Of a stretch of DNA of 64,000 nucleotides, positions 1-64,000 are shown piece after piece. The stretch is from Flectonema sp. DT1601 (lineage: Eukaryota). Both the position numbers and the translations under genes were made by a program. The stretch's first letter is position 1, and every line of letters starts with the position of its first letter. The notes beneath the pieces were generated by a model. It did not search any database, was not told the origin of the DNA, and saw nothing but the letters and a program-made list of their open reading frames with translations. The stretch spans positions 558,001-622,000 of the forward strand of contig OZ025800.1 of assembly GCA_964019425.1 (NCBI GenBank), written 5' to 3'.

Positions 1-723
1 GTTACACTAGTTGGCTACGAAAGCTGTACGGGTCCTGGTTGGCCACTCGTTGATGAGGTTTTTTATTACAAAACTATTTTTCGATCAGTTCATTCACGTG
101 TTGTCGAGGGTTTTTTTTATTTCTTTCTTTTTCAATGTTTGGCAATGGTGTTTGCCTACTGTATCTTCTGATCACACTCCCTCCCCATCGATACCAACTG
201 TTGGTCTTTTTACAAGGCAACCGTGTTTAGCCAAATCCTAGCCAGTTTCAAGTTGCTTTTTATGTTATTACGGTGTCAAGTCTCTCTCTTAAATTACTAA
301 ACACTGGGCTGTGAATCGCTGCAGCCACCCTTTATGTTAATAATGATAACTTTAGTACCGACAGCATTATATTCTTATATCAGTCGTGATACTATCGAGT
401 GGTGCACATTATCGTTCCCGATCCGCTCTCCAATTTTATATTTATGTTATTACTACACACATGTTAATCACTTTCGTAATTTAGTTAATTAGTGCTTTCA
501 ACCAGTCTGGGAGTGATCGTTTTTTTTTTTTTTTTGTGCTGTTTCTTGAAACATGATTCAGATTTTTGTGGAAACCCAAATCGTTATAATAAATATCATC
601 AAAGAAATAAGTTTTGTTGGAGGGAACCTGTTAAAGCTTTCTGCTTGCAACTTTAATTCTGTGAGTAGTTACTACATGGGTGTTTTCTTTAGTTGATCAA
701 AATAACGACCAGTAGGGTAAAGC

Positions 724-754
<31 letters not shown>

Positions 755-2841
755 TACCCACTTTTCAAGCATTGAAGCTACAGATCTCTTGATTTAGCAT
801 ACGCTAAACTAGCAAAGTAATCCTTCCAAGGATTATAATTACTACCGCTGTTATTAGGAATCCTTGAAGAGCTATCAAGTTGTTGGTTGGGTTCACTCAC
901 TTAACTAACTTAAAATTAACTTATTTTATGATAAGCTTGCTAATATTACTGATAACCAACACAAAAGCCTAGTAGTGGTTTTACTTTTTATAAGTTAAGG
1001 TTAATGCGCTGAAGTATGTTTTTTTTTTTTTTTTTTTTTTTTTTTTCATTGAATTTTTCTACCTTTGTCTAACTTCTGATAACTACTTACTATTCAAGAC
1101 CCCTGTGGGAGGTGACTGGTTTGTTCACCTTTGCTGAGTACCCTTTTTTTCTTTTTTTTTTTTCTTTTTGTTGTTGTTGTTTTCTTGCCGCCAAGTAGTC
1201 CGATCCAGTTGATTGCACACGACAATGAGAAGAAAAGAAAAAAATCGCCTCGTGGCCTGAATGACTATTGACCAGCCACTGATGAGGTGGAATACAACTA
1301 CTGAGGGAATGTCGTCGATTCTGTGTTTGTATATTTTCCTTTAACCCATTACTTGTTGATCGGTTTGCGTGTTTTCCCCCAGTAGAGAGGGAAAAAAAAA
1401 AAAGAATCGGCTTTATCTTAAACTGTACAGAAAATAATATAACACTGTGATTTTTTTGTTTGTGCACGAAACCGTGAACCGACTTAAACTGATGAAGCTA
1501 AAGGAGGTTTACGTGTGCTGCCAACATTCTTTTTCGTTCTTACAATACTTGTTAAATGCAAAAAAGAAAAAAACCACTTTTGGGAGACGACTTCCTGAGT
1601 TGTCTAAATGAATAATAAAAAAATAAACTAGATTCTTAGTGTTAAAAGGAAAAAAAAAAAAAAAAAAAAAAAAAAAAGGAAATCATTTGGTTTGTTTATG
1701 CTGGTAACTGTTTTTTTTTTTTTTTTTGTTTCTCCGTTCTTTTCCTCCTTTTTAATTATTCTTTATGTACAGGCACATGAAAGGTTAAACTTGCACGACA
1801 TGTTTCGAATTTTTTCATGCGTTGTGCGCCGTATTACTGCGACCTTTATTGTGCTGATGAGTACGAATATTAAATTATTCCATTTAAGAGAGACGAAACC
1901 AAGTAGCAGTGGTGGGTTCGTTCCCTCTCTCCCAAACATTTTTCTTCTTATTTCTGCATATGTTGTAAAGAAAAAAAATAATAAAAAAAAATTGGCATCA
2001 CTCCAGATTTTCTAGCACGAGTGTCCCCAAAGAGTTAAAATTGTATTTTTTTTTTTTTTTAAAAATGCAAAAATGCAAAACAGCTGTTGATATGCCAGAA
2101 GTCATGAAGATAAAATAGGGTGAAAAAAAAAAAAAAAAAAAAAAGAAGAAGAAGAAAAAGTTTATTTTGTTTTCTCTTTTATAACCGTTATTTACCCCAT
2201 TCCCTTTTCGGTTAGTATTTTTACATTAAATAACAGCCTCCCCCTCTTCCCGAATTAGTAACCGCAGCCTTGCTTTCAGTTTTTAAGTATTTTTGTTGAC
2301 ACGGTAGATGTTAGGTGTCATAAAAGTATAGTCTTGTTAGTTTATGTAAGGCTCAGTTCTAGGGCAAAAAAAAGTCTCTGCGACGTGGAAAAAAGAGTAA
2401 CGTCTTTTTTACTACGGTAGGAAATTGTGTTTTCTTTATTTTTTAATTTTTTTTTATTTTTTTTTTCTTTGATCGAGGACATATCAACAATACGAAAGTA
2501 ATGAACTTTCTGTCGAGCCTCAGCTTGTCTTGAAGTTTGAAGTAAGAGAGACATCTCTTTTTTTGGTCGCGCGACCCCGCCTTTCAAGTGAGCTTCGAAT
2601 TATCTTCCGTCCCCTTCAATAGTATATCGCTTATTTTCCGCCAGCAAAAAAAAAAAAAAAAAAATTAATTTTTTTTGTTGTACAAGATTCATGTTGAAAG
2701 GTTTCCTTGAATTGATGAACACCTCACTTCTTAAGTAGGAATAACTTTAAGATATGCTGCGAGTTGTGGAACGGATTCGATATTGAGAAGTAGCTGTCAA
2801 TTTCTTTTATATCACTCTTATCAGGTCAGAGGAAAAAAAAC

Positions 2842-5127
2842 ATGTCGTACCGCGACAGACGCGGAGGAGGAAACCGTGGTCATGATGACCGCCATCGTGA
2901 GAGGGATATGAGTAGATTAACAAAAGAGAGATCTATGACTGTTGAAGCACCTATCCAAGATCCAGACGCTCCAATGGAAACTCTTCTTTGCCAAGCTTGT
3001 GCTAACTTCGATGCGACCATCGTCTGTTACGAATGTACACAAGCGGGAGCGATGTACTGCGAGGAGTGTTTTAGTGGAATCCATCAAAGAGATTCCATGT
3101 TACAAAACCATCAAAATAAGGGACCAGTTCTGAGATGTAAAAGAGGAGACTGTACTTCAAAAATCGCAGCGTGGTGGTGTACAATTTGTAAAGATGTGTG
3201 TCAAGATTGTGCGAGTGCCCATTGCTCTAAACACAAAGATAAGGATGCGATTTTACTTCAGGCTGCGTCAAAGAATGCGGAAATGATAAGACAGCAGCAA
3301 CAAGAACCAGATCAACCAACAGGTGGAGGAAGAAAGAAGAGAAGACACACTAGTTCATCACGAGGCAGTTCGTACAGTTCGAGTGACTCAGATTCGAGCG
3401 CCTCATCTGATAGCCGTCGTCGTCCAGTTCGTAAAGTTAAGAAAGATGAATTAGTACCTACCTGGGGAAGAGGTAAAGCAAAAGAAGAAGCTCTTCAAGA
3501 CGAAGCATTCGCTAAGGGAAAAGGAATTAAGATTGTCACACCTCCTGGAATGCCAACTAACCCAAAGTCAGGAATTAAGTTACCGACTGGTGCTATTGTT
3601 GGTATGCCGCCACCACCAGTAAAGGTAAAGTGTGATTACTGTCGTGAAGATATTGTTCAACAGAGATACAAATGTGCTACTTGTGACCCTCCTTACATTT
3701 TATGTCCAAGTTGTTTTGGAACTGTTAAACATAAACACGACACTATGTTGATGTGTGTTGGGTTCTCTCTTACTGTCGTACCTCTTCCTTCAGCTATTAA
3801 AAGAAGTGTTCCAGGTGGTGGTAAAAGGGGAAGGGATCGCTCTCCATCACCTCAACGGGATTCACGTGACATCTCGCCCTGTAAAAAACACTGGGAAGGT
3901 CGTTGCAGTGAACCTTGTCCGTGGGGTCGCCCTCACGTCAAGCAAGACCGTCCTGACCACTGCTGTTACATCTGCGGTGGTACTGGTCATTTTGCGAAGG
4001 AATGCAAAAATAGAAGAAGACTAGAAGGAGGTGATGCTGAGGTATGTTATCAAACCTGAATACTTTATTCAGATTTGATAGTCTTTTATTCAACCATCAG
4101 TAATAATAAAAAAACAACAACAGGAAATCCTCCATGCTGCAGACGACCCACAAGATGACGGAGTCAGCATGAACTCGTTGTTTAGTTTATGTGCTAAGGT
4201 ACGTATTTCAATTATGTTTCCATTCTATCCTCGGACTGTTGCGCTTTCACGTTATCCGAAAAAGGGATAGGAATTTTTACATTGAGGCAACAGCCTCGTT
4301 ACGTTCGAAAACAACAATTCCAACAGCACGTCCCAACCGAAGAAGAACGTCTCGCCCGCAGTATTGTCGGACATGCGCAATTGAAAGACAGAGTTCATAG
4401 GCTGCTTAAGATGAGAAAAAAGAAGAAGTTAAGAAAGAAGGGAGTTGAAGTCAGTGACGATGAAGATGATCTTCAGGGAAAACTTCTTTCTGGTATTGAT
4501 GAGTTGGCGAAGGAGGAAATACTTCCACCAAAGATACGAAGAGCACCAACACCAGAAATTGGTGAAATAACTTTCGAAGAATACAGCAAAACAATTGGAA
4601 CAGATAAACCAGTTGAAGCAACGAAACCTCTAAAGGAAGATACCTTAGAACGTTTTAAAATGAACGAAATATACGACGCAGCGAGAGAAAGAGGAAAAGG
4701 TGAACCTGTTCCAGAGAATGAAGATACCTCTGAGTGGGATCAGAGTTACTTCGAATCTTTTAAACACAGACTCAACCAATCAACAGATCCGACTTATAAA
4801 TGCATAGACGAACTTGTCAGAAGAGAAATAATAACAAACAAAGAAAAACATAGAGAGATCATGTGTTCTATTGAATGCAAACTTCAGGATGATTCCCTCT
4901 CCCACTTACAACTTCTAACCGTTTGGTATATTATCGATGCTGTGTTTAAACAAGTCGGTGGATACTTCGTCCGTGATATCCAAAGCAATCTTCAAATATT
5001 AGTCGAATCCTTCATGCCTTCGAAGGTTTACGGCAAATGGAGAACCAGATGCCGTGATATGCTCCGAACTTGGAGAGACATTCTCCCAAAAGACCAGGTT
5101 GACAAGATGCTCGATGTCACCCGTTAA
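2842..5127 (+). CDS. Spliced multi-zinc-finger protein (B-box-like, ZZ-like, CCCH, CCHC knuckle) with RS/Ser-rich linkers and a C-terminal CID-like (Pcf11/Nrd1-type) domain; exons 2842-4041, 4124-4198, 4294-5127
   Basis: Introns 4042-4123 (GTATGT..caacag) and 4199-4293 (GTACGT..caacag) join the two listed ORFs in frame. Motifs: CQAC..CYEC..YCEECF..H, CDYC..RYKCATC..LCPSCF..HKH, CKKHWEGRC..CPWGRPH, CYICGGTGHFAKEC and LTVWYIIDAVFKQVGGYF. Confidence 0.8.
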
Positions 5128-5461
5128 GTTCGATTCCCGGTTTATGTTTTTTTTTCTTTTTTTTTTTTTGAAGTTTAGTGTTGTTAACTTTTTTTCTTCT
5201 CGAAATTATCAATTAAGATCTTTTTTTCTTTAAGCCTTCTTAAGTTAAGGGCAACAAAAAAAAAAAAAAAAAAAACAAGAAAAAAGAATACGTTATTATT
5301 ATTATTCTGAGTAAGGTAGTACTAGTAGTGTCCCTATTGAATTCCTGGGGAAGTGTTTTTTTTTTTTTTTTTTTAAAATGAGATATACTAGGAAAACTGA
5401 GCCATACCTACTTATTTCTCCCACCAGGACAGCTAACCCAAAACCATCACACACACACGCC

Positions 5462-5737
5462 ATGGAGACAAAAGGACAAAACCGAGAAGTAGTGTATTCA
5501 GAATTTAAAGACTTGAGTTGGAGAATTGAAGTCCCTACGAGCAGCATGTTCGACAAAAACGTAGAACAAGAGCCACGTTTCAGTTGTAATGTCACGTACA
5601 CAAAAGGTGATGAAGAACAAGAGAAATGGGTCACATTATCTCACGAGTCAGCTGCAGCTTTACTTCAAGATATTGAGGGAGCAATGTTTTCACTCCGAAC
5701 TCCTCACTGTAAGAGAATAGGAAGAATAGTGAAGTGA
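5462..5737 (+). CDS. Stand-alone COMM-domain protein, COMMD2-like C-terminal domain (91 aa)
   Basis: FKDLSWRIEV..SS...EP and DIEGAMFSLRTPHCKRIGRIVK resemble the COMMD2 C-terminus. ATG 5462 follows a pyrimidine-rich AG at 5427; the ORF track starts further upstream at 5378. Confidence 0.7.
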   Translation: METKGQNREVVYSEFKDLSWRIEVPTSSMFDKNVEQEPRFSCNVTYTKGDEEQEKWVTLSHESAAALLQDIEGAMFSLRTPHCKRIGRIVK

Positions 5738-6203
5738 GTTGTTACAAAGAAAAAAAAAAACAATCGAGTTTTGTTATGTTATTGTCGGTTAACTTGTTCT
5801 TTGGTTGGTAGTTTTTTCGAACTCAGTTACGATTAATGCTTTTGATCGATCGCATGAAAAAATAAATAATCTGACAGTTCCTGCGGATATATTTCTAAAA
5901 TATGATCATTGTTGCGACACACGTTAGTTAAGTGTGTGTTGTCTTGCTTTGTGTTATCTTATGTTCTTATTTTGTCTTTTTTGCCCGAGTGTCTGTTCTT
6001 TTGTTATGAACGAGAGGTGTTCAATTGATATTCAAAAAAAGGTTCCCCAAGAAAAAAAAAAGAAATATTTTTTTTTCTCCCATTTCAAACAGGCAACCAG
6101 CAGCATCATCTCCGTCATCCCTCGCGGTCATCGGTTCTGGACTTGCCATCTGTCTTAAAAAAAAAAAAAGGTTCCCTCTCTTTTTTAGCTGACACAAACT
6201 ACC

Positions 6204-7358
6204 ATGAGAGTTACAATCTGCTCGAATGCTTTTAAAGAATGTCTGAGTGCCAGAGATGCCTGTACAGCCATGGCAGCTGGACTACCCAGTGATGTCGATA
6301 TTGTAACTTGTCCTCTTGCTGATGGTGGAGATAGTTCGTTAGACGTATTGGTTGAAGCTGGTAATGGTAAATACATAAATACTACTGCGAGAGATCCACT
6401 TGGCAGACCAATCACAACTACCTATGGAATGGTTGGGAGCACCGCAATTATTGAAATGGCGAGAGCTTCAGGACTCAGTTTACTTACAGAAAATGAAAAA
6501 AACCCTCTCAACACATCCACGTGTGGTACAGGTGATGTTATTGTTGACGCTATCAAAACACAATTAGCTACTGAAATAATATTATGTATTGGAGGTTCTG
6601 CAACTAATGATTGCGGCTGTGGAATGGCTCAGGCTCTCGGATATCAATTCTTCGATTCATCGGAAACCATAATCACATCTCCTATCACAGGATCAGACCT
6701 TTTAAAGATTACAAAAATAAAAAAACCAAACCCCGACGTACTAAAAAATATAACCATCACAGTTGCTTGTGATGTTACAAATCCGTTATTAGGTCCGAAG
6801 GGTGCGACTTCAGTCTTCGGTCCTCAGAAGGGAATTAAGACGCAGAGTCAACACAGCCAGTTAGAGTCTGGTATGAACAACATCTCATCACTTATAAATA
6901 AATTATTCCCAGACGTTGATGTTTCCGTTGAAGGTGGTGGTGCTGCAGGAGGATTGGGATACGGATCTCTTACTTTTTTATCAGCGACATTCCGAAAAGG
7001 TTTTGACGTCTGCTCAGAGGCAGCACAACTACCAGAATCGATATCTAGGTCTGATTTGATAATAACTGGTGAGGGTCAAATTGATCATCAAACCTCATTG
7101 GGAAAGGTACCTTCAGGAGTGGCATCTCTCTGTATTAGTTATTCGAAACCACTCGTTATCATTGTCGGTGGTATATCAAACTATCCGTTGATTAAAAAGA
7201 ATCCTATCTTGGGATCAGCTTCGGTCTTTTCACTCATCAACAAACCAATGACGTTAGCTGTTGCTATGAATCCTGACAAAGCAAGAGAGTTATTATCGGA
7301 ATCTGCGTCTAATATATATAATCTTTATTTGATGGGAAGATCACAAGCACGTCTTTAA
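6204..7358 (+). CDS. glxK: Glycerate kinase, bacterial GlxK/GarK family, with C-terminal PTS1-like tripeptide ARL
   Basis: Family motifs NAFKECLSA, PLADGG, IEMARASGL, IGGSATNDCGCGM, VACDVTNPLLG, FGPQKG, GAAGGLG and ITGEGQIDHQTSLGKVP; intronless 384 aa. Confidence 0.93.
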   Translation: MRVTICSNAFKECLSARDACTAMAAGLPSDVDIVTCPLADGGDSSLDVLVEAGNGKYINTTARDPLGRPITTTYGMVGSTAIIEMARASGLSLLTENEKNPLNTSTCGTGDVIVDAIKTQLATEIILCIGGSATNDCGCGMAQALGYQFFDSSETIITSPITGSDLLKITKIKKPNPDVLKNITITVACDVTNPLLGPKGATSVFGPQKGIKTQSQHSQLESGMNNISSLINKLFPDVDVSVEGGGAAGGLGYGSLTFLSATFRKGFDVCSEAAQLPESISRSDLIITGEGQIDHQTSLGKVPSGVASLCISYSKPLVIIVGGISNYPLIKKNPILGSASVFSLINKPMTLAVAMNPDKARELLSESASNIYNLYLMGRSQARL

Positions 7359-7617
7359 ATGACCTACACCTATTCACGTTTATCGTTGTATTGTTTCAAT
7401 TCATTACGTCGTGTTAGTCTAGTTTTGAATAACTAACTCGTTTTAACATTATTGCCACCTGATGAGTATTATTATTTTACTCTTTTTCTTCACTTCAGTT
7501 CTCTCACATTAACAATGCCGTGGTGATGATGATATCTCATTCTGGTAATCTGACGTTGTTGGGTAGTCAATTCTCAATACTTTTTTTTTGACAGTTTTAT
7601 ATTTAAAAAAAGATAAA

Positions 7618-7860
7618 ATGGGAGGACTTGATTTCCCAGATTCGACAGCGATGTCAATGGGAATTGATACAGTGACACCAGGTACGTCACATAGTAAATA
7701 CACAGTTGATAATAGTAAGAAGAAGATTGTAAGACAACCCAGCCATTCGGTTGTTGGAAAGGAAGGATTAGGTGTCAAAGGTTACAATAGTATGTTAATG
7801 ACAATGGGTACTCAGATCCAAACATCTATCCCAACTGAGAATGAAGCAGATCCACTTTAA
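7618..7860 (+). CDS. Small hypothetical protein (80 aa)
   Basis: ATG downstream of a T-rich AG at 7594; coding-like composition; no recognised motif. Confidence 0.4.
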   Translation: MGGLDFPDSTAMSMGIDTVTPGTSHSKYTVDNSKKKIVRQPSHSVVGKEGLGVKGYNSMLMTMGTQIQTSIPTENEADPL

Positions 7861-8067
7861 TCAAACGTAACTTACACTGGTGTTGATGTTCTTCAAGCAA
7901 CTACCTTAACTCGTTGAATTTAAATATAAGTTTCATCAGTCGCTCTCTGGTGTTGCTACTTACACTGACGTTGTTTTTGTTTTGGTGCTGTCTTGTTTAA
8001 TTGTTTTTGTTGTTTTATTTTATATTAAATTACAAACCTTTTAATTCATCTCTTCAGGTTAAGTGGA

Positions 8068-8436
8068 ATGTGCATCACAAGTAGTGAAGGGTCAGCTTTT
8101 CTTGACGGAAGGAGGTTTAAGTTATTCCCAGCGAGGAAGGAACTCGTATTCAGTCCAACAGGAAGTGATGTAGAAGAAGAACCGGACACTCCAACTTCGG
8201 TATTCCAAAGTCTGGATCATCCAATTAATAGAAATGCTATTCCTCGTTCTCATTCACATTCATCAACTGGTTCCCTAGGTAATGTTTTATTGTATGCTGA
8301 CGCTCAGTCGTGTGAAGACAGGTGGCGTGCGGAGTACATCACAATAGCGTCGCGTCTGTTGCAGAGGTCTGGAAGAGCTTTTCTCTCTCGTCGTGGAATT
8401 GTTAAGAAACAGTTAGTCGATGACGTATCTTACTAA
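8068..8436 (+). CDS. Hypothetical protein with a possible IQ-like motif (ASRLLQRSGRAFLSRR)
   Basis: 122-aa ORF just after the pyrimidine-rich acceptor ttcatctcttcag (8057). Confidence 0.5.
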   Translation: MCITSSEGSAFLDGRRFKLFPARKELVFSPTGSDVEEEPDTPTSVFQSLDHPINRNAIPRSHSHSSTGSLGNVLLYADAQSCEDRWRAEYITIASRLLQRSGRAFLSRRGIVKKQLVDDVSY

Positions 8437-9486
8437 ACCCCCTCTTTAGATTAATGGCAACAAAACAGTTTGGTGTCAACTTCCTATCCCGACCCCAACC
8501 TAGTCATTCCATCTAACTGTGAAATCCTTTACTTCTGTTGTAAAGTTTGATGTGAGTAGTGTTTTCATTTTGATACATCCTCTTCACTTAGGTATCCTTT
8601 AAGTTTCTCACACTTTTTTGTTTTTTTTTTATAATTTTTGTTTCTTTTTCACCAAGACGGATGCAACCCTCCTGGGTTCGCCCGCACGTAGAAAAGTATA
8701 GCTAATTTCCGTCTCGTTTGCCCTTTTTAAATTTTTTTTTTTTTAAATTACTTAAATTATGCTAAAATCAGTGTGTTATGTTACGGGTAATCTTTTAACT
8801 GATCCAGTGGTAGTTTGATACAATAAAATAGTTTGTGTGCTTCGTTTATGTTACCATCCCCTCTTCCCTTCTGAGAGGGGTAGAAAAGCTTTTAAGAAGA
8901 CAAAGGTTTGCATTGTTTTTCTTCCACCTGTAAGGAAGGGGAATAATCTTTTTTCCCGTTGTTTATTTAGTTCATGTTTTAATATTTTAATTACCTGAAG
9001 CTGACTGACATAGAAGCTACCCATCGATTTCCTAGTCTTTCTTCTTCTACTAGCCATTATTTTTGTTTTTCGTTTCTTTTTTATGTATTTAGGGTTTTAG
9101 TTTTTTTTTGATTAAAATGTTCACCCCCCTTATTCATTGTTAAAGTTTCACCCCTTTCAATTCTTTACAATAAATTATTGATTACGTCAGCTGCAGTTAT
9201 CATCTGTTGCTGTGGGTTACCTCCCTTGGAGATCCACTTTATGCTTACTGGGGGAGAGCTTTGTTAAAATACGACTCTTTTTCTCAGTCTCTCAGTCTCT
9301 CTAAGTTAAGAGAGAGTTTTATTTTTATTATTTGGATTGTTTTTTCGTTGTCTTATGCATCTTTGAGGTCTTGTTCACTACCTCTTGATACGATCACATC
9401 AGTTTCTACTGGAATGAATCTCGTCTTAAAAGAATGGGATATTTCTTCATTAGTAGCGTTGTGATGTTGTATGTGCATGGCTAAAG

Positions 9487-9517
<31 letters not shown>

Positions 9518-9853
9518 TTTCTAAATATTCATTTTGAGTGAACTGAGTATCTTTGCGTGCGAAGTCACCAATTACGAAGTTTTTTTTTTCTCGAAAAAGC
9601 TTATGTTTTTTTTGAAAAAAATCCAACCTTACAAGCAGAATAATAATTCACTTCTCAGCAGTTGCACAGAAACTAATGCGAAGCCAGTGAACACACAGCA
9701 TTTCGTCAACCGTCTGAAGGTGTATGTGTGATCTTGTTTGTCATTTCATTTTTTTATTTTGTCTCAGAAATCCATCCCTAGCAATGTCCTAAAAAGCCGG
9801 ACAGCTAAGCAAAAAACATAAAATAATATAAATAACAACACAAATTAATAAAA

Positions 9854-11068
9854 ATGTCGCTTAAAGATCAATCAATGTGGGGGATCTTTCCTAAATGGCA
9901 GACTGCGACGTCGTCGTTGCAGTCGCCGGAAAGTGCGAAACAGCCATGTAGTTGGAAACCACCTCCAAGGTGGAAGAGGGTGAGGGATGTAGAGCTTAAA
10001 CCGGCACCAAGAACAAAGTTCAGTTCGATAATGTATGAGGGAAAGTTGTATGTGTTTGGAGGTGGTTATCAAAAAACTTTTCACGGAGATCTTTACAGTT
10101 TTGAATTAGAAACTAAAAAGTGGACCTGCATCCAGTCCGACACCTCAATTCACGAGCACGGACCTTGCAGACGGAGATCTCACAAAGCTATCCTTTGGAT
10201 GGATCAAATGGTAATATTCGGAGGAAGAACACAACACGGTCGTAAAAACGACGTTCATTTTTTTGACTTAAAAACCCACACCTGGTTGAGGAAAGCTCCT
10301 CTTCAAGAACTTCTTCCCGTCGAGAGAGCAGCTCACTCTGCTTGTTCTTGGAATGATAATTTAATGATTTTCGGTGGCGACAGAGGAGATACCGCATTTC
10401 AGTATTTATCAGATTTTTGGTTTTATAACTGTGAGACAAACACTTGGGCATATCAAAACAACACGGGAACAACTCCTTCAGGACGACTTGGTCATGCATG
10501 CAGTGTTCGCGGGGAGGAAATGTATTTATTCGGAGGTTTTAATGGCCATGCTCTTAACGATTTATATTCTTGCAATTTGGAAACAACCTGCTGGAGGAGG
10601 ATTAATTTTAATGCGGCTGTTCGTCCTAGCTCGTTTTTAGCCATGATCGAAGAACCTCAAAGCGATGATTCACAAAGAGTATCCTCACTCTTACTGTGGG
10701 GAGGGGCCTACACAGACACTAGCACCTATGGGAATACATTATACAGATTCGACTGTGAAAGTGAGGAATTTATTATAATTGAAACAGCTGGTGAGCGTCC
10801 TCAACAACGTCTTGGGCATTGCATGTTCCTAGATAACGATTCTTTAATGTTATTTGGAGGGTGTAATAATGATTATTTTAATGACCTGTATTCAATTTCA
10901 TTGAAGTGTCCAACTCTTAAAGAGCATCTCAGACATTTCATTGTGTCGAATGATATAATTTATAATAATAATCCTATTGTTAAGACTAACTCACATGATC
11001 CGTATCAGCAAGTTCCGCAACCATCGAGTTGGTATATGAGATGGAGCGTCTCTTCACGTGTTAAATAA
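9854..11068 (+). CDS. Kelch-repeat beta-propeller protein (KLHDC3/LZTR1-like) with a possible C-terminal BC-box
   Basis: Six R..H......(F/L)GG repeats with D...Y/F....W spacing, followed by CPTLKEHLRHFI. Confidence 0.88.
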   Translation: MSLKDQSMWGIFPKWQTATSSLQSPESAKQPCSWKPPPRWKRVRDVELKPAPRTKFSSIMYEGKLYVFGGGYQKTFHGDLYSFELETKKWTCIQSDTSIHEHGPCRRRSHKAILWMDQMVIFGGRTQHGRKNDVHFFDLKTHTWLRKAPLQELLPVERAAHSACSWNDNLMIFGGDRGDTAFQYLSDFWFYNCETNTWAYQNNTGTTPSGRLGHACSVRGEEMYLFGGFNGHALNDLYSCNLETTCWRRINFNAAVRPSSFLAMIEEPQSDDSQRVSSLLLWGGAYTDTSTYGNTLYRFDCESEEFIIIETAGERPQQRLGHCMFLDNDSLMLFGGCNNDYFNDLYSISLKCPTLKEHLRHFIVSNDIIYNNNPIVKTNSHDPYQQVPQPSSWYMRWSVSSRVK

Positions 11069-11588
11069 AGCACCTTAAACATCTTGTTTGTCTGATAACT
11101 GTCTTCGCGCGTGGAGTTTATTCTCCTTCCGCAAAAACCACTCAATTATTCCAAAGATGTGAAACATGTTGAGAGTATCCTTTACTTGGTGGATATTGTT
11201 CATCGTTAACAAAGTGGTTGACTTGAAAAAAAATAATTTTTTTTGAAAAAACTTTCCCCCCTCTCTTTTTATAGTTTTCTGATATTTCTCTTTGATATGT
11301 ATGCGAGTGTTTGCATTAACCTTGTGGTCCTTTGTTTTCTTTTTATAGTTGAGTTTAGTTTGGTTTACTTGAATTTCTTTTGTGATTGACAAACATTTCC
11401 CTCCTCCTCCTTTTCTCAAGTTAACTTTCTTTTTCCTTTTCTCCTTTCTACTTTGTAAGAAAGGAAACAAAAGAAAAAAAAAAAAGGGTTGACAGCAACC
11501 AAGACGACATACTCTGATCGGATGAATGATATTTTTTTAGCCGTCTGGGTATTGGTGTTTTCGGCACTGAATGATGCAGGTAGTGGTC

Positions 11589-11631
<43 letters not shown>

Positions 11632-11904
11632 TTTCATTTTCCCCCCCGTTTTGTGTTTTTTTCTTTTTAAAACTGACAACACATTCTACCCTTCAACATG
11701 ATATCTGTCCCACATATGGTTAACTTTGATACGTATTGGTTATTGGGTATAAAAAACATCATAATTATGCTATTGTTACATTACTTTCATTAGTTCAGCA
11801 GCAAGTTCTCCACTGAGTGTAGATATTGGTTGCTTGTATTATTGTTTTTACGTAGTAAGTGTATTTTAAAATCACACTCCCAGGGAGTAATTCCTTAATA
11901 TAAG

Positions 11905-12825
11905 ATGATGCAGTCGATGATGCCTCAGAAACTCGGGGGCATGGGTGCAATCCCCCAGGGTAATGTTGTATGTCGTTTCTTCTTTTTTTCCCAGTTTTTT
12001 TTCATAGTGACGTGTAGATTTTGTAATGTAACAAACAAACAGCAATGCTCACTCCACGGTAAGACCAGAGGTCCAAACAACGTTGAAGAAACATACCCTG
12101 GATCTCGCATTTGGAGATGCAGACCAGGTTCAGAGTGCAAAGTCCCAACTAACTTGCAACCAATTGACGGACCGTCACCTGCTGGTGCTGTGATCTGCAG
12201 CGTTCATGGAAAACTGAGAGGACCTAACAATGTTGTTCCAAAGTACCCAGGATCATGGAGATGCAGACCAGATTCGGAATGTAAGATGCCAACAACCTCT
12301 TCTGACAACAAGAATGAGGTTCAGGGACCAAACGTATGTTATTTATTATTTATTATAACCATAAACATGTACATAATAAATCAAAACTAAATACAGCAAC
12401 GATGTGGCATACATAATAAGATGAGAGGACCAAACAACGTTGAGCCAACATATGCTGGTTCTAATGTTTACAAGTGTAAGGCAGGATCGGAATGTAAGAT
12501 GTCGAGCACTGCTAATGACACTCTTCCAGGACAGCAGGCGCCGATTCATCCACCTGAGCCAACAACATGCTGGGCTCATGCTAAGAAGAGAAGTCCTAAC
12601 CAGTTACACCAAGTAAACACTCCTTTTGGAGTTCAGTGGGAATGCCTTCCACAGTTCAAGTGCAAAGGTGCCGCAGGAGTACCTGCCCCAACAAACATTT
12701 CTGCTGGATATCCCGTAGCCGCCATGGATCAAGGCCAGGCATATTTACAACAGATGATGCTTCAGCAGAACATGGGACTCCACCTTGGTCAAGGAATCGG
12801 TATGGGTAAGGGCCACGGCATGTAG
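11905..12825 (+). CDS. Protein with four C-x2-H..K-x-R..(W/Y)-x-C-x5-C putative zinc-binding repeats; exons 11905-11967, 12043-12333, 12397-12825
   Basis: Introns 11968-12042 (GTATGT..aaacag) and 12334-12396 (GTATGT..atacag) keep the frame. Repeats begin CSLHGKTRGPNN, CSVHGKLRGPNN, CGIHNKMRGPNN and CWAHAKKRSPNQ. Confidence 0.8.
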
Positions 12826-13578
12826 GGTTTAAGTAAATCCTTTTTATACAGATTTTTTTTTTTTTAAAAAAACTTTATTTTAATTTTATTTTGCGCGATC
12901 TTTTTTTTTTCCTATTTCCTTTTGTTCATTTTTTTTATTTAAAAAAAAAAAAGAAGATGATGATGAAGAAAAGAAATAAATATAATATGCAGTGTACATA
13001 AGTTAACTAGTAGCTTCCTGGTAGTTTCTTTGTTTCATTTTCCTGTTTCGCCAGTGATCTTTTGGGATTATTTTCCCAAAGAGGAGTTTGCTTCTCAGCA
13101 CTGTGGAGCGGAAAAATTCAAAAAAAAAAAAAATAAAAAAAAAAAATAAGAATAAATTTATAGTGAGTTTACTACGGTCATCCAACTCGAGATAGGCCTT
13201 TGCAGAGAGTGGCAAGTTTCGCAAAGCACAGTGCAGCACGGGTTCATTTGCAGTTTAGTTTTTTTTTTTTTTTCTTTCTTTTCTTTGTTCCCCAACAAAA
13301 CCAAAAAAGTAGTCGAATCCCCTTTTTCCTTTTCTCAGGGTTCATTGCTAACTATAAAAAAACATTATTACATCATTTTTTTTTTTTTTTTTTTTCACCC
13401 CACCCCCCTCAATTATTTTTTCATTCACTCAAGACATTTAATTACCCAGCCTTTGGAAACAATGCATCTGTGAAGGGGCAACGTTTTCCGATTTCGGGCT
13501 TGTGTTTGCAGGTTGGAATATGAGACAGTTCTCCAGGAGCAAGGTTTCTTTTTCTTTTTTTTTTTAAAAAAAATAATT

Positions 13579-13610
<32 letters not shown>

Positions 13611-13872
13611 TAATAATCTTGACTAAGGGTTTCTTAGAATTCATCGTCCCCTGCTAGCCATATATGTGCCAAAGAAAGAACAGAAATGAAAACGAAGAAA
13701 AAAAAAAAAAATACTCTTTAAACCCTTTTCCGGGGCGCTAGTTGAGCCCATCACCCCTACATTAAAATCTCGCATCATTAATGCATTTTTGTGTTTCATT
13801 CCACGGTGAGATCATCCTTTAGATTCCTACTCGGTAAGACCAAGTGACCAAATTGCTGCTACTAGAAGAACC

Positions 13873-13875
<3 letters not shown>

Positions 13876-13921
<46 letters not shown>
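13876..13921. repeat. (GA)n microsatellite
   Basis: About 23 consecutive GA units. Confidence 0.95.
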
Positions 13922-13924
<3 letters not shown>

Positions 13925-14334
13925 TTTTTGTAAAAGAAAAATAAATCATGTTAGTTGACTGTAGTTGATGTTATTACCTAGGACGGCAACACGGTTTCTT
14001 TTCTCTTTTTCTTAAATCAAAAACTACATAAAACAAGGCTTTTAAAAAGCAATCTCTCGGTGTTGCAACTGCTTCTATTAACTACTAAGGACGGTCTTAC
14101 TTTGCCCCTGTTTTGAATTATGAATTGTTACTTTCGTACTCTGTAACCCCAACCCCTCTTAGCATTGTTCGTTTTCGGAATTATCCACTTATTTTGTTAT
14201 TATTTTTTTTTGTTTCCCTGTCACAAACCCCCCTCTTGAGAAAAAAAAAAAAAACGGAAAAAAAAATTATGGGTGGGGTCATATATGCTTTGATGGTTTC
14301 CCGAATCACCTCGGAAGAGGGGAAAAAAGGAGAG

Positions 14335-14365
<31 letters not shown>

Positions 14366-15578
14366 AAATAAGACGCTGCTATCAAGGACTGAACTTGTTT
14401 GAGAAGCTGTGAGTTGGCAAGGTGATTATTAGGTAGGTGAAAGCAATGCAGACTGGGTAAACTCAAAAAAAAAAAAACAGAAACAAGAAAGCTGCCAAAG
14501 CAAAACTAATAAAACGAAGAGCGCTATCTTGTACGGGACAGGTGTTTCGTACTGATTAAATCGCTTTGCCCAGCACGGCCCGTTAGGCTACTCGAATTTG
14601 AAATTTCTTTTAAAAAAAAAAAAAAACCGTCCCGCCAAGGACAAAGAAGCATTTCCGTGAACAGCAATAAAATGGAAAAAGGAAAATGTAATTTTTTTTC
14701 CCCTTTTTTTTTCTTTAGAAGAAAAATGTTGTGGGGGAAAAAAAATAAAAAAAGAGAAGAACCCCGAACTTAAAAATCCTGTGCGTGTCAAATACGGACA
14801 GGATGTTGGTTCTGCGCAAATGTGAGCTGCTTCTAAACGGACGTGCCTCTAACAGTATAGTGTATTTCAATTGATTTTTAATTTCTTTTTTTTAATAATA
14901 AACAACTTATACCCCTTCCCAGTCCCTTGCCCCATAATAGCACTTTTTAAAAGGAAAAAGACAAGTTAATTACCTTTAAAAAAATACAAAAAAAAAAAAA
15001 AAAATTCTAAAAAAAATTTCTTACAAAAAAAAAAAAAAAACATTAAAAAAAACAGCAATTAAAAAAAAAAAAAAAAAAAATAAATAAAAGATTCCTGGAA
15101 AACTAAAAAAACAAAAAAAAAAACCTTTTTAAAAAAGAGACATACAGAGGTGCCTTTATAGCTTTTTTTCCCCTTTTTCTTTTTTCCTTGATTCAAGGGA
15201 AGCTGAGGTGAGAAGCAAGTTTAATTGACTAAATGATGTACTTTAAGGTCTCTTCAGTCGACAGCATATCAAAAAAGTGACCATCGGGGACCACTGCTGA
15301 TAATGGCATTTTAATTCTTTTCGTACAACAAGCAGCTTTCTCACCTCGTTTTTTCTTCTTTTTTTTCTTCTTTTGTTTTCCTTTTTTATATTCTTTCAGA
15401 GAAAATGCGTTTTCAGGCTATCTTGTGCAAGGCACACCTTTCCGGAATTTACCAGATTGATTTTACCTTTTGTTTTTCACTTATTCTATTCACTGTTCAG
15501 TAACGTTGTCACTACATGATCGGCTTGTGCGGTTCTGATAAGACAGGGGGCTTACGATGAGTTGGAGTGATTGAGAAG

Positions 15579-15704
15579 GTTGTGATCATGTTGTGATAAA
15601 ATCTTTATATTCGTTTCCTTATCAGAAGCTGCAACCCTTGCCTAAACTAATATGATACCACTTTGGTAAGTATTCAAATGGAGAGCTCAGATGGATTTGA
15701 ATCT
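15579..15704 (+). repeat. ~125-bp leader repeat (candidate splice acceptor, 5' UTR and first codons of the 53314 gene); other copies at 25423-25547, 31123-31247, 46114-46238 and 53201-53327
   Basis: gttgtgatcatgttgtgata...ttccttatcagaagctgcaacccttgcctaa...atggatttgaatct is near-identical at five positions. Confidence 0.9.
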
Positions 15705-15913
15705 ATACTGGTGTAGGGCGATGTATTTAAAAAAGTGTTGCTTTAATTTCACTTCGGAATCTTAGTTTTCTTTCTAAACATCAACATCATCAATGGTCGA
15801 GGTGATTGATCTGAATCTGTTTATGGTGAGCTACTAATTCTTTTTGTTTTTGAGAGCTGGCAAATACCAAATATGAAAACCTTCCTTTCCCCTCTCCAGT
15901 TTCTCCAGTTGGG

Positions 15914-17569
15914 ATGGTCGATGACTTACTTTGCAAACCCCGAGTTCCCTTGTTGCGTTTGCTTGTTGTCTTTTCGGTAATGAAGCTGTGTTTGTCGGAT
16001 TGTTATGAAGCTTTGCCTTCGAACTTTCCGATTTGTTCAAATTATACCATTCATGGTTATACTTGTGTATCAAGTGGTTGGTGTGTAGTTGATAGATGTG
16101 CTGCGAAGTGTACTATTTGTGCTGATAATTTTGTGAATAAGGTTCCAAATTATTCAACCGGGAGATGTGTCATAGCTACAGCCATTCCAACAGCAGTCCC
16201 CACTGCACTTCCTACAAGTGTGCCAACTGCAGTCCCGACGCTTGTTCCCACGTCCGTGCCGACTGCAAATCCGACAGCGGTTCCAACACTTGTTCCCACA
16301 GCGATTCCGACAATCGTACCGACTATTGTCCCGACAGTCATTCCAACTGTAGTTCCGTCAACGAAGTCACCAAGCTATGGGGCTTCCTCTGTGAAGAAGG
16401 AAACCCCTATCGCCGAGAGTAGAAGTGTCACGGTTCCGTCGAACATCGCATTGGCCACTGGGGCGCTGACCACGTCGGGAGCTCAAGCAGTAGCTCTCGC
16501 TTACACGGTGAGAAGGATCACCTGCCTCGTCGAAGCTGAGGATGATGAATTAGACCTGTTTATGCACCCGCTTGGGTTTCCAGTTGCCGGTTCGTATTGG
16601 GCGGGAGCCGTAGTTGGCGGTTGTATTCTTTGTTTTGGTGTTGTGGTTTTTCATGTGGGACTTCATTTTATAGTTAAGGCTTGCACGGGCGCGTCCAAGG
16701 GGAAGTCGGTAGCAAGGAGACTGAGATATCCGTCTGCTGTCATCCCTCCGTTGCTCATTTGTGCCGTGAACATTGCGACTTGCAGTGTGTTGTTGCTTAA
16801 GGAAAGCAAACTTCCTGTGATCGCAGTTTCTGGAATCTGCATCTCGATTGGAATTCCCGTAGTTGTGATGTGGCTGTTCAAACTTGACTCATCGAAGTGT
16901 CAGTTTATCAAGGGAACGGTTCCGAAAAGCAAACTATTTGTATACTTCTTGGGGGATGCTGCGTGGGAATCCACAGACGTCAACGACATTTTGTACGTGG
17001 AATCAAACGGGTTGGTATTTGATGCTCACACAGAGCAGAAGTGGATCAGAGGACACTATTTCCTTCTTGAGTTTTGGATGACTATTCCTGTTGTTTTGGT
17101 TTTATTGATTGAAAGTTGCGATGCGAGAGCATGGATATTATTTATTGTAAACGTCTTGCAGCTTGTAATGGTTTTAAACTGTTGTATCTACAGCTCAAAC
17201 TTCCTGACTCACCTGTCAGTTGCCACGTGTTTGACAACATGCGTTCTGATCGTGTGCTCTCTCACTGGATTTGGAGGGGAGTTGGTGTTGACGCCTATGT
17301 TGTTGGCGCTCACCATTGTGAGGTCTATTTACGACTTTGTTTGTTATATTCTCGATGTGTTTTATTCCGTCAGGGAATTGAAGTTGGAGAGGAATGCTGT
17401 CGATGTCTCAAACGTCGAACTCGGGGAATCAATGCAGCAGTCGTTGATAAGTATCGATTCGTTGGAAAATGGTATACATCCTGTGCCTTCCTTTGCAGCA
17501 CCATTGAGTACAGCAACACCTTCGCTGAACTTTTTACATTGGGAAGACAGTCGGGATGTCACGTTTTAA
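15914..17569 (+). CDS. Surface/membrane protein copy 1: signal peptide, Cys-rich head, PT-repeat stalk, multi-pass TM domain (possibly related to the DGF-1-like C-terminal region)
   Basis: Hydrophobic N-terminus; 8-Cys domain; PT(A/S/L/I/V)(V/I) repeats; HPLG motif then about 7-8 hydrophobic segments; five near-identical intact copies. Confidence 0.88.
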   Translation: MVDDLLCKPRVPLLRLLVVFSVMKLCLSDCYEALPSNFPICSNYTIHGYTCVSSGWCVVDRCAAKCTICADNFVNKVPNYSTGRCVIATAIPTAVPTALPTSVPTAVPTLVPTSVPTANPTAVPTLVPTAIPTIVPTIVPTVIPTVVPSTKSPSYGASSVKKETPIAESRSVTVPSNIALATGALTTSGAQAVALAYTVRRITCLVEAEDDELDLFMHPLGFPVAGSYWAGAVVGGCILCFGVVVFHVGLHFIVKACTGASKGKSVARRLRYPSAVIPPLLICAVNIATCSVLLLKESKLPVIAVSGICISIGIPVVVMWLFKLDSSKCQFIKGTVPKSKLFVYFLGDAAWESTDVNDILYVESNGLVFDAHTEQKWIRGHYFLLEFWMTIPVVLVLLIESCDARAWILFIVNVLQLVMVLNCCIYSSNFLTHLSVATCLTTCVLIVCSLTGFGGELVLTPMLLALTIVRSIYDFVCYILDVFYSVRELKLERNAVDVSNVELGESMQQSLISIDSLENGIHPVPSFAAPLSTATPSLNFLHWEDSRDVTF

Positions 17570-19809
17570 TTATTTGGTAGTGTAATTTAGATAATTAAAT
17601 TTCCTAACTTCAGCCGTGTCTGATTAAATACCCAGAAGTAATTGTAAATATCAAATAGCCTGTCGGGTTTGAAAGGACATCTGATTGTTGATATCAACGT
17701 CAACGGAGGCGAATAATAAAATACCACTCGCTAGTTTCAAGCAGCTTCTTTATTTTTGATAGTCGAAAACAAGTTTTGTCCGAAATCTGTTTCACTCTTT
17801 CCTCTCCATGTTGCTTTATGAGGGATTCTTATAAAATAGCAAACTTTTGATTCGAAATATTGTCTTTTTTCCTTTTAAAAACATGTTTGATTTAGTTAAC
17901 TATTTTATGACAAAACTCAAATTCAAACTTGTCATTTTTTACGATTTACTGTTCAGGTGATTATTTATTTTTAGTTGTGATAACTCCCACTAACTTCTTT
18001 GGGCAGTCATTTATCGTAGCTTTCTGTTAGTAGGAGGACACATGGTATAAGATAAAAGCCTGAAACTACATATTCCGTCAGAACCAAGGTAGATTTCTTT
18101 TCTTTTCTGCTTTTTTTTCTTTTTTATTATCTTTTATTTTACTCTCTCTAGCTTCTTGGGGGGGGGGAAAATTTACACTCGAAGTGAAAAATCAGATAGC
18201 CATTAAATTAATAAATATTATTATTATTCTATCTTTGTGGTCTCGAAGATTACCTGTTTTTTTATTTAGAAATTTATGATGAGATTTCTATTGTTTACAA
18301 CCTGTTAAAGAATACTCATATCGATACTAAAATATGTGGTTTTAATGTTTTTAATAAGATTAATATTGTATAAGAGAGATGGGGTTTCCAGAGTTTTTTT
18401 TGGATTGAATGGCAGCGTTTTACTACTTTTTTGGTTGATAAGCTCGACTCTTTCAGACATCCTAAACTAGTATTCGATGACTGGGTCGCAATCACTATCA
18501 AACTAACGTCAGTGAATATTATAGTTATCTTGGAATGATAACAACTTCGACATAGAATTTACTGATGAAGGCCTAAACAGGAAAATTAAGGACTTGAATC
18601 ACTGCCTAGCTTGCTAAACTCAGCAGAACAATATTATTATATGTTTTCACTTTATCTTATTTTTTCTCAAATGCATTTTTTTTCCCCCCTTCAAGTTGCT
18701 TTCCATTTAATATTAGTATCAAGTTACCCCCTTTGTTTACTTAATTGCGTGGTTTCCTGCTAGTATACCGGATAAGGTGGAGCAAAGTGTTTCTAGATCT
18801 CCTGATCTGGTATGCCCTGTGCTGATACTAACAAAATAATCCCCCGGGATTAGGTTCTTCCTACTATTGGGGACCCTCAGAAGAGCCGCCCGGTACTCTT
18901 TGAGTGTCTACCTAACCGATACTCGGTGGTCTGATGGACTTGCTAAACTCATATTTTAACTAACTAGCATTTTCAGTAAAATCTTGCGATTGATTATATA
19001 TTTTATGGAAAACTTGTTTCCATAAAATATATAATCCAAAGATGTCGCTTCCACAATCACAGTAAGCAAAGATGAAAGTCCACCGTTCCTTTTCATGTTA
19101 ATTTATAGTAAGTGAAAAAGGTTTACTCCGTCGTGTTATATTATTCCCTATAGACAATAATGTTTCTGGGGTCTCTTGTCTTGTCTTTACTAATATTACT
19201 GTCAATCAGTCAAATTATTAATATTAATCACTCTCTCGTTCTAATGTCCTCCCTCAGTCTTAATATGTGTGCTGTGAAGCAATTGTCATTTTATTATGCC
19301 TTTTGCGAAACATTCATTGTTTGTTAACATCAATTTAATCTTAATGACACAGTTGGAATGTCCTAGATTTTGATTATCGAATGTTGAGTGTTTTGTTCAG
19401 CTAACTATCTGTTTCATCAATTCATTTATTTTATTTGTGGTGGTCTCGCTGATATAGCTGCTGACTGTTTCGTTTTCTGATATTGACGTGGGAAAATCAT
19501 AAATAGATAAATCCTTTCTAACTCACTTCTTCAACTTCCGCACGTGCATTTCATCGCGTAGTCGAACTTGTGGTGCAACTCGTGGCGGGGACAACCCTTT
19601 CCTGCGGTGTACCCGCTAGTAAGATTATACTGGTGTAGGGCGATGTATTTAAAAAAGTGTTGCTTTAATTTCACTTAGGAATCTTAGTTTTCTTTCTAAA
19701 CATCAACATCATCAATGGTTGAGGTGATTGAACTGAATCTGTTTATGGTGAGCTACTAATTCTTTTTGTTTTTGAGAGCTGGCAAATACCTTCTAATCCC
19801 CCCTCCAGT

Positions 19810-19893
19810 GTATCTCAGAACTAATGTTAAATTATCGTTATGTTGTTTATGATACAAAACATTTGTATTTTACGTACAAACTCGAACAGTTAA
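19810..19893 (+). mobile_element. Short 5'-truncated insertion with 12-bp target-site duplication, immediately upstream of the copy-2 ATG
   Basis: cccccctccagt occurs at 19798-19809 and 19894-19905. The insert matches the units at 22000-22410 and is absent from the other gene copies. Confidence 0.75.
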
Positions 19894-19909
19894 CCCCCCT
19901 CCAGTTGGG

Positions 19910-21637
19910 ATGGTCGATGACTTACTTTGCAAACCCCGAGTTCCCTTGTTGCGTTTGCTTGTTGTCTTTTCAGTAATGAAGCTGTGTTTGTCGGATTGTT
20001 ATGAAGCTTTGCCTTCGAACTTTCCGACTTGTTTAGATTATACCACTCATGGTTATACTTGTGTATCAAGTGGTTGGTGTGTAGTTGATGGATGTGCTGG
20101 GAACTGTCCTATTTGTGCTGATCATTTTGTGAATAAGGTTCCAAATTATGCAACCGGGAGATGTGTCATAGCTACAGCCATTCCAACAGCCATTCCAACA
20201 GCCATTCCAACAGCCATTCCGACAGCCATTCCGACAGCCATTCCGACAGCCATTCCAACGGCCATTCCAACAGCAGTTCCCACTGCACTTCCTACAAGTG
20301 TGCCGACTGCAGTCCCGACGCTTGTTCCCACGTCCGTGCCGACTGCAAATCCGACAGCGGTTCCAACACTTGTTCCCACAGCGATTCCGACAACCGTACC
20401 GACTATTGTCCCGACAGTCATTCCGTCGACGAAGTCACCAAGCTATGTGGTTTCCTCTGTGAAGAAGGAAACCCCTATTGCCAAGAATGGAGGTATCACA
20501 GTTCCGTCGAACATCGCATTGGCCACTGGGGCGCTGACCACGTCGGGAGCTCAAGCAGTAGCTCTCGCTTACACGGTGAGAAGGATCACCTGCCTCGTCG
20601 AAGCTGAGAATGATGAATTAGACCTGTTTATGCACCCGCTTGGGTTTCCAGTTGCCGGTTCGTATTGGGCGGGAGCCGTAGTTGGCGGTTGTATTCTTTG
20701 TTTTGGTGTTGTGGTTTTTCATGTGGGACTTCATTTTATAGTTAAGGCTTGCACGGGTGCGTCCAAGAGGAAGTCGGTAGCAAGGAGACTGAGATATCCG
20801 TCTGCTGTCATCCCTCCGTTGCTCATTTGTGCCGTGAACATTGCGACTTGCAGTGTGTTGTTGCTTAAGGAAAGCAAACTTCCTGTGATCGCAGTTTCTG
20901 GAATCTGCATCTCGATTGGAATTCCCGGAGTTGTGATGTGGCTGTTCAAACTTGACTCATCGAAGTGTCAGTTTATCAAGGGAACGGTTCCGAAAAGCAA
21001 ACTATTTGTATACTTCTTGGGGGATGCTGCGTGGGAATCCACAGACGCCAACGACATTTTGTACGTGGAATCAAACGGGTCGGTATTTGATGCTCACACA
21101 GAGCAGAAGTGGATCAGAGGACACTATTTCCTTCTTGAGTTTTGGATGACTATTCCTGTTGTTTTGGTTTTATTGATTGAAAGTTGCGATGCGAGAGCAT
21201 GGATATTATTTATTGTGAACGTCTTGCAGCTTGTAATGGTTTTAAACTGTTGCATCTACAGCTCAAACTTCCTGACTCACCTGTCAGTTGCCACGTGTTT
21301 GGCAACATGCGTTCTGATCGTGTGCTCTCTCACTGGATTTGGAGGGGAGTTGGTGTTGACGCCTATGTTGTTGGCGCTCACCATTGTGAGATCTATTTAC
21401 GACTTTGTTTGTTACATTCTTGAGATGCTTTTTTCCGTCAGGGAATTGAAGTTGGAGAGGAATGCTGTCGATGTCTCAAACGTCGAACTCGGGGAATCAA
21501 TGCAGCAGTCGTTGATAAGTATCGATTCGTTGGAAAATGGTATACATCCTGTGCCTTCCTTTGCAGCACCATTGAGTACAGCAACACCTTCGCTGAACTT
21601 TTTACATTGGGAAGACAGTCGGGATGTCACGTTTTAA
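19910..21637 (+). CDS. Surface/membrane protein copy 2 (8 TAIP units)
   Basis: Intact 575-aa paralog of 15914-17569. Confidence 0.88.
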   Translation: MVDDLLCKPRVPLLRLLVVFSVMKLCLSDCYEALPSNFPTCLDYTTHGYTCVSSGWCVVDGCAGNCPICADHFVNKVPNYATGRCVIATAIPTAIPTAIPTAIPTAIPTAIPTAIPTAIPTAVPTALPTSVPTAVPTLVPTSVPTANPTAVPTLVPTAIPTTVPTIVPTVIPSTKSPSYVVSSVKKETPIAKNGGITVPSNIALATGALTTSGAQAVALAYTVRRITCLVEAENDELDLFMHPLGFPVAGSYWAGAVVGGCILCFGVVVFHVGLHFIVKACTGASKRKSVARRLRYPSAVIPPLLICAVNIATCSVLLLKESKLPVIAVSGICISIGIPGVVMWLFKLDSSKCQFIKGTVPKSKLFVYFLGDAAWESTDANDILYVESNGSVFDAHTEQKWIRGHYFLLEFWMTIPVVLVLLIESCDARAWILFIVNVLQLVMVLNCCIYSSNFLTHLSVATCLATCVLIVCSLTGFGGELVLTPMLLALTIVRSIYDFVCYILEMLFSVRELKLERNAVDVSNVELGESMQQSLISIDSLENGIHPVPSFAAPLSTATPSLNFLHWEDSRDVTF

Positions 21638-21974
21638 TTATTTGGTAGTGTAATTTAGATAATTAAATTTCCTAACTTCAGCCGTGTCTGATTAAATACC
21701 CAGAAGTAATTGTAAATATCAAATAGCCTGTCGGGTTTGAAAGGACATCTGATTGTTGATATCAACGTCAACGGAGGCGAATAATAAAATTCCAGTTGTT
21801 CACTAGCGGGAAAGAAAAAATGGAAAAAAATCATTTAATTTGAAAACACTAAAAAGTATCACATGGAAAAATATATTTACTAGAAACAACCTCCCACCTC
21901 CCAACAATGTTCTCTTAGGTCAGTTTTGCCGTATTTCAGCTGATTTGCAACTACCCCGAATTGATGTTGACATA

Positions 21975-22420
21975 CCCACCGAGGAGTATGCACCTAGTCA
22001 CTGTATCTAAAACTAATGTTAAATTATCGTTATGTTGTTTATGATACAATACATTTGTATTTTACGTACAAAATCAAACAGTTAACCCCCCCGAGGAGGT
22101 CTCATTAATTCAAAATTGAATAACTCGATTCCGTACTGCACTGAATGACAACACGGAAAAAGAGATGTGTATGCAGCTAAGTTAGAAACATTTATTATAA
22201 TGTAAAGTATTTACGTCAATCGCAGAGTGTATACCTACACTAACATTACCTTTAGTCAACTGTATCTCAGAACTAATGTTAAATTATCGTTATGTTGTTT
22301 ATGATACAAAACATTTGTATTTTACGTACAAACTCGAACAGTTAACCCCCCCCGAGGAATTATCGCTATGTTACAAAACAGTTGTATTTTACAAATTCAA
22401 ACATTCAACCCCCCGAGGAG
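21975..22420 (+). repeat. Three head-to-tail, variably 5'-truncated copies of a short element ending ..TTAACCCCC, separated by CCCCGAGGA(G)
   Basis: cc(c)cgaggag-like motif at 21975, 22086, 22346 and 22409; shared body aattatcgttatgttg..tgtattttac..aacagttaacccc. Confidence 0.8.
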
Positions 22421-23439
22421 GTCTCTCTCTAAACCCAGCTTGTGTTCCCTGTTAGTAGGTGAGCAATCTGAACCTTAGACAATTCTGTTTGTGTAGGTTA
22501 TCTATTTCTTTCCCTTTGTCTTAAGAATGAATGGTGATCGTTAGTATTTGTTCTTTTAATTGAGTTCCATTCATTTAGTAGTCTCTCTCCCAATAGGCAC
22601 GAATTATTTTTATATTAGGAGTGCTTTTTTTTGTGCGAACCAATCTCTTGAGTTTCAATAGTGACTTAAGAGGGGTTGAAGTCTGGCAATAATATCATTA
22701 AATGCATAAGCGTTTTCTTTTTTTTTTAAAAACTTTTTTTTCTCTGTTTTAATCGATAACGATTCCTTTAGTCTCGTGGTAAAACCAAACCATTTGAGCT
22801 ACTGTGACTTTTTAACCCAATAAAAAAAAGGAGGCCAAAAAAAAAAAAAAAAAAAAAAAAACCCGCAATCGATTTTTTTTTTTTATTGTAGAAAAGGGGG
22901 TGTGTGGGAATAAGCCAATACTTAACTATTTAAGACCCTACCCGTGCGTTAAAAAATGAATCATAACTCTAACGTGTCCCACGTTCCGTGTAGACCCCAC
23001 GACACCCTTCGGATGAATTTAAACTATCTCTTCAGTCGACAGATTCACCTCCATAATGTGATTATCATTGTCATTGGATATCTGTGTTAGCATAATCTCT
23101 CTTTGACTATTAAAATGAATTTAACATCTGTGTGTTTCCAAGACGATAATATAGTGAATACACACTTTCTCCAGAAAGATCGTGGTGATGTTTTCAGCAT
23201 CGTCGGATTTGAGCAACCTGTGCACCACCCTGGGTTGTATGGCTTTTTTCTCATTTAGCCCAAAAAATAATTTTTTTACAATCGTCGGTTTTTCGGTGTT
23301 TTAGGTCTCCTAGGGTTAAGTTAAAAAAAGAAACAATAAACTGCCTAAATTCTCCTCAATCACGGTTTTCTCTTTTTTTTTTTTTTTGTGGTGTAGTTGT
23401 TGATTTTTCTTGTCAAAGATCACCTCCAAATATTATTCT

Positions 23440-23670
23440 ATCGTTATGGTCTCAAGGATCTTTTTCTTAACTACGTTGAGACCAAACATCTCATCAAGTT
23501 AACGATGAGGTTTCCAACACCATACGAGGAATTATTATTAGATGAATTCCTTCGGATTGAATGGCAGCTTTTTACTACTTTTCAAGTTGATAAGCTCGAC
23601 GGTCATCTAAAAGCACTACCAGATAATCCGCTTCCCTTTCAAGGTATTCTTATCGAAGAAACCAATCACG
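23440..23670 (+). pseudogene. Decayed fragment of LINE ORF2 C-terminus; related pieces at ~18350-18460, 29822-30030, 33895-34070 and 43340-43445
   Basis: VETKHLIKLTMRFPTPYEELLLDEFLRIEWQLFT..DKLDGHLK aligns with ORF2 VETRELVKQTMRFPTPDDELSLDMFFRTEWQPFT..SKLDNHLK. Confidence 0.85.
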
Positions 23671-23934
23671 ATTCTTTCCCTCGTTCATTTCATTGTTTAT
23701 CATTTCCTTCTTTCCTTTTTTTTTCAACCATCTCTAACACAAATGTTGACTCATTCATTACAACAGTTTGTCTTTGTCTCTATCCTCAGTGAGGGTCTCA
23801 AGATTGTTTGGTATTGAACAATAAATCCTTGGAACCTTATTTTAACTTCGTTAAAAAAAAAAAAAAAAGAAAAGCAAAATCAATGTTTTTAATGTAGTTC
23901 AACTTCTACGTTGTTTATTATTATCATTTAAATA

Positions 23935-24592
23935 TGAGTATTAATTGGGGGGATGCTTAAGTTGACATAATTCAACTCGAAACAGTTTAATTATTATCGA
24001 GTAGGGATTCCGGCGCCGAGCGCGAAAAGCGCGAGGGGTCGGCATCACCACGAGAAGATAATTATGAGTTTAGAGTTAGACATTATGTCAACTTACCGCC
24101 CAATTTTATATTTAATGCCATAAATTAGAATTAGGACTGTGCACATTTCATCACGAGAACCGCTGCTGATTTCTTCCATTTCACTATTGCCCTCCCCATA
24201 ATTACACTCACGGGCTCAATAATTTTACGTTTGAAAGAAGCGTGAAATTAGGGCTCATAATGCCACTGAGGTCATAATCACACTCTTACTGATGCCCATT
24301 ATCCACATCCATTAAATTATCCTCCCGGAAAACTTAAAATCACCCCCAACATAATTGCCATTATGTCAAAATCACCCGGATTATTACAGGTCAATAACTA
24401 CATCGCCACAGCCATTTTAAACCAAAAACAGAAAATCATAATTTTACTGCTGTATTAGATTTGGTCTTAACTTCACGCTTTTGTGATAATTTCGATTTGC
24501 CAGCCATCGGCCTTGTGTACGGAATGTAATTATCGGAAACTTTCTACTCCGCGAGTGATGAAATGTGCACAGAAATAATTCGTTTATGGCAT
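23935..24592. mobile_element. 658-bp non-coding element built from two internal inverted-repeat modules, flanked by TA
   Basis: Near-identical reverse-complement copy at 27969-28626. Internal IRs taagttgacataat/attatgtcaactta and taatgccataaa..tgtgcacatttcatcac / gtgatgaaatgtgcaca..tttatggcatta. Confidence 0.85.
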
Positions 24593-25756
24593 TAAATAAA
24601 TAAAATAAATATTATTATCATTTGTAATAATTGAAATGAAGGGAAAACTTCTACCCTCGCTAATCCCCATATCCTAAGTTAATTATTTATTTAATTATAC
24701 TTTCAATCTTTCACCTGTAATCAGATGAAGGTGGAAGCATTGCATTAGTAATTGAGTAGAGCAACAGATGTTGATATTAGACTACCAACCGCTTGTTTGT
24801 CTTCACTGATATCACCAGCTGGTGAAATCGTTAATATAATATTAATTTACTCAATCGTTCTTAATATCCTTTTGTTAACATCAATTTAATCTTAATGACA
24901 CAGTTGGAATGTCCTCGTTTTTCACTAAAATAAATTTTGATTATCGAATGTTGAGTGTTTTGTTCAGCTAACTATCTGTTTCATCAATTCATTTATTTTA
25001 TTTGTGGTGGTCTCGCTGATATAGCTGCTGACTGTTTCGTTTTCTGATATTGACGTGGGAAAATCATAAATAGATAAATCCTTTCTAACTCGCTTTCTGC
25101 TGCAGTATTTGGGTCTAGCAACCCACCCAACTGATACTCGGTGATTCCTACTAACTAACTCTCTTGCAATTGTGCATGTGTTTCTTCATTGCAGAAGTGT
25201 AATGATACCATTATACCTTCGGCTTTAGTTGACGGGTAAAATGAATTGTAACTTCCTTAATTCACTTCTCATCAATTCATCAGAATAAAGACAATGATGG
25301 TCGAAGTGTTTGTTCTTAGCGTTGTGGTTATATGAAAAAGTTAAAAGAGAGCAACAAGGAGAAGATGTATTTATTATTAGGACACTATTTAACACGCACT
25401 AGTGCACTCGAGCAACTACTTAGTTGTGATCGTGTTGTGATAAAATTTTATATTCATTTCCTTATCAGAAGCTGCAACCCTTGCCTAAACTAATATGATA
25501 CCACTTTGGTAAGTATTCAAATGGAGAGCTCAGATGGATTTGAATCTATACTGGTGTAGGGCGATGTATTTAAAAAAGTGTTGCTTTAATTTCACTTCGG
25601 AATCTTAGTTTTCTTTCTAAACATCAACATCATCAATGGTCGAGGTGATTGAACTGAATCTGTTTATGGTGAGCTACTAATTCTTTTTGTTTTTGAGAGC
25701 TGGCAAATACCAAATATGAAAACCTTCCTTTCCCCTCTCCAGTTTCTCCAGTTGGG

Positions 25757-27472
25757 ATGGTCGATGACTTACTTTGCAAACCCCGAGTTCCCTTGTTGCG
25801 TTTGCTTGTTGTCTTTTCAGTAATGAAGCTGTGTTTGTCGGATTGTTATGAAGCTTTGCCTTCGAACTTTCCGACTTGTTCAGATTATACCATTTCTGGT
25901 TATACTTGTGTATCAAGTGGTTGGTGTGTAGTTGGTAAATGTAATGCATCCTGTACAACTTGTGCTGATCATTTTGTGAATAAGGTTCCACATTATGCAA
26001 CCGGGAGATGTGTCATAGCTACAGCCATTCCGACAGCCATTCCAACAGCCATTCCAACAGCCATTCCAACAGCCATTCCGACAGCCATTCCAACGGCCAT
26101 TCCAACAGCAGTTCCCACTGCACCTCCTACAAGTGTGCCGACTGCAGTCCCGACGCTTGTTCCCACGTCCGTGCCGACTGCAAATCCGACAGCGGTTCCA
26201 ACACTTGTTCCCACAGCGATTCCGACAATCGTACCAACTATTGTCCCGACAGTCATTCCGTCGACGAAGTCACCAAGCTATGTGGTTTCCTCTGTGAAGA
26301 AGGAAACCCCTATTGCCAAGAATGGAGGTATCACAGTTCCGTCGAACATCGCATTGGCCACTGGGGCGCTGACCACGTCGGGAGCTCAAGCAGTAGCTCT
26401 CGCTTACACGGTGAGAAGGATCACCTGCCTCGTCGAAGCTGAGGATGATGAATTAGACCTGTTTATGCACCCGCTTGGGTTTCCAGTTGCCGGTTCGTAT
26501 TGGGCGGGAGCCGTAGTTGGCGGTTGTATTCTTTGTTTTGGTGTTGTGGTTTTTCATGTGGGACTTCATTTTATAGTTAAGGCTTGCACGGGCGCGTCCA
26601 AGAGGAAGTCGGTAGCAAGGAGACTGAGATATCCGTCTGCTGTCATCCCTCCGTTGCTCATTTGTGCCGTGAACATTGCGACTTGCAGTGTGTTGTTGCT
26701 TAAGGAAAGCAAACTTCCTGTGATCGCAGTTTCTGGAATCTGCATCTCGATTGGAATTCCCGGAGTTGTGATGTGGCTGTTCAAACTTGACTCATCGAAG
26801 TGTCAGTTTATCAAGGGAACGGTTCCGAAAAGCAAACTATTTGTATACTTCTTGGGGGATGCTGCGTGGGAATCCACAGACGTCAACGACATTTTGTACG
26901 TGGAGTCCAACGGGTCGGTATTTGATGCTCACACAGAGCAGAAGTGGATCAGAGGACACTATTTCCTTCTTGAGTTTTGGATGACTATTCCTGTTGTTTT
27001 GGTTTTATTGATTGAAAGTTGCGATGCGAGAGCATGGATATTATTTATTGTGAACGTCTTGCAGCTTGTAATGGTTTTAAACTGTTGCATCTACAGCTCA
27101 AACTTCCTGACTCACCTGTCAGTTGCCACGTGTTTGACAACATGCGTTCTGATCGTGTGCTCTCTCACTGGATTTGGAGGGGAGTTGGTGTTGACGCCTA
27201 TGTTGTTGGCGCTCACCATTGTGAGGTCTATTTACGACTTTGTTTGTTACATTCTTGAGATGCTTTTTTCCGTCAGGGAAATGAAGTTGGAGAGGAATGC
27301 TGTCGATGTCTCAAACGTCGAACTCGGGGAATCAATGCAGCAGTCGTTGATAAGTATCGATTCGTTGGAAAATGGTATATATCCTGTGCCTTCCTTTGCG
27401 GCACCATTGAGTACAGCAACACCTTCGCTGAACTTTTTACATTGGGAAGACAGTCGGGATGTCACGTTTTAA
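25757..27472 (+). CDS. Surface/membrane protein copy 3 (7 TAIP units)
   Basis: Intact 571-aa paralog. Confidence 0.88.
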   Translation: MVDDLLCKPRVPLLRLLVVFSVMKLCLSDCYEALPSNFPTCSDYTISGYTCVSSGWCVVGKCNASCTTCADHFVNKVPHYATGRCVIATAIPTAIPTAIPTAIPTAIPTAIPTAIPTAVPTAPPTSVPTAVPTLVPTSVPTANPTAVPTLVPTAIPTIVPTIVPTVIPSTKSPSYVVSSVKKETPIAKNGGITVPSNIALATGALTTSGAQAVALAYTVRRITCLVEAEDDELDLFMHPLGFPVAGSYWAGAVVGGCILCFGVVVFHVGLHFIVKACTGASKRKSVARRLRYPSAVIPPLLICAVNIATCSVLLLKESKLPVIAVSGICISIGIPGVVMWLFKLDSSKCQFIKGTVPKSKLFVYFLGDAAWESTDVNDILYVESNGSVFDAHTEQKWIRGHYFLLEFWMTIPVVLVLLIESCDARAWILFIVNVLQLVMVLNCCIYSSNFLTHLSVATCLTTCVLIVCSLTGFGGELVLTPMLLALTIVRSIYDFVCYILEMLFSVREMKLERNAVDVSNVELGESMQQSLISIDSLENGIYPVPSFAAPLSTATPSLNFLHWEDSRDVTF

Positions 27473-27968
27473 TTATTTGGTAGTGTAATTTAGATAATTA
27501 AATTTCCTAACTTCAGCCGTGTCTGATTAAATACCCAGAAGTAATTGTAAATATCAAATAGCCTGTCGGGTTTGAAAGGACATCTGATTGTTGATATCAA
27601 CGTCAACGGAGGCGAATAATAAAATACCACTCGCTAGTTTCAAGCAGCTTCTTTATTTTTGATAGTCGAAAACAAGTTTTGTCCGAAATCTGTTTCACTC
27701 TTTCCTCTCCATGTTGCTTTATGAGGGATTCTTATAAAATAACAAACTTTTGATTTGAAGTATTGTCTTTTTTCCTTTTAGAAATATGTTTGATTTGGTG
27801 AACTATTTTATAGGAAAACTCAAATTCAAACTTGTCATTTCAAAGATTCTGATGTTATCCAGAACATCAGAACAATTTATTTATTGTTTTTATTATCTTA
27901 TTTCCTAAAATATGCAGGCCTTATACCGAAGTAGCTGCCTTGCTTTTAATTTCAGTTTTATTTGTTTA

Positions 27969-28626
27969 ATGCCATAAACGAATTATTTCTGTGCACATTT
28001 CATCACTCGCGGAGTAGAAATAACCCGATAATTACATTCCGTACACAAGGCCGATGGCTGGCAAATCGAAATTATCACAAAAGCGTGAAGTTAAGACCAA
28101 ATCTAATACAGCAGTAAAATTATGATTTTCTGTTTTTGGTTTAAAATGGCTGTGGCGATGTAGTTATTGACCTGTAATAATCCGGGTGATTTTGACATAA
28201 TGGCAATTATGTTGGGGGTGATTTTAAGTTTTCCGGGAGGATAATTTAATGGATGTGGATAATGGGCATCAGTAAGAGTGTGATTATGACCTCAGTGGCA
28301 TTATGAGCCCTAATTTCACGCTTCTTTCAAACGTAAAATTATTGAGCCCGTGAGTGTAATTATGGGGAGGGCAATAGTGAAATGGAAGAAATCAGCAGCG
28401 GTTCTCGTGATGAAATGTGCACAGTCCTAATTCTAATTTATGGCATTAAATATAAAATTGGGCGGTAAGTTGACATAATGTCTAACTCTAAACTCATAAT
28501 TATCTTCTCGTGGTGATGCCGACCCCTCGCGCTTTTCGCGCTCGGCGCCGGAATCCCTACTCGATAATAATTAAACTGTTTCGAGTTGAATTATGTCAAC
28601 TTAAGCATCCCCCCAATTAATACACA
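27969..28626. mobile_element. Second, inverted copy of the 658-bp element
   Basis: Reverse complement of 23935-24592. It interrupts tttgttt|(g/a)atgtctttac, which is intact at ~35065. Confidence 0.85.
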
Positions 28627-29170
28627 TAATGTCTTTACAATTTAGTATTTATTTATTTATTTATTTATTTATTTGTGATATCCTCGTTAGTTTTGCTGAC
28701 ACTTAACTTTTAATTCGAAGGTATTGTGTGTATTCTTTTTATATATTTGATTTAGTTAACTATTTTATAATAACTCAAATTATTAATTTATCATTTTCAG
28801 AACAATTTATTTAATGTTTTTATTACCTTATTTCCTAAAATACATTTTTTTATTATTTTAATGCGCAAACTCGTAAACTAAACTAATGCAGGCCTCATAC
28901 CAATTTTTTGTCCGAAACCTTTATTTGTTTGATGTCCTTGTGATTTATTATTTATTTATGTATTTGTGATATTCCCGTTGGTTTTGCTATTTTTAATTCG
29001 AAGAAATTATGTATCGCAGTGTTAGATTAAGGCCTATGTTTTCCTCAGTGTTATAATGCAATTTATTTTATTTATTTTTATTAATAATCTCATATGCTAA
29101 CTTTTAATTCAAAGGTATTGTCTGTATTCTTTTTATATATTTTGATTTAGTGAACTATTTTATGACAAAA

Positions 29171-29343
29171 CACTGTCTGCTTGGGTGGTGGGTTTAGGTA
29201 GTCATTTGTTCCAGGTTATTCTACGTCTCTTATCGTCTGTGAGAGTCTCACGGTTGCTGGTAGCGATATAACTGTTACTCTGTGAGCTTTTCCTGGCTTT
29301 TGGCTTCCTAGGCTTCGTAAAAAAAAAAAAAAAAAAAAAAAAA
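29171..29343 (+). mobile_element. Severely 5'-truncated copy of the LINE (3' UTR only) with poly(A) tail
   Basis: Near-identical to 42449-42600, followed by about 25 A; the empty site gacaaaaactcaaattcaaactattc is seen at ~35401. Confidence 0.9.
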
Positions 29344-30764
29344 CTAATTCAAACTATTCATTTCAAGCATTAATGTAAGCATATGGCACATGTGGTCGTA
29401 TTATAAAGAAAGATGTATATGAAAGAAAGAAGATTTTTTATTTTTTTTTCACCTTCCCCCCACTCCCAGATCGTTTCTTTTTTATTTTCTTTTCTTGTTT
29501 ACAACCTGTTAGCCTCTGGGCAAGGTGGAGGCTGGAAGTCGATCACTTCCAGCCAATACTATGAAACTACAATCTTCGCGATTGGGTCCTTACTGATGCG
29601 GGCTACCCAGACCCCTCGTAGTCATCAGTTTGTATTTTGCTAACTAAACTAAACTATTAATGTCATACAGAACATAAGAATGTCCTTACGATTTACTGTT
29701 CAGGTGATTATTTCTTTTTAGTGTGATAACTCCCACTAACTTCATTTGGCACTCGTAGCTTTCTTGTTGGGAGAGTATAACATTAATGTCTGAAACTTCG
29801 TATTCCATATAAAATGGAACTTCGTTATGGTCTCAAGGATCTTTTTCTTAACTACGTTGAGACCAAACATCTCATCAAGTTAACGATGAGGTTTCCAACA
29901 CCATACGAGGAATTATTATTAGATGAATTCCTTCGGATTGAATGGCAGCTTTTTACTACTTTTCAAGTTGATAAGCTCGACGGTCATCTTCAAAAGGATT
30001 ACCAGATAATCTGCTTCCCTTTCAAGGTATTCTTGTTTCCTTTTTATAATCATTCAACAATCTCTAACACAGACAGTGAGTCATTCATTACAACAGTTTA
30101 TGTATGTCTCTATTGTCAGTGAGGGTCTCAAGGTTTTTTGTTCTTTTAACTCCCACCCTCACCAACCCATTTGATACTTTTCATTGTTTCAATTTTCAAT
30201 TTTCGATTTCTTTCTTGTTAGTGATCCGATCAATAAGCATCGAAGTCACAGATCCTTTGATCTAGTATTCCCCGTAATTTGTAGTAAGTGAAAAGGAAAG
30301 CTTTACTCCGTACTAGCATTTCTTACTAATATTCTCCCTCGTGTCAATGGGTCGATTGTTGATATAAATCACTCTCCTGTTGTAATATCCTCAGTCTTAA
30401 TATGTATGCTGTGAATCAATTGTCATTTTATTATGCCTTTTGCGAAACATTCATTGTTTGTTAACATCAATTTAATCTTAATGACACAGTTGGAATGTCC
30501 TCCGAATTGGATGGGCGTTTTTCACTAAAATAAATTTTGATTATCGAATGTTGAGTGTTTTGTTCAGCTAACTATCTGTTTCATCAATTCATTTATTTTA
30601 TTTGTGGTGGTCTCGCTGATATAGCTGTTGACTGTTTCGTTTTCTGATATTGACGTGGGAAATCATAAATAGATAAATCCTTTCTAACTCGCTTTCTGCT
30701 GCAGTATTTAAGTCTAGCAACCCACCCAACTGATACTCGGTGATTCCTACTAACTAACTCTCTT

Positions 30765-30853
30765 TTGATGTTAGGAAACTGCAGAAATGAATACTTTTCT
30801 TTTATTGATCTCTACTTTTCTTATTCTCACTTTTCTGTTCTAAAATTAATGAT
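30765..30853 (+). mobile_element. 89-bp insertion with 12-bp TSD actaactctctt
   Basis: TSD at 30753-30764 and 30854-30865; empty site at ~25155; related copies at ~34944-35018 and ~42640-42735. Confidence 0.85.
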
Positions 30854-31456
30854 ACTAACTCTCTTGCAATTGTGCATGTGTTTCTTCATTGCAGAAGTGT
30901 AATGATACCATTATACCTTCGGCTTTAGTTGACGGGTAAAATGAATTGTAACTTCCTTAATTCACTTCTCATCAATTCATCAGAATAAAGACAATGATAG
31001 TCGAAGTGTTTGTTCTTAGCGTTGTGGTTATATGAAAAAGTTAAAAGAGAGCAACAAGGAGAAGATGTATTTATTATTAGGACACTATTTAACACACACT
31101 AGTGCACTCGAGCAACTACTTAGTTGTGATCATGTTGTGATAACATTTTATATTCATTTCCTTATCAGAAGCTGCAACCCTTGCCTAAACTAATATGATA
31201 CCACTTTGGTAAGTATTCAAATGGAGAGCTCAGATGGATTTGAATCTATACTGGTGTAGGGCGATGTATTTAAAAAAGTGTTGCTTTAATTTCACTTCGG
31301 AATCTTAGTTTTCTTTCTAAACATCAACATCATCAATGGTCGAGGTGATTGAACTGAATCTGTTTATGGTGAGCTACTAATTCTTTTTGTTTTTGAGAGC
31401 TGGCAAATACCAAATATGAAAACCTTCCTTTCCCCTCTCCAGTTTCTCCAGTTGGG

Positions 31457-33184
31457 ATGGTCGATGACTTACTTTGCAAACCCCGAGTTCCCTTGTTGCG
31501 TTTGCTTGTTGTCTTTTCAGTAATGAAGCTGTGTTTGTCGGATTGTTATGAAGCTTTGCCTTCGAACTTTCCGACTTGTTCAGATTATACCATTTCTGGT
31601 TATACTTGTGTATCAAGTGGTTGGTGTGTAGTTGATAGATGTGTTGCGAACTGTCCTATTTGTGCTGATTATTTTGTGAATAAGGTTCCAAATTATGCAA
31701 CCGGGAGATGTGTCATAGCTACAGCCATTCCAACAGCCATTCCAACAGCCATTCCAACAGCCATTCCAACAGCCATTCCGACAGCCATTCCAACGGCCAT
31801 TCCAACAGCAGTTCCCACTGCACCTCCTACAAGTGTGCCGACTGCAGTCCCGACGCTTGTTCCCACGTCCGTGCCGACTGCAAATCCGACAGCGGTTCCA
31901 ACACTTGTTCCCACAGCGATTCCGACAACCGTACCAACTATTGTCCCGACAGTCATTCCAACTGTAGTTCCGTCAACGAAGTCACCAAGCTATGGGGCTT
32001 CCTCTGTGAAGAAGGAAACCCCCATCGCCGAGAGTAGAAGTGTCACGGTTCCGTCGAACATCGCATTGGCCACTGGGGCGCTGACCACGTCGGGAGCTCA
32101 AGCAGTAGCTCTCGCTTACACGGTGAGAAGGATCACCTGCCTCGTCGAAGCTGAGAATGATGAATTAGACCTGTTTATGCACCCGCTTGGGTTTCCAGTT
32201 GCCGGTTCGTATTGGGCGGGAGCCGTAGTTGGCGGTTGTATTCTTTGTTTTGGTGTTGTGGTTTTTCATGTGGGACTTCATTTTATAGTTAAGGCTTGCA
32301 CGGGCGCGTCCAAGAGGAAGTCGGTAGCAAGGAGACTGAGATATCCGTCTGCTGTCATCCCTCCGTTGCTCATTTGTGCCGTGAACATTGCGACTTGCAG
32401 TGTGTTGTTGCTTAAGGAAAGCAAACTTCCTGTGATCGCAGTTTCTGGAATCTGCATCTCGATTGGAATTCCCGGAGTTGTGATGTGGCTGTTCAAACTT
32501 GACTCATCGAAGTGTCAGTTTATCAAGGGAACGGTTCCGAAAAGCAAACTATTTGTATACTTCTTGGGGGATGCTGCGTGGGAATCCACAGACGTCAACG
32601 ACATTTTGTACGTGGAATCAAACGGGTCGGTATTTGATGCTCACACAGAGCAGAAGTGGATCAGAGGACACTATTTCCTTCTTGAGTTTTGGATGACTAT
32701 TCCTGTTGTTTTGGTTTTATTGATTGAAAGTTGCGATGCGAGAGCATGGATATTATTTATTGTGAACGTCTTGCAGCTTGTAATGATTTTAAAATGTTGC
32801 ATCTACAGCTCAAACTTCCTGACTCACCTGTCAGTTGCCACGTGTTTGACAACATGCGTTCTGATCGTGTGCTCTCTCACTGGATTTGGAGGGGAGTTGG
32901 TGTTGACGCCTATGTTGTTGGCGCTCACCATTGTGAGGTCTATTTACGACTTTGTTTGTTACATTCTTGAGATGCTTTTTTCCGTCAGGGAATTGAAGTT
33001 GGAGAGGAATGCTGTCGATGTCTCAAACGTCGAACTCGGGAAATCAATGCAGCAGTCGTTGATAAGTATCGATTCGTTGGAAAATGGTATATATCCTGTG
33101 CCTTCCTTTGCGGCACCATTGAGTACAGCAACACCTTCGCTGAACTTTTTACATTGGGAAGACAGTCGGGATGTCACGTTTTAA
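31457..33184 (+). CDS. Surface/membrane protein copy 4 (7 TAIP units)
   Basis: Intact 575-aa paralog. Confidence 0.88.
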   Translation: MVDDLLCKPRVPLLRLLVVFSVMKLCLSDCYEALPSNFPTCSDYTISGYTCVSSGWCVVDRCVANCPICADYFVNKVPNYATGRCVIATAIPTAIPTAIPTAIPTAIPTAIPTAIPTAVPTAPPTSVPTAVPTLVPTSVPTANPTAVPTLVPTAIPTTVPTIVPTVIPTVVPSTKSPSYGASSVKKETPIAESRSVTVPSNIALATGALTTSGAQAVALAYTVRRITCLVEAENDELDLFMHPLGFPVAGSYWAGAVVGGCILCFGVVVFHVGLHFIVKACTGASKRKSVARRLRYPSAVIPPLLICAVNIATCSVLLLKESKLPVIAVSGICISIGIPGVVMWLFKLDSSKCQFIKGTVPKSKLFVYFLGDAAWESTDVNDILYVESNGSVFDAHTEQKWIRGHYFLLEFWMTIPVVLVLLIESCDARAWILFIVNVLQLVMILKCCIYSSNFLTHLSVATCLTTCVLIVCSLTGFGGELVLTPMLLALTIVRSIYDFVCYILEMLFSVRELKLERNAVDVSNVELGKSMQQSLISIDSLENGIYPVPSFAAPLSTATPSLNFLHWEDSRDVTF

Positions 33185-35700
33185 TTATTTGGTAGTGTAA
33201 TTTAGATAATTAAATTTCCTAACTTCAGCCGTGTCTGATTAAATACCCAGAAGTAATTGTAAATATCAAATAGCCTGTCGGGTTTGAAAGGACATCCGAT
33301 TGTTGATATCAACGTCAACGGAGGCGAATAATAAAATACCACTCGCTAGTTTCAAGCAGCTTCTTTATTTTTGATAGTCGAAAACAAGTTTTGTCCGAAA
33401 TCTGTTTCACTCTTTCCTCTCCATGTTGCTTTATGAGGGATTCTTATAAAATAACAAACTTTTGATTTGAAGTATTGTCTTTTTTCCTTTTAGAAATATG
33501 TTTGATTTGGTGAACTATTTTATAGGAAAACTCAAATTCAAACTTGTCATTTCGAGGATTCTGATGTTATCCAGAACATCAGAACAATTTATTTAATGTT
33601 TTTATTATCTCATTTCCTAAAATACATTTTTTATTATTTTAATGCGCAAACTATTCATTTCAAGCATTAATGTCATACAGAACATAAGAATGTCCTTACG
33701 ATTTACTGTTCAGGTGATTATTTCTTTTTAGTTGTGATAACTCCCACTAATTTCTTTGGGCAGTCATTTATCGTAGCTTTCTTGTTGGGAGAGTATAACA
33801 TTAATGTCTGAAACTTCGTATTCCATATAAAATGGAACTTCGGAACAATTTTTTTTTTTTTAATTTTCGCTCTAAATTCTCTTATTATTATTCTATCGTT
33901 ATGGTCTCAAGGATCTTTTTCTTAACTACGTTGAGACCAAACATCTCATCAAGTTAACGATGAGGTTTCCAACACCATACGAGGAATTATTATTAGATGA
34001 ATTCCTTCGGATTGAATGGCAGCTTTTTACTACTTTTCAAGTTGATAAGCTCGACGGTCATCTCCAAAAGGACTTTTATCATTATCAATATCAACTTCCT
34101 TTCCCCTCCCTAAATTTTGTTATTTTGCTAGCGAACCAGTCAAGGATGAAGCATTGAGGTACTAGTGTCTCTCGAACATTAGATTTCCTCGGCTACGCTA
34201 AAAAGTGATCTTCTCAGGGATCAGGTTCGACATAAAGTCGTAGTATTGGGGACTCACAGGTGGTTAACCGTTCCACCCTGTTGTGTCTATCTAACCAGTA
34301 CTCGATGGTATGTCGGGCTCGCTAAATGATACTAACTATGCCGAAACTTTTGCATCCGATTGAATTTTCCCATCCTCTCCCCTTCTTTTGACTGATTGCC
34401 ATTAATACTAACTCTGGTCACTACCACGCGGGACTCGCTTAGGGTTTACCAATGGCTCTGGCCTTGTGCGACAATACTGCACCCGGGTGCCGAAAGAAAC
34501 GTCTTCGTACGTCTGGCGGTGCCATGAGACTCGGACACATCCATAGAATACCGTCTGAGCATGAGTGGAACCTTTTTTATTTTTTTATTATTTATTCCCC
34601 ATAAACATAACTCAGCCCCACTCATTTTGTTGGTATCCCGCGTTCACTGATATTTATATAAGGGGACTGTGTTAAATGGTAAAAGAAATAACCATGTTGA
34701 CGTGATCCCTTGGCTGAGAAGGGCAAACGAGATGAGTAGGACAGGCCTGACACCGCAGTGTCCCCCTTACTTTCTTCGCTGAAGAGGGCTGGGTAAGGGG
34801 AATGGTCCGAAGAAAGATTTTTCAATTTTAGCCCGAAACCAACCATTATTTGTTTGTTGTCCTACGAACTTTTGCATTCGATTGAATTTTCCCGCCCTCT
34901 CCCCTTCTTTTGACTGATAACCATTAATACTAACTATACCGAAACTGCAGAAATGAATACTTTTCTTTACTAATCTCTACTTTTCTTATTCTCACTTTTC
35001 TGTTCTAAAATTAATGATACCAACTATACCGAAGTAGCTGCCTTGCTTTTAATTTTAGTTTTATTTGTTTGATGTCTTTACAATTTAGTATTTATTTATT
35101 TATTTGTGACATCCTCGTTGGTTTTGCTGACACTTAACTTTTAATTCGAAGGTATTGTGTGTATTCTTTTTATATATTTGATTAGTTAACTATTTTATAA
35201 CAACTCAAATTATTAATTTATCATTTTCAGAACAATTTATTTAATGTTTTTATTATCTTATTTCCTAAAATGCATTTTTTTTTTTTTTTAAATGCGCAAA
35301 CTCATAAACAAAACTAAGACAGAATCTCATATGCTAACTTTTAATTCAAAGGTATTGTGTGTATTCTTTTTATATATTTTGATTTAGTGAACTATTTTAT
35401 GACAAAAACTCAAATTCAAACTATTCATTTCAAGCATTAATGTCATACAGAACATAAGAATGTCCTTACGATTTACTGTTCAGGTGATTATTTCTTTTTA
35501 GTTGTGATAACTCCCACTAACTTCTTTGGGCAGTCATTTATCGTAGCTTTCTGTTGGTAGGAGGACACATGGTATAAGATAAAGGTAAATTTCTTTTCTT
35601 TCTTTTCTTTTTCTTCTTTTTTTTCTTTTTATTGTCTTTTATTTTACTCTATCTAGCTTCTTGGGGGGAACATTTACACTCGCAGTGAAAATCAGATAGT

Positions 35701-35998
35701 CATCCAAGACGCTATCCAACACCCCAACTCAGATCGCAGATGTATTTACAACATTACCAAGTACCGTGGATAACACCACCCAACGTAACAATTATACCTA
35801 ACAGAGATTTCAGAAAGTCACAGGACTCGGGACTCAACCTCAAATTTGCCATCGCTTCGTTGGTATCCGATGCGACCATATAGGAGACGTGCTGAGTTCT
35901 CGCGGATGAGATCCAGGGCTGAGATCAGTGCGCGCTGTTCGGCATTGTAAATCATGAGTGACGGATGATAGCGCTGTTGCTTCTTGTAGACCGAGATA
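35701..35998. pseudogene. Rearranged fragment of a second, divergent LINE family: connection region on +, RNase H piece on -
   Basis: The + strand gives QLRSQMYLQHYQVPWITPP (cf. ORF2 ELRSQKVLPHQYPPWSKHPP). The - strand gives YHPSLMIYNAEQRALISALDLIREN (cf. FQPSLTIYNAEQLALLSALELLEEN). Confidence 0.8.
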
Positions 35999-36379
35999 AT
36001 AAACTCATATTCTAACTAGTATAGAATGAAGTCCCTTAGAACGGCGGAGAGCTTTAACGCCTCCTTATTTTTTTCCATTTATTCACAGATTTGTATGAAA
36101 ATGTTCAAGGATATTTTGGTGGGCAAAAAAAGTGCCAATTTTTTTTTTTTTTTTTTTTCATGAACAGCGAAAATTTTTTTTTTTTTTGTTACTGAATGGA
36201 GAAAAAAAATTATCACTATCAGTGAACAGCGAAAAAAAAAAAAATTCTTTTACTGAATAGCGAAAATGGAATTATTGGACCCCCCAATAGCGAAAATCTC
36301 TATATTTTATTTTAGTGCACTTTTTTATAATAAACTCTTATTCTAACTAGTATAAGATTAAGGCTCCTGAAACTACATA

Positions 36380-36394
36380 TTCTGTACTTTATTG
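36380..36394 (+). other. Spliced-leader 3' remnant TTCTGTACTTTATTG at the 5' end of the retrotransposon
   Basis: 15/15 match to the conserved 3' end of kinetoplastid/diplonemid SL exons as recalled; ends 20 nt before the ORF1 ATG; followed by AT, not the GT of an SL gene intron. Confidence 0.8.
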
Positions 36395-36414
36395 ATTTCC
36401 AATAATTAACAACT

Positions 36415-38136
36415 ATGACATTGGATCCAGGCCTATTTGGCCTGATGCTGGAGAAGATGGTGGGCATGCTCGGTGAGATGCAGAAGGGTTTGAATGTAAA
36501 GGGGGTTACTAAACGCAACGGGGGAGAGAAGCCATCGGTGGATTTATCGCCGATGAATGAGGAATGGACGAGGGTACGTGGTAAGCGGCCCAAGGTAGTG
36601 AAGCGCAAGCCTGAGCCGGCTCAAGCGCTGAATTCGTTTAGTGGACTGAAGGAGGTCCGATGTGATGGGAAGGCAGCAACTAATTTACCGAATGTGCAAG
36701 AGAAGCGGTGGGACTGCCAACTCCGTGATGATGACTGGTCTGTTCCAATAATTTCGATGTCAGGCGTGTTTAACACGTCGATTACGTGTGGTGTGTCACT
36801 GGGCACGGCCTCTGATGTAGATGCGATGATTAAACTCCGACCGGGAACAAACCTCTCGGTAATTTGCAAGAAAAACCCTGGGGGCGGTAAGAAGATACAG
36901 TTCCCGGCGGTGGTAAACGACGGTGTACTGACACATCGGACCGGTTGGATTGTATCAACCGGGAAACCAGCTACCCTCTTCCGTGGAGACGCTCTGACTG
37001 CCGGTGACAATCGAGTGGTATTGTTCCACCACCACGCGCTCCACTCCAACGACAAGGTACCTTCACCTAATGAGTTGTGCAAGAAGGCTTCTGACTACTA
37101 CACAGCAGTCACGAACATGCCCATCGAGCCGCACCTCTTGTGGCCTGCCAACAAGAAGGAATCAGACCCTCATGTTAAGTCTGTGAACATGAGGGTGCCA
37201 GCAGACGCTGTTGACGCCTTGAGAAGGGCAAGTGGGAGTGGTGGGTACTTCTTATCAGTACCGAATTTCGCAGACACAGCACCGTGCAGGTCGTCAATCC
37301 AGCTCACGGTGGATTTTAAGTTAGCCTCATCGCTAGCCGGTGAACTCCGGTTACCTCTGAGGTTCTACCGCCACTCACGCAAGCTGGGGATTGTGTGTCT
37401 GAAGACCGACGAAGATTACGTGCGATCGAAGCTGGGTGAGAATGCACTGCCGCCTCCACCTGAAGGCCTCAAGTTCTGTTTGAGGAGCCGAGCAATTGAT
37501 GCGATGAGTTCGCTGGAAGTAGTGCAGGTCTGTGCTCACCAAGGGTGGGAGATTAACGTCGTTGCTAGGTACAGGAGCAGAAAGGAGCTTCCTAAGATGA
37601 TTGTAGTGGCCAAGGAGAAACCCAAGAGTAACTTCATCATTCTTCGTGATGACATGATCACAATCAAAGAGGTGGGTCTCGGCAAGCAGAATCCCGATAA
37701 GATGGACCTGGACGAGTTTCCTCACCTCTGTCAACCTAACGCTGCGCCATCTGTTGGAATTGATTTATCACCACCGCCTGTTTCTCAGCAAAATCAGCAA
37801 AATCAGCAATATCTGCAGACGCTACAATCGAACAAACAGCAGCTGCCCCTACCGCCTTCGCAGTACAACTGTCAACAATCCGACATTTCTAAATTGGTAT
37901 CGCAGGTTACTGAACTAACGGCTGCTGTGAAGAGTCTACGGCAGGACCTTGCTGAAGAGAGGGATGCGAATAGATGTCTTCGAAAGGAGATTGAGTCCCT
38001 GAATAACGATAAAGGATCGGGTTCTCAGAGGCTGACGGTCTCAAGTAGGCAACGAGCTAACTCTGTTGCTGCTACTAAGTCTGAAATGGCTGACCGTCTT
38101 GACCGGAATGAGAAACGGGACTACTCGAGGAATTAA
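36415..38136 (+). CDS. Retrotransposon ORF1 (gag-like position; Gln-rich linker and C-terminal coiled coil)
   Basis: 573-aa ORF directly upstream of and in frame with ORF2; heptad pattern ISKLVSQVTELTAAVKSLRQDL. Confidence 0.8.
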   Translation: MTLDPGLFGLMLEKMVGMLGEMQKGLNVKGVTKRNGGEKPSVDLSPMNEEWTRVRGKRPKVVKRKPEPAQALNSFSGLKEVRCDGKAATNLPNVQEKRWDCQLRDDDWSVPIISMSGVFNTSITCGVSLGTASDVDAMIKLRPGTNLSVICKKNPGGGKKIQFPAVVNDGVLTHRTGWIVSTGKPATLFRGDALTAGDNRVVLFHHHALHSNDKVPSPNELCKKASDYYTAVTNMPIEPHLLWPANKKESDPHVKSVNMRVPADAVDALRRASGSGGYFLSVPNFADTAPCRSSIQLTVDFKLASSLAGELRLPLRFYRHSRKLGIVCLKTDEDYVRSKLGENALPPPPEGLKFCLRSRAIDAMSSLEVVQVCAHQGWEINVVARYRSRKELPKMIVVAKEKPKSNFIILRDDMITIKEVGLGKQNPDKMDLDEFPHLCQPNAAPSVGIDLSPPPVSQQNQQNQQYLQTLQSNKQQLPLPPSQYNCQQSDISKLVSQVTELTAAVKSLRQDLAEERDANRCLRKEIESLNNDKGSGSQRLTVSSRQRANSVAATKSEMADRLDRNEKRDYSRN

Positions 38137-38160
38137 CAACCACTTCCAATTGACTCTTTA

Positions 38161-41100
38161 TTGGGAAAGACTCCGTCCTTGGAGTACTATTATTCTGTGA
38201 GTGGGCTTCTGGAACTCTATCGTAGTGGTTTTCCGAGACACCCTGGTCCGATGTCTGATATATCGCCGCTGAGAATACTTAGTTGGAATGCGCTGTCGAT
38301 GGTAAAGCACCATGAATCTCTGGTACGGCTCGTTCAATCGGCTAATCCTGACATCCTCCATATTCAAGAAACTTGGCTCACTGATCTGGTTCTTGATGAA
38401 CAGATTCAACTTCAGGGATACACCTGCTTCCGTAGGGACAGAATCAGATTAAATTTTGATGGCAAGGCAAAACGCGGTGGTGGACTGGCGACTTTCTGCA
38501 GGGACTCCCTTGTGGTCAGGAGATTATCGGATCCAACTGAGCGTAATTCACCGTTTGAGGTGTTAGTTGTCGAGGTAATGACAGACATCGGTCCGATTAC
38601 GTCTTCTAATGTGTATATTCCGCAGAATTTCTTGGTGCCGACCTCTGTTGTCTTCGGTGAAGTAGTATGTGGAGATTTCAATGCTCACCATCGGTCGTGG
38701 TCGAGGGTGGTTCCAACAAGTAGTTCGTCGCGAGGTCTGTCAGTTCTTGATTGGATTAACGGAAATGGACTGCAGATTTGCGATGTTCCGCTGGATACAA
38801 GACCTTGTTCAGAGACTTCACCTGATTTGTTTCTTGTCGACAGCAATATTGAGGTGTTGAATGTACACCAATACAGTGCGTCTGATAGTGGGTCCGACCA
38901 CACGCCAATAGTGGTTGACATCTCGGTATATCCGGGCTGCTCACAAATTACCACTCCCGCTCACCGCCGCTGGTTCTACAACAAGTTCGAGGATGAGCAC
39001 TGGGTCTCATTTCGCGTGCTAACTGAAGCGCGAGCTCATCGTTTGGAGGGGATGTCTAATGTGAACAAGCTTGGATGTGAATTTATTAGTCTAATTGAGG
39101 AGGTGGCTATTGAAACGCTTCCAAACAAATGGTTCAAATCTGATACGAAGCGGAGGAAGAAATTACCTAAGCTGAGACCTGATCTTATTGCGAAAATTGG
39201 TTCTTCAAAAGGAGCGGCCTGGGCCTTCGACAAACTGCGGGAACTCAGGGGCGGTCGGTCTAATTCGAAGGAAGTTCCGGTAGCTGCTGATGATTTACTC
39301 GACCATTTCTTTGGTGATTCAAAATCCTCACCGTTATTAGTTCCTGATTCGAAGCCTGCTGATTATGATGACTCAAGCTGTGGTTCTTTTTCGATTCATG
39401 AGTTATACACGGTACTGAAGTCATTGACTCCCTCCCACGGGTCTGGTTTAGATTCTGTTTCTAATAATATGCTGCTTAACTTGGGTCCCCGTATGCTCCT
39501 ACTATTGCTTAGACTCGCCTCGCTATCTTTCAGGAGGGGTATCTTTCCCTCTTGCATGAAAAAGGCCAAGGTGATAATAATTCCGAAGGGAGGGGATCGT
39601 GACCCGCTTCTTCCGTCTTCTTACAGACCAATCTCTTTGACGTCAATTGTTTCGAAGTGCTTGGAGTCGCTTGTAGGTAATCGATGTGAACATTTGTTGG
39701 AGGGGAAGTTGGACCCTAGGCAGTCTGGTTTTACGCCGGGCAGAAATGTAGAAGAGAACATCTCGCTATTGGTGGATGCGGCTTCCGGTGTGCAGAAACT
39801 CTATGATGGTTATGGAGCGATCATCCTCTTTGATATCTCTGGGGCATTCGATAACGTGGATCATCAAATACTCGTTGATAGATTGGTAGCTGTCCTGCCG
39901 GTTCCGTATGTTAAATGGCTTGCGAATTATCTTTCGGATAGAAATGTGAGTCTGTCTCTGGGATTAGATAATGGATCCAGATCGTGTACAAAGGGGGTCC
40001 CTCAAGGATCTGTGCTTGGTCCTCTCTTATTTCGGATCTTTGTCGACTCCCTGCCAGGTCTAATAAGTGATGCTGATCTCAGTGTTCTGTTTGCTGATGA
40101 TCTTGCCGTGTTTCTGCAACATGAGAAGATAGATGGGATCGAAGCGAAGGGCCTGTCCGTCATCTCTCAGATAGAAGGTTGGATGGTTTCCTCTAAGATG
40201 GAGGTAAACATGAAGAAAACAGAGTACGTTGCCTTTGGTAAGCGCATCTCTGGCTCCGATGTCGAATGGAGTAGGGCACCTCGCTTTTACTTCCCATCGT
40301 CTGTTGAAGAGTTACACATGCCTACAGGCTCTGCCGGTGCTCTCACTGAGAAGCTTTCTCCATCAATAGGGGCAGTTCTGGATCTCGCTGATGCTTTGCT
40401 GCCACTGGAGATTGATGGTTACCCGGTGACGAGACGTTCTGACTTTGTCCGACTGGCCTGTGCTCGTAAGAGCAAAGAGTTCAGGCTGAAAGCAGCGATC
40501 CCGCTGAAACGTGTCAGGAGCGCGAAATACCTAGGAGTTATCATTGATGACTCGCTATGCTTCGACGAACAGGTGGATAAGATTGTGAAAACAATTCGAG
40601 CTGGTTGCGGTTTACTCAAAATGTTCTCTGCCTATGAGGTCAAAACTGATACCCTTCGTCAGCTTGTAGATGGTGCAGTGTTATCTCGAGCGTTCTTTGG
40701 ACTAAAGGCCTTTTCTCCCTTTTTGTCTGATGCTCAGATCAAGCGGATCGAAGCGTGCTTGCGTCATCTAAGGATAAGACTCACTGGTTGCTCGTTCTCG
40801 ACGAAGGATGTGGTGCTCACAGTTGAGTCGCGAATTCCACCGCTGCAACAAACGATATCTAGGCTCCTTGCCCTAGTTCATGAAGATTTGCTAAGGCGAC
40901 AACCTGAATGTCCTTCATGGAGGCTGTTTAACGGTGGTGAGAAGAAGAGACCATGGCAGACTAGAGTTGAAGCCTGTTCCTCGGAATTTTCTCTGTCAGA
41001 GCTTAGGTCCCAGAAAGTTCTGCCACATCAGTACCCTCCGTGGTCGAAGCATCCTCCTTTGGTTGTAAACACGTCCTGCGGTTATGACAAGACTGACACA

Positions 41101-42300
41101 CCTGAGGAGAAGTATACTGTGGCGATGACGACCCTCAATGAACTGCCCCCGTGTGTTGCTGAAGTCTACACTGATGCCTCGGTCTTCCATGACGAGGAGC
41201 GGGGATTATTATGTGGGGGGGCTGCTGTTCTGCTAGTTGCTGGCAAGGTCATTGAGAAGCTCTCCAAGTTCCAACCGTCCCTCACGATTTACAATGCAGA
41301 ACAACTAGCACTATTGTCAGCCCTTGAACTACTAGAGGAGAATCTTCATGTTGTTTCGCATGGCGTGATTCATATTTTCAGTGATTGTCAGTCGGCGCTT
41401 GCCTCCCTGCATAGGGGGCCATCCAGGCAGTCATCATCAACAAATCGTGAGATTTTTGAACGCTCAGTGCTTCTTGATAGGCCGTTGATTTTCCAACATG
41501 TCCCATCTCATTGTGGCATTGCAGGGAATGAACTGGCTGATACACTGGCAAAGAAGGCAGCCTTGCAATCAGTTGACCCTGAACTAACTCCGTATGATTT
41601 CAGGATGGCTCAATGTTGTATTAAGAAACAAGCAAATTGGAAGGCTATGGGTACTGTGGACTCTTCGCATTCATACAGCAAAGCGACTCTAGGATCTGGC
41701 CCTCAGCGTTTCCTTCCCTGTCTCACTAGGGGGCAGGAGGTAGAATTGTCTCGTCTGCGAACCTCTCACCACAGGCTTGTAAAGCTACCGAGGGTCACTG
41801 CGGGCTTTAAATGTTGTCTGTTCTGTGGCTTTCAGGATACCTCAACTGAGCATCTGCTGCTTGAATGCGTTGAGACCAGGGAATTAGTAAAGCAAACCAT
41901 GAGATTTCCGACACCTGATGATGAGCTATCTCTGGATATGTTCTTTCGAACCGAATGGCAGCCTTTCACGTTGTTATTGATCAGCAAGCTTGATAATCAT
42001 CTTAAAGAGTTATCTGACAATCCGTTGTTGTTGAAGTTTCCGCTTCAGGGTATTTTTGTGAGGAAGAAACTAATCACACACATCGAAAGGAAGACAAGTT
42101 TCTCGCTACTGGGTTCTGATGTGAAGAAATATGTTATGGAACTTATTGATAACGCTTATAAAGCTACCGATTTAAATGTTGTTATTGACGACCTTTCTAT
42201 GGTTAATGTGCTGGTCAATCCTAGCTGGTCGGAATCCAAGCTTTCTAAGTTCCTCTCTCGCCTAAGTCGCCTCCTGCGAAGTAATCCCCGAGGTAGATAA
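38161..42300 (+). CDS. Retrotransposon ORF2: AP-endonuclease, reverse transcriptase, RNase H and Cys/His motif (first ATG at 38251)
   Basis: APE: LRILSWN, HIQETWL, GDFNAHH, SDHTPI. RT: YRPISLTS, QSGF, FDISGAFD, GVPQGSVLGP, LFADD, KYLG. RNase H: YTDAS, AEQLA, FSDCQSA, HVPSHCGIAGNELAD. C-terminal CLFC..EHLLLEC. Confidence 0.96.
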   Translation: MGKTPSLEYYYSVSGLLELYRSGFPRHPGPMSDISPLRILSWNALSMVKHHESLVRLVQSANPDILHIQETWLTDLVLDEQIQLQGYTCFRRDRIRLNFDGKAKRGGGLATFCRDSLVVRRLSDPTERNSPFEVLVVEVMTDIGPITSSNVYIPQNFLVPTSVVFGEVVCGDFNAHHRSWSRVVPTSSSSRGLSVLDWINGNGLQICDVPLDTRPCSETSPDLFLVDSNIEVLNVHQYSASDSGSDHTPIVVDISVYPGCSQITTPAHRRWFYNKFEDEHWVSFRVLTEARAHRLEGMSNVNKLGCEFISLIEEVAIETLPNKWFKSDTKRRKKLPKLRPDLIAKIGSSKGAAWAFDKLRELRGGRSNSKEVPVAADDLLDHFFGDSKSSPLLVPDSKPADYDDSSCGSFSIHELYTVLKSLTPSHGSGLDSVSNNMLLNLGPRMLLLLLRLASLSFRRGIFPSCMKKAKVIIIPKGGDRDPLLPSSYRPISLTSIVSKCLESLVGNRCEHLLEGKLDPRQSGFTPGRNVEENISLLVDAASGVQKLYDGYGAIILFDISGAFDNVDHQILVDRLVAVLPVPYVKWLANYLSDRNVSLSLGLDNGSRSCTKGVPQGSVLGPLLFRIFVDSLPGLISDADLSVLFADDLAVFLQHEKIDGIEAKGLSVISQIEGWMVSSKMEVNMKKTEYVAFGKRISGSDVEWSRAPRFYFPSSVEELHMPTGSAGALTEKLSPSIGAVLDLADALLPLEIDGYPVTRRSDFVRLACARKSKEFRLKAAIPLKRVRSAKYLGVIIDDSLCFDEQVDKIVKTIRAGCGLLKMFSAYEVKTDTLRQLVDGAVLSRAFFGLKAFSPFLSDAQIKRIEACLRHLRIRLTGCSFSTKDVVLTVESRIPPLQQTISRLLALVHEDLLRRQPECPSWRLFNGGEKKRPWQTRVEACSSEFSLSELRSQKVLPHQYPPWSKHPPLVVNTSCGYDKTDTPEEKYTVAMTTLNELPPCVAEVYTDASVFHDEERGLLCGGAAVLLVAGKVIEKLSKFQPSLTIYNAEQLALLSALELLEENLHVVSHGVIHIFSDCQSALASLHRGPSRQSSSTNREIFERSVLLDRPLIFQHVPSHCGIAGNELADTLAKKAALQSVDPELTPYDFRMAQCCIKKQANWKAMGTVDSSHSYSKATLGSGPQRFLPCLTRGQEVELSRLRTSHHRLVKLPRVTAGFKCCLFCGFQDTSTEHLLLECVETRELVKQTMRFPTPDDELSLDMFFRTEWQPFTLLLISKLDNHLKELSDNPLLLKFPLQGIFVRKKLITHIERKTSFSLLGSDVKKYVMELIDNAYKATDLNVVIDDLSMVNVLVNPSWSESKLSKFLSRLSRLLRSNPRGR

Positions 42301-42943
42301 TGAACGTCTCTTTCCTCTAGTGTAATTTCTTATTTTATTTATTAGTATCATTTCTATTACTTATCATTACTTTATTTCTTATTTTCTGATCTAATGTGGC
42401 GTGTTCTCCCTCTCTTTGGCGAAAATTGGCGTTATCAGCCGTCTCTAACACTGTCTGCTCGCGTGGACGGTGGGTTTAGGTAGTCATTTGTTCCAGGTTA
42501 TTCTACGTCTCTTATCGTCTGTGAGAGTCTCACGGTTGCTGGTAGCGATATAACTGTTACTCTGTGAGCTTTTCCTGGCTTTTGGCTTCCTAGGCTTCGT
42601 AAATAAATAAATAAATAAATAAATAAATTCTATTCCCCTTTGATGTTAGGAAACTGCAGAAATGAATACTTTTCTTTTACTAATCTCTACTTTTCTTATT
42701 CTCACTTTTCTGTTCTAAAATTAATGATACTAACTTTGTTTGATGTCTTTACAATTTATTATTTATTTATTTATTTGTGACATCCTCGTTGGTTTTGCTG
42801 ACACTTAACTTTTAATTCGAAGGTATTGTGTGTATTCTTTTTATATATTTGATTTAGTTAACTATTTTATAATAACTCAAATTATTAATATATCATTTCA
42901 GAACAATTTATTTAATGTTTTTATTATCTTATTTCCTAAAATA

Positions 42944-42979
<36 letters not shown>

Positions 42980-44351
42980 GCGCAAACTCATAAACTAAAC
43001 TACCAGGTCCTGACTGTCATCTTACCTGATCCTTTTGGTTTCATTTCTTGCTGAGTGATATGGCTATGTGCTGCCCAATTTTTTTGTGGTACATTTCTAA
43101 AGCTTTTCGGTAAGCCCACAGTACAATTATAATGCTTTGGACAACTGGGGATGAACGATCCTCGGTACTGTTCCGGGGTTTTCTATTTTCTTTCGTGGAG
43201 TGTGGGCATATGGCACATATGGTTGAATTATTTATCCAAGTTCCCCCCACTCCCAGATCATTTCTCTTTTATTTTCTTTAGTTGTTTACAACCTGTTAAA
43301 GAATACTCATATCGATACTAAAATATGTGGTTTTAATGTCCTCAACAAGATTAACATTGCATAAGAGCGATGGGGTTTCCAGAGTTCTTTTGGATTGAAT
43401 GGCAGCGTTTTACTACTTTTTTGGTTGATAAGCTCGACTCTTTCAGACATCCTAAACTAGTATTCGATGACTGGGTCGCAATCACTATCAAACTAACGTC
43501 AGTGAATGTTATATTTATCTTGGAATGATAACAACTTCGACATAGAATTTACTGATGAAGGCCTAAAAAGGAAAATTAAGGACTTGAATCACTGCCTAAC
43601 TTGCTAAACTCAGCAGAACAATATTATTATATGTTTTCACTTTATCTCATTTTTTCTCAAATGCATTTTCAGTAAAATCTTACGATTGATTTTATATTTT
43701 ATGGAAAACTTGTTTCCAAAGATGTCGCTTCCATAATCACGGTAAGCAAAGATGAAAGTCGCCACCGTTCCTTTTCATGTTAATATATAGTAAGTGAAAA
43801 AGCTTTACTCCGTCGTGTTATATTATTCCCTATAGACAATAATGTTTCTGGGGTCTCTTGTCTTGTCTTTACTAATATTACTAATCGGTTCAGTCTTAAT
43901 ATGTGTGCTGTGAATCAATTGTCATTTTATTATGCCTTTTGCGAAACATTCATTGTTTGTTAACATCAATTTAATCTTAATGACACAGTTGGAATGTCCT
44001 CCGAATTGGATGGGCGTTTTTCACTAAAATAAATTTTGATTATCGAATGTTGAGTGTTTTGTTCAGCTAACTATCTGTTTCATCAATTCATTTATTTTAT
44101 TTGTGGTGGTCTCGCTGATATAGCTGTTGACTGTTTCATTTTCTGATATTGACCTAGGAGACCTATTGCGGTTAGCGGTACGGCCTGATGCAAGAGAAGA
44201 GATCTCCCCTGTCTTTTCCATGCACATCCACCGTGGGAAAATCATAAGCAGATAAATCCTTTCTAACTCACTTTCTGCTGCAGTATTTGGGTCTAGCAAC
44301 CCACCCAACTGATACTCGGTGATTCCTACTAACTAACTCTCTTGCAATTGT

Positions 44352-45845
44352 GGAGTAATTCAGCACCCCGTTGCAGCAATGGACTCGCTCGAAAGCGACA
44401 TAGCAGTTTACGTAAATAAAGCTTACAGAAACACCACTGACGATATTAAACTTCGCTTCAAAAACGTAATTCTTAAGCATCTCCACACCAAACTGAGCCG
44501 AGACCTTTCATTCCTTGACTCCCCGCTGTCAAGCAAAGCTCTCAAAGAACTTTCTTCACTACAAAATTCGATGGTTCTCTTAAAAGTAGACAAAGGACAA
44601 CATGATATTGGTTTCATCTGTAAATCCTTCTACCTGAGTCTCCTCAGCAAACAATTAGGAGGTCCAGCCTATCAACAATTGAAAGCAACAGAGGAAGTCA
44701 CTCTAGCCTTCTTAGCTGAGAATAATAAAATCTTAGGAAACAAGCATGCAGATAGACTACCACATCTCTACGGCATGATTAAATTGCACAAGTCAGCTAT
44801 TGGGATGAGATGGATTTCGGGAGCCTCTTCACTCACAGGAACGGAGAAGCAACGTCAATTAGACAAGGAGCATAAAACGGCACCCTTAACACCCATTAAT
44901 TAGACAAACGATTCCCAATACAATCACATCAATCTTAAGGGGAAGGTCTAATTGGAGGTGAGTGTGGATGGGCATCGCTGAATTTTGTTGCAGACCATCT
45001 TTATCTTGACCGAATTAATTTTAGCTATTTGCAAGAACTACAACAAACATTCTACGAAGAACATCAAAAAGTAGAACTTGGCAGCAACGAGCAAACCATC
45101 CCCGGATGGCTGGTTCTCTTTAACCTTTCTGGGGGTAGCAAGTAAACATAAACTCAACAGGGAAATCCACTAGTATTTAGATCCCAGTTCTATGGACTAC
45201 CCAACAATAGCCGCCGCATTCATTTTAAACAAAGCTGGTGCTAGAATGTCACACTACATAGTGGCCCTTGTCTCCTTCGATTCCATTATTGTTAGAGACA
45301 TTCTCAAAGGAGCGACAGACCGACGATTATCATTCGACCATTTTGACAGACATTTTAAACGCCCAGAATATTGTTTTCACATGATTTTAAGAAAAACTCT
45401 GCAGGGTAATAATAATGATGACGACTGTACCATGGCACCCACGAATGAAGGAATTCTACTCCTCACCAACACTAAGGAAAAGCGCAAGAAAGACGACTAC
45501 AGCTCCGATGAAGGAGAACTCGCACTCGTAATAAAACGAACAGATGTAGAAGAGATAGAACGCTGATCAAAAGCAAATATATGCTAGCCCGTCCTGGCGA
45601 GCTCCGATGGACATTAAGAAATCAGTTATTTTGAAATAGACCTAATTGATGGATCCGATTTATTTAACTGGAATGAAGTCCCTAGAACTTACTGATGAAG
45701 GCCTAAGAGGGACAAGTAGTATAAGATTAAGGCTCCCGAAACTACGTATTCCACAGTGTATTATGGAACAGCAGAACAATGTGTTTTTATAATTTTTCTT
45801 TTTTATATTTTATTTTAGTGCACTTTTTTATAATAAACTCATATT
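44352..45845 (+). mobile_element. Internally deleted/decayed Penelope-like (PLE) retroelement remnant with ~19-bp TSD
   Basis: ORF 44379-44903 has VLLKVDKG..IGFICKSFY and LPHLYGMIKLHKS..MRWISG, resembling the PLE RT N-terminus. Flanks are ctaactctcttgcaattgt (44333-44351) and ctaactctcttataattgt (45846-45864); empty site at ~25155. Confidence 0.75.
45669..45755 (+). ncRNA. Hammerhead-ribozyme-like motif in the PLE 3' region
   Basis: CTGATGA (45692-45698) and GAAAC-TAC-GTA (45738-45748) with an imperfect stem aggcctaa/ttaaggct; stem I is not canonical. Confidence 0.35.
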
Positions 45846-46447
45846 CTAACTCTCTTATAATTGTTCGTGTGTTTCTTCATTGCAGAAGTGTAATGATACC
45901 ATTATACCTTCGGCTTTAGTTGACGGGTAAAATGAATTGTAACTTCCTTAATTCACTTCTCATCAATTCATCAGAATAAAGACAATGATGGTCGAAGTGT
46001 TTGTTCTTAGCGTTGTGGTTATATGAAAAAGTTAAAAGAGAGCAACAAGGAGAAGATGTATTTATTATTAGGACACTATTTAACACACACTAGTGCACTC
46101 GAGCAACTACTCAGTTGTGATCATGTTGTGATAACATTTTATATTCATTCCCTTATCAGAAGCTGCAACCCTTGCCTAAACTAATATGATACCACTTTGG
46201 TAAGTATTCAAATGGAGAGCTCAGATGGATTTGAATCTATACTGGTGTAGGGCGATGTATTTAAAAAAGTGTTGCTTTAATTTCACTTCGGAATCTTAGT
46301 TTTCTTTCTAAACATCAACATCATCAATGGTCGAGGTGATTGAACTGAATCTGTTTATGGTGAGCTACTAATTCTTTTTGTTTTTGAGAGCTGGCAAATA
46401 CCAAATATGAAAACCTTCCTTTCCCCTCTCCAGTTTCTCCAGTTGGG

Positions 46448-48415
46448 ATGGTCGATGACTTACTTTGCAAACCCCGAGTTCCCTTGTTGCGTTTGCTTGT
46501 TGTCTTTTCAGTAATGAAGCTGTGTTTGTCGGATTGTTATGAAGCTTTGCCTTCGAACTTTCCGACTTGTTTAGATTATACCATTTCTGGTTATACTTGT
46601 GTATCAAGTGGTTGGTGTGTAGTTGATAGATGTGTTGCGAACTGTCCTTTTTGTGCTGATTATTTTGTGAATAAGGTTCCAAATTATGCAACCGGGAGAT
46701 GTGTCATAGCTACAGCCATTCCAACAACCATTCCAACAGCCATTCCGACAGCCATTCCGACGGCCATTCCAACAGCCATTCCGACAGCCATTCCGACGGC
46801 CATTCCGACGGCCATTCCGACGGCCATTCCAACGGCCATTCCAACAGCCATTCCGACAGCCATTCCGACAGCCATTCCAACAGCCATTCCAACAGCCATT
46901 CCGACAGCCATTCCGACAGCCATTCCGACAGCCATTCCAACAGCCATTCCGACAGCCATTCCAACAGTTATTCCGACAGCCATTCCGACAGCCATTCCGA
47001 CAGCCATTCCAACAGTTATTCCGACAGCCATTCCAACAGCCATTCCGACAGCCATTCCAACAGCCATTCCAACGCCAGTTCCTACAAGTGTGCCGACTGC
47101 AGTCCCGACGCTTGTTCCCACGTCCGTGCCGACTGCAAATCCGACAGCGGTTCCAACACTTGTTCCCACAGCGATTCCGACAATCGTACCGACTGTTGTC
47201 CCGATAGTCATTCTAACTGTAGTTCCGTCGACGAAGTCACCAAGCTATGGGGCTTCCTCTGTGAAGAAGGAAACCCCTATCGCCGAGAGTAGAAGTGTCA
47301 CGGTTCCGTCGAACATCGCATTGGCCACTGGGGCGCTGACCACGTCGGGAGCTCAAGCAGTAGCTCTCGCTTACACGGTGAGAAGGATCACCTGCCTCGT
47401 CGAAGCTGAGAATGATGAATTAGACATATTTATGCACCCGCTTGGGTTTCCAGTTGCCGGTTCGTATTGGGCGGGAGCCGTAGTTGGCGGTTGTATTCTT
47501 TGTTTTGGTGTTGTGGTTTTTCATATGGGACTTCATTTTATAGTTAAGGCTTGCACGGGTGCGTCCAAGGGGAAGTCGGTAGCAAGGAGACTGAGATATC
47601 CGTCTGCTGTCATCCCTCCGTTGCTCATTTGTGCCGTGAACATTGCGACTTGCAGTGTGTTGTTGCTTAGGGAAAGCAAACTACCTGTGATCGCAGTTTC
47701 TGGAATCTGCATCTCGATTGGAATTCCCGGAGTTGTGATGTGGCTGTTCAAACTTGACTCATCGAAGTGTCAGTTTATCAAGGGAATAGTTCCGAAAAGC
47801 AAACTATTTGTATACTTCTTGGGGGATGCTGCGTGGGAATCCACAGACGTCAACGACATTTTGTACGTGGAATCAAACGGGTTGGTATTTGATGCTCACA
47901 CAGAGCAGAAGTGGATCAGAGGACACTATTTCCTTCTTGAGTTTTGGATGACTATTCCTGTTGTTTTGGTTTTATTGATTGAAAGTTGCAATGCGAGAGC
48001 ATGGATATTATTTATTGTGAACGTCTTGCAGCTTGTAATGATTTTAAAATGTTGCATCTACAGCTCAAACTTCCTGACTCACCTGTCAGTTGCCACGTGT
48101 TTGACAACATGCGTTCTGATCGTGTGCTCTCTCACTGGATTTGGAGGGGAGTTGGTGTTGACGCCTATGTTGTTGGCGCTCACCATTGTGAGGTCTATTT
48201 ACGACTTTGTTTGTAACATTTTAGATGTGTTTTATGCCGTCAGGGAATTGAAGTTCGAGAGGAATGCTGTCGATGACTCAAACGTCGAACTCGGGGAATC
48301 AATGCAGCAGTCGTTGATAAGTATCGATTCGTTGGATAAAAGTGTTCATCCTGTGCCTTCCGTTGGTACTGGGAAGACAGTCGCGAAGTCAGGTTTTAAT
48401 TATTTTGAAATTTAG
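46448..48415 (+). CDS. Surface/membrane protein copy 5 (about 30 12-bp stalk units, altered C-terminus)
   Basis: Intact 655-aa paralog; 12-bp minisatellite at ~46712-47071. Confidence 0.88.
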   Translation: MVDDLLCKPRVPLLRLLVVFSVMKLCLSDCYEALPSNFPTCLDYTISGYTCVSSGWCVVDRCVANCPFCADYFVNKVPNYATGRCVIATAIPTTIPTAIPTAIPTAIPTAIPTAIPTAIPTAIPTAIPTAIPTAIPTAIPTAIPTAIPTAIPTAIPTAIPTAIPTAIPTAIPTVIPTAIPTAIPTAIPTVIPTAIPTAIPTAIPTAIPTPVPTSVPTAVPTLVPTSVPTANPTAVPTLVPTAIPTIVPTVVPIVILTVVPSTKSPSYGASSVKKETPIAESRSVTVPSNIALATGALTTSGAQAVALAYTVRRITCLVEAENDELDIFMHPLGFPVAGSYWAGAVVGGCILCFGVVVFHMGLHFIVKACTGASKGKSVARRLRYPSAVIPPLLICAVNIATCSVLLLRESKLPVIAVSGICISIGIPGVVMWLFKLDSSKCQFIKGIVPKSKLFVYFLGDAAWESTDVNDILYVESNGLVFDAHTEQKWIRGHYFLLEFWMTIPVVLVLLIESCNARAWILFIVNVLQLVMILKCCIYSSNFLTHLSVATCLTTCVLIVCSLTGFGGELVLTPMLLALTIVRSIYDFVCNILDVFYAVRELKFERNAVDDSNVELGESMQQSLISIDSLDKSVHPVPSVGTGKTVAKSGFNYFEI

Positions 48416-49419
48416 ATAATTAAATTTCCTAACTTCAGCCGTGTCTGATTAAATACCCAGAAGTAATTGTAAATATCAAATAGCCTGTCGGGTTTGAAAG
48501 GACATCTGATTGTTGATATCAACGTCAACGGAGGCGAATAATAAAATACCACTCGCTAGTTTCAAGCAGCTTCTTTATTTTTGATAGTCGAAAACAAGTT
48601 TTGTCCGAAATCTGTTTCACTCTTTCCTCTCCATGTTGCTTTATGAGGGATTCTTATAAAATAACAAACTTTTGATTTGAAGTATTGTCTTTTTTCCTTT
48701 TAGAAATATGTTTGATTTGGTGAACTATTTTATAGGAAAACTCAAATTCAAACTTGTCATTTCAAAGATTCTGATGTTATCCAGAACATCAGAACAATTT
48801 ATTTATTGTTTTTATTATCTCATTTCCTAAAATACATTTTTTATTATTTTAATGCGCAAACTCATAAACTAAACTAAGACAGGCCTCATACCGAAGTAGC
48901 TGCCTTGCTTTTAATTTCAGTTTTATTTGTTTGATGTCCTTGCTTTTTTATTATTTATTTATTTATTTATTTATTTGTGATATCCTCGTTGGTTTTGCTG
49001 ACACTTAACTTTTAATTCGAAGGTATTGTGTGTATTCTTTTTGTATATTTGATTTAGTTAACTATTTTATAACTCAAATTCTTAATTTGTCATTTCAGAA
49101 CAATTTATTTAATGTTTTTATTATAAAATGCATTTTTTAGTATTTTAATGCGCAAACTCATAAACTAAACTAAGACAGGCCTCATACCGAAGTAGCTGCC
49201 TTGCTTTTAATTTCAGTTTTATTCGTTTGATGTCTTTACAATTTATTATTTATTTATGTACTATTTATGTATTTGTGATATCCTCGTTAGTTTTGCTGAC
49301 ACTTAACTTTTAATTCGAAGGTATTGTGTGTATTATTTTTATATATTTGATTAGTTAACTATTTTATAATAACTCAAATTCGTAATTTGTCATTTCAGAA
49401 CAATATATTTAATGTTTTT

Positions 49420-50133
49420 GTGACAACCTCTAATTACCGCACAAAGTTTTTAAAAAAAAAAAGAGTTTTTGAACACAATACCTTCAAAAACTGCCAGCCC
49501 TACACATTTTTTTTTATTATTTTTTTTTTCCCCCCCTGAGATGCTTTCCATTTAATATTAGTATCAAGTTACCCCCCTGAAATTTTTTTCTGGAAAAAAG
49601 AAGTGTCCAACATTATGATGCTTTTTTCTTCGCAAGTCAATTGTTATGCCGGTTCACTTCTGCCACTAACAGTGTGTTCAAAGAAGCTCAAAACCTCGAT
49701 TTTGGGGATTGTAATCCTCAAAACCTCAATTTTGGGATCGACACGAGTATGGATCGCTGATACATTCACAAAGCGACGGGGGATGTACCCTGGTGAAGAG
49801 GGAGTTGCACCGCTTCCAATAGTACCAGGCTGACTGTAACTTGCAGGTGTCTTGGCCTTGAATTCGGTTGGTACGACGTGTAAGAGGACAACAGTTCTCT
49901 CCAGCTCTGCACACATATCGTTCTTTGCATGCCCTCAGTAAAATTTCCGTAGGCTGAACACTATCAGGACCTGAAGCACAGCCTGTACGATAGTTTATGT
50001 GGAGCTGGCGATTTTTTCAAAACTTTAGAGGCTGGTTGAAAATATGATTTGTGTGTGGAGCTAGCGGTTTTTTGAAACTTTGTGTTGAAATCCATAATTT
50101 TGAAAAACTTTGTGCGGAATTGGGGGTTTTCCC
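49420..50133. mobile_element. Non-autonomous Mutator-like (MULE) element with 9-bp TSD
   Basis: AATGTTTTT at 49411-49419 and 50134-50142; degenerate long TIRs g.ga.aacc.c.aatt(a)ccgcacaaagttttt; the empty site is seen in neighbouring repeat units. Confidence 0.8.
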
Positions 50134-50471
50134 AATGTTTTTGTTATCTTATTTCCTAAAATGCATTTTTTTTTTTAATTCGCAAACTCATAAACTAAAC
50201 TAATGCAGGCCTCATACCGAAGTAGCTGCCTTACTTTAAATTTAGTTTTATTTGTTTGATGTCCTTACGATTTATTTATTTATTGATGATTCTCTTTTAG
50301 TTGTCATAACTCCCACTAGCTTGAATGAATTTGCTTATCTTTGTTGTTTGTAGAAGATAACATTAAAGTGTGAAACTACGTGTCCCGCAATATAGAATGG
50401 AACCTTAGAACAAATTGTCTTTTTATTTTTATTTTGAAATATTTTATTATTATTTAAGTTTCCCATTCCTC

Positions 50472-50868
50472 TGGTGATGTCAAAGAAGAACTTATTGATA
50501 ATTCATATAAAGCTACCAATTTAAATATTATTGACGAGCTTTCTATAGTAGATGCGCTGATCTCCTGACTGGTCAGAATCTAAGCTTTCTAAATTTCTTC
50601 CCGGTTAAGTCGCCTCCTGCGACGTAACCCCCTGGGTGAATAAAGTACATGTCTTTTCTTTGGTGCAGTTGTCTTATTTTATTTTACTAATAATCTAAGT
50701 ATCATTAATCCTTATTTTCTGAACTAAAGTGGCGTGTTCTCTCTCTCTGACGGAAATTAGTGTTATCATCCGTCTCTAACACTGTCTGCTCGCGTGGACG
50801 GTGGGTTTAGGTAGTCATTTTGTTCCAGGTTATTTTATGTCTACGGTTGCTGGTAGCGATATAACTGA
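50472..50868 (+). pseudogene. Diverged 3' fragment of the LINE (ORF2 end plus 3' UTR)
   Basis: Collinear similarity to 42115-42555, e.g. taagtcgcctcctgcga and cgtctctaacactgtctgctcgcgtggacggtgggtttaggtagtcattt. Confidence 0.85.
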
Positions 50869-51190
50869 TTACCCTGTGAATAACTGGTTACCCTCGACGG
50901 TCATCTCCAAAAGGATTACCAGATAATCTGCTTCCCTTTCAAGGTATTCTTGTTTCCTTTTTATAGTCATTCAACCATCTCTAACACAGACAGTGAGTCA
51001 TTCATTACAACAGTTTGTCTACGTCTCTATTGGACTCAAGGTTGTTTGGTATGGAATAACAGATCCTTGGCAGGCAGGCAAGTTTTTTATTTTTTATTTT
51101 TTTTTAATAATAATCATACTTGTACCCCTTTAAAGGGGAATTAAAAACTAAAGCAGAAATAAAGGGCCTTTAATTAATTCCCCTTTATTT

Positions 51191-51941
51191 CATAGATGGA
51201 AGTGCCCTACAATTTGGAGGGCGTGTAGGGCGCTTGTAGGGCGCTTTTAATATAAATATTATTTTGGAGGGCGCTTTTTTTACCTTTTTTATTACTATAA
51301 GACAGCTAAATTGACGGGGACTGACGCACAAGTATTTTGACGCAGAAGCCAAAAATTTTTTTTGACATGCTTGGCAGTCTTTCGAGAAAGAGAAAAAAGG
51401 GTGTCACGGGGTTCGAACCCGAGACCTCCAGGTCATGGTTCGGAGGTCAACAATGGCAAAAAACAATGGGCCACTCCTTGAGAGCTTCCGGAGCCTGCTG
51501 CAATCCCTGAAGCTGAAACTCATTTCAGTGGACGATGCATCCCAGAGCTGATAGCCCGCAGAATGCACCGAGTCGAATATAGAGGGATTCGAGGAGGGAG
51601 AGTGCGTTCTTGCTAACCTGTTAACAGGCCGGTCTTCAGGTACCTTGTGAGAAAAAAAAGAAGTTTACTGGTGGCAAGTAAACTGATATCCCAGAGACGC
51701 ATTTGATCAGGCGAACCGGAGAAAAGTCAAATAAGATGCGATTCGACCCTCGCTGAGGGCAGGGGTGTGTCAAAATGAGCTCGGCATTATATTAAACTTA
51801 ATTAAAAAAGCGCCCTACGCGCCCTCCAGCGCCCTATTTTGGCTCTATTTTGGCCCTACAATGGCCCTATTTTGGCCCTACAAATTTTTGTGGCTGATTT
51901 TCACCAGGCGCCCTCCAATTTGGAGGGCACTTCCATCTATG
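51191..51941. mobile_element. Inner MITE nested in the outer MITE; TIR CATAGATGGAAGTGCCCT, ttattt flanks, subterminal (A)GGGCG repeats
   Basis: catagatggaagtgccct..agggcacttccatctatg; repeated agggcg on the left and cgccct on the right. Confidence 0.85.
51399..51445 (-). pseudogene. tRNA-derived 3' half (T-arm/B-box) inside the inner MITE
   Basis: The minus strand reads accatgacctggaggtctcgggttcgaaccccg; no convincing D-arm or acceptor stem. Confidence 0.45.
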
Positions 51942-52434
51942 TTATTTTCCAATTTAATGAAATAAAGGGGATTTAATGAATTAAAGGGCATTAAAAGCCC
52001 TTTAATTTCCCCTTTATTTTGCCCCCTTTAAAGGGGTACAAGTATGAATAATAATTAAAACAACGTTAAGTTTAATAAATGTGTTCTCTCTCGTTGGGTC
52101 CGGATCGTTACTTACTTCTGGTTAACTTACGTCCGTGAGAATCTCAAGGTTCGTTGTTTCCAGAGGTTTTGACTTCCCTCGTTTCAAGAAGAAAAGAAAA
52201 CTTCCTCCCTCGCCAACCCCACATCCTGGGTTAGTTATTTATTTAATTATATTTTCATTGTTTCAATTTTCGATTTCTTTCTTGTTAGTGATCTGATTAT
52301 TCCGATCACTTATCTCATTTTCTCAAATGTATTTTCAGTAAAATCTTTCGATTGATTTTATTTTTTATGGAAAACTTGTTTCCAAAGATGTCGCTTCCAC
52401 AATCACGGTAAGCAAAGATGAAAGTCCACCGTTC

Positions 52435-52755
52435 CTTTTTTTTTTTTTTTTTTTTTTTACATTCATGGTCTGCATCAGCCCTGAAACTACCCGCCGTGCT
52501 CTTGCTGTTGCTTTCCAAGAGAGCCGTAGCAGGGATGTTGGTCTTCATGGACCACATCCAGGAGGGCGAGAACCGATAATAAGTTTGCGAAGTATTTGTC
52601 AGGTTTGGGTATTTCATCAGTTGATCTACTCACTGCTGTTAGTCTACGGTCATCAATGAAACAATCAATAAAATAATTAGGAAGTGGTAAATTTCGATTT
52701 ATGTCATCACAAACCGTGAACAGTGGAAGATACATCTACAGATCCCCAATTACAA
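52435..52755 (-). mobile_element. Minus-strand polyadenylated retro-insert of unknown origin
   Basis: About 24 T follow ccaccgttcc and precede GC-richer coding-like sequence; absent from homologous units at ~19085 and ~43765. Confidence 0.6.
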
Positions 52756-53313
52756 GTTCCCTCCTTTATTAATTTGTGGAAAGTGAAAAGTATTACTCCG
52801 TACTGGCATTCCGTACTAATATTCTCCCTCGTGTCTTGTTTGGAGTCTCTTGTCTTGTCTTTACTGATATTATCAATGGGTCGATTGTTGATATTAATCA
52901 CTCCCATTGTTCAGTAGAATGGATTTTGATTATCGAGTGTTGAGTGTTTTGTTCAACCAACTATCTGTTTCTTTATTTTATTTGTAGTGGTCTCGCTGAT
53001 ATAGCTGTTGACTGTTTCGTTTTCTGATATTGACGTGGGAAAATCATAAATAGATAAATCCTTTCTAACTCGCTTTCTGCTGCAGTATTTGGGTCTAGCA
53101 ACCCACCCAACTGATACTCGGTGATTCCTACTAACTAACTCTCTTGCAATTGTGCGTATGTTTCTTCATTGCGGAGGTAGTGCACTCGAGCAATTACTTA
53201 GTTGTGATCATGTTGTGATAGAATTTTATATTTATTTCCTTATCAGAAGCTGCAACCCTTGCCTAACAAATATGATACCACTTTGGTAAGTATTCAAGTG
53301 GAGAGCTCAGCAG

Positions 53314-55695
53314 ATGGATTTGAATCTTCGGAAAAGCTGTCCCGCAGTGAACTGGCAGCGAGGGTCAATTGGGTCGGTAGACGTGAGGAGAAGTGCAGCA
53401 GCTTCAAGTAGTGGAGCGAGTGTGCTACCAGATGTTGGAGGAAGGAGAGGAGCATCATGGATTGAAGAACCGATGCCGACCTGGTCCGTAAACTGGTCAG
53501 CTTTAGAGTACAAAGAAGAAAATGGAACTTCGAAATCAACTCTTGACATCCTTGAGAGAAGAATGGGTATCACTTCAACTGCCTTATCAAATCTGCACGA
53601 GCTTGTAGAACTACTACTCAGTAGGACTCTCAACGATACGTCGACTGAAATAGCGGATCCGATTAGACAACTGTCTCAAAAATTAATTAAGAATCACATG
53701 GAGGCATACACATCTATATCATCATTGAGATCTTTATTGAATGATTTATCTTTGAATCCAACTAAACTTCAAGACACCATAACTGCCATTCTTGGAGTCA
53801 CAATTCAACCAGAAGAAGCAAACAGAGACCATAACAGGGCAGAAGGATCTATCTCAACTGCTCAAGACAGAATGAATACTTGGCTTGAAAACTGTGAAGC
53901 TGCAACTGTTGTTCACAATGATAAAGAAGAAGTAGAAGTAATGCACAGCTCTGATGATGATGTTAATATATCTCACTCTCCAAGTGGATCTGATAGACAG
54001 AGGTATCATAGTAGTCCAAATCTAACGGCTCATCATTCTCTTAAAGCAATTAATGAAAACAACCACTGTGGACCTCATCGAATTATTAAAAAGAAACCTC
54101 ATCGAATGCATGACATTACTCTTCAGCATTGTAGTCAACAATTCGGAGACGTCAAAGAAAAACATCATTCTGGTTCTGACACATCAACAGAAGAGAATCA
54201 CAGTTCAGATGCGTTACAAAGACAACCAATTAGACATGTGCAAAATAGAAAGAAAGAACTAAGACAAAGAGTAAATAATTGTCATAAACAACAACTCTCT
54301 GATTCACAAAGTGAAAGCAACTCTGGTACCCATCAAGGAGCTACTGCGAAACGATCACCTGGTCTACGAGTAGTACAGACAGTTCACTCTAACAATCAAT
54401 CGCATAATATCTCATCAAACGAAAGTAATTCAACAGCTCATTATATTAAGAAATTACCAAAAACTTATTGTGAGTCTGACTCCTCTTCAAGTAGCAGTTC
54501 GAATGACGTGACGACACCAGGAGATGCATCACGAAGTGTTGACTCAGAGAATTCTAATAATTCACAGAAAGTTACTTCACACAAGTCAAGAGATGGAACT
54601 GGTGATGACAATACCCCAGCTCGGTATGGAAGGAGAGCAAATTCTGATCGTAAATATGAACCTCATCCACAGCAATCACAAAATACATCAAATCACAACA
54701 ACGGTAATGATGATTCACAAGGTGTTTGTATCAAACTAGAGAGGTGTGATTCAGACACTAAGAAACCAAACCGAAAAGGAAGCAGCAACAGCCCCGTTCA
54801 CGAGGTTCGACGTGCGCGACAGCTGAAGGAATTAGAAGAAGTTCCTGAAGTAGTTAACGACCTCCAGCTGATGGAAAGCTTAGTTAAAAAACTAAATGGA
54901 AAACAGGGTTCCAATGAGGCTGCTAATCTTCTTCGTATATTACAACAGTCAACAAAACCAACCTGCCTTGATGCAACACTACTGTGTGAAGATCAACAGA
55001 CACATGTCGTTGAAACTTGTAAGAGTGAAAGTAGTTCTATTCACACAGTTATAACAGCGAAAACACCAATAGAATCTCCGATAATAAACAGCGTATGTAA
55101 TCCTTGTGGTGTTGCTTATCAGCATGTGTGTGATGTTCTTCCTTTAGGGACATTGGCTGTATCGCCAAAGTTAACCTCTCACGACACGTTAAGTATTTCA
55201 AGTAGTTCTCACGGTCGGGGTGATGTAGATGACGATGGATATACTCCTCCTGTAACTCCCAGGTCGTCTCTTAGGCGTAAGCGGAGAAGTACGAAGACCA
55301 GTCCCGTTGGTAAGTCTCCGAAGTCGATAAGTGTTCGAAGTGATGAGCTGACTCCCAAATTACTCGCTGTGAAGCAAAGCTTTGGTAAAAAACAAAGTAC
55401 AAATATTGCCTTACTGGTGTCTTCAGCACTAAGTATTGTGGGATGTGTTTGGTCGGAACGAGCGTCTGGTCAAGCGACTGGTCCACACCGTCCCCGCCCG
55501 CCGTCCTCCCGACCTCTCGTGTCGCCACCTCAGTTAGTTCTCGTGACTGCTGCTGCTGTACTTTCGATTCTGGTGTTGGATAATTCAAATAACTCTTCTT
55601 CATATTGCTCTCTAAATAGAAGACACTCAAAGAGGAGGATCGTTGGCGCCAGGCCTACCTCTCCACTCAGTGATCTCCCATTACTAGTAGAGTAG
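53314..55695 (+). CDS. Hypothetical protein, largely low-complexity Ser/Asn/His-rich (793 aa); 3' end uncertain
   Basis: Long uninterrupted ORF after the acceptor ttccttatcag (53246); no recognised domain. Confidence 0.7.
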   Translation: MDLNLRKSCPAVNWQRGSIGSVDVRRSAAASSSGASVLPDVGGRRGASWIEEPMPTWSVNWSALEYKEENGTSKSTLDILERRMGITSTALSNLHELVELLLSRTLNDTSTEIADPIRQLSQKLIKNHMEAYTSISSLRSLLNDLSLNPTKLQDTITAILGVTIQPEEANRDHNRAEGSISTAQDRMNTWLENCEAATVVHNDKEEVEVMHSSDDDVNISHSPSGSDRQRYHSSPNLTAHHSLKAINENNHCGPHRIIKKKPHRMHDITLQHCSQQFGDVKEKHHSGSDTSTEENHSSDALQRQPIRHVQNRKKELRQRVNNCHKQQLSDSQSESNSGTHQGATAKRSPGLRVVQTVHSNNQSHNISSNESNSTAHYIKKLPKTYCESDSSSSSSSNDVTTPGDASRSVDSENSNNSQKVTSHKSRDGTGDDNTPARYGRRANSDRKYEPHPQQSQNTSNHNNGNDDSQGVCIKLERCDSDTKKPNRKGSSNSPVHEVRRARQLKELEEVPEVVNDLQLMESLVKKLNGKQGSNEAANLLRILQQSTKPTCLDATLLCEDQQTHVVETCKSESSSIHTVITAKTPIESPIINSVCNPCGVAYQHVCDVLPLGTLAVSPKLTSHDTLSISSSSHGRGDVDDDGYTPPVTPRSSLRRKRRSTKTSPVGKSPKSISVRSDELTPKLLAVKQSFGKKQSTNIALLVSSALSIVGCVWSERASGQATGPHRPRPPSSRPLVSPPQLVLVTAAAVLSILVLDNSNNSSSYCSLNRRHSKRRIVGARPTSPLSDLPLLVE

Positions 55696-56472
55696 ACTTA
55701 GCAGAGCAGCGATTGAGTTTTTAACCAATCCATTCTCAGATGGGGACTGACAAAACTTTTCCCTGAATCCGCGGCCGGTAGCTGGAACGGACCATCGAGG
55801 ACAAATCTCTTTACGGATTCGTTCCAGGCAGTAGTTATCAGACTCGTCTGAGCTACACACATGCCAATGTATTCTGGAAGGCACGATGGTGAAAACCATC
55901 AAGTTGTGTAGAGAAGCTGCTGCTGACCGAAAGGTTTGGTGGTGACTGCCTCTAAGAAGGTAATTGATCATCGCAGCTATTTATTAATGAGTTCTACATT
56001 GATATTTCCCCCCGTCCCTTTTATTTGGTTTTATTAGTTTCAATTAGTAGTATTTCTGATGTTGTTGTTGGAACCCCAACCCAGTTAAGGTAGAGGCTCG
56101 TTGTTGGCGTCCTACCTTTTTTTTTCTTCCTTCAGATTCTTAACAATTGTTGAGATCTGGTCCAGTTCACGAAAACCTTCCTTTGTTTATGTACAGCTGC
56201 TAGTCAACCTGACCCCTGAATTCATAAACAAAGAAAAAATAATTGTTGACGTTTTCATTCTTTTTTTTTCTTCTTTTTTTTTTCCAGAAAGTTACCTCGA
56301 ATGGGCCTGTCAGGTTCTGTTCTCGAACTTGAATGTAACTACTTTAGTTGAATTCATCTTTTGAAAAATTAACAAAGAAAAAGAAAAAAAAAGAACCTCT
56401 CTCAGCAATAATATACAGCGTTTCATATTGTGGTGTTTGCTTTGTTTTTACGCGGAAAAGTATTTTGAATTT

Positions 56473-56503
<31 letters not shown>

Positions 56504-58204
56504 TTTTTTTTGGAGTCCTTTGGGATATCGCTGAGACTTTTGTTTCTGCCTCACACGTCTCATGACTGCTTCGCTCTTCATAAGTTTCAAGTTACCCTTG
56601 TTGATTTATTCTTGCATCGCTGGAGCTGGTTTTGTTTTCCAGTTAATCCTTTTTTTTATTGCATTTTTTTTTTCAAAAGAGCCCAGCTGTGGTTGGAGTG
56701 TTCTTTCAGATCAGTTTCTAGTTCCAGGGCACAAGAGTTCGATTTCGAATAGCTCAGTCATTAACACGACTACGAGTATGGTACTACAGGAGAAGCAATT
56801 CTAACATTGTAATTCAGTAGTCTGAACTCTGTGTTCTGAGGACACTTAATTAGACAAACACCACACGACACGACCTCGTCTTCGCTGTCGTCCCTCCGAT
56901 GCTTTTTTTCGGATGGACGATATCATATCGTACTTCTGCGGGGACCTCTTCGCCTTAATCGAAAATGAAAATTGTGAAAACTCAAAAAAAAAAAAAAAAA
57001 AGCTTTCTTGCGGTGGTGTTAAGGGTTAAGGGAGTTCTGTTTATAGCATACTTCTTCTAGGCAGATGCCTCCGTTGCAGCTGGCTATAGTGCCAGCTGTG
57101 CCAGGTAGATTTTGTTACGTTTGTAGTTATGGTTTACACGATACTTTCAATATGAAAAGAAGAACAAAAATGAAAAAATAAAAGTTTCTCCTCCCCTTTT
57201 GGTTCGTTTTCCGACACCCACCTAGCACAAGTTACTGTTTTCCTGTTTCTGTTTTATAATAGTTGGGTTGGAGATGGATGATTAAATTATAATCTTATCT
57301 GATCGAGTGAAGCCACAGCAGCAGTTGGGAAAACCCACCCACTCTGAAGAACGGATTCACGTGATCGGGAAGCAAATACTCTTCTTTCTTTTATTCCTGC
57401 AGAAGTTTTTTTCCAGATAATCTGTCCCTTTTTATGTGCAACTGCTAATTGAGAAATCCAATCTGCTAACTAACTAACAATCTTGTTGGTGTGCTGGAAA
57501 TAGGAAGTGTGTTGAGATATATCATCCTCCAATCCCAGTCAGTGAGTCTGAGTGAGTTGTTATTTCTTATCTTTCTGTTTCACAGTTTCCTTGCAATTAG
57601 ATGGATTTCCTCTCCAGTTTTCTTTTTGTTTTGAGTCCTTCCCCTGTTGTTGCCTACAGAATAAGGTGATGATCTACTAATATCAGTCCCATCAACATTT
57701 CGTAACAGAGTGTCGGGGCTATCATATCAATTTACTTATGTAAGGTGACAGGTAGTAGTTTTAGTTTGAAGTGGTGTGTTTTTTGTTTAATATTTCTTTT
57801 TGTTATTTACAAGCATTTCTTGCCATACCGCGGGGTTGGGTTGAGAGCAATTTCAAAGTTACTGCGACTAACACCCAACTACTTAAAGCAGTAGTATTCT
57901 GTACCTCTCACTGTCTGACCAGATTACAGTTTCGGTGCAAACAACGCAATCGGTTCTTTGGAATAAATCTATTGAACTTATTCTTTACGTACCTAGCCTT
58001 TCGTATAATGTTATTGTCCAGCAGAGTTTTTGTGTGTTAGGATGCCTGATCAGTTTGTCAGGTTGACGTGTCGTCATTATGACCCGTTTTCTTTTTAAAC
58101 AGCAATCGTCACAACGACATAACTGACTCTATTTATTGATTATGAGATAGCAAATTTTTGATTACTTTTATATTTTATTTTAGTAGGTCGAACACTATCT
58201 GAAA

Positions 58205-58500
58205 ATGAGTACCAAATCAGCAGCACCACAGGGTCAGGGTACCCAGGTATGTGTTTATGGTTTTTAATTTTTCAGATCTTACAAAGTAGGGAGTCTAACT
58301 AACAACAGGAGTTGACAGTATTTGTTCAGAGCTTGCTGCAGCAGATGCAGGGAAGGTTCCACGAAATGGCTGAAGCTATTGTGAGTAGAATTGATGAAAT
58401 GGGAAGCCGCATTGATGACCTTGAAAAGAGCATAGGTGATCTCATGCAACAGGCTGGAATCGAAGAAGGCGACACTCCGTCAGCTCAGCCAACAAGGTAA
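58205..58500 (+). CDS. HSBP1: Heat shock factor-binding protein 1; exons 58205-58246 and 58309-58500
   Basis: ELTVFVQSLLQQMQGRF..M...IVSRIDEMGSRIDDLEKSIGDLMQQAG; intron 58247-58308 reads GTATGT..ctaac..aacaacag. Confidence 0.92.
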
Positions 58501-59420
58501 ATGAATTAATTACCTTTGTCCCCTTTTTGTAACCTATTCATTTATTTTCTTTTTCTTTTTCTTTTTTTGATTGTTTTATTTTTCATAGAAAGAAAACATG
58601 AAAGTAACGAACACGAAGAGTAAACAAATAACCAGAAAAGGTTTTCGACAACACTTAGAGAGCACTAATAATATTTTTGGAAGGAAGAGGAGGAAAAAAA
58701 AAAGAAAAAAAGAAATGAAGAAATAATGCAAAACGATAACTACATAAAAACTTAAGAAAGAAATCCACAAAAAAAAAAAAAAAAAAAAAAACTCCAATTC
58801 CATTCCTCAAAACTCTCTTTTTGGTCTATTTTATTCCTCAGGTTTTCTCGTAGTATTTTTAGTAACTGGAGACTGGCTTATTCCTGGCTTTCAGGTAGCA
58901 ATGTAGTTAACCCTTGCCAAATAAATAAATAAAAAGAGTGGCAACACGCACGGGAACGTCGTACCGCCACAGTTGACGCAGGATTTCCTGCTGATGGCCT
59001 TTCGAGTTCATTCATAACGTGTTGAGAACTGACTATTAGTCGGTAAATCTCAAGACTGAGAGACCATTCCTTTGAATTTTCTTTTAGCATAGATGAGGGA
59101 GAAGAATTTTAATTTAAAAAAAAAAAAAAAGATAAGAAAATTCAAAAGGAACCTAAAATCTCCGTATCCTGGGATAGTATTTCCCGTTTCTTCTTTCCAC
59201 CTTTCTTATTAACTTCTGTACTGCAGAGGAAAATAAAATTGACAGAAATCTATTCAAGTAGTTGACTCTCAGCCCTTACTTCGGGACTTTAATAAAATAC
59301 CACAGAAACTAATAACATTAAGGTACCTCCGTAAATCGCTTTTTTTTTTTTTTTTTTTTTTTTTTTTTCGTTTCATTTTTTTTTTTTTGTTAAAAAATTG
59401 CGAAATGGAATTGAAGAGAA

Positions 59421-59451
<31 letters not shown>

Positions 59452-59656
59452 TAGAAGGAGGAATAGAAACAGGATTCCAAAGAAAAAATAAAAAAACAGG
59501 GAGAAAATAGAGTGGGAGGAATACTTTATATCCACGGGGAACAATTATGTACCCTACTGACCTCCCTAAACCCTTCATAATGCTCAGTGTTATATTGTTG
59601 ATTATTCATTACTTCTGCTCATCAGTAAGTATTTTTATCAAACAAATGTTTTTGAT

Positions 59657-61975
59657 ATGGATGCCCACTTCTGGAAGTGCACTGGTTGTGAAAGATGGAA
59701 TAACGAAACAGCTCTCAGCTGCCTCAACTGTCTAAAAGACAGAGGACACCCAAAGAAACAGATATGTGGAAGTGAAGGATGTCAAGGCGTCTTAATAACA
59801 AGAAATGGAGAAGTAATTAGTTGCAATAAATGCCGTCGTCGAATGGAGTTCAGAAGCCTCCCTTCACCAAGTGAATCACTGATTGATAAGAAACTTGTTT
59901 CAGAAATTAACAACATATTCATGGCACTTACTGGTGCTGCGGAAGTTCCAACCAGACTCTTGCGGAAGTTATTTACATCAGATTCGGGAAAAGTTTTCCC
60001 GACTGAGATTGAAGTTCTGTTGGAACCTTCACAGCCAGCAGGTGATTCGAAAATTACTCAACAGCGGTGGGTGAGGTGGGTGTTGCAATCCGCATTTCCT
60101 TACAAATTATTAAATTGTTTAAAATCCGTAATCTCCAAAAGAGAATCAATTACTAACTTCAACAGCACTACTTCAGAAGGCAGCGATATCGTCAGCAGAC
60201 GGAACGTTTATCGTCACTCTGAAAGGGGAGGATCACCAGACCAGTTATCTGTAATCAGTTCTGTACCATCTTATAGTCAGCTACCACACCTGAGAGGGTT
60301 TGGTGATAGCCCATCGGAAATTGAATCTTTCCCAGAAATCAAACGGAAGTTCTCAGACCATCATCCATTTGAATTAGTAAATAACTTTCAGTCACCAGAC
60401 AGAAGTAATGTAGATCATCAACTTACTGATAGTCCTGTTAAAAATAATAATCTGTACGAATCCGCTCAACGTAACAGACAGCCTGCTGTGTCATCAGAAA
60501 TATTTCATGAAAGGAATCACAATACACAACCTCACTATCGAGATATTCGACCTGGTAATAATCAACCGACTGCATTAATGAATACTGCTGTTGATTTAGA
60601 CGCATTAGAAGTATGCGAACCGCCGTCTATCCCATCACTTTGTGATACATTAGTACAGCCTGTGGGGACGTCATCAAAATATGAAAACCCTCCGACAGTT
60701 CGCAGTAGTAATCAGCTGCAACACGATTCCCTCAAATCAAATCATCGAAGTAAACAACCTGATGACAATGACATGATTGTGAATAAGACATCAACAGATA
60801 GCAATCAAAATACTCGCTCCAGATACTCAGTACCACCAAGTATTGTTATTGTTAATAATGATGTTGGGGAGGTGAATGAACCAGTGGGGAATTTCTTAAT
60901 CGAAAATAACATAACAGCTGCTCTCAACGACACCTTCAGTGAGAACGTACGCGGACCTCCTGTCACTCCGATGACTGGAGATCCGAATAATACTTTTGAA
61001 AATATTGCATCGAATCACTCACAGCTACCAATTCATCAAATAACAAGAAGTAATAGTTATGAAAGTAATTCGATGAGTAATACTGTTGGACGTGTTCCTG
61101 AAGTGTTATCAGAATCCGATACCATTCCTCGAACAGTTCATCAGAGCAAGTCTGGAGTTGGTTACAACATCAGCAATTCGGATTTTAGAAATCTGACTGA
61201 GCGCCAGGCATCGGAAAGGCGTCGTGCTGCGAATATGAAATCCGTTCCAGAAATCAACAACAACAACAACAACAACAACAACACCATCACAAGGTTATCA
61301 GAGAAATCACCTGCGGAGTTGAAAAAGGATCCTCCGGAGAGTCAGAGAGAGCCATCAGGTCAGGGATTCGTGTATGCCTCAGACTACATAAAACAATATA
61401 GTGGTAGTCAGTCGAGTAGATCAACACAACCAACTGATTGCGTAGAACAATATTTACATTATCTCAACAATAAGACTGCTGTTCCTGACATGTCGAGTGT
61501 TAAAGATTCTCAAAGAACACCTTCAGTTAGTCGACATAATTCTGGTATTGATCAGTCTTTTGTATTCGCCGATGATTTTATTTCACAATATGAGACGAAG
61601 TATGCTCAGCAAGAAGGAAGTAATCGACGGAATGATATACGAAGTCCTATTCAAATATGTAGTAGAGTACCGCCACCTGTCACAATGTCTGCGGTGTTAA
61701 GAGAACAGAATGCAGTAGTTAACTACAAACTGATAGCTCTTCAAAGAGATTCTCTTAACTCTCCTCTAGGACTTCATCTCTCACCAGATATGATTGTAGA
61801 AACCATTTTAGAGGATTCTCCTGCTGCTCGACATGTAGAGATTAGAGCAATTGTTGGATGGCAGCTGACTCACGCTGCAGGTCAACTAGTCAGGTCACCT
61901 GAAGAAGTTGCCGCTGCTATCAAAAATTCAATCGCTGTTTTAATTAGAGTTGAGGAAGTAGAGTCTTTATTCTGA
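59657..61975 (+). CDS. Protein with N-terminal RanBP2-type Zn finger and second Zn ribbon, disordered middle, C-terminal PDZ-like domain
   Basis: WKCTGCERWN....SCLNC; CGSEGC..CNKC; PLGLHL..IVETILEDSPAAR..VGWQLTHAAGQLVRS. Confidence 0.8.
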   Translation: MDAHFWKCTGCERWNNETALSCLNCLKDRGHPKKQICGSEGCQGVLITRNGEVISCNKCRRRMEFRSLPSPSESLIDKKLVSEINNIFMALTGAAEVPTRLLRKLFTSDSGKVFPTEIEVLLEPSQPAGDSKITQQRWVRWVLQSAFPYKLLNCLKSVISKRESITNFNSTTSEGSDIVSRRNVYRHSERGGSPDQLSVISSVPSYSQLPHLRGFGDSPSEIESFPEIKRKFSDHHPFELVNNFQSPDRSNVDHQLTDSPVKNNNLYESAQRNRQPAVSSEIFHERNHNTQPHYRDIRPGNNQPTALMNTAVDLDALEVCEPPSIPSLCDTLVQPVGTSSKYENPPTVRSSNQLQHDSLKSNHRSKQPDDNDMIVNKTSTDSNQNTRSRYSVPPSIVIVNNDVGEVNEPVGNFLIENNITAALNDTFSENVRGPPVTPMTGDPNNTFENIASNHSQLPIHQITRSNSYESNSMSNTVGRVPEVLSESDTIPRTVHQSKSGVGYNISNSDFRNLTERQASERRRAANMKSVPEINNNNNNNNNTITRLSEKSPAELKKDPPESQREPSGQGFVYASDYIKQYSGSQSSRSTQPTDCVEQYLHYLNNKTAVPDMSSVKDSQRTPSVSRHNSGIDQSFVFADDFISQYETKYAQQEGSNRRNDIRSPIQICSRVPPPVTMSAVLREQNAVVNYKLIALQRDSLNSPLGLHLSPDMIVETILEDSPAARHVEIRAIVGWQLTHAAGQLVRSPEEVAAAIKNSIAVLIRVEEVESLF

Positions 61976-62302
61976 TGATTTATTTGTTTTGTTTTTACTT
62001 TTTTCACGAATCTTCTCACAATTTGGTAATATTGCGAGACTGATCACTGCATTAGATTATTATAAAATGACCATCAAGGTCGTTTATCCAAGCAGCAGCT
62101 TTTTTGTGCTTTTGCGAAGTCTGTTCTTGCGTCTTCCCTTTTCCCCTTTCGCTGTATCTTATCTTTCTGAAGACGTTCCATATATATGACAACTTAGAAG
62201 ATATGTTTATAATATTAAATTGATTCTATTTTACAGGAGTAACTCTTTATGTTTGGAGCTTGTCAATATGTATTCGATTCACTTTATTAATTTTACAGCC
62301 GC

Positions 62303-63426
62303 ATGACGTTCGAAGATGAGGAATCACAAAATAGATTTTTGATTGAGAATACTGAGCACCGACTACATTCGTCACTCTGCGAGTATGTGAGAGACTGCGA
62401 GGATTACACCAACAGGAGAAGTGAAGCAATTTTGAGACTCCAACGTGTTGGAAAATGTTACGTCGCGAAGAAAGAAGTTCATCACATTCAGCGTTCTATT
62501 GTCGTCCTACAAAGCTGGTGTAGATGTAAAGTTGCTATCATCACAGCACCTCTTTCTTTGCGATACAAGTCTGCTACATACATACAGAGAGTATGTCTAC
62601 CCTCCTTTAATAAAAAACAGATGTTGTGTTCTTATGGTTTCTATTATAAAGTATAATTAAATAAAACAATGAACAGGTTTGGAGATTGTTTTCAGTCACA
62701 AGTCAGCATCGAAGTTTCCTTAATGAGATTGCAGTCGTAGCTGCCAATGAAAGACTAGAAATATTAAGAAATTCATCGTCTGTTAGAATTCAAAGACTTT
62801 ACAGAAGATATCAACATCAAGTTATTAAAAGTTACAAGAGGAGGGTTGACGCTGTGAAATTAATTGAAGTCTGGTGGAGGAGAAGTCTTATCCAAAGGTC
62901 AAGACGTTGGATGATTGGTATTCACAATCGGAAATGTATTGCTGACGAGTTTACTTTAAATTGTATACAATTAGCGTCAACAGTCGATTACGACAGTGAT
63001 CATCATTCTAGTTCTGAGTCAGCTCACAGCTACCTGACTCCGGTCACTTCCCCAACAGCTAAACAGCTTTCAGATAACTGGATTGAATGTGGAATAGATG
63101 GCTACCTTCAGTTGCTTCAATCAGTTGGTATATTACAAAAGGTATTCTCAGGTTACTTATCCAGAAGACGTGTTGCTGATATTCGTTGTTTTCGTCTTCT
63201 GGAACATGAGGAAGTCCGAGCACGGATTGAGATTAATAAAGTTTATTTAAATGAAAGTGATTGTGTTATTCTTCGAAAATACTCCACAACTGTTCCTACT
63301 CGTTGCGGATTGAAACTTCTCCGACTGAAGGAAGCATTGCAATATGCAAACTACAGTTCTCAGTTATGTAACTTTTACAGAAGAGAGAAGATTAATGTGA
63401 TTCACGACATCAATAAGACTCATTGA
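62303..63426 (+). CDS. IQ-motif (calmodulin-binding) repeat protein; exons 62303-62590 and 62677-63426
   Basis: In-frame intron 62591-62676 (GTATGT..gaacag). Motifs AILRLQRVGKCY, SIVVLQSWCR, SATYIQRVWR, SSVRIQRLYRRY and ILQKVFSGYLSRR. Confidence 0.78.
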
Positions 63427-63652
63427 GAAATATCACCATCTGGTCTCTGGTCAATCGACTCAACTCTAGTCGAATCTCGGTTTGTAATTTGTACTTCAGA
63501 TTATTTATTTACACACACTGCTCAACAGTACACGCAAAGTGTTCTATTCTATCAATATATTATTTTAATTGGGGGTATACTTTTTATTTAAACTTCCATT
63601 AATTCCCTTTACAGAACAAGAAAGGGAAAAAATATTTAAAAAAAAATAAAGA

Positions 63653-64000
63653 ATGAAATATGCCGCAGTAGGTGCTGCTTTATTGATATTGCTAGTTTTG
63701 TTTTTCTATGACTACAGTCCTAAGGTGGACAGGAAGGCTATTAGTTTGTTAGAACGTGAATTAGCCGATTCCAGAGAGAAAATAAGGAAGAAGGACCAAG
63801 GAATGAGTGAACTGTACCAAATTGTTCAAAATGCTAAGAAGAATAAATCTGTCATAATGCCAACACCAACAACAACTGGTGGCGGACCTCTAGACACGGC
63901 TAACGGTTATACTGCAACACCTTGGACGATGTCAAAGTCGCCGTTATTTTCATCGTCGCATTGCATCGGACAATTAGAAAAAACAAAACTAGATCCTGAC
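63653..64000 (+). CDS. Partial type-II membrane/secreted protein (signal anchor plus coiled-coil stem), runs off the window
   Basis: Own translation: MKYAAVGAALLILLVLFFYDYSPKVDRKAISLLERELADSREK..., open to 64000; follows the acceptor at 63614. Confidence 0.7.
   Translation, partial: MKYAAVGAALLILLVLFFYDYSPKVDRKAISLLERELADSREKIRKKDQGMSELYQIVQNAKKNKSVIMPTPTTTGGGPLDTANGYTATPWTMSKSPLFSSSHCIGQLEKTKLDPD

Follow-up and report, generated by a model that had tools for sequence, protein, structure and literature searches.

The LINE copy at positions 36384 to 42627 on the + strand has at its 5' end the last bases of a spliced leader (SL), joined directly to a short untranslated region, and from this one 5' junction we conclude that the copy very probably originated from an SL-trans-spliced RNA. 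It lies in the 64-kb stretch of DNA analysed here (the window) and is an intact element of 6.2 kb with APE endonuclease, reverse transcriptase (RT) and RNase H. ORF1 (36415-38136, +) encodes 573 amino acids and belongs to no Pfam family. It is followed by an inter-ORF segment (38134-38250, +) that opens with the TAA stop and CAA CCA and comprises 38 open in-frame codons, the last of them forming a degenerate 2A-like PGP immediately before the ORF2 methionine. ORF2 (38251-42300, +) is an intact frame of 1349 amino acids in which the APE (PF03372/PF14529), RT (PF00078) and RNase H (PF00075, E 8e-10) domains were identified with Pfam, and its best PDB relatives are L1 ORF2p and then R2. The 3' UTR (42301-42599, +) leads into a tail of seven TAAA units (42600-42627, +), and its end recurs with 94% identity in a fragment of this family at 29169-29341, where a plain poly(A) run follows. 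An APE domain followed by a non-LTR RT, together with the tandem 3' tail and a target-site duplication, identifies the element as an APE-type LINE.

The structure predicted for ORF1 has low confidence (pLDDT 62, pTM 0.35) and includes a long C-terminal helix. The model bears a weak, low-confidence likeness to tandem-RRM proteins; it gave no PDB match at E up to 0.001. A search of the ESM Atlas, with a best score of 0.80, was uninformative.

The 5' junction and its target

The sequence TTCTGTACTTTATTG occupies 36380-36394 on the + strand and is followed by a 5' UTR of 20 nt that contains no AG (36395-36414, +) and by the ORF1 ATG at 36415, just as an earlier, sequence-only reading of this DNA had described. 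That reading also took the 15-mer for the 3' end of an SL exon, and the comparison bears this out: it is identical to the last 15 nt of the 39-nt SL exon of Diplonema sp. (PMC3795323, supplement), and the same 15 nt end 8 of the 14 euglenozoan consensus SLs tabulated in that paper, one of the eight having a degenerate W there. The Diplonema sp. SL stands in for the host species' own SL. Within the window the 15-mer is the sole match (both strands, at most one mismatch), and a match was found in none of 100 dinucleotide shuffles. The bases that follow the remnant are ATTTCC and not the GT that opens an SL-gene intron. In total, 24 of the 39 SL bases are absent from the copy, among them an internal AG that the Diplonema sp. 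SL carries 16 nt before its end.

The boundary of the insertion could be placed with a 554-nt contig from a public sequencing run (X1), which aligns to 36348-36383 with a single mismatch; its next 47 bases resemble the 3' flank from 42632 (25 of 30 bases by eye). This contig shows the empty state of the site in a paralogue of the intergenic repeat, which need not be an allele. The comparison identifies 36348-36383 (+) as target-derived sequence belonging to a dispersed intergenic repeat module, and defines a target-site duplication, TTCT, at 36380-36383 and 42628-42631 (both +), or ATTCT if position 36379 and the last A of the tail are counted. At 4-5 nt the duplication is short, and it rests on one paralogous contig. 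The inserted part is therefore 36384-42627. The empty paralogous site and the duplication fix this boundary without recourse to the SL match. Of the 15 SL-like bases, 4 (36380-36383) are thus common to the target and derived from it, and 11 (36384-36394) are specific to the insertion; under local composition, these 11 bases at a fixed site have p = 1.1e-6. A TTC microhomology had been proposed for the junction; microhomology is present, but the shared bases are TTCT, a perfect match to the SL that is at the same time the left target-site duplication.

The likeness to the SL continues into the target. Of the 14 target bases nearest the insertion (36370-36383), 11 agree with SL positions 15-28, the SL being that of Diplonema sp. 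and not of the host. No other of the 6225 registers of SL plus element reaches 11 matches, and this one coincides with the junction; eight window positions (both strands) reach 11/14 to SL positions 15-28. The flank recurs elsewhere without a LINE, so the 14 junction-side bases belong to the target, and the match suggests that the cDNA probably extended deeper into the SL and annealed there to the target. Microhomology-guided 5' joining of LINEs is described in the L1 literature. The flank 14-mer is found again exactly at 18062 and with one or two mismatches at 29792, 33810 and 45738. The upstream sequence had been called an unrelated repeat; it is indeed a repeat, but its last 14 nt are not free of resemblance to the SL. 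Copies of the intergenic repeat module lie at 18062, 29792, 33810, 36369, 45738 and 50372, and several of them diverge right after the same motif, which may mark a recurrent breakpoint or insertion site.

Only 35 nt of element or SL sequence, 15 of them SL, precede ORF1. An Rfam scan of the window returned five weak matches, none of them relevant, and nothing HDV-like at E up to 1. No stable 5' fold was found either, the first 101 nt giving z -0.40 against shuffles.

Host genome, related copies and ORF2 expression

The host is likely a diplonemid, a marine protist, as judged from its genes. For the kelch gene at 9854 the best matches with a species name are diplonemid, a Flectonema neradi transcript (74%) and Diplonema papillatum (45%), and neighbouring genes contain gaps that by eye look like GT-AG introns. 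Seventeen of the 18 ORFs of at least 150 amino acids in the window lie on the + strand. In D. papillatum the genes stand in unidirectional arrays and virtually every mRNA carries an SL (PMC10161547).

The window also contains an intronless glycerate kinase gene at 6204-7358 (PF02595, E 6e-111) and five near-identical membrane-protein genes (15914-17569, 19910-21637, 25757-27472, 31457-33184 and 46448-48415). The latter carry a variable Pro-Thr-Ala-Ile repeat stalk, with PF04886 in the one that was scanned, and form a tandem array rich in repeat modules. One repeat-stalk gene is flanked by an inverted pair of 673 bp (23933-24605 and 27956-28628, 99% identity) with no long ORF in six frames. An ORF of 174 amino acids without Pfam match lies at 44379-44903, with a broken continuation downstream; its motifs recall, as we take them, a Penelope-like reverse transcriptase.

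The LINE family is young and multi-copy. The exact ORF1 was found on four contigs, and the ORF1 and ORF2 clusters have 8 and 25 members, respectively. Within the ORF1 cluster the start methionine is the same in four of the eight members, corresponding to at least seven contig placements, and the end residue in seven, and the copies differ by up to 4% in protein. In a contig from a second public run (X2) unrelated sequence abuts the element at 40546, as expected of a 5'-truncated copy. Three sister families (among the matches listed) are 48-50% identical in the RT region. At E up to 0.001 ORF1 has nine homologues, the longest of 739 amino acids, so there is no ORF1-ORF2 fusion among the nine; one of them comes from the F. 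neradi transcriptome, which means that a relative of the element is transcribed.

Farther afield, 80 related loci were found in metagenomes at 20-38% best-segment identity, two in prokaryote-labelled contigs at 25-26%, and none in viral contigs. The 11-nt SL end occurs in none of these 82 distant loci, a result that is uninformative about this LINE's own family. The two prokaryote-labelled loci are non-LTR retrotransposon-like ORFs (L081 and L082) on short contigs of bacterial metagenome-assembled genomes, which are probably eukaryotic contamination.

The element itself lies in the sense of the + strand cluster, and five related fragments in the window, three of them inside a duplicated segment, are sense-oriented as well. 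The sequence-only reading had made this orientation a requirement for every copy. An RNase H fragment on the - strand (35869-35991), about 400 nt upstream of the element and closest to one of the sister families (P0025), is antisense, which shows that insertions also occur in the opposite orientation.

How ORF2 is translated can be approached from the inter-ORF segment. ORF1 and ORF2 are in the same frame, separated by one conserved TAA and the 38 open codons, and the stop context TAA CAA CCA fits the pattern CAR-YYA, which occurs at 1 of 10 long ORFs checked and at 0.0014 per base in the element. Such a context has been described as promoting readthrough of UAG in plant viruses (PMC3159437); the stop here is UAA. 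Readthrough of the ORF1 TAA is thus a speculative route to ORF2, to be taken as a lead. RNA structure between the ORFs is no better than that of shuffles (z 0.13), which speaks against a structural readthrough stimulator. ORF2 has an in-frame ATG of its own, with seven AGs no more than 140 bases away, so that reinitiation or a separate SL mRNA for ORF2 is also possible. The linker carries the degenerate 2A-like motif ending in HPGP, and NPGP is found in all three viewed members of one sister family, both motifs being without the D(V/I)E part. In two sister families the first called methionine falls inside the APE domain (5 of 5 viewed members), a hint that ORF2 may be entered without an AUG. 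At 38156-38163, 87 nt ahead of the ORF2 start codon, 8 nt match the SL end; this match is one of five on the + strand and is probably due to chance, though it could be a decayed relic.

Template of the insertion and propagation of the family

The observations at the locus, namely the SL remnant, the 20-nt UTR, two intact ORFs, the TAAA tail, the 4-5 nt duplication and the sense orientation, can be accommodated in the following route. Transcription of a donor copy inside a gene cluster would have come first, and its RNA would have received the SL at an acceptor immediately upstream of the 20-nt UTR. Following general LINE biology, the translated RNA would then have been used in cis, with target-primed reverse transcription starting from the tail. 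To judge from the 11/14 match, the cDNA would have reached at least 25 nt into the SL. There, at SL position 28, the nicked top strand of the target may have annealed and served as primer for second-strand synthesis, at the cost of the remaining SL bases. It had been suggested that an SL-capped mRNA was copied to its 5' end; the trans-spliced origin is likely, but the copying does not extend that far into the product, given the 24 missing SL bases. To be expressed in its turn, a copy without the SL-internal AG is predicted to need an upstream host AG. Candidates lie at 36314, 36349, 36355 and 36361, about 100 bases or less before the ORF1 start and with no intervening ATG; the 20 nt preceding them are 0.50-0.65 pyrimidine, which makes them weaker than the best nearby AG of four of seven host ORFs checked (candidate acceptors, unmapped), at 0.70-0.90, and counts against a promoterless passenger. 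The statement that each new copy must borrow a host AG was too strong, as copies retaining at least 18 SL bases would carry the AG that lies 16 nt from the SL end. An SL copied in full could in this way restore the acceptor, comparable to what the relics of dinoflagellates show (PMC12014239). Finally, readthrough of the ORF1 stop might yield ORF2 from this single mRNA.

Promoter-free polycistronic expression is established for kinetoplastids. It has been suggested for D. papillatum as well (PMC10161547), and since the host would transcribe the element polycistronically, no promoter of its own would be needed. We somewhat favour the full statement that the copy derives from an SL-capped polyadenylated mRNA and that its family is a promoterless passenger of host polycistronic transcription, again drawn from one 5' junction. 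Repeated promoterless cycles should tend to pile up relic SLs, or to trap host sequence, between SL and UTR, and the lack of both argues against a promoterless family. With a stacked relic of 16 nt the agreement with the target would drop to 7 of 14 positions (hand count), so the template more likely had a long SL directly on the UTR and the donor a native acceptor. A single SL placed directly on the UTR also suggests an acceptor native to the donor at that point, something that a pure cycle of borrowed host AGs would not lead one to expect. More ambitiously, one might picture a diplonemid LINE lineage without promoter in which the SL serves both as 5' end and as a handle for second-strand priming at SL-like targets, the SL-internal AG renews the acceptor and ORF2 is made by readthrough; we regard this extended scheme as doubtful, if conceivable.

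The rival that comes closest accepts the same events up to second-strand priming and departs from the promoterless passenger in what it makes of the family: the copy would be a spliced by-product of a longer master element that has its own acceptor, and perhaps a promoter, with unspliced RNA renewing the masters and trans-spliced copies mostly ending as dead ends, a trans-splicing counterpart of human L1 SpIREs. This is possible, and we hold it tentatively as the less probable course. The single SL directly on the 20-nt UTR, with no stacked relics, speaks for it, as does the 11/14 register, which suits a long, freshly added SL. SpIREs moreover lose promoter activity and are dead ends (PMC5860796), and trans-splicing has been argued to cost a LINE its 5' end (PMC1874656). 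Against a master, polycistronic transcription makes a promoter needless and no longer 5' end was seen, a point without weight because the four public runs cover neither 36385-36720 nor 36446-37525. We think it improbable that the SL was captured once in an ancestor and inherited as a fixed relic, the RNA having begun upstream or at the relic and been cut at the microhomology. Such a history is compatible with a single copy, and a complete relic would yield the same 11/14 register, yet not one of the 15 bases departs from the Diplonema SL, although the ORF1 copies vary by up to 4% in protein.

An origin linked to SL genes, through SLACS/CZAR-like targeting of SL RNA genes or an RT template switch onto SL RNA, is very unlikely. 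The target does resemble the SL over 14 nt, which could mean a preference for SL-like targets, but ATTTCC stands where the SL intron should begin, the 3' flank is not SL sequence, and SLACS/CZAR insert between SL nucleotides 11 and 12 (PMC5814959). As for a template switch, the match stops exactly at the exon end, as in splicing, and a switch need not do so. A chance likeness of an AT-rich junction to the SL can practically be dismissed: the target accounts for 4 of the 15 bases, AT content is high and the SL comes from another species, but a probability near 1e-6 for the 11 specific bases at a fixed boundary, the empty result of the 100 shuffles and a match that runs to the last SL base and stops 20 nt ahead of an ATG all weigh on the other side.

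Comparison with known systems

LINEs must rebuild their 5' end at every jump. The euglenozoan LINEs studied so far do so with an internal promoter, a ribozyme and unspliced RNA, and the use of unspliced RNA has been suggested to be general for trypanosomatid LINEs (PMC1874656). An intact copy made from trans-spliced RNA points to the opposite solution of the 5'-end problem in a sister lineage. If this is general, SL remnants would constitute a per-insertion record of how far reverse transcription extended and how the 5' junction was primed, and the persistence of a promoterless retroelement in a polycistronic genome would become testable. If the copy is a one-off processed product, it would still seem to be a euglenozoan case of SL recycling, so far mainly described from dinoflagellates.

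L1Tc and ingi resemble the element in being APE-RT-RNase H non-LTR retrotransposons of a polycistronic, trans-splicing euglenozoan, and possibly in a 2A-like motif before the APE domain (degenerate here, clearer in a sister family), but they have one ORF, a 5' end formed by a 77-nt promoter/HDV ribozyme, and unspliced transcripts (PMC1874656, PMC5814959, PMC3708506). The present element has RNase H after RT as they do; unlike them it is not a single ORF, having a separate ORF1 of 573 amino acids, an SL remnant plus 20-nt UTR and a TAAA tail, and it leaves no room before ORF1 for the 77-nt promoter/HDV ribozyme, as judged without alignment to the Pr77 sequence. No element named ingi or L1Tc was present among the best 120 of 2362 RT matches. 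SLACS/CZAR use a restriction-like endonuclease. They are likewise euglenozoan non-LTR elements adjoining SL sequence, and they sit inside SL genes (PMC5814959), whereas the element described here has an APE domain, lies at an intergenic repeat site and carries the SL 3' end at its own 5' end. Membership in the SLACS/CZAR group was ruled out, the flanks being intergenic repeat with no SL intron.

Outside the Euglenozoa, SpIREs are LINE copies made from a spliced form of the element's own RNA with loss of 5' sequence, but there the splicing occurs in cis within a promoter-bearing 5' UTR and the products are dead ends (PMC5860796); here, splicing is of the trans type, ORF1 and ORF2 are both intact, and the copy could be kept alive by read-through transcription from the host. 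In Hydra an SL is present on about 30% of transposon long reads, so that transposon RNAs use host trans-splicing (PMC12220107). As far as the accessible text of that study goes, this is a case at the RNA level without a reported genomic reverse-transcribed SL, in contrast with the genomic DNA considered here. Among the titles and abstract openings covered, a scope outside which most subscription papers fall, we found no report of a genomic LINE starting with a reverse-transcribed SL. In the relic-DinoSL retrogenes of dinoflagellates, as in the element, a genomic SL fragment upstream of a start codon marks a reverse-transcribed trans-spliced mRNA; these are host genes of alveolates, often with stacked relics on their transcripts (PMC6050394, PMC12014239). 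The dinoflagellate relic is described as the SL minus its first seven bases, which the new SL has spliced out (PMC12014239). In the present case it is an autonomous LINE itself that is tagged; the organism is a euglenozoan, there is a single remnant, and the target duplication can still be seen.

What the first reader, a model, noticed from the sequence alone, without database searches (positions are those of the whole stretch)
38125..38253. ORF1 and ORF2 are in frame, separated by one UAA in a CAR-YYA readthrough context
Seen: ...AGG AAT TAA CAA CCA CTT CCA ATT GAC TCT TTA TTG GGA... has no further stop, so ORF1 (36415) and ORF2 (to 42300) form one ~1960-codon frame interrupted by a single TAA at 38134-38136. 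Known: stop-CAR-YYA is the TMV-type leaky-termination signal, also described for SIRE-type LTR elements; CAA-CCA fits it exactly. Inference: programmed readthrough yields a minor ORF1-APE-RT-RNaseH fusion. That is a retrovirus-like gag-pol strategy, unusual for non-LTR elements, and would let one SL-capped mRNA make both proteins.
Basis: partly seen in the sequence, partly recalled or inferred. Interest (0 to 1): 0.85.

Follow-up and report, generated by a model that had tools for sequence, protein, structure and literature searches.

The report
Leaky stop linking retrotransposon genes
In a jumping-gene (LINE) family from what is likely a diplonemid protist, one shared stop codon in a plant-virus-type 'leaky' context separates the two genes; the stretch after it still matches the protein leader of a sister family, so ribosomes likely read through the stop to make the copying enzyme, a route our paper searches did not find for this class of elements.

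Summary
Observation confirmed: 36415-42300 is one 1962-codon frame with a single internal TAA (38134-36), followed by CAA CCA. The element is an intact APE-RT-RNase H LINE, likely diplonemid, with a spliced-leader remnant at its 5' end. The stop is not private: 9 of 9 sister proteins reaching this C-terminus end at it, and ORF1 homologues of three more families end nearby. New: the 38-codon linker is not a spacer. Its last 23 codons match the AUG-started, 2A/StopGo-like ORF2 leader of a sister family with 42-46% identity (GVHPNPGP; here degenerate GFPRHPGP), yet this family has no AUG before it. CAR-YYA follows 5 of 3259 stop triplets in the window. Against: in-frame single stops are common in LINEs (2 of 4 comparator families); an AUG sits exactly at the endonuclease start; a UUG lies where the sister AUG maps; one decayed copy has a frame break in the linker. 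No sister-copy DNA or RNA could be obtained. Readthrough about 50%, reinitiation about 37%, separate spliced mRNA about 10%. New variant of a known kind.

The parts
36380..36394 (+). Spliced-leader remnant (15 nt) at the inferred 5' end of the element, 20 nt before the ORF1 ATG
   Evidence: Identical to the last 15 nt of the Blastocrithidia nonstop SL fragment printed in PMC12153298; only copy in the window, 3e-4 expected on the + strand. The host's own SL was not seen.
36415..38136 (+). ORF1, 573 aa: predicted alpha/beta core (about 100-420) and C-terminal coiled coil (about 488-532); likely RNA-binding ORF1p
   Evidence: No Pfam match above cut-off; homologues at 24-31% incl. Flectonema neradi; AF2 mean pLDDT 61; only weak Foldseek hits (E>0.001), many of them to RRM proteins
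38134..38142 (+). TAA stop plus CAA CCA (CAR-YYA context)
   Evidence: stop position shared by 9 of 9 sister proteins; one copy inferred to read TAG CAA CCA
38137..38250 (+). 38-codon in-frame linker, no ATG; near-cognate starts ATT 38149, TTG 38161, TTG 38179, GTG 38197, CTG 38209
   Evidence: codon-model score +2.0 in frame vs -6.1 and -12.3 in the other frames
38182..38250 (+). 2A/StopGo-like peptide, degenerate core GFPRHPGP at 38227-38250
   Evidence: 9 of 23 identical, ungapped, to the sister-family ORF2 leader; 0 of 20000 shuffles reach the score, 3 of 20000 without the PGP
38251..42300 (+). ORF2, 1349 aa from ATG: APE (about 38278-38901), RT (about 39580-40512), RNase H (about 41161-41562), C-X2-C-X8-H-X4-C motif (41815-41868)
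   Evidence: Pfam PF03372, PF00078, PF00075; zinc motif read from the translation and kept in the sister family
42301..42627 (+). 3' UTR and (TAAA)7 tail (42600-42627); only weak 5-nt target-site-duplication candidates
   Evidence: 3' fragments of related elements at about 50488-50879 and 23455-23660

Best explanation
This is an intact, multi-copy two-ORF LINE whose ORF2 enzymes are likely made when a few percent of ribosomes read through the ORF1 UAA in its CAA-CCA context and translate the 38-codon linker. Shown: one frame, one stop shared by sister copies, a linker whose peptide is conserved with the 2A-like ORF2 leader of a sister family, and no AUG ahead of that peptide here. Inferred: the element RNA is one SL-capped bicistronic mRNA (the SL remnant, both ORFs and the tail were copied together). 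Most ribosomes would stop and give abundant ORF1p. A minority would continue into linker-APE-RT-RNase H, which fixes a low ORF2p:ORF1p ratio in cis. Because the 2A core has lost two key positions, the main product would probably be the 1961-residue fusion, with free ORF2p only if residual StopGo remains. The family would have replaced the sister family's AUG start by readthrough.
For: Stop shared by 9 of 9 sister ORF1 C-termini. ORF1 homologues of three other families end at about the same place. No fused form among 9 hits in a search with no length limit or 7 hits of 741-2361 aa. Linker peptide identity (9 of 23) is as high as that of the linker-plus-APE alignment (106 of 292), with no stop or indel, which is hard to keep without translation. 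The sister family starts this leader with an AUG (internal Met in P0037); this family has none. CAR-YYA follows only 5 of 3259 stop triplets. One copy is inferred to have changed TAA to TAG while keeping CAA CCA. No host-like splice acceptor in the linker. CAR-YYA needs no 3' structure (PMC3159437), so z=0.13 is no objection.
Against: An ATG lies at the usual ORF2 start, six residues before the first APE strand, and readthrough does not need it. TTG 38161 maps ungapped onto the sister AUG, so non-AUG reinitiation explains the conserved linker equally well. The CCA may simply be an inherited proline codon (sister leader begins MPPPP), which lowers the surprise of the motif. In-frame single stops occur in 2 of 4 comparator families, each with an ATG at the APE start and no CAR-YYA. 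Decayed copy P0017 is inferred to carry a 2-nt deletion between the stop and TTG 38161. Sister copies are 93-100% identical, so they do not test selection. Tca2 shows that an in-frame stop need not be locally leaky (PMC2194720). My paper searches found no LINE precedent, so the prior is low.
Confidence: 0.5

Rival explanations
1. Termination-reinitiation. Ribosomes stop at UAA and restart at a near-cognate codon early in the linker (UUG 38161, 24 nt on, then translating the old 2A leader) or at AUG 38251. Frame and CAA CCA are coincidence or inheritance.
For: Known LINE mechanism: SART1 UAAUG, and L1 across a 63-nt spacer (PMC5972666; PMC3894237). That L1 tolerates non-AUG restarts is recalled, not read. 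TTG 38161 maps onto the sister AUG. ATG at the APE start, as in comparators L022 and L028. 2A core degenerate. P0017 frame break lies upstream of TTG 38161. Weak structure just 5' of the stop (z -2.26, 5 of 200 shuffles; one of three junction regions folded).
Against: Needs same frame, 8 open codons and CAR-YYA together by chance: about 0.33 x 0.66 x 0.0017 on iid figures, more if CCA is inherited. The AUG-38251 version does not explain the conserved linker peptide. No structure 3' of the ATG (z 0.50), unlike SART1.
Confidence: 0.37
2. ORF2 is made from its own mRNA, by SL trans-splicing inside the linker or late ORF1, starting at AUG 38251.
For: Essentially all Diplonema papillatum mRNAs carry an SL from processing of polycistronic RNA (PMC10161547); ATG at the APE start; one YAG at 38223-38225.
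Against: That YAG has 55% pyrimidines in the 20 nt before it, the ORF2 background median (n=96), against 75-90% for the best YAG before 6 of 6 host ATGs (best-of-window, so biased upward). It does not explain linker conservation or CAR-YYA. The Flectonema ORF1 is labelled '.p2', which suggests a second long ORF on the same transcript contig (inference from the label).
Confidence: 0.1
3. The family is a defective descendant of a single-ORF element and the TAA is a nonsense mutation in its founder, or a sequencing artefact.
For: Fused ORF1p-2A-ORF2p forms are reported in one arachnid (bioRxiv 10.64898/2026.06.17.732966). No read covers the stop.
Against: Stop shared across copies down to 96% identity, and ORF1 homologues of three other families end at the equivalent place. 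The sister family has a separate ORF2 start. No fused form found.
Confidence: 0.03

Closest known systems
Ingi/L1Tc clade of trypanosomatids
   Same: Euglenozoan host; APE-RT-RNase H; 2A-like peptide directly before APE, including an HPGP variant in 20% of L1Tc copies (PMC3708506). D. papillatum has 76 proteins in an orthogroup annotated 'Tbingi protein' (PMC10161547 supplement).
   Different: Ingi-clade elements have one ORF and no ORF1 (PMC3894237) and a Pr77 promoter/HDV-like ribozyme. This element has a 573-aa ORF1, an SL remnant at the 5' end, a (TAAA)n tail and a degenerate 2A core with no AUG before it.
Type I (tobamovirus/benyvirus/pomovirus) readthrough, UAG-CAR-YYA
   Same: Six 3' bases fit the consensus; no 3' structure; structural/RNA-binding ORF before polymerase.
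   Different: UAA rather than UAG (one viral precedent); CCA rather than the usual UUA/UYA; only the -2 adenine; conservation under selection not shown.
MuLV gag-pol, SIRE1 pol-env, Tca2 gag-pol in-frame stops
   Same: Retroelement ORFs separated by one in-frame stop (PMC2194720).
   Different: All are LTR elements or retroviruses; MuLV needs a pseudoknot; Tca2 local context gave no readthrough in yeast. That SIRE1 uses CAR-YYA is recalled, not read here.
Two-ORF LINEs with a 2A in ORF2 (CR1-26_BF, CR1-53_BF, CR1-1_LG); SART1 and L1 reinitiation
   Same: ORF1 plus a 2A-like leader on ORF2 (PMC3894237); the sister family fits this layout.
   Different: There the 2A sits in the N-terminal region of ORF2 itself; here it lies upstream of the first AUG, in frame behind the ORF1 stop.

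Membership tests
APE-type LINE (non-LTR retrotransposon) | APE and RT in one ORF | tested here: met
   Pfam PF03372 E 4.5e-13, PF00078 E 1.7e-32, plus RNase H PF00075
APE-type LINE (non-LTR retrotransposon) | 3' simple-repeat tail; dispersed and 5'-truncated copies | tested here: met
   (TAAA)7 at 42600-42627; clusters of 8 ORF1 and 25 ORF2 proteins on many contigs; related 3' fragments in the window
APE-type LINE (non-LTR retrotransposon) | Target-site duplication | tested here: inconclusive
   Only 5-nt candidates at the junctions
Ingi clade | Single ORF, no ORF1 | tested here: not met
   573-aa ORF1 upstream
Ingi clade | 2A-like peptide before APE | tested here: inconclusive
   Present in position; core degenerate here, near-canonical in the sister family
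Ingi clade | Pr77 hallmark / HDV-like ribozyme at the 5' end | tested here: inconclusive
   Rfam scan of 34000-44500 gave only two chance-level matches; no Pr77 reference was at hand
Ingi clade | RT groups with Ingi/L1Tc | not testable with these tools
   No named Ingi sequence could be fetched; in a tree of 19 unnamed RTs the window and sister family group at 100/98 and the deep forks are open
Type I CAR-YYA programmed readthrough | Stop followed by CAR-YYA, ORFs in frame | tested here: met
   TAA CAA CCA
Type I CAR-YYA programmed readthrough | Context conserved beyond neutral expectation in divergent relatives | tested here: inconclusive
   No DNA of relatives; one copy inferred TAG CAA CCA but with a 2-nt deletion just downstream
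Type I CAR-YYA programmed readthrough | Measured readthrough product | not testable with these tools
   Needs a reporter, ribosome profiling or peptides
2A/StopGo peptide | Core (D/G/C/N)(V/I)ExNPGP, with H tolerated at p14 and p16 (PMC12846837) | tested here: not met
   Window GFPRHPGP departs at p13 and p14; sister GVHPNPGP fits with the p14=H variant
2A/StopGo peptide | Peptide-bond skipping activity | not testable with these tools
   Needs a dual-reporter assay

The most novel reading that the evidence does not exclude
A LINE that chains two recoding events 38 codons apart: programmed UAA readthrough sets how many ribosomes enter ORF2, and a still-working variant StopGo (GFPRHPG/P) then frees the APE-RT-RNase H from ORF1p, giving retrovirus-like stoichiometry without a protease. 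It would have arisen by a switch from AUG reinitiation, which the sister family appears to keep.
Probability: 0.15. Interest if true: 0.85.

Novelty: new variant of a known kind. Interest (0 to 1): 0.62.

Why it matters
How LINE ORF2 is translated from a bicistronic RNA is an open question (PMC3894237). The solutions I found in print are reinitiation and, for single-ORF elements, 2A. A readthrough LINE would add a third route, and a pair of sister families, one with an AUG-started 2A leader and one with stop-CAA-CCA and no AUG, would be a natural experiment on how such switches evolve. It would also be a candidate for programmed readthrough in a trans-splicing euglenozoan, testable with a reporter insert of about 150 nt. 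Whatever the mechanism, a two-ORF, 2A-bearing, SL-ended LINE lineage in diplonemids did not turn up in my searches.

Tried and rejected
No genome held. Sequencing runs: no RNA holder listed; contigs of run X1 cover 37657-38096 and 38173-38585, not the stop. No second full copy in the window. Homology search with linker+APE among 762-2428 aa proteins: nothing at E<=0.001 (the family's own cluster representative lacks the APE). Locus scans: viral contigs none, prokaryote genomes none; the metagenome scan gave 28 loci, all distant LINEs (24-44%), none of this lineage. ESM Atlas on ORF1: best score 0.80, a lead only. Foldseek on the ORF1 model: nothing at E<=0.001. RNA structure in the linker (z 0.13) and after the ATG (z 0.50): none. 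Rfam: nothing meaningful. Stop-codon reassignment in the host rejected. Insertion into an SL RNA gene rejected: the bases upstream of the remnant belong to another repeat and the 3' flank is a dispersed repeat. The idea that the sister family uses an overlapping stop-start (ORF1 ends in Gln, ORF2 begins Met-Met-Pro in one copy) fits the protein ends but has no DNA behind it and is not counted. Earlier findings: five look-ups, nothing. PMC12621601 passages gave nothing on the SL.
Full report
Observation. The frame starting at ATG 36415 runs 1962 codons to TAA 42298-42300 with one internal stop, TAA 38134-38136, followed by CAA CCA and 38 open codons to ATG 38251. ORF2 holds APE, RT and RNase H. 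TAA is an ordinary stop in this host: 7 of the 11 host ORFs listed end in it (four of these are copies of one gene), and a full-length glycerate kinase reads without stops. CAR-YYA follows 5 of 3259 + strand stop triplets in the window and 1 of 282 in the element; iid probability is 0.0017, and 38 open codons has probability 0.14. The documented consensus is UAG-CAR-YYA, with UAA-CAA-UUA in one divergent virus, and it works without 3' structure (PMC3159437, passages).

What the element is. It runs from about 36380 to a (TAAA)7 tail at 42600-42627. Its first 15 nt equal the 3' end of a kinetoplastid spliced leader (PMC12153298, passage; 3e-4 expected), 20 nt before the ORF1 ATG. I infer that this copy was reverse-transcribed from a trans-spliced RNA carrying both ORFs; the host's own SL was not seen. 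The best distant ORF1 homologue is from the diplonemid Flectonema neradi (31%), so the host is likely a diplonemid. ORF1 has no Pfam family; its model shows an alpha/beta core and a C-terminal coiled coil, with only weak hits, many to RRM proteins. Only 5-nt target-site-duplication candidates exist.

Is the stop private? No. The ORF1 cluster has 8 members; 7 reach the C-terminus and all end at DYSRN, the eighth is a frameshifted N-terminal piece. Two more fragments in other clusters end there too: 9 of 9. The window's ORF1 protein is recorded on 4 contigs, and two full-length ORF2 proteins on 2 contigs each (15 of 25 ORF2 members were listed). ORF1 homologues of three other families (587, 680, 739 aa) end at about the same place. 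No fused protein appeared among 9 hits without length limit or 7 hits of 741-2361 aa. These copies are 93-100% identical and probably from one assembly, so they show a fixed family trait, not selection on the context.

The linker is an old ORF2 leader. A sister family (ORF2 P0037, 42-46% identical; paired with ORF1 cluster P0029 only by a shared contig length) begins ORF2 with a 30-residue leader ending GVHPNPGP directly before the APE (4 of 4 members with an intact N-terminus). The last 23 linker residues here align to it without gaps, 9 identical; 0 of 20000 shuffles reach the score, 3 of 20000 when the PGP is removed. The linker-plus-APE alignment is 36% identical, so the linker has diverged no faster than the enzyme. 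A codon model trained on the two ORFs scores the linker +2.0 in frame and -6.1 and -12.3 off frame (ORF2 windows +7.3 +/- 3.4, inflated by training). This is where L1Tc and Ingi carry their 2A (PMC3708506, passages). The sister core fits the expanded StopGo motif with the functional p14=H variant; the window's GFPRHPGP fails at p13 and p14 (PMC12846837, passages; PMC12338488, passages), so it is probably weak or dead. The sister leader starts at an AUG (internal Met in P0037); the window linker has none. Ungapped, that AUG maps to TTG 38161; MAFFT instead puts it on the first codon after the stop.

Results against readthrough. (i) An ATG lies six residues before the first APE strand, the usual ORF2 start. 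(ii) Of 28 distant LINE loci I listed ORFs for 12; five, from four families, showed both the ORF1 end and the ORF2 start. Two families (L022, L028) are in frame with a single stop and an ATG 0 or 7 codons later, neither with CAR-YYA. (iii) A decayed, internally deleted copy (P0017, read in another frame) is best explained by TAA to TAG with CAA CCA kept, but also by a 2-nt deletion near 38150 and a 3-nt deletion near 38188. The 2-nt deletion would break readthrough but not a start at 38161; it may be decay after insertion (that copy differs at 8 of 207 ORF2 residues). (iv) CCA may be an inherited proline codon. (v) Tca2's in-frame stop was not locally leaky (PMC2194720, abstract and passages). 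(vi) No structure in the linker (z 0.13); weak structure 5' of the stop (z -2.26; one of three regions folded).

Separate mRNA. The only YAG in 38100-38250 has a background-level pyrimidine tract (0.55 vs ORF2 median 0.55, n=96; best sites before 6 host ATGs 0.75-0.90, a biased comparison). RNA data could not test this.

Mechanism and odds. The conserved peptide says the linker is, or was until recently, translated; with no AUG, the routes are readthrough or non-AUG reinitiation. Frame, eight open codons and CAR-YYA together cost about 4e-4 under reinitiation on iid figures, against a low prior for readthrough in a LINE and the new AUG at the APE start. I put readthrough at 0.5, reinitiation at 0.37, a separate SL mRNA at 0.10 and founder mutation at 0.03. 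Under readthrough the product is likely a fusion; tandem readthrough plus working StopGo is about 0.15.

Comparison with print. Ingi-clade elements have 2A and no ORF1; a few CR1 elements have both; ORF2 initiation is called open, with SART1 stop-start as the worked case (PMC3894237, parts 1-2 of 3 read; PMC5972666, passages). Fused ORF1p-2A-ORF2p forms are noted in one arachnid (bioRxiv 10.64898/2026.06.17.732966, passages; its supplements were not seen). Diplonemid transposons are not yet rigorously catalogued (PMC10161547, passages and one supplement search; PMC12278014, passages). Searches found no report of readthrough in a non-LTR element, nor did passages of PMC5009743; the library lacks most subscription papers and Repbase was not searched. 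SIRE1's CAR-YYA context and L1's AUG-independence are recalled, not read. The element works like an Ingi relative in its enzymes and leader but fails the single-ORF criterion; its clade was not tested against named references. Verdict: real feature, new variant of a known kind, interest 0.62.

Noticed in passing
window 45668-45756 (partial copies near 18045, 18553, 36020, 36345-36382, 43543, 50372): Dispersed repeat with hammerhead-like core words (CTGATGA ... GAAAC), about 770 nt after a 174-aa ORF (44379-44903) that looks like a fragment of a Penelope-type RT (recalled motif; no Pfam match). Rfam found nothing and folding z was -1.17, so a ribozyme is unconfirmed.
   Followed up: partly
window 36380-36394: Spliced-leader 3' end fixed in genomic DNA at the LINE 5' junction; suggests the element is mobilised as a trans-spliced RNA and raises the question of how such copies are re-expressed.
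   Followed up: partly
proteins P0037/P0043/P0044/P0050 (sister family): ORF2 leader ends GVHPNPGP, a near-canonical StopGo core, in an element that also has an ORF1: an untested 2A from a likely diplonemid.
   Followed up: partly
window 15914-17569, 19910-21637, 25757-27472, 31457-33184, 46448-48415: Five copies of a membrane-protein gene with an N-terminal Cys-rich segment and a variable number of PTAI repeats (551-655 aa), interleaved with decayed mobile-element pieces.
   Followed up: no
window 23933-24614 and 27947-28628: 682-nt inverted repeat, 99% complementary, flanking the gene copy at 25757-27472.
   Followed up: no
window 35909-35967 (- strand): 59-nt piece 80% similar to the element's RNase H region, inverted, about 400 nt upstream of the element.
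   Followed up: no
L028 1446-1470; L022 2274-2279: Unrelated LINEs with ORF1 and ORF2 in frame across a single stop (TGA then 7 codons to ATG; TAA directly followed by ATG).
   Followed up: partly
L008, L009: Metagenome LINE fragments with a canonical 2A core directly upstream of the APE.
   Followed up: no
window 6204-7358: Intronless full-length glycerate kinase of the PF02595 family, which I recall as mainly bacterial; origin not examined.
   Followed up: no
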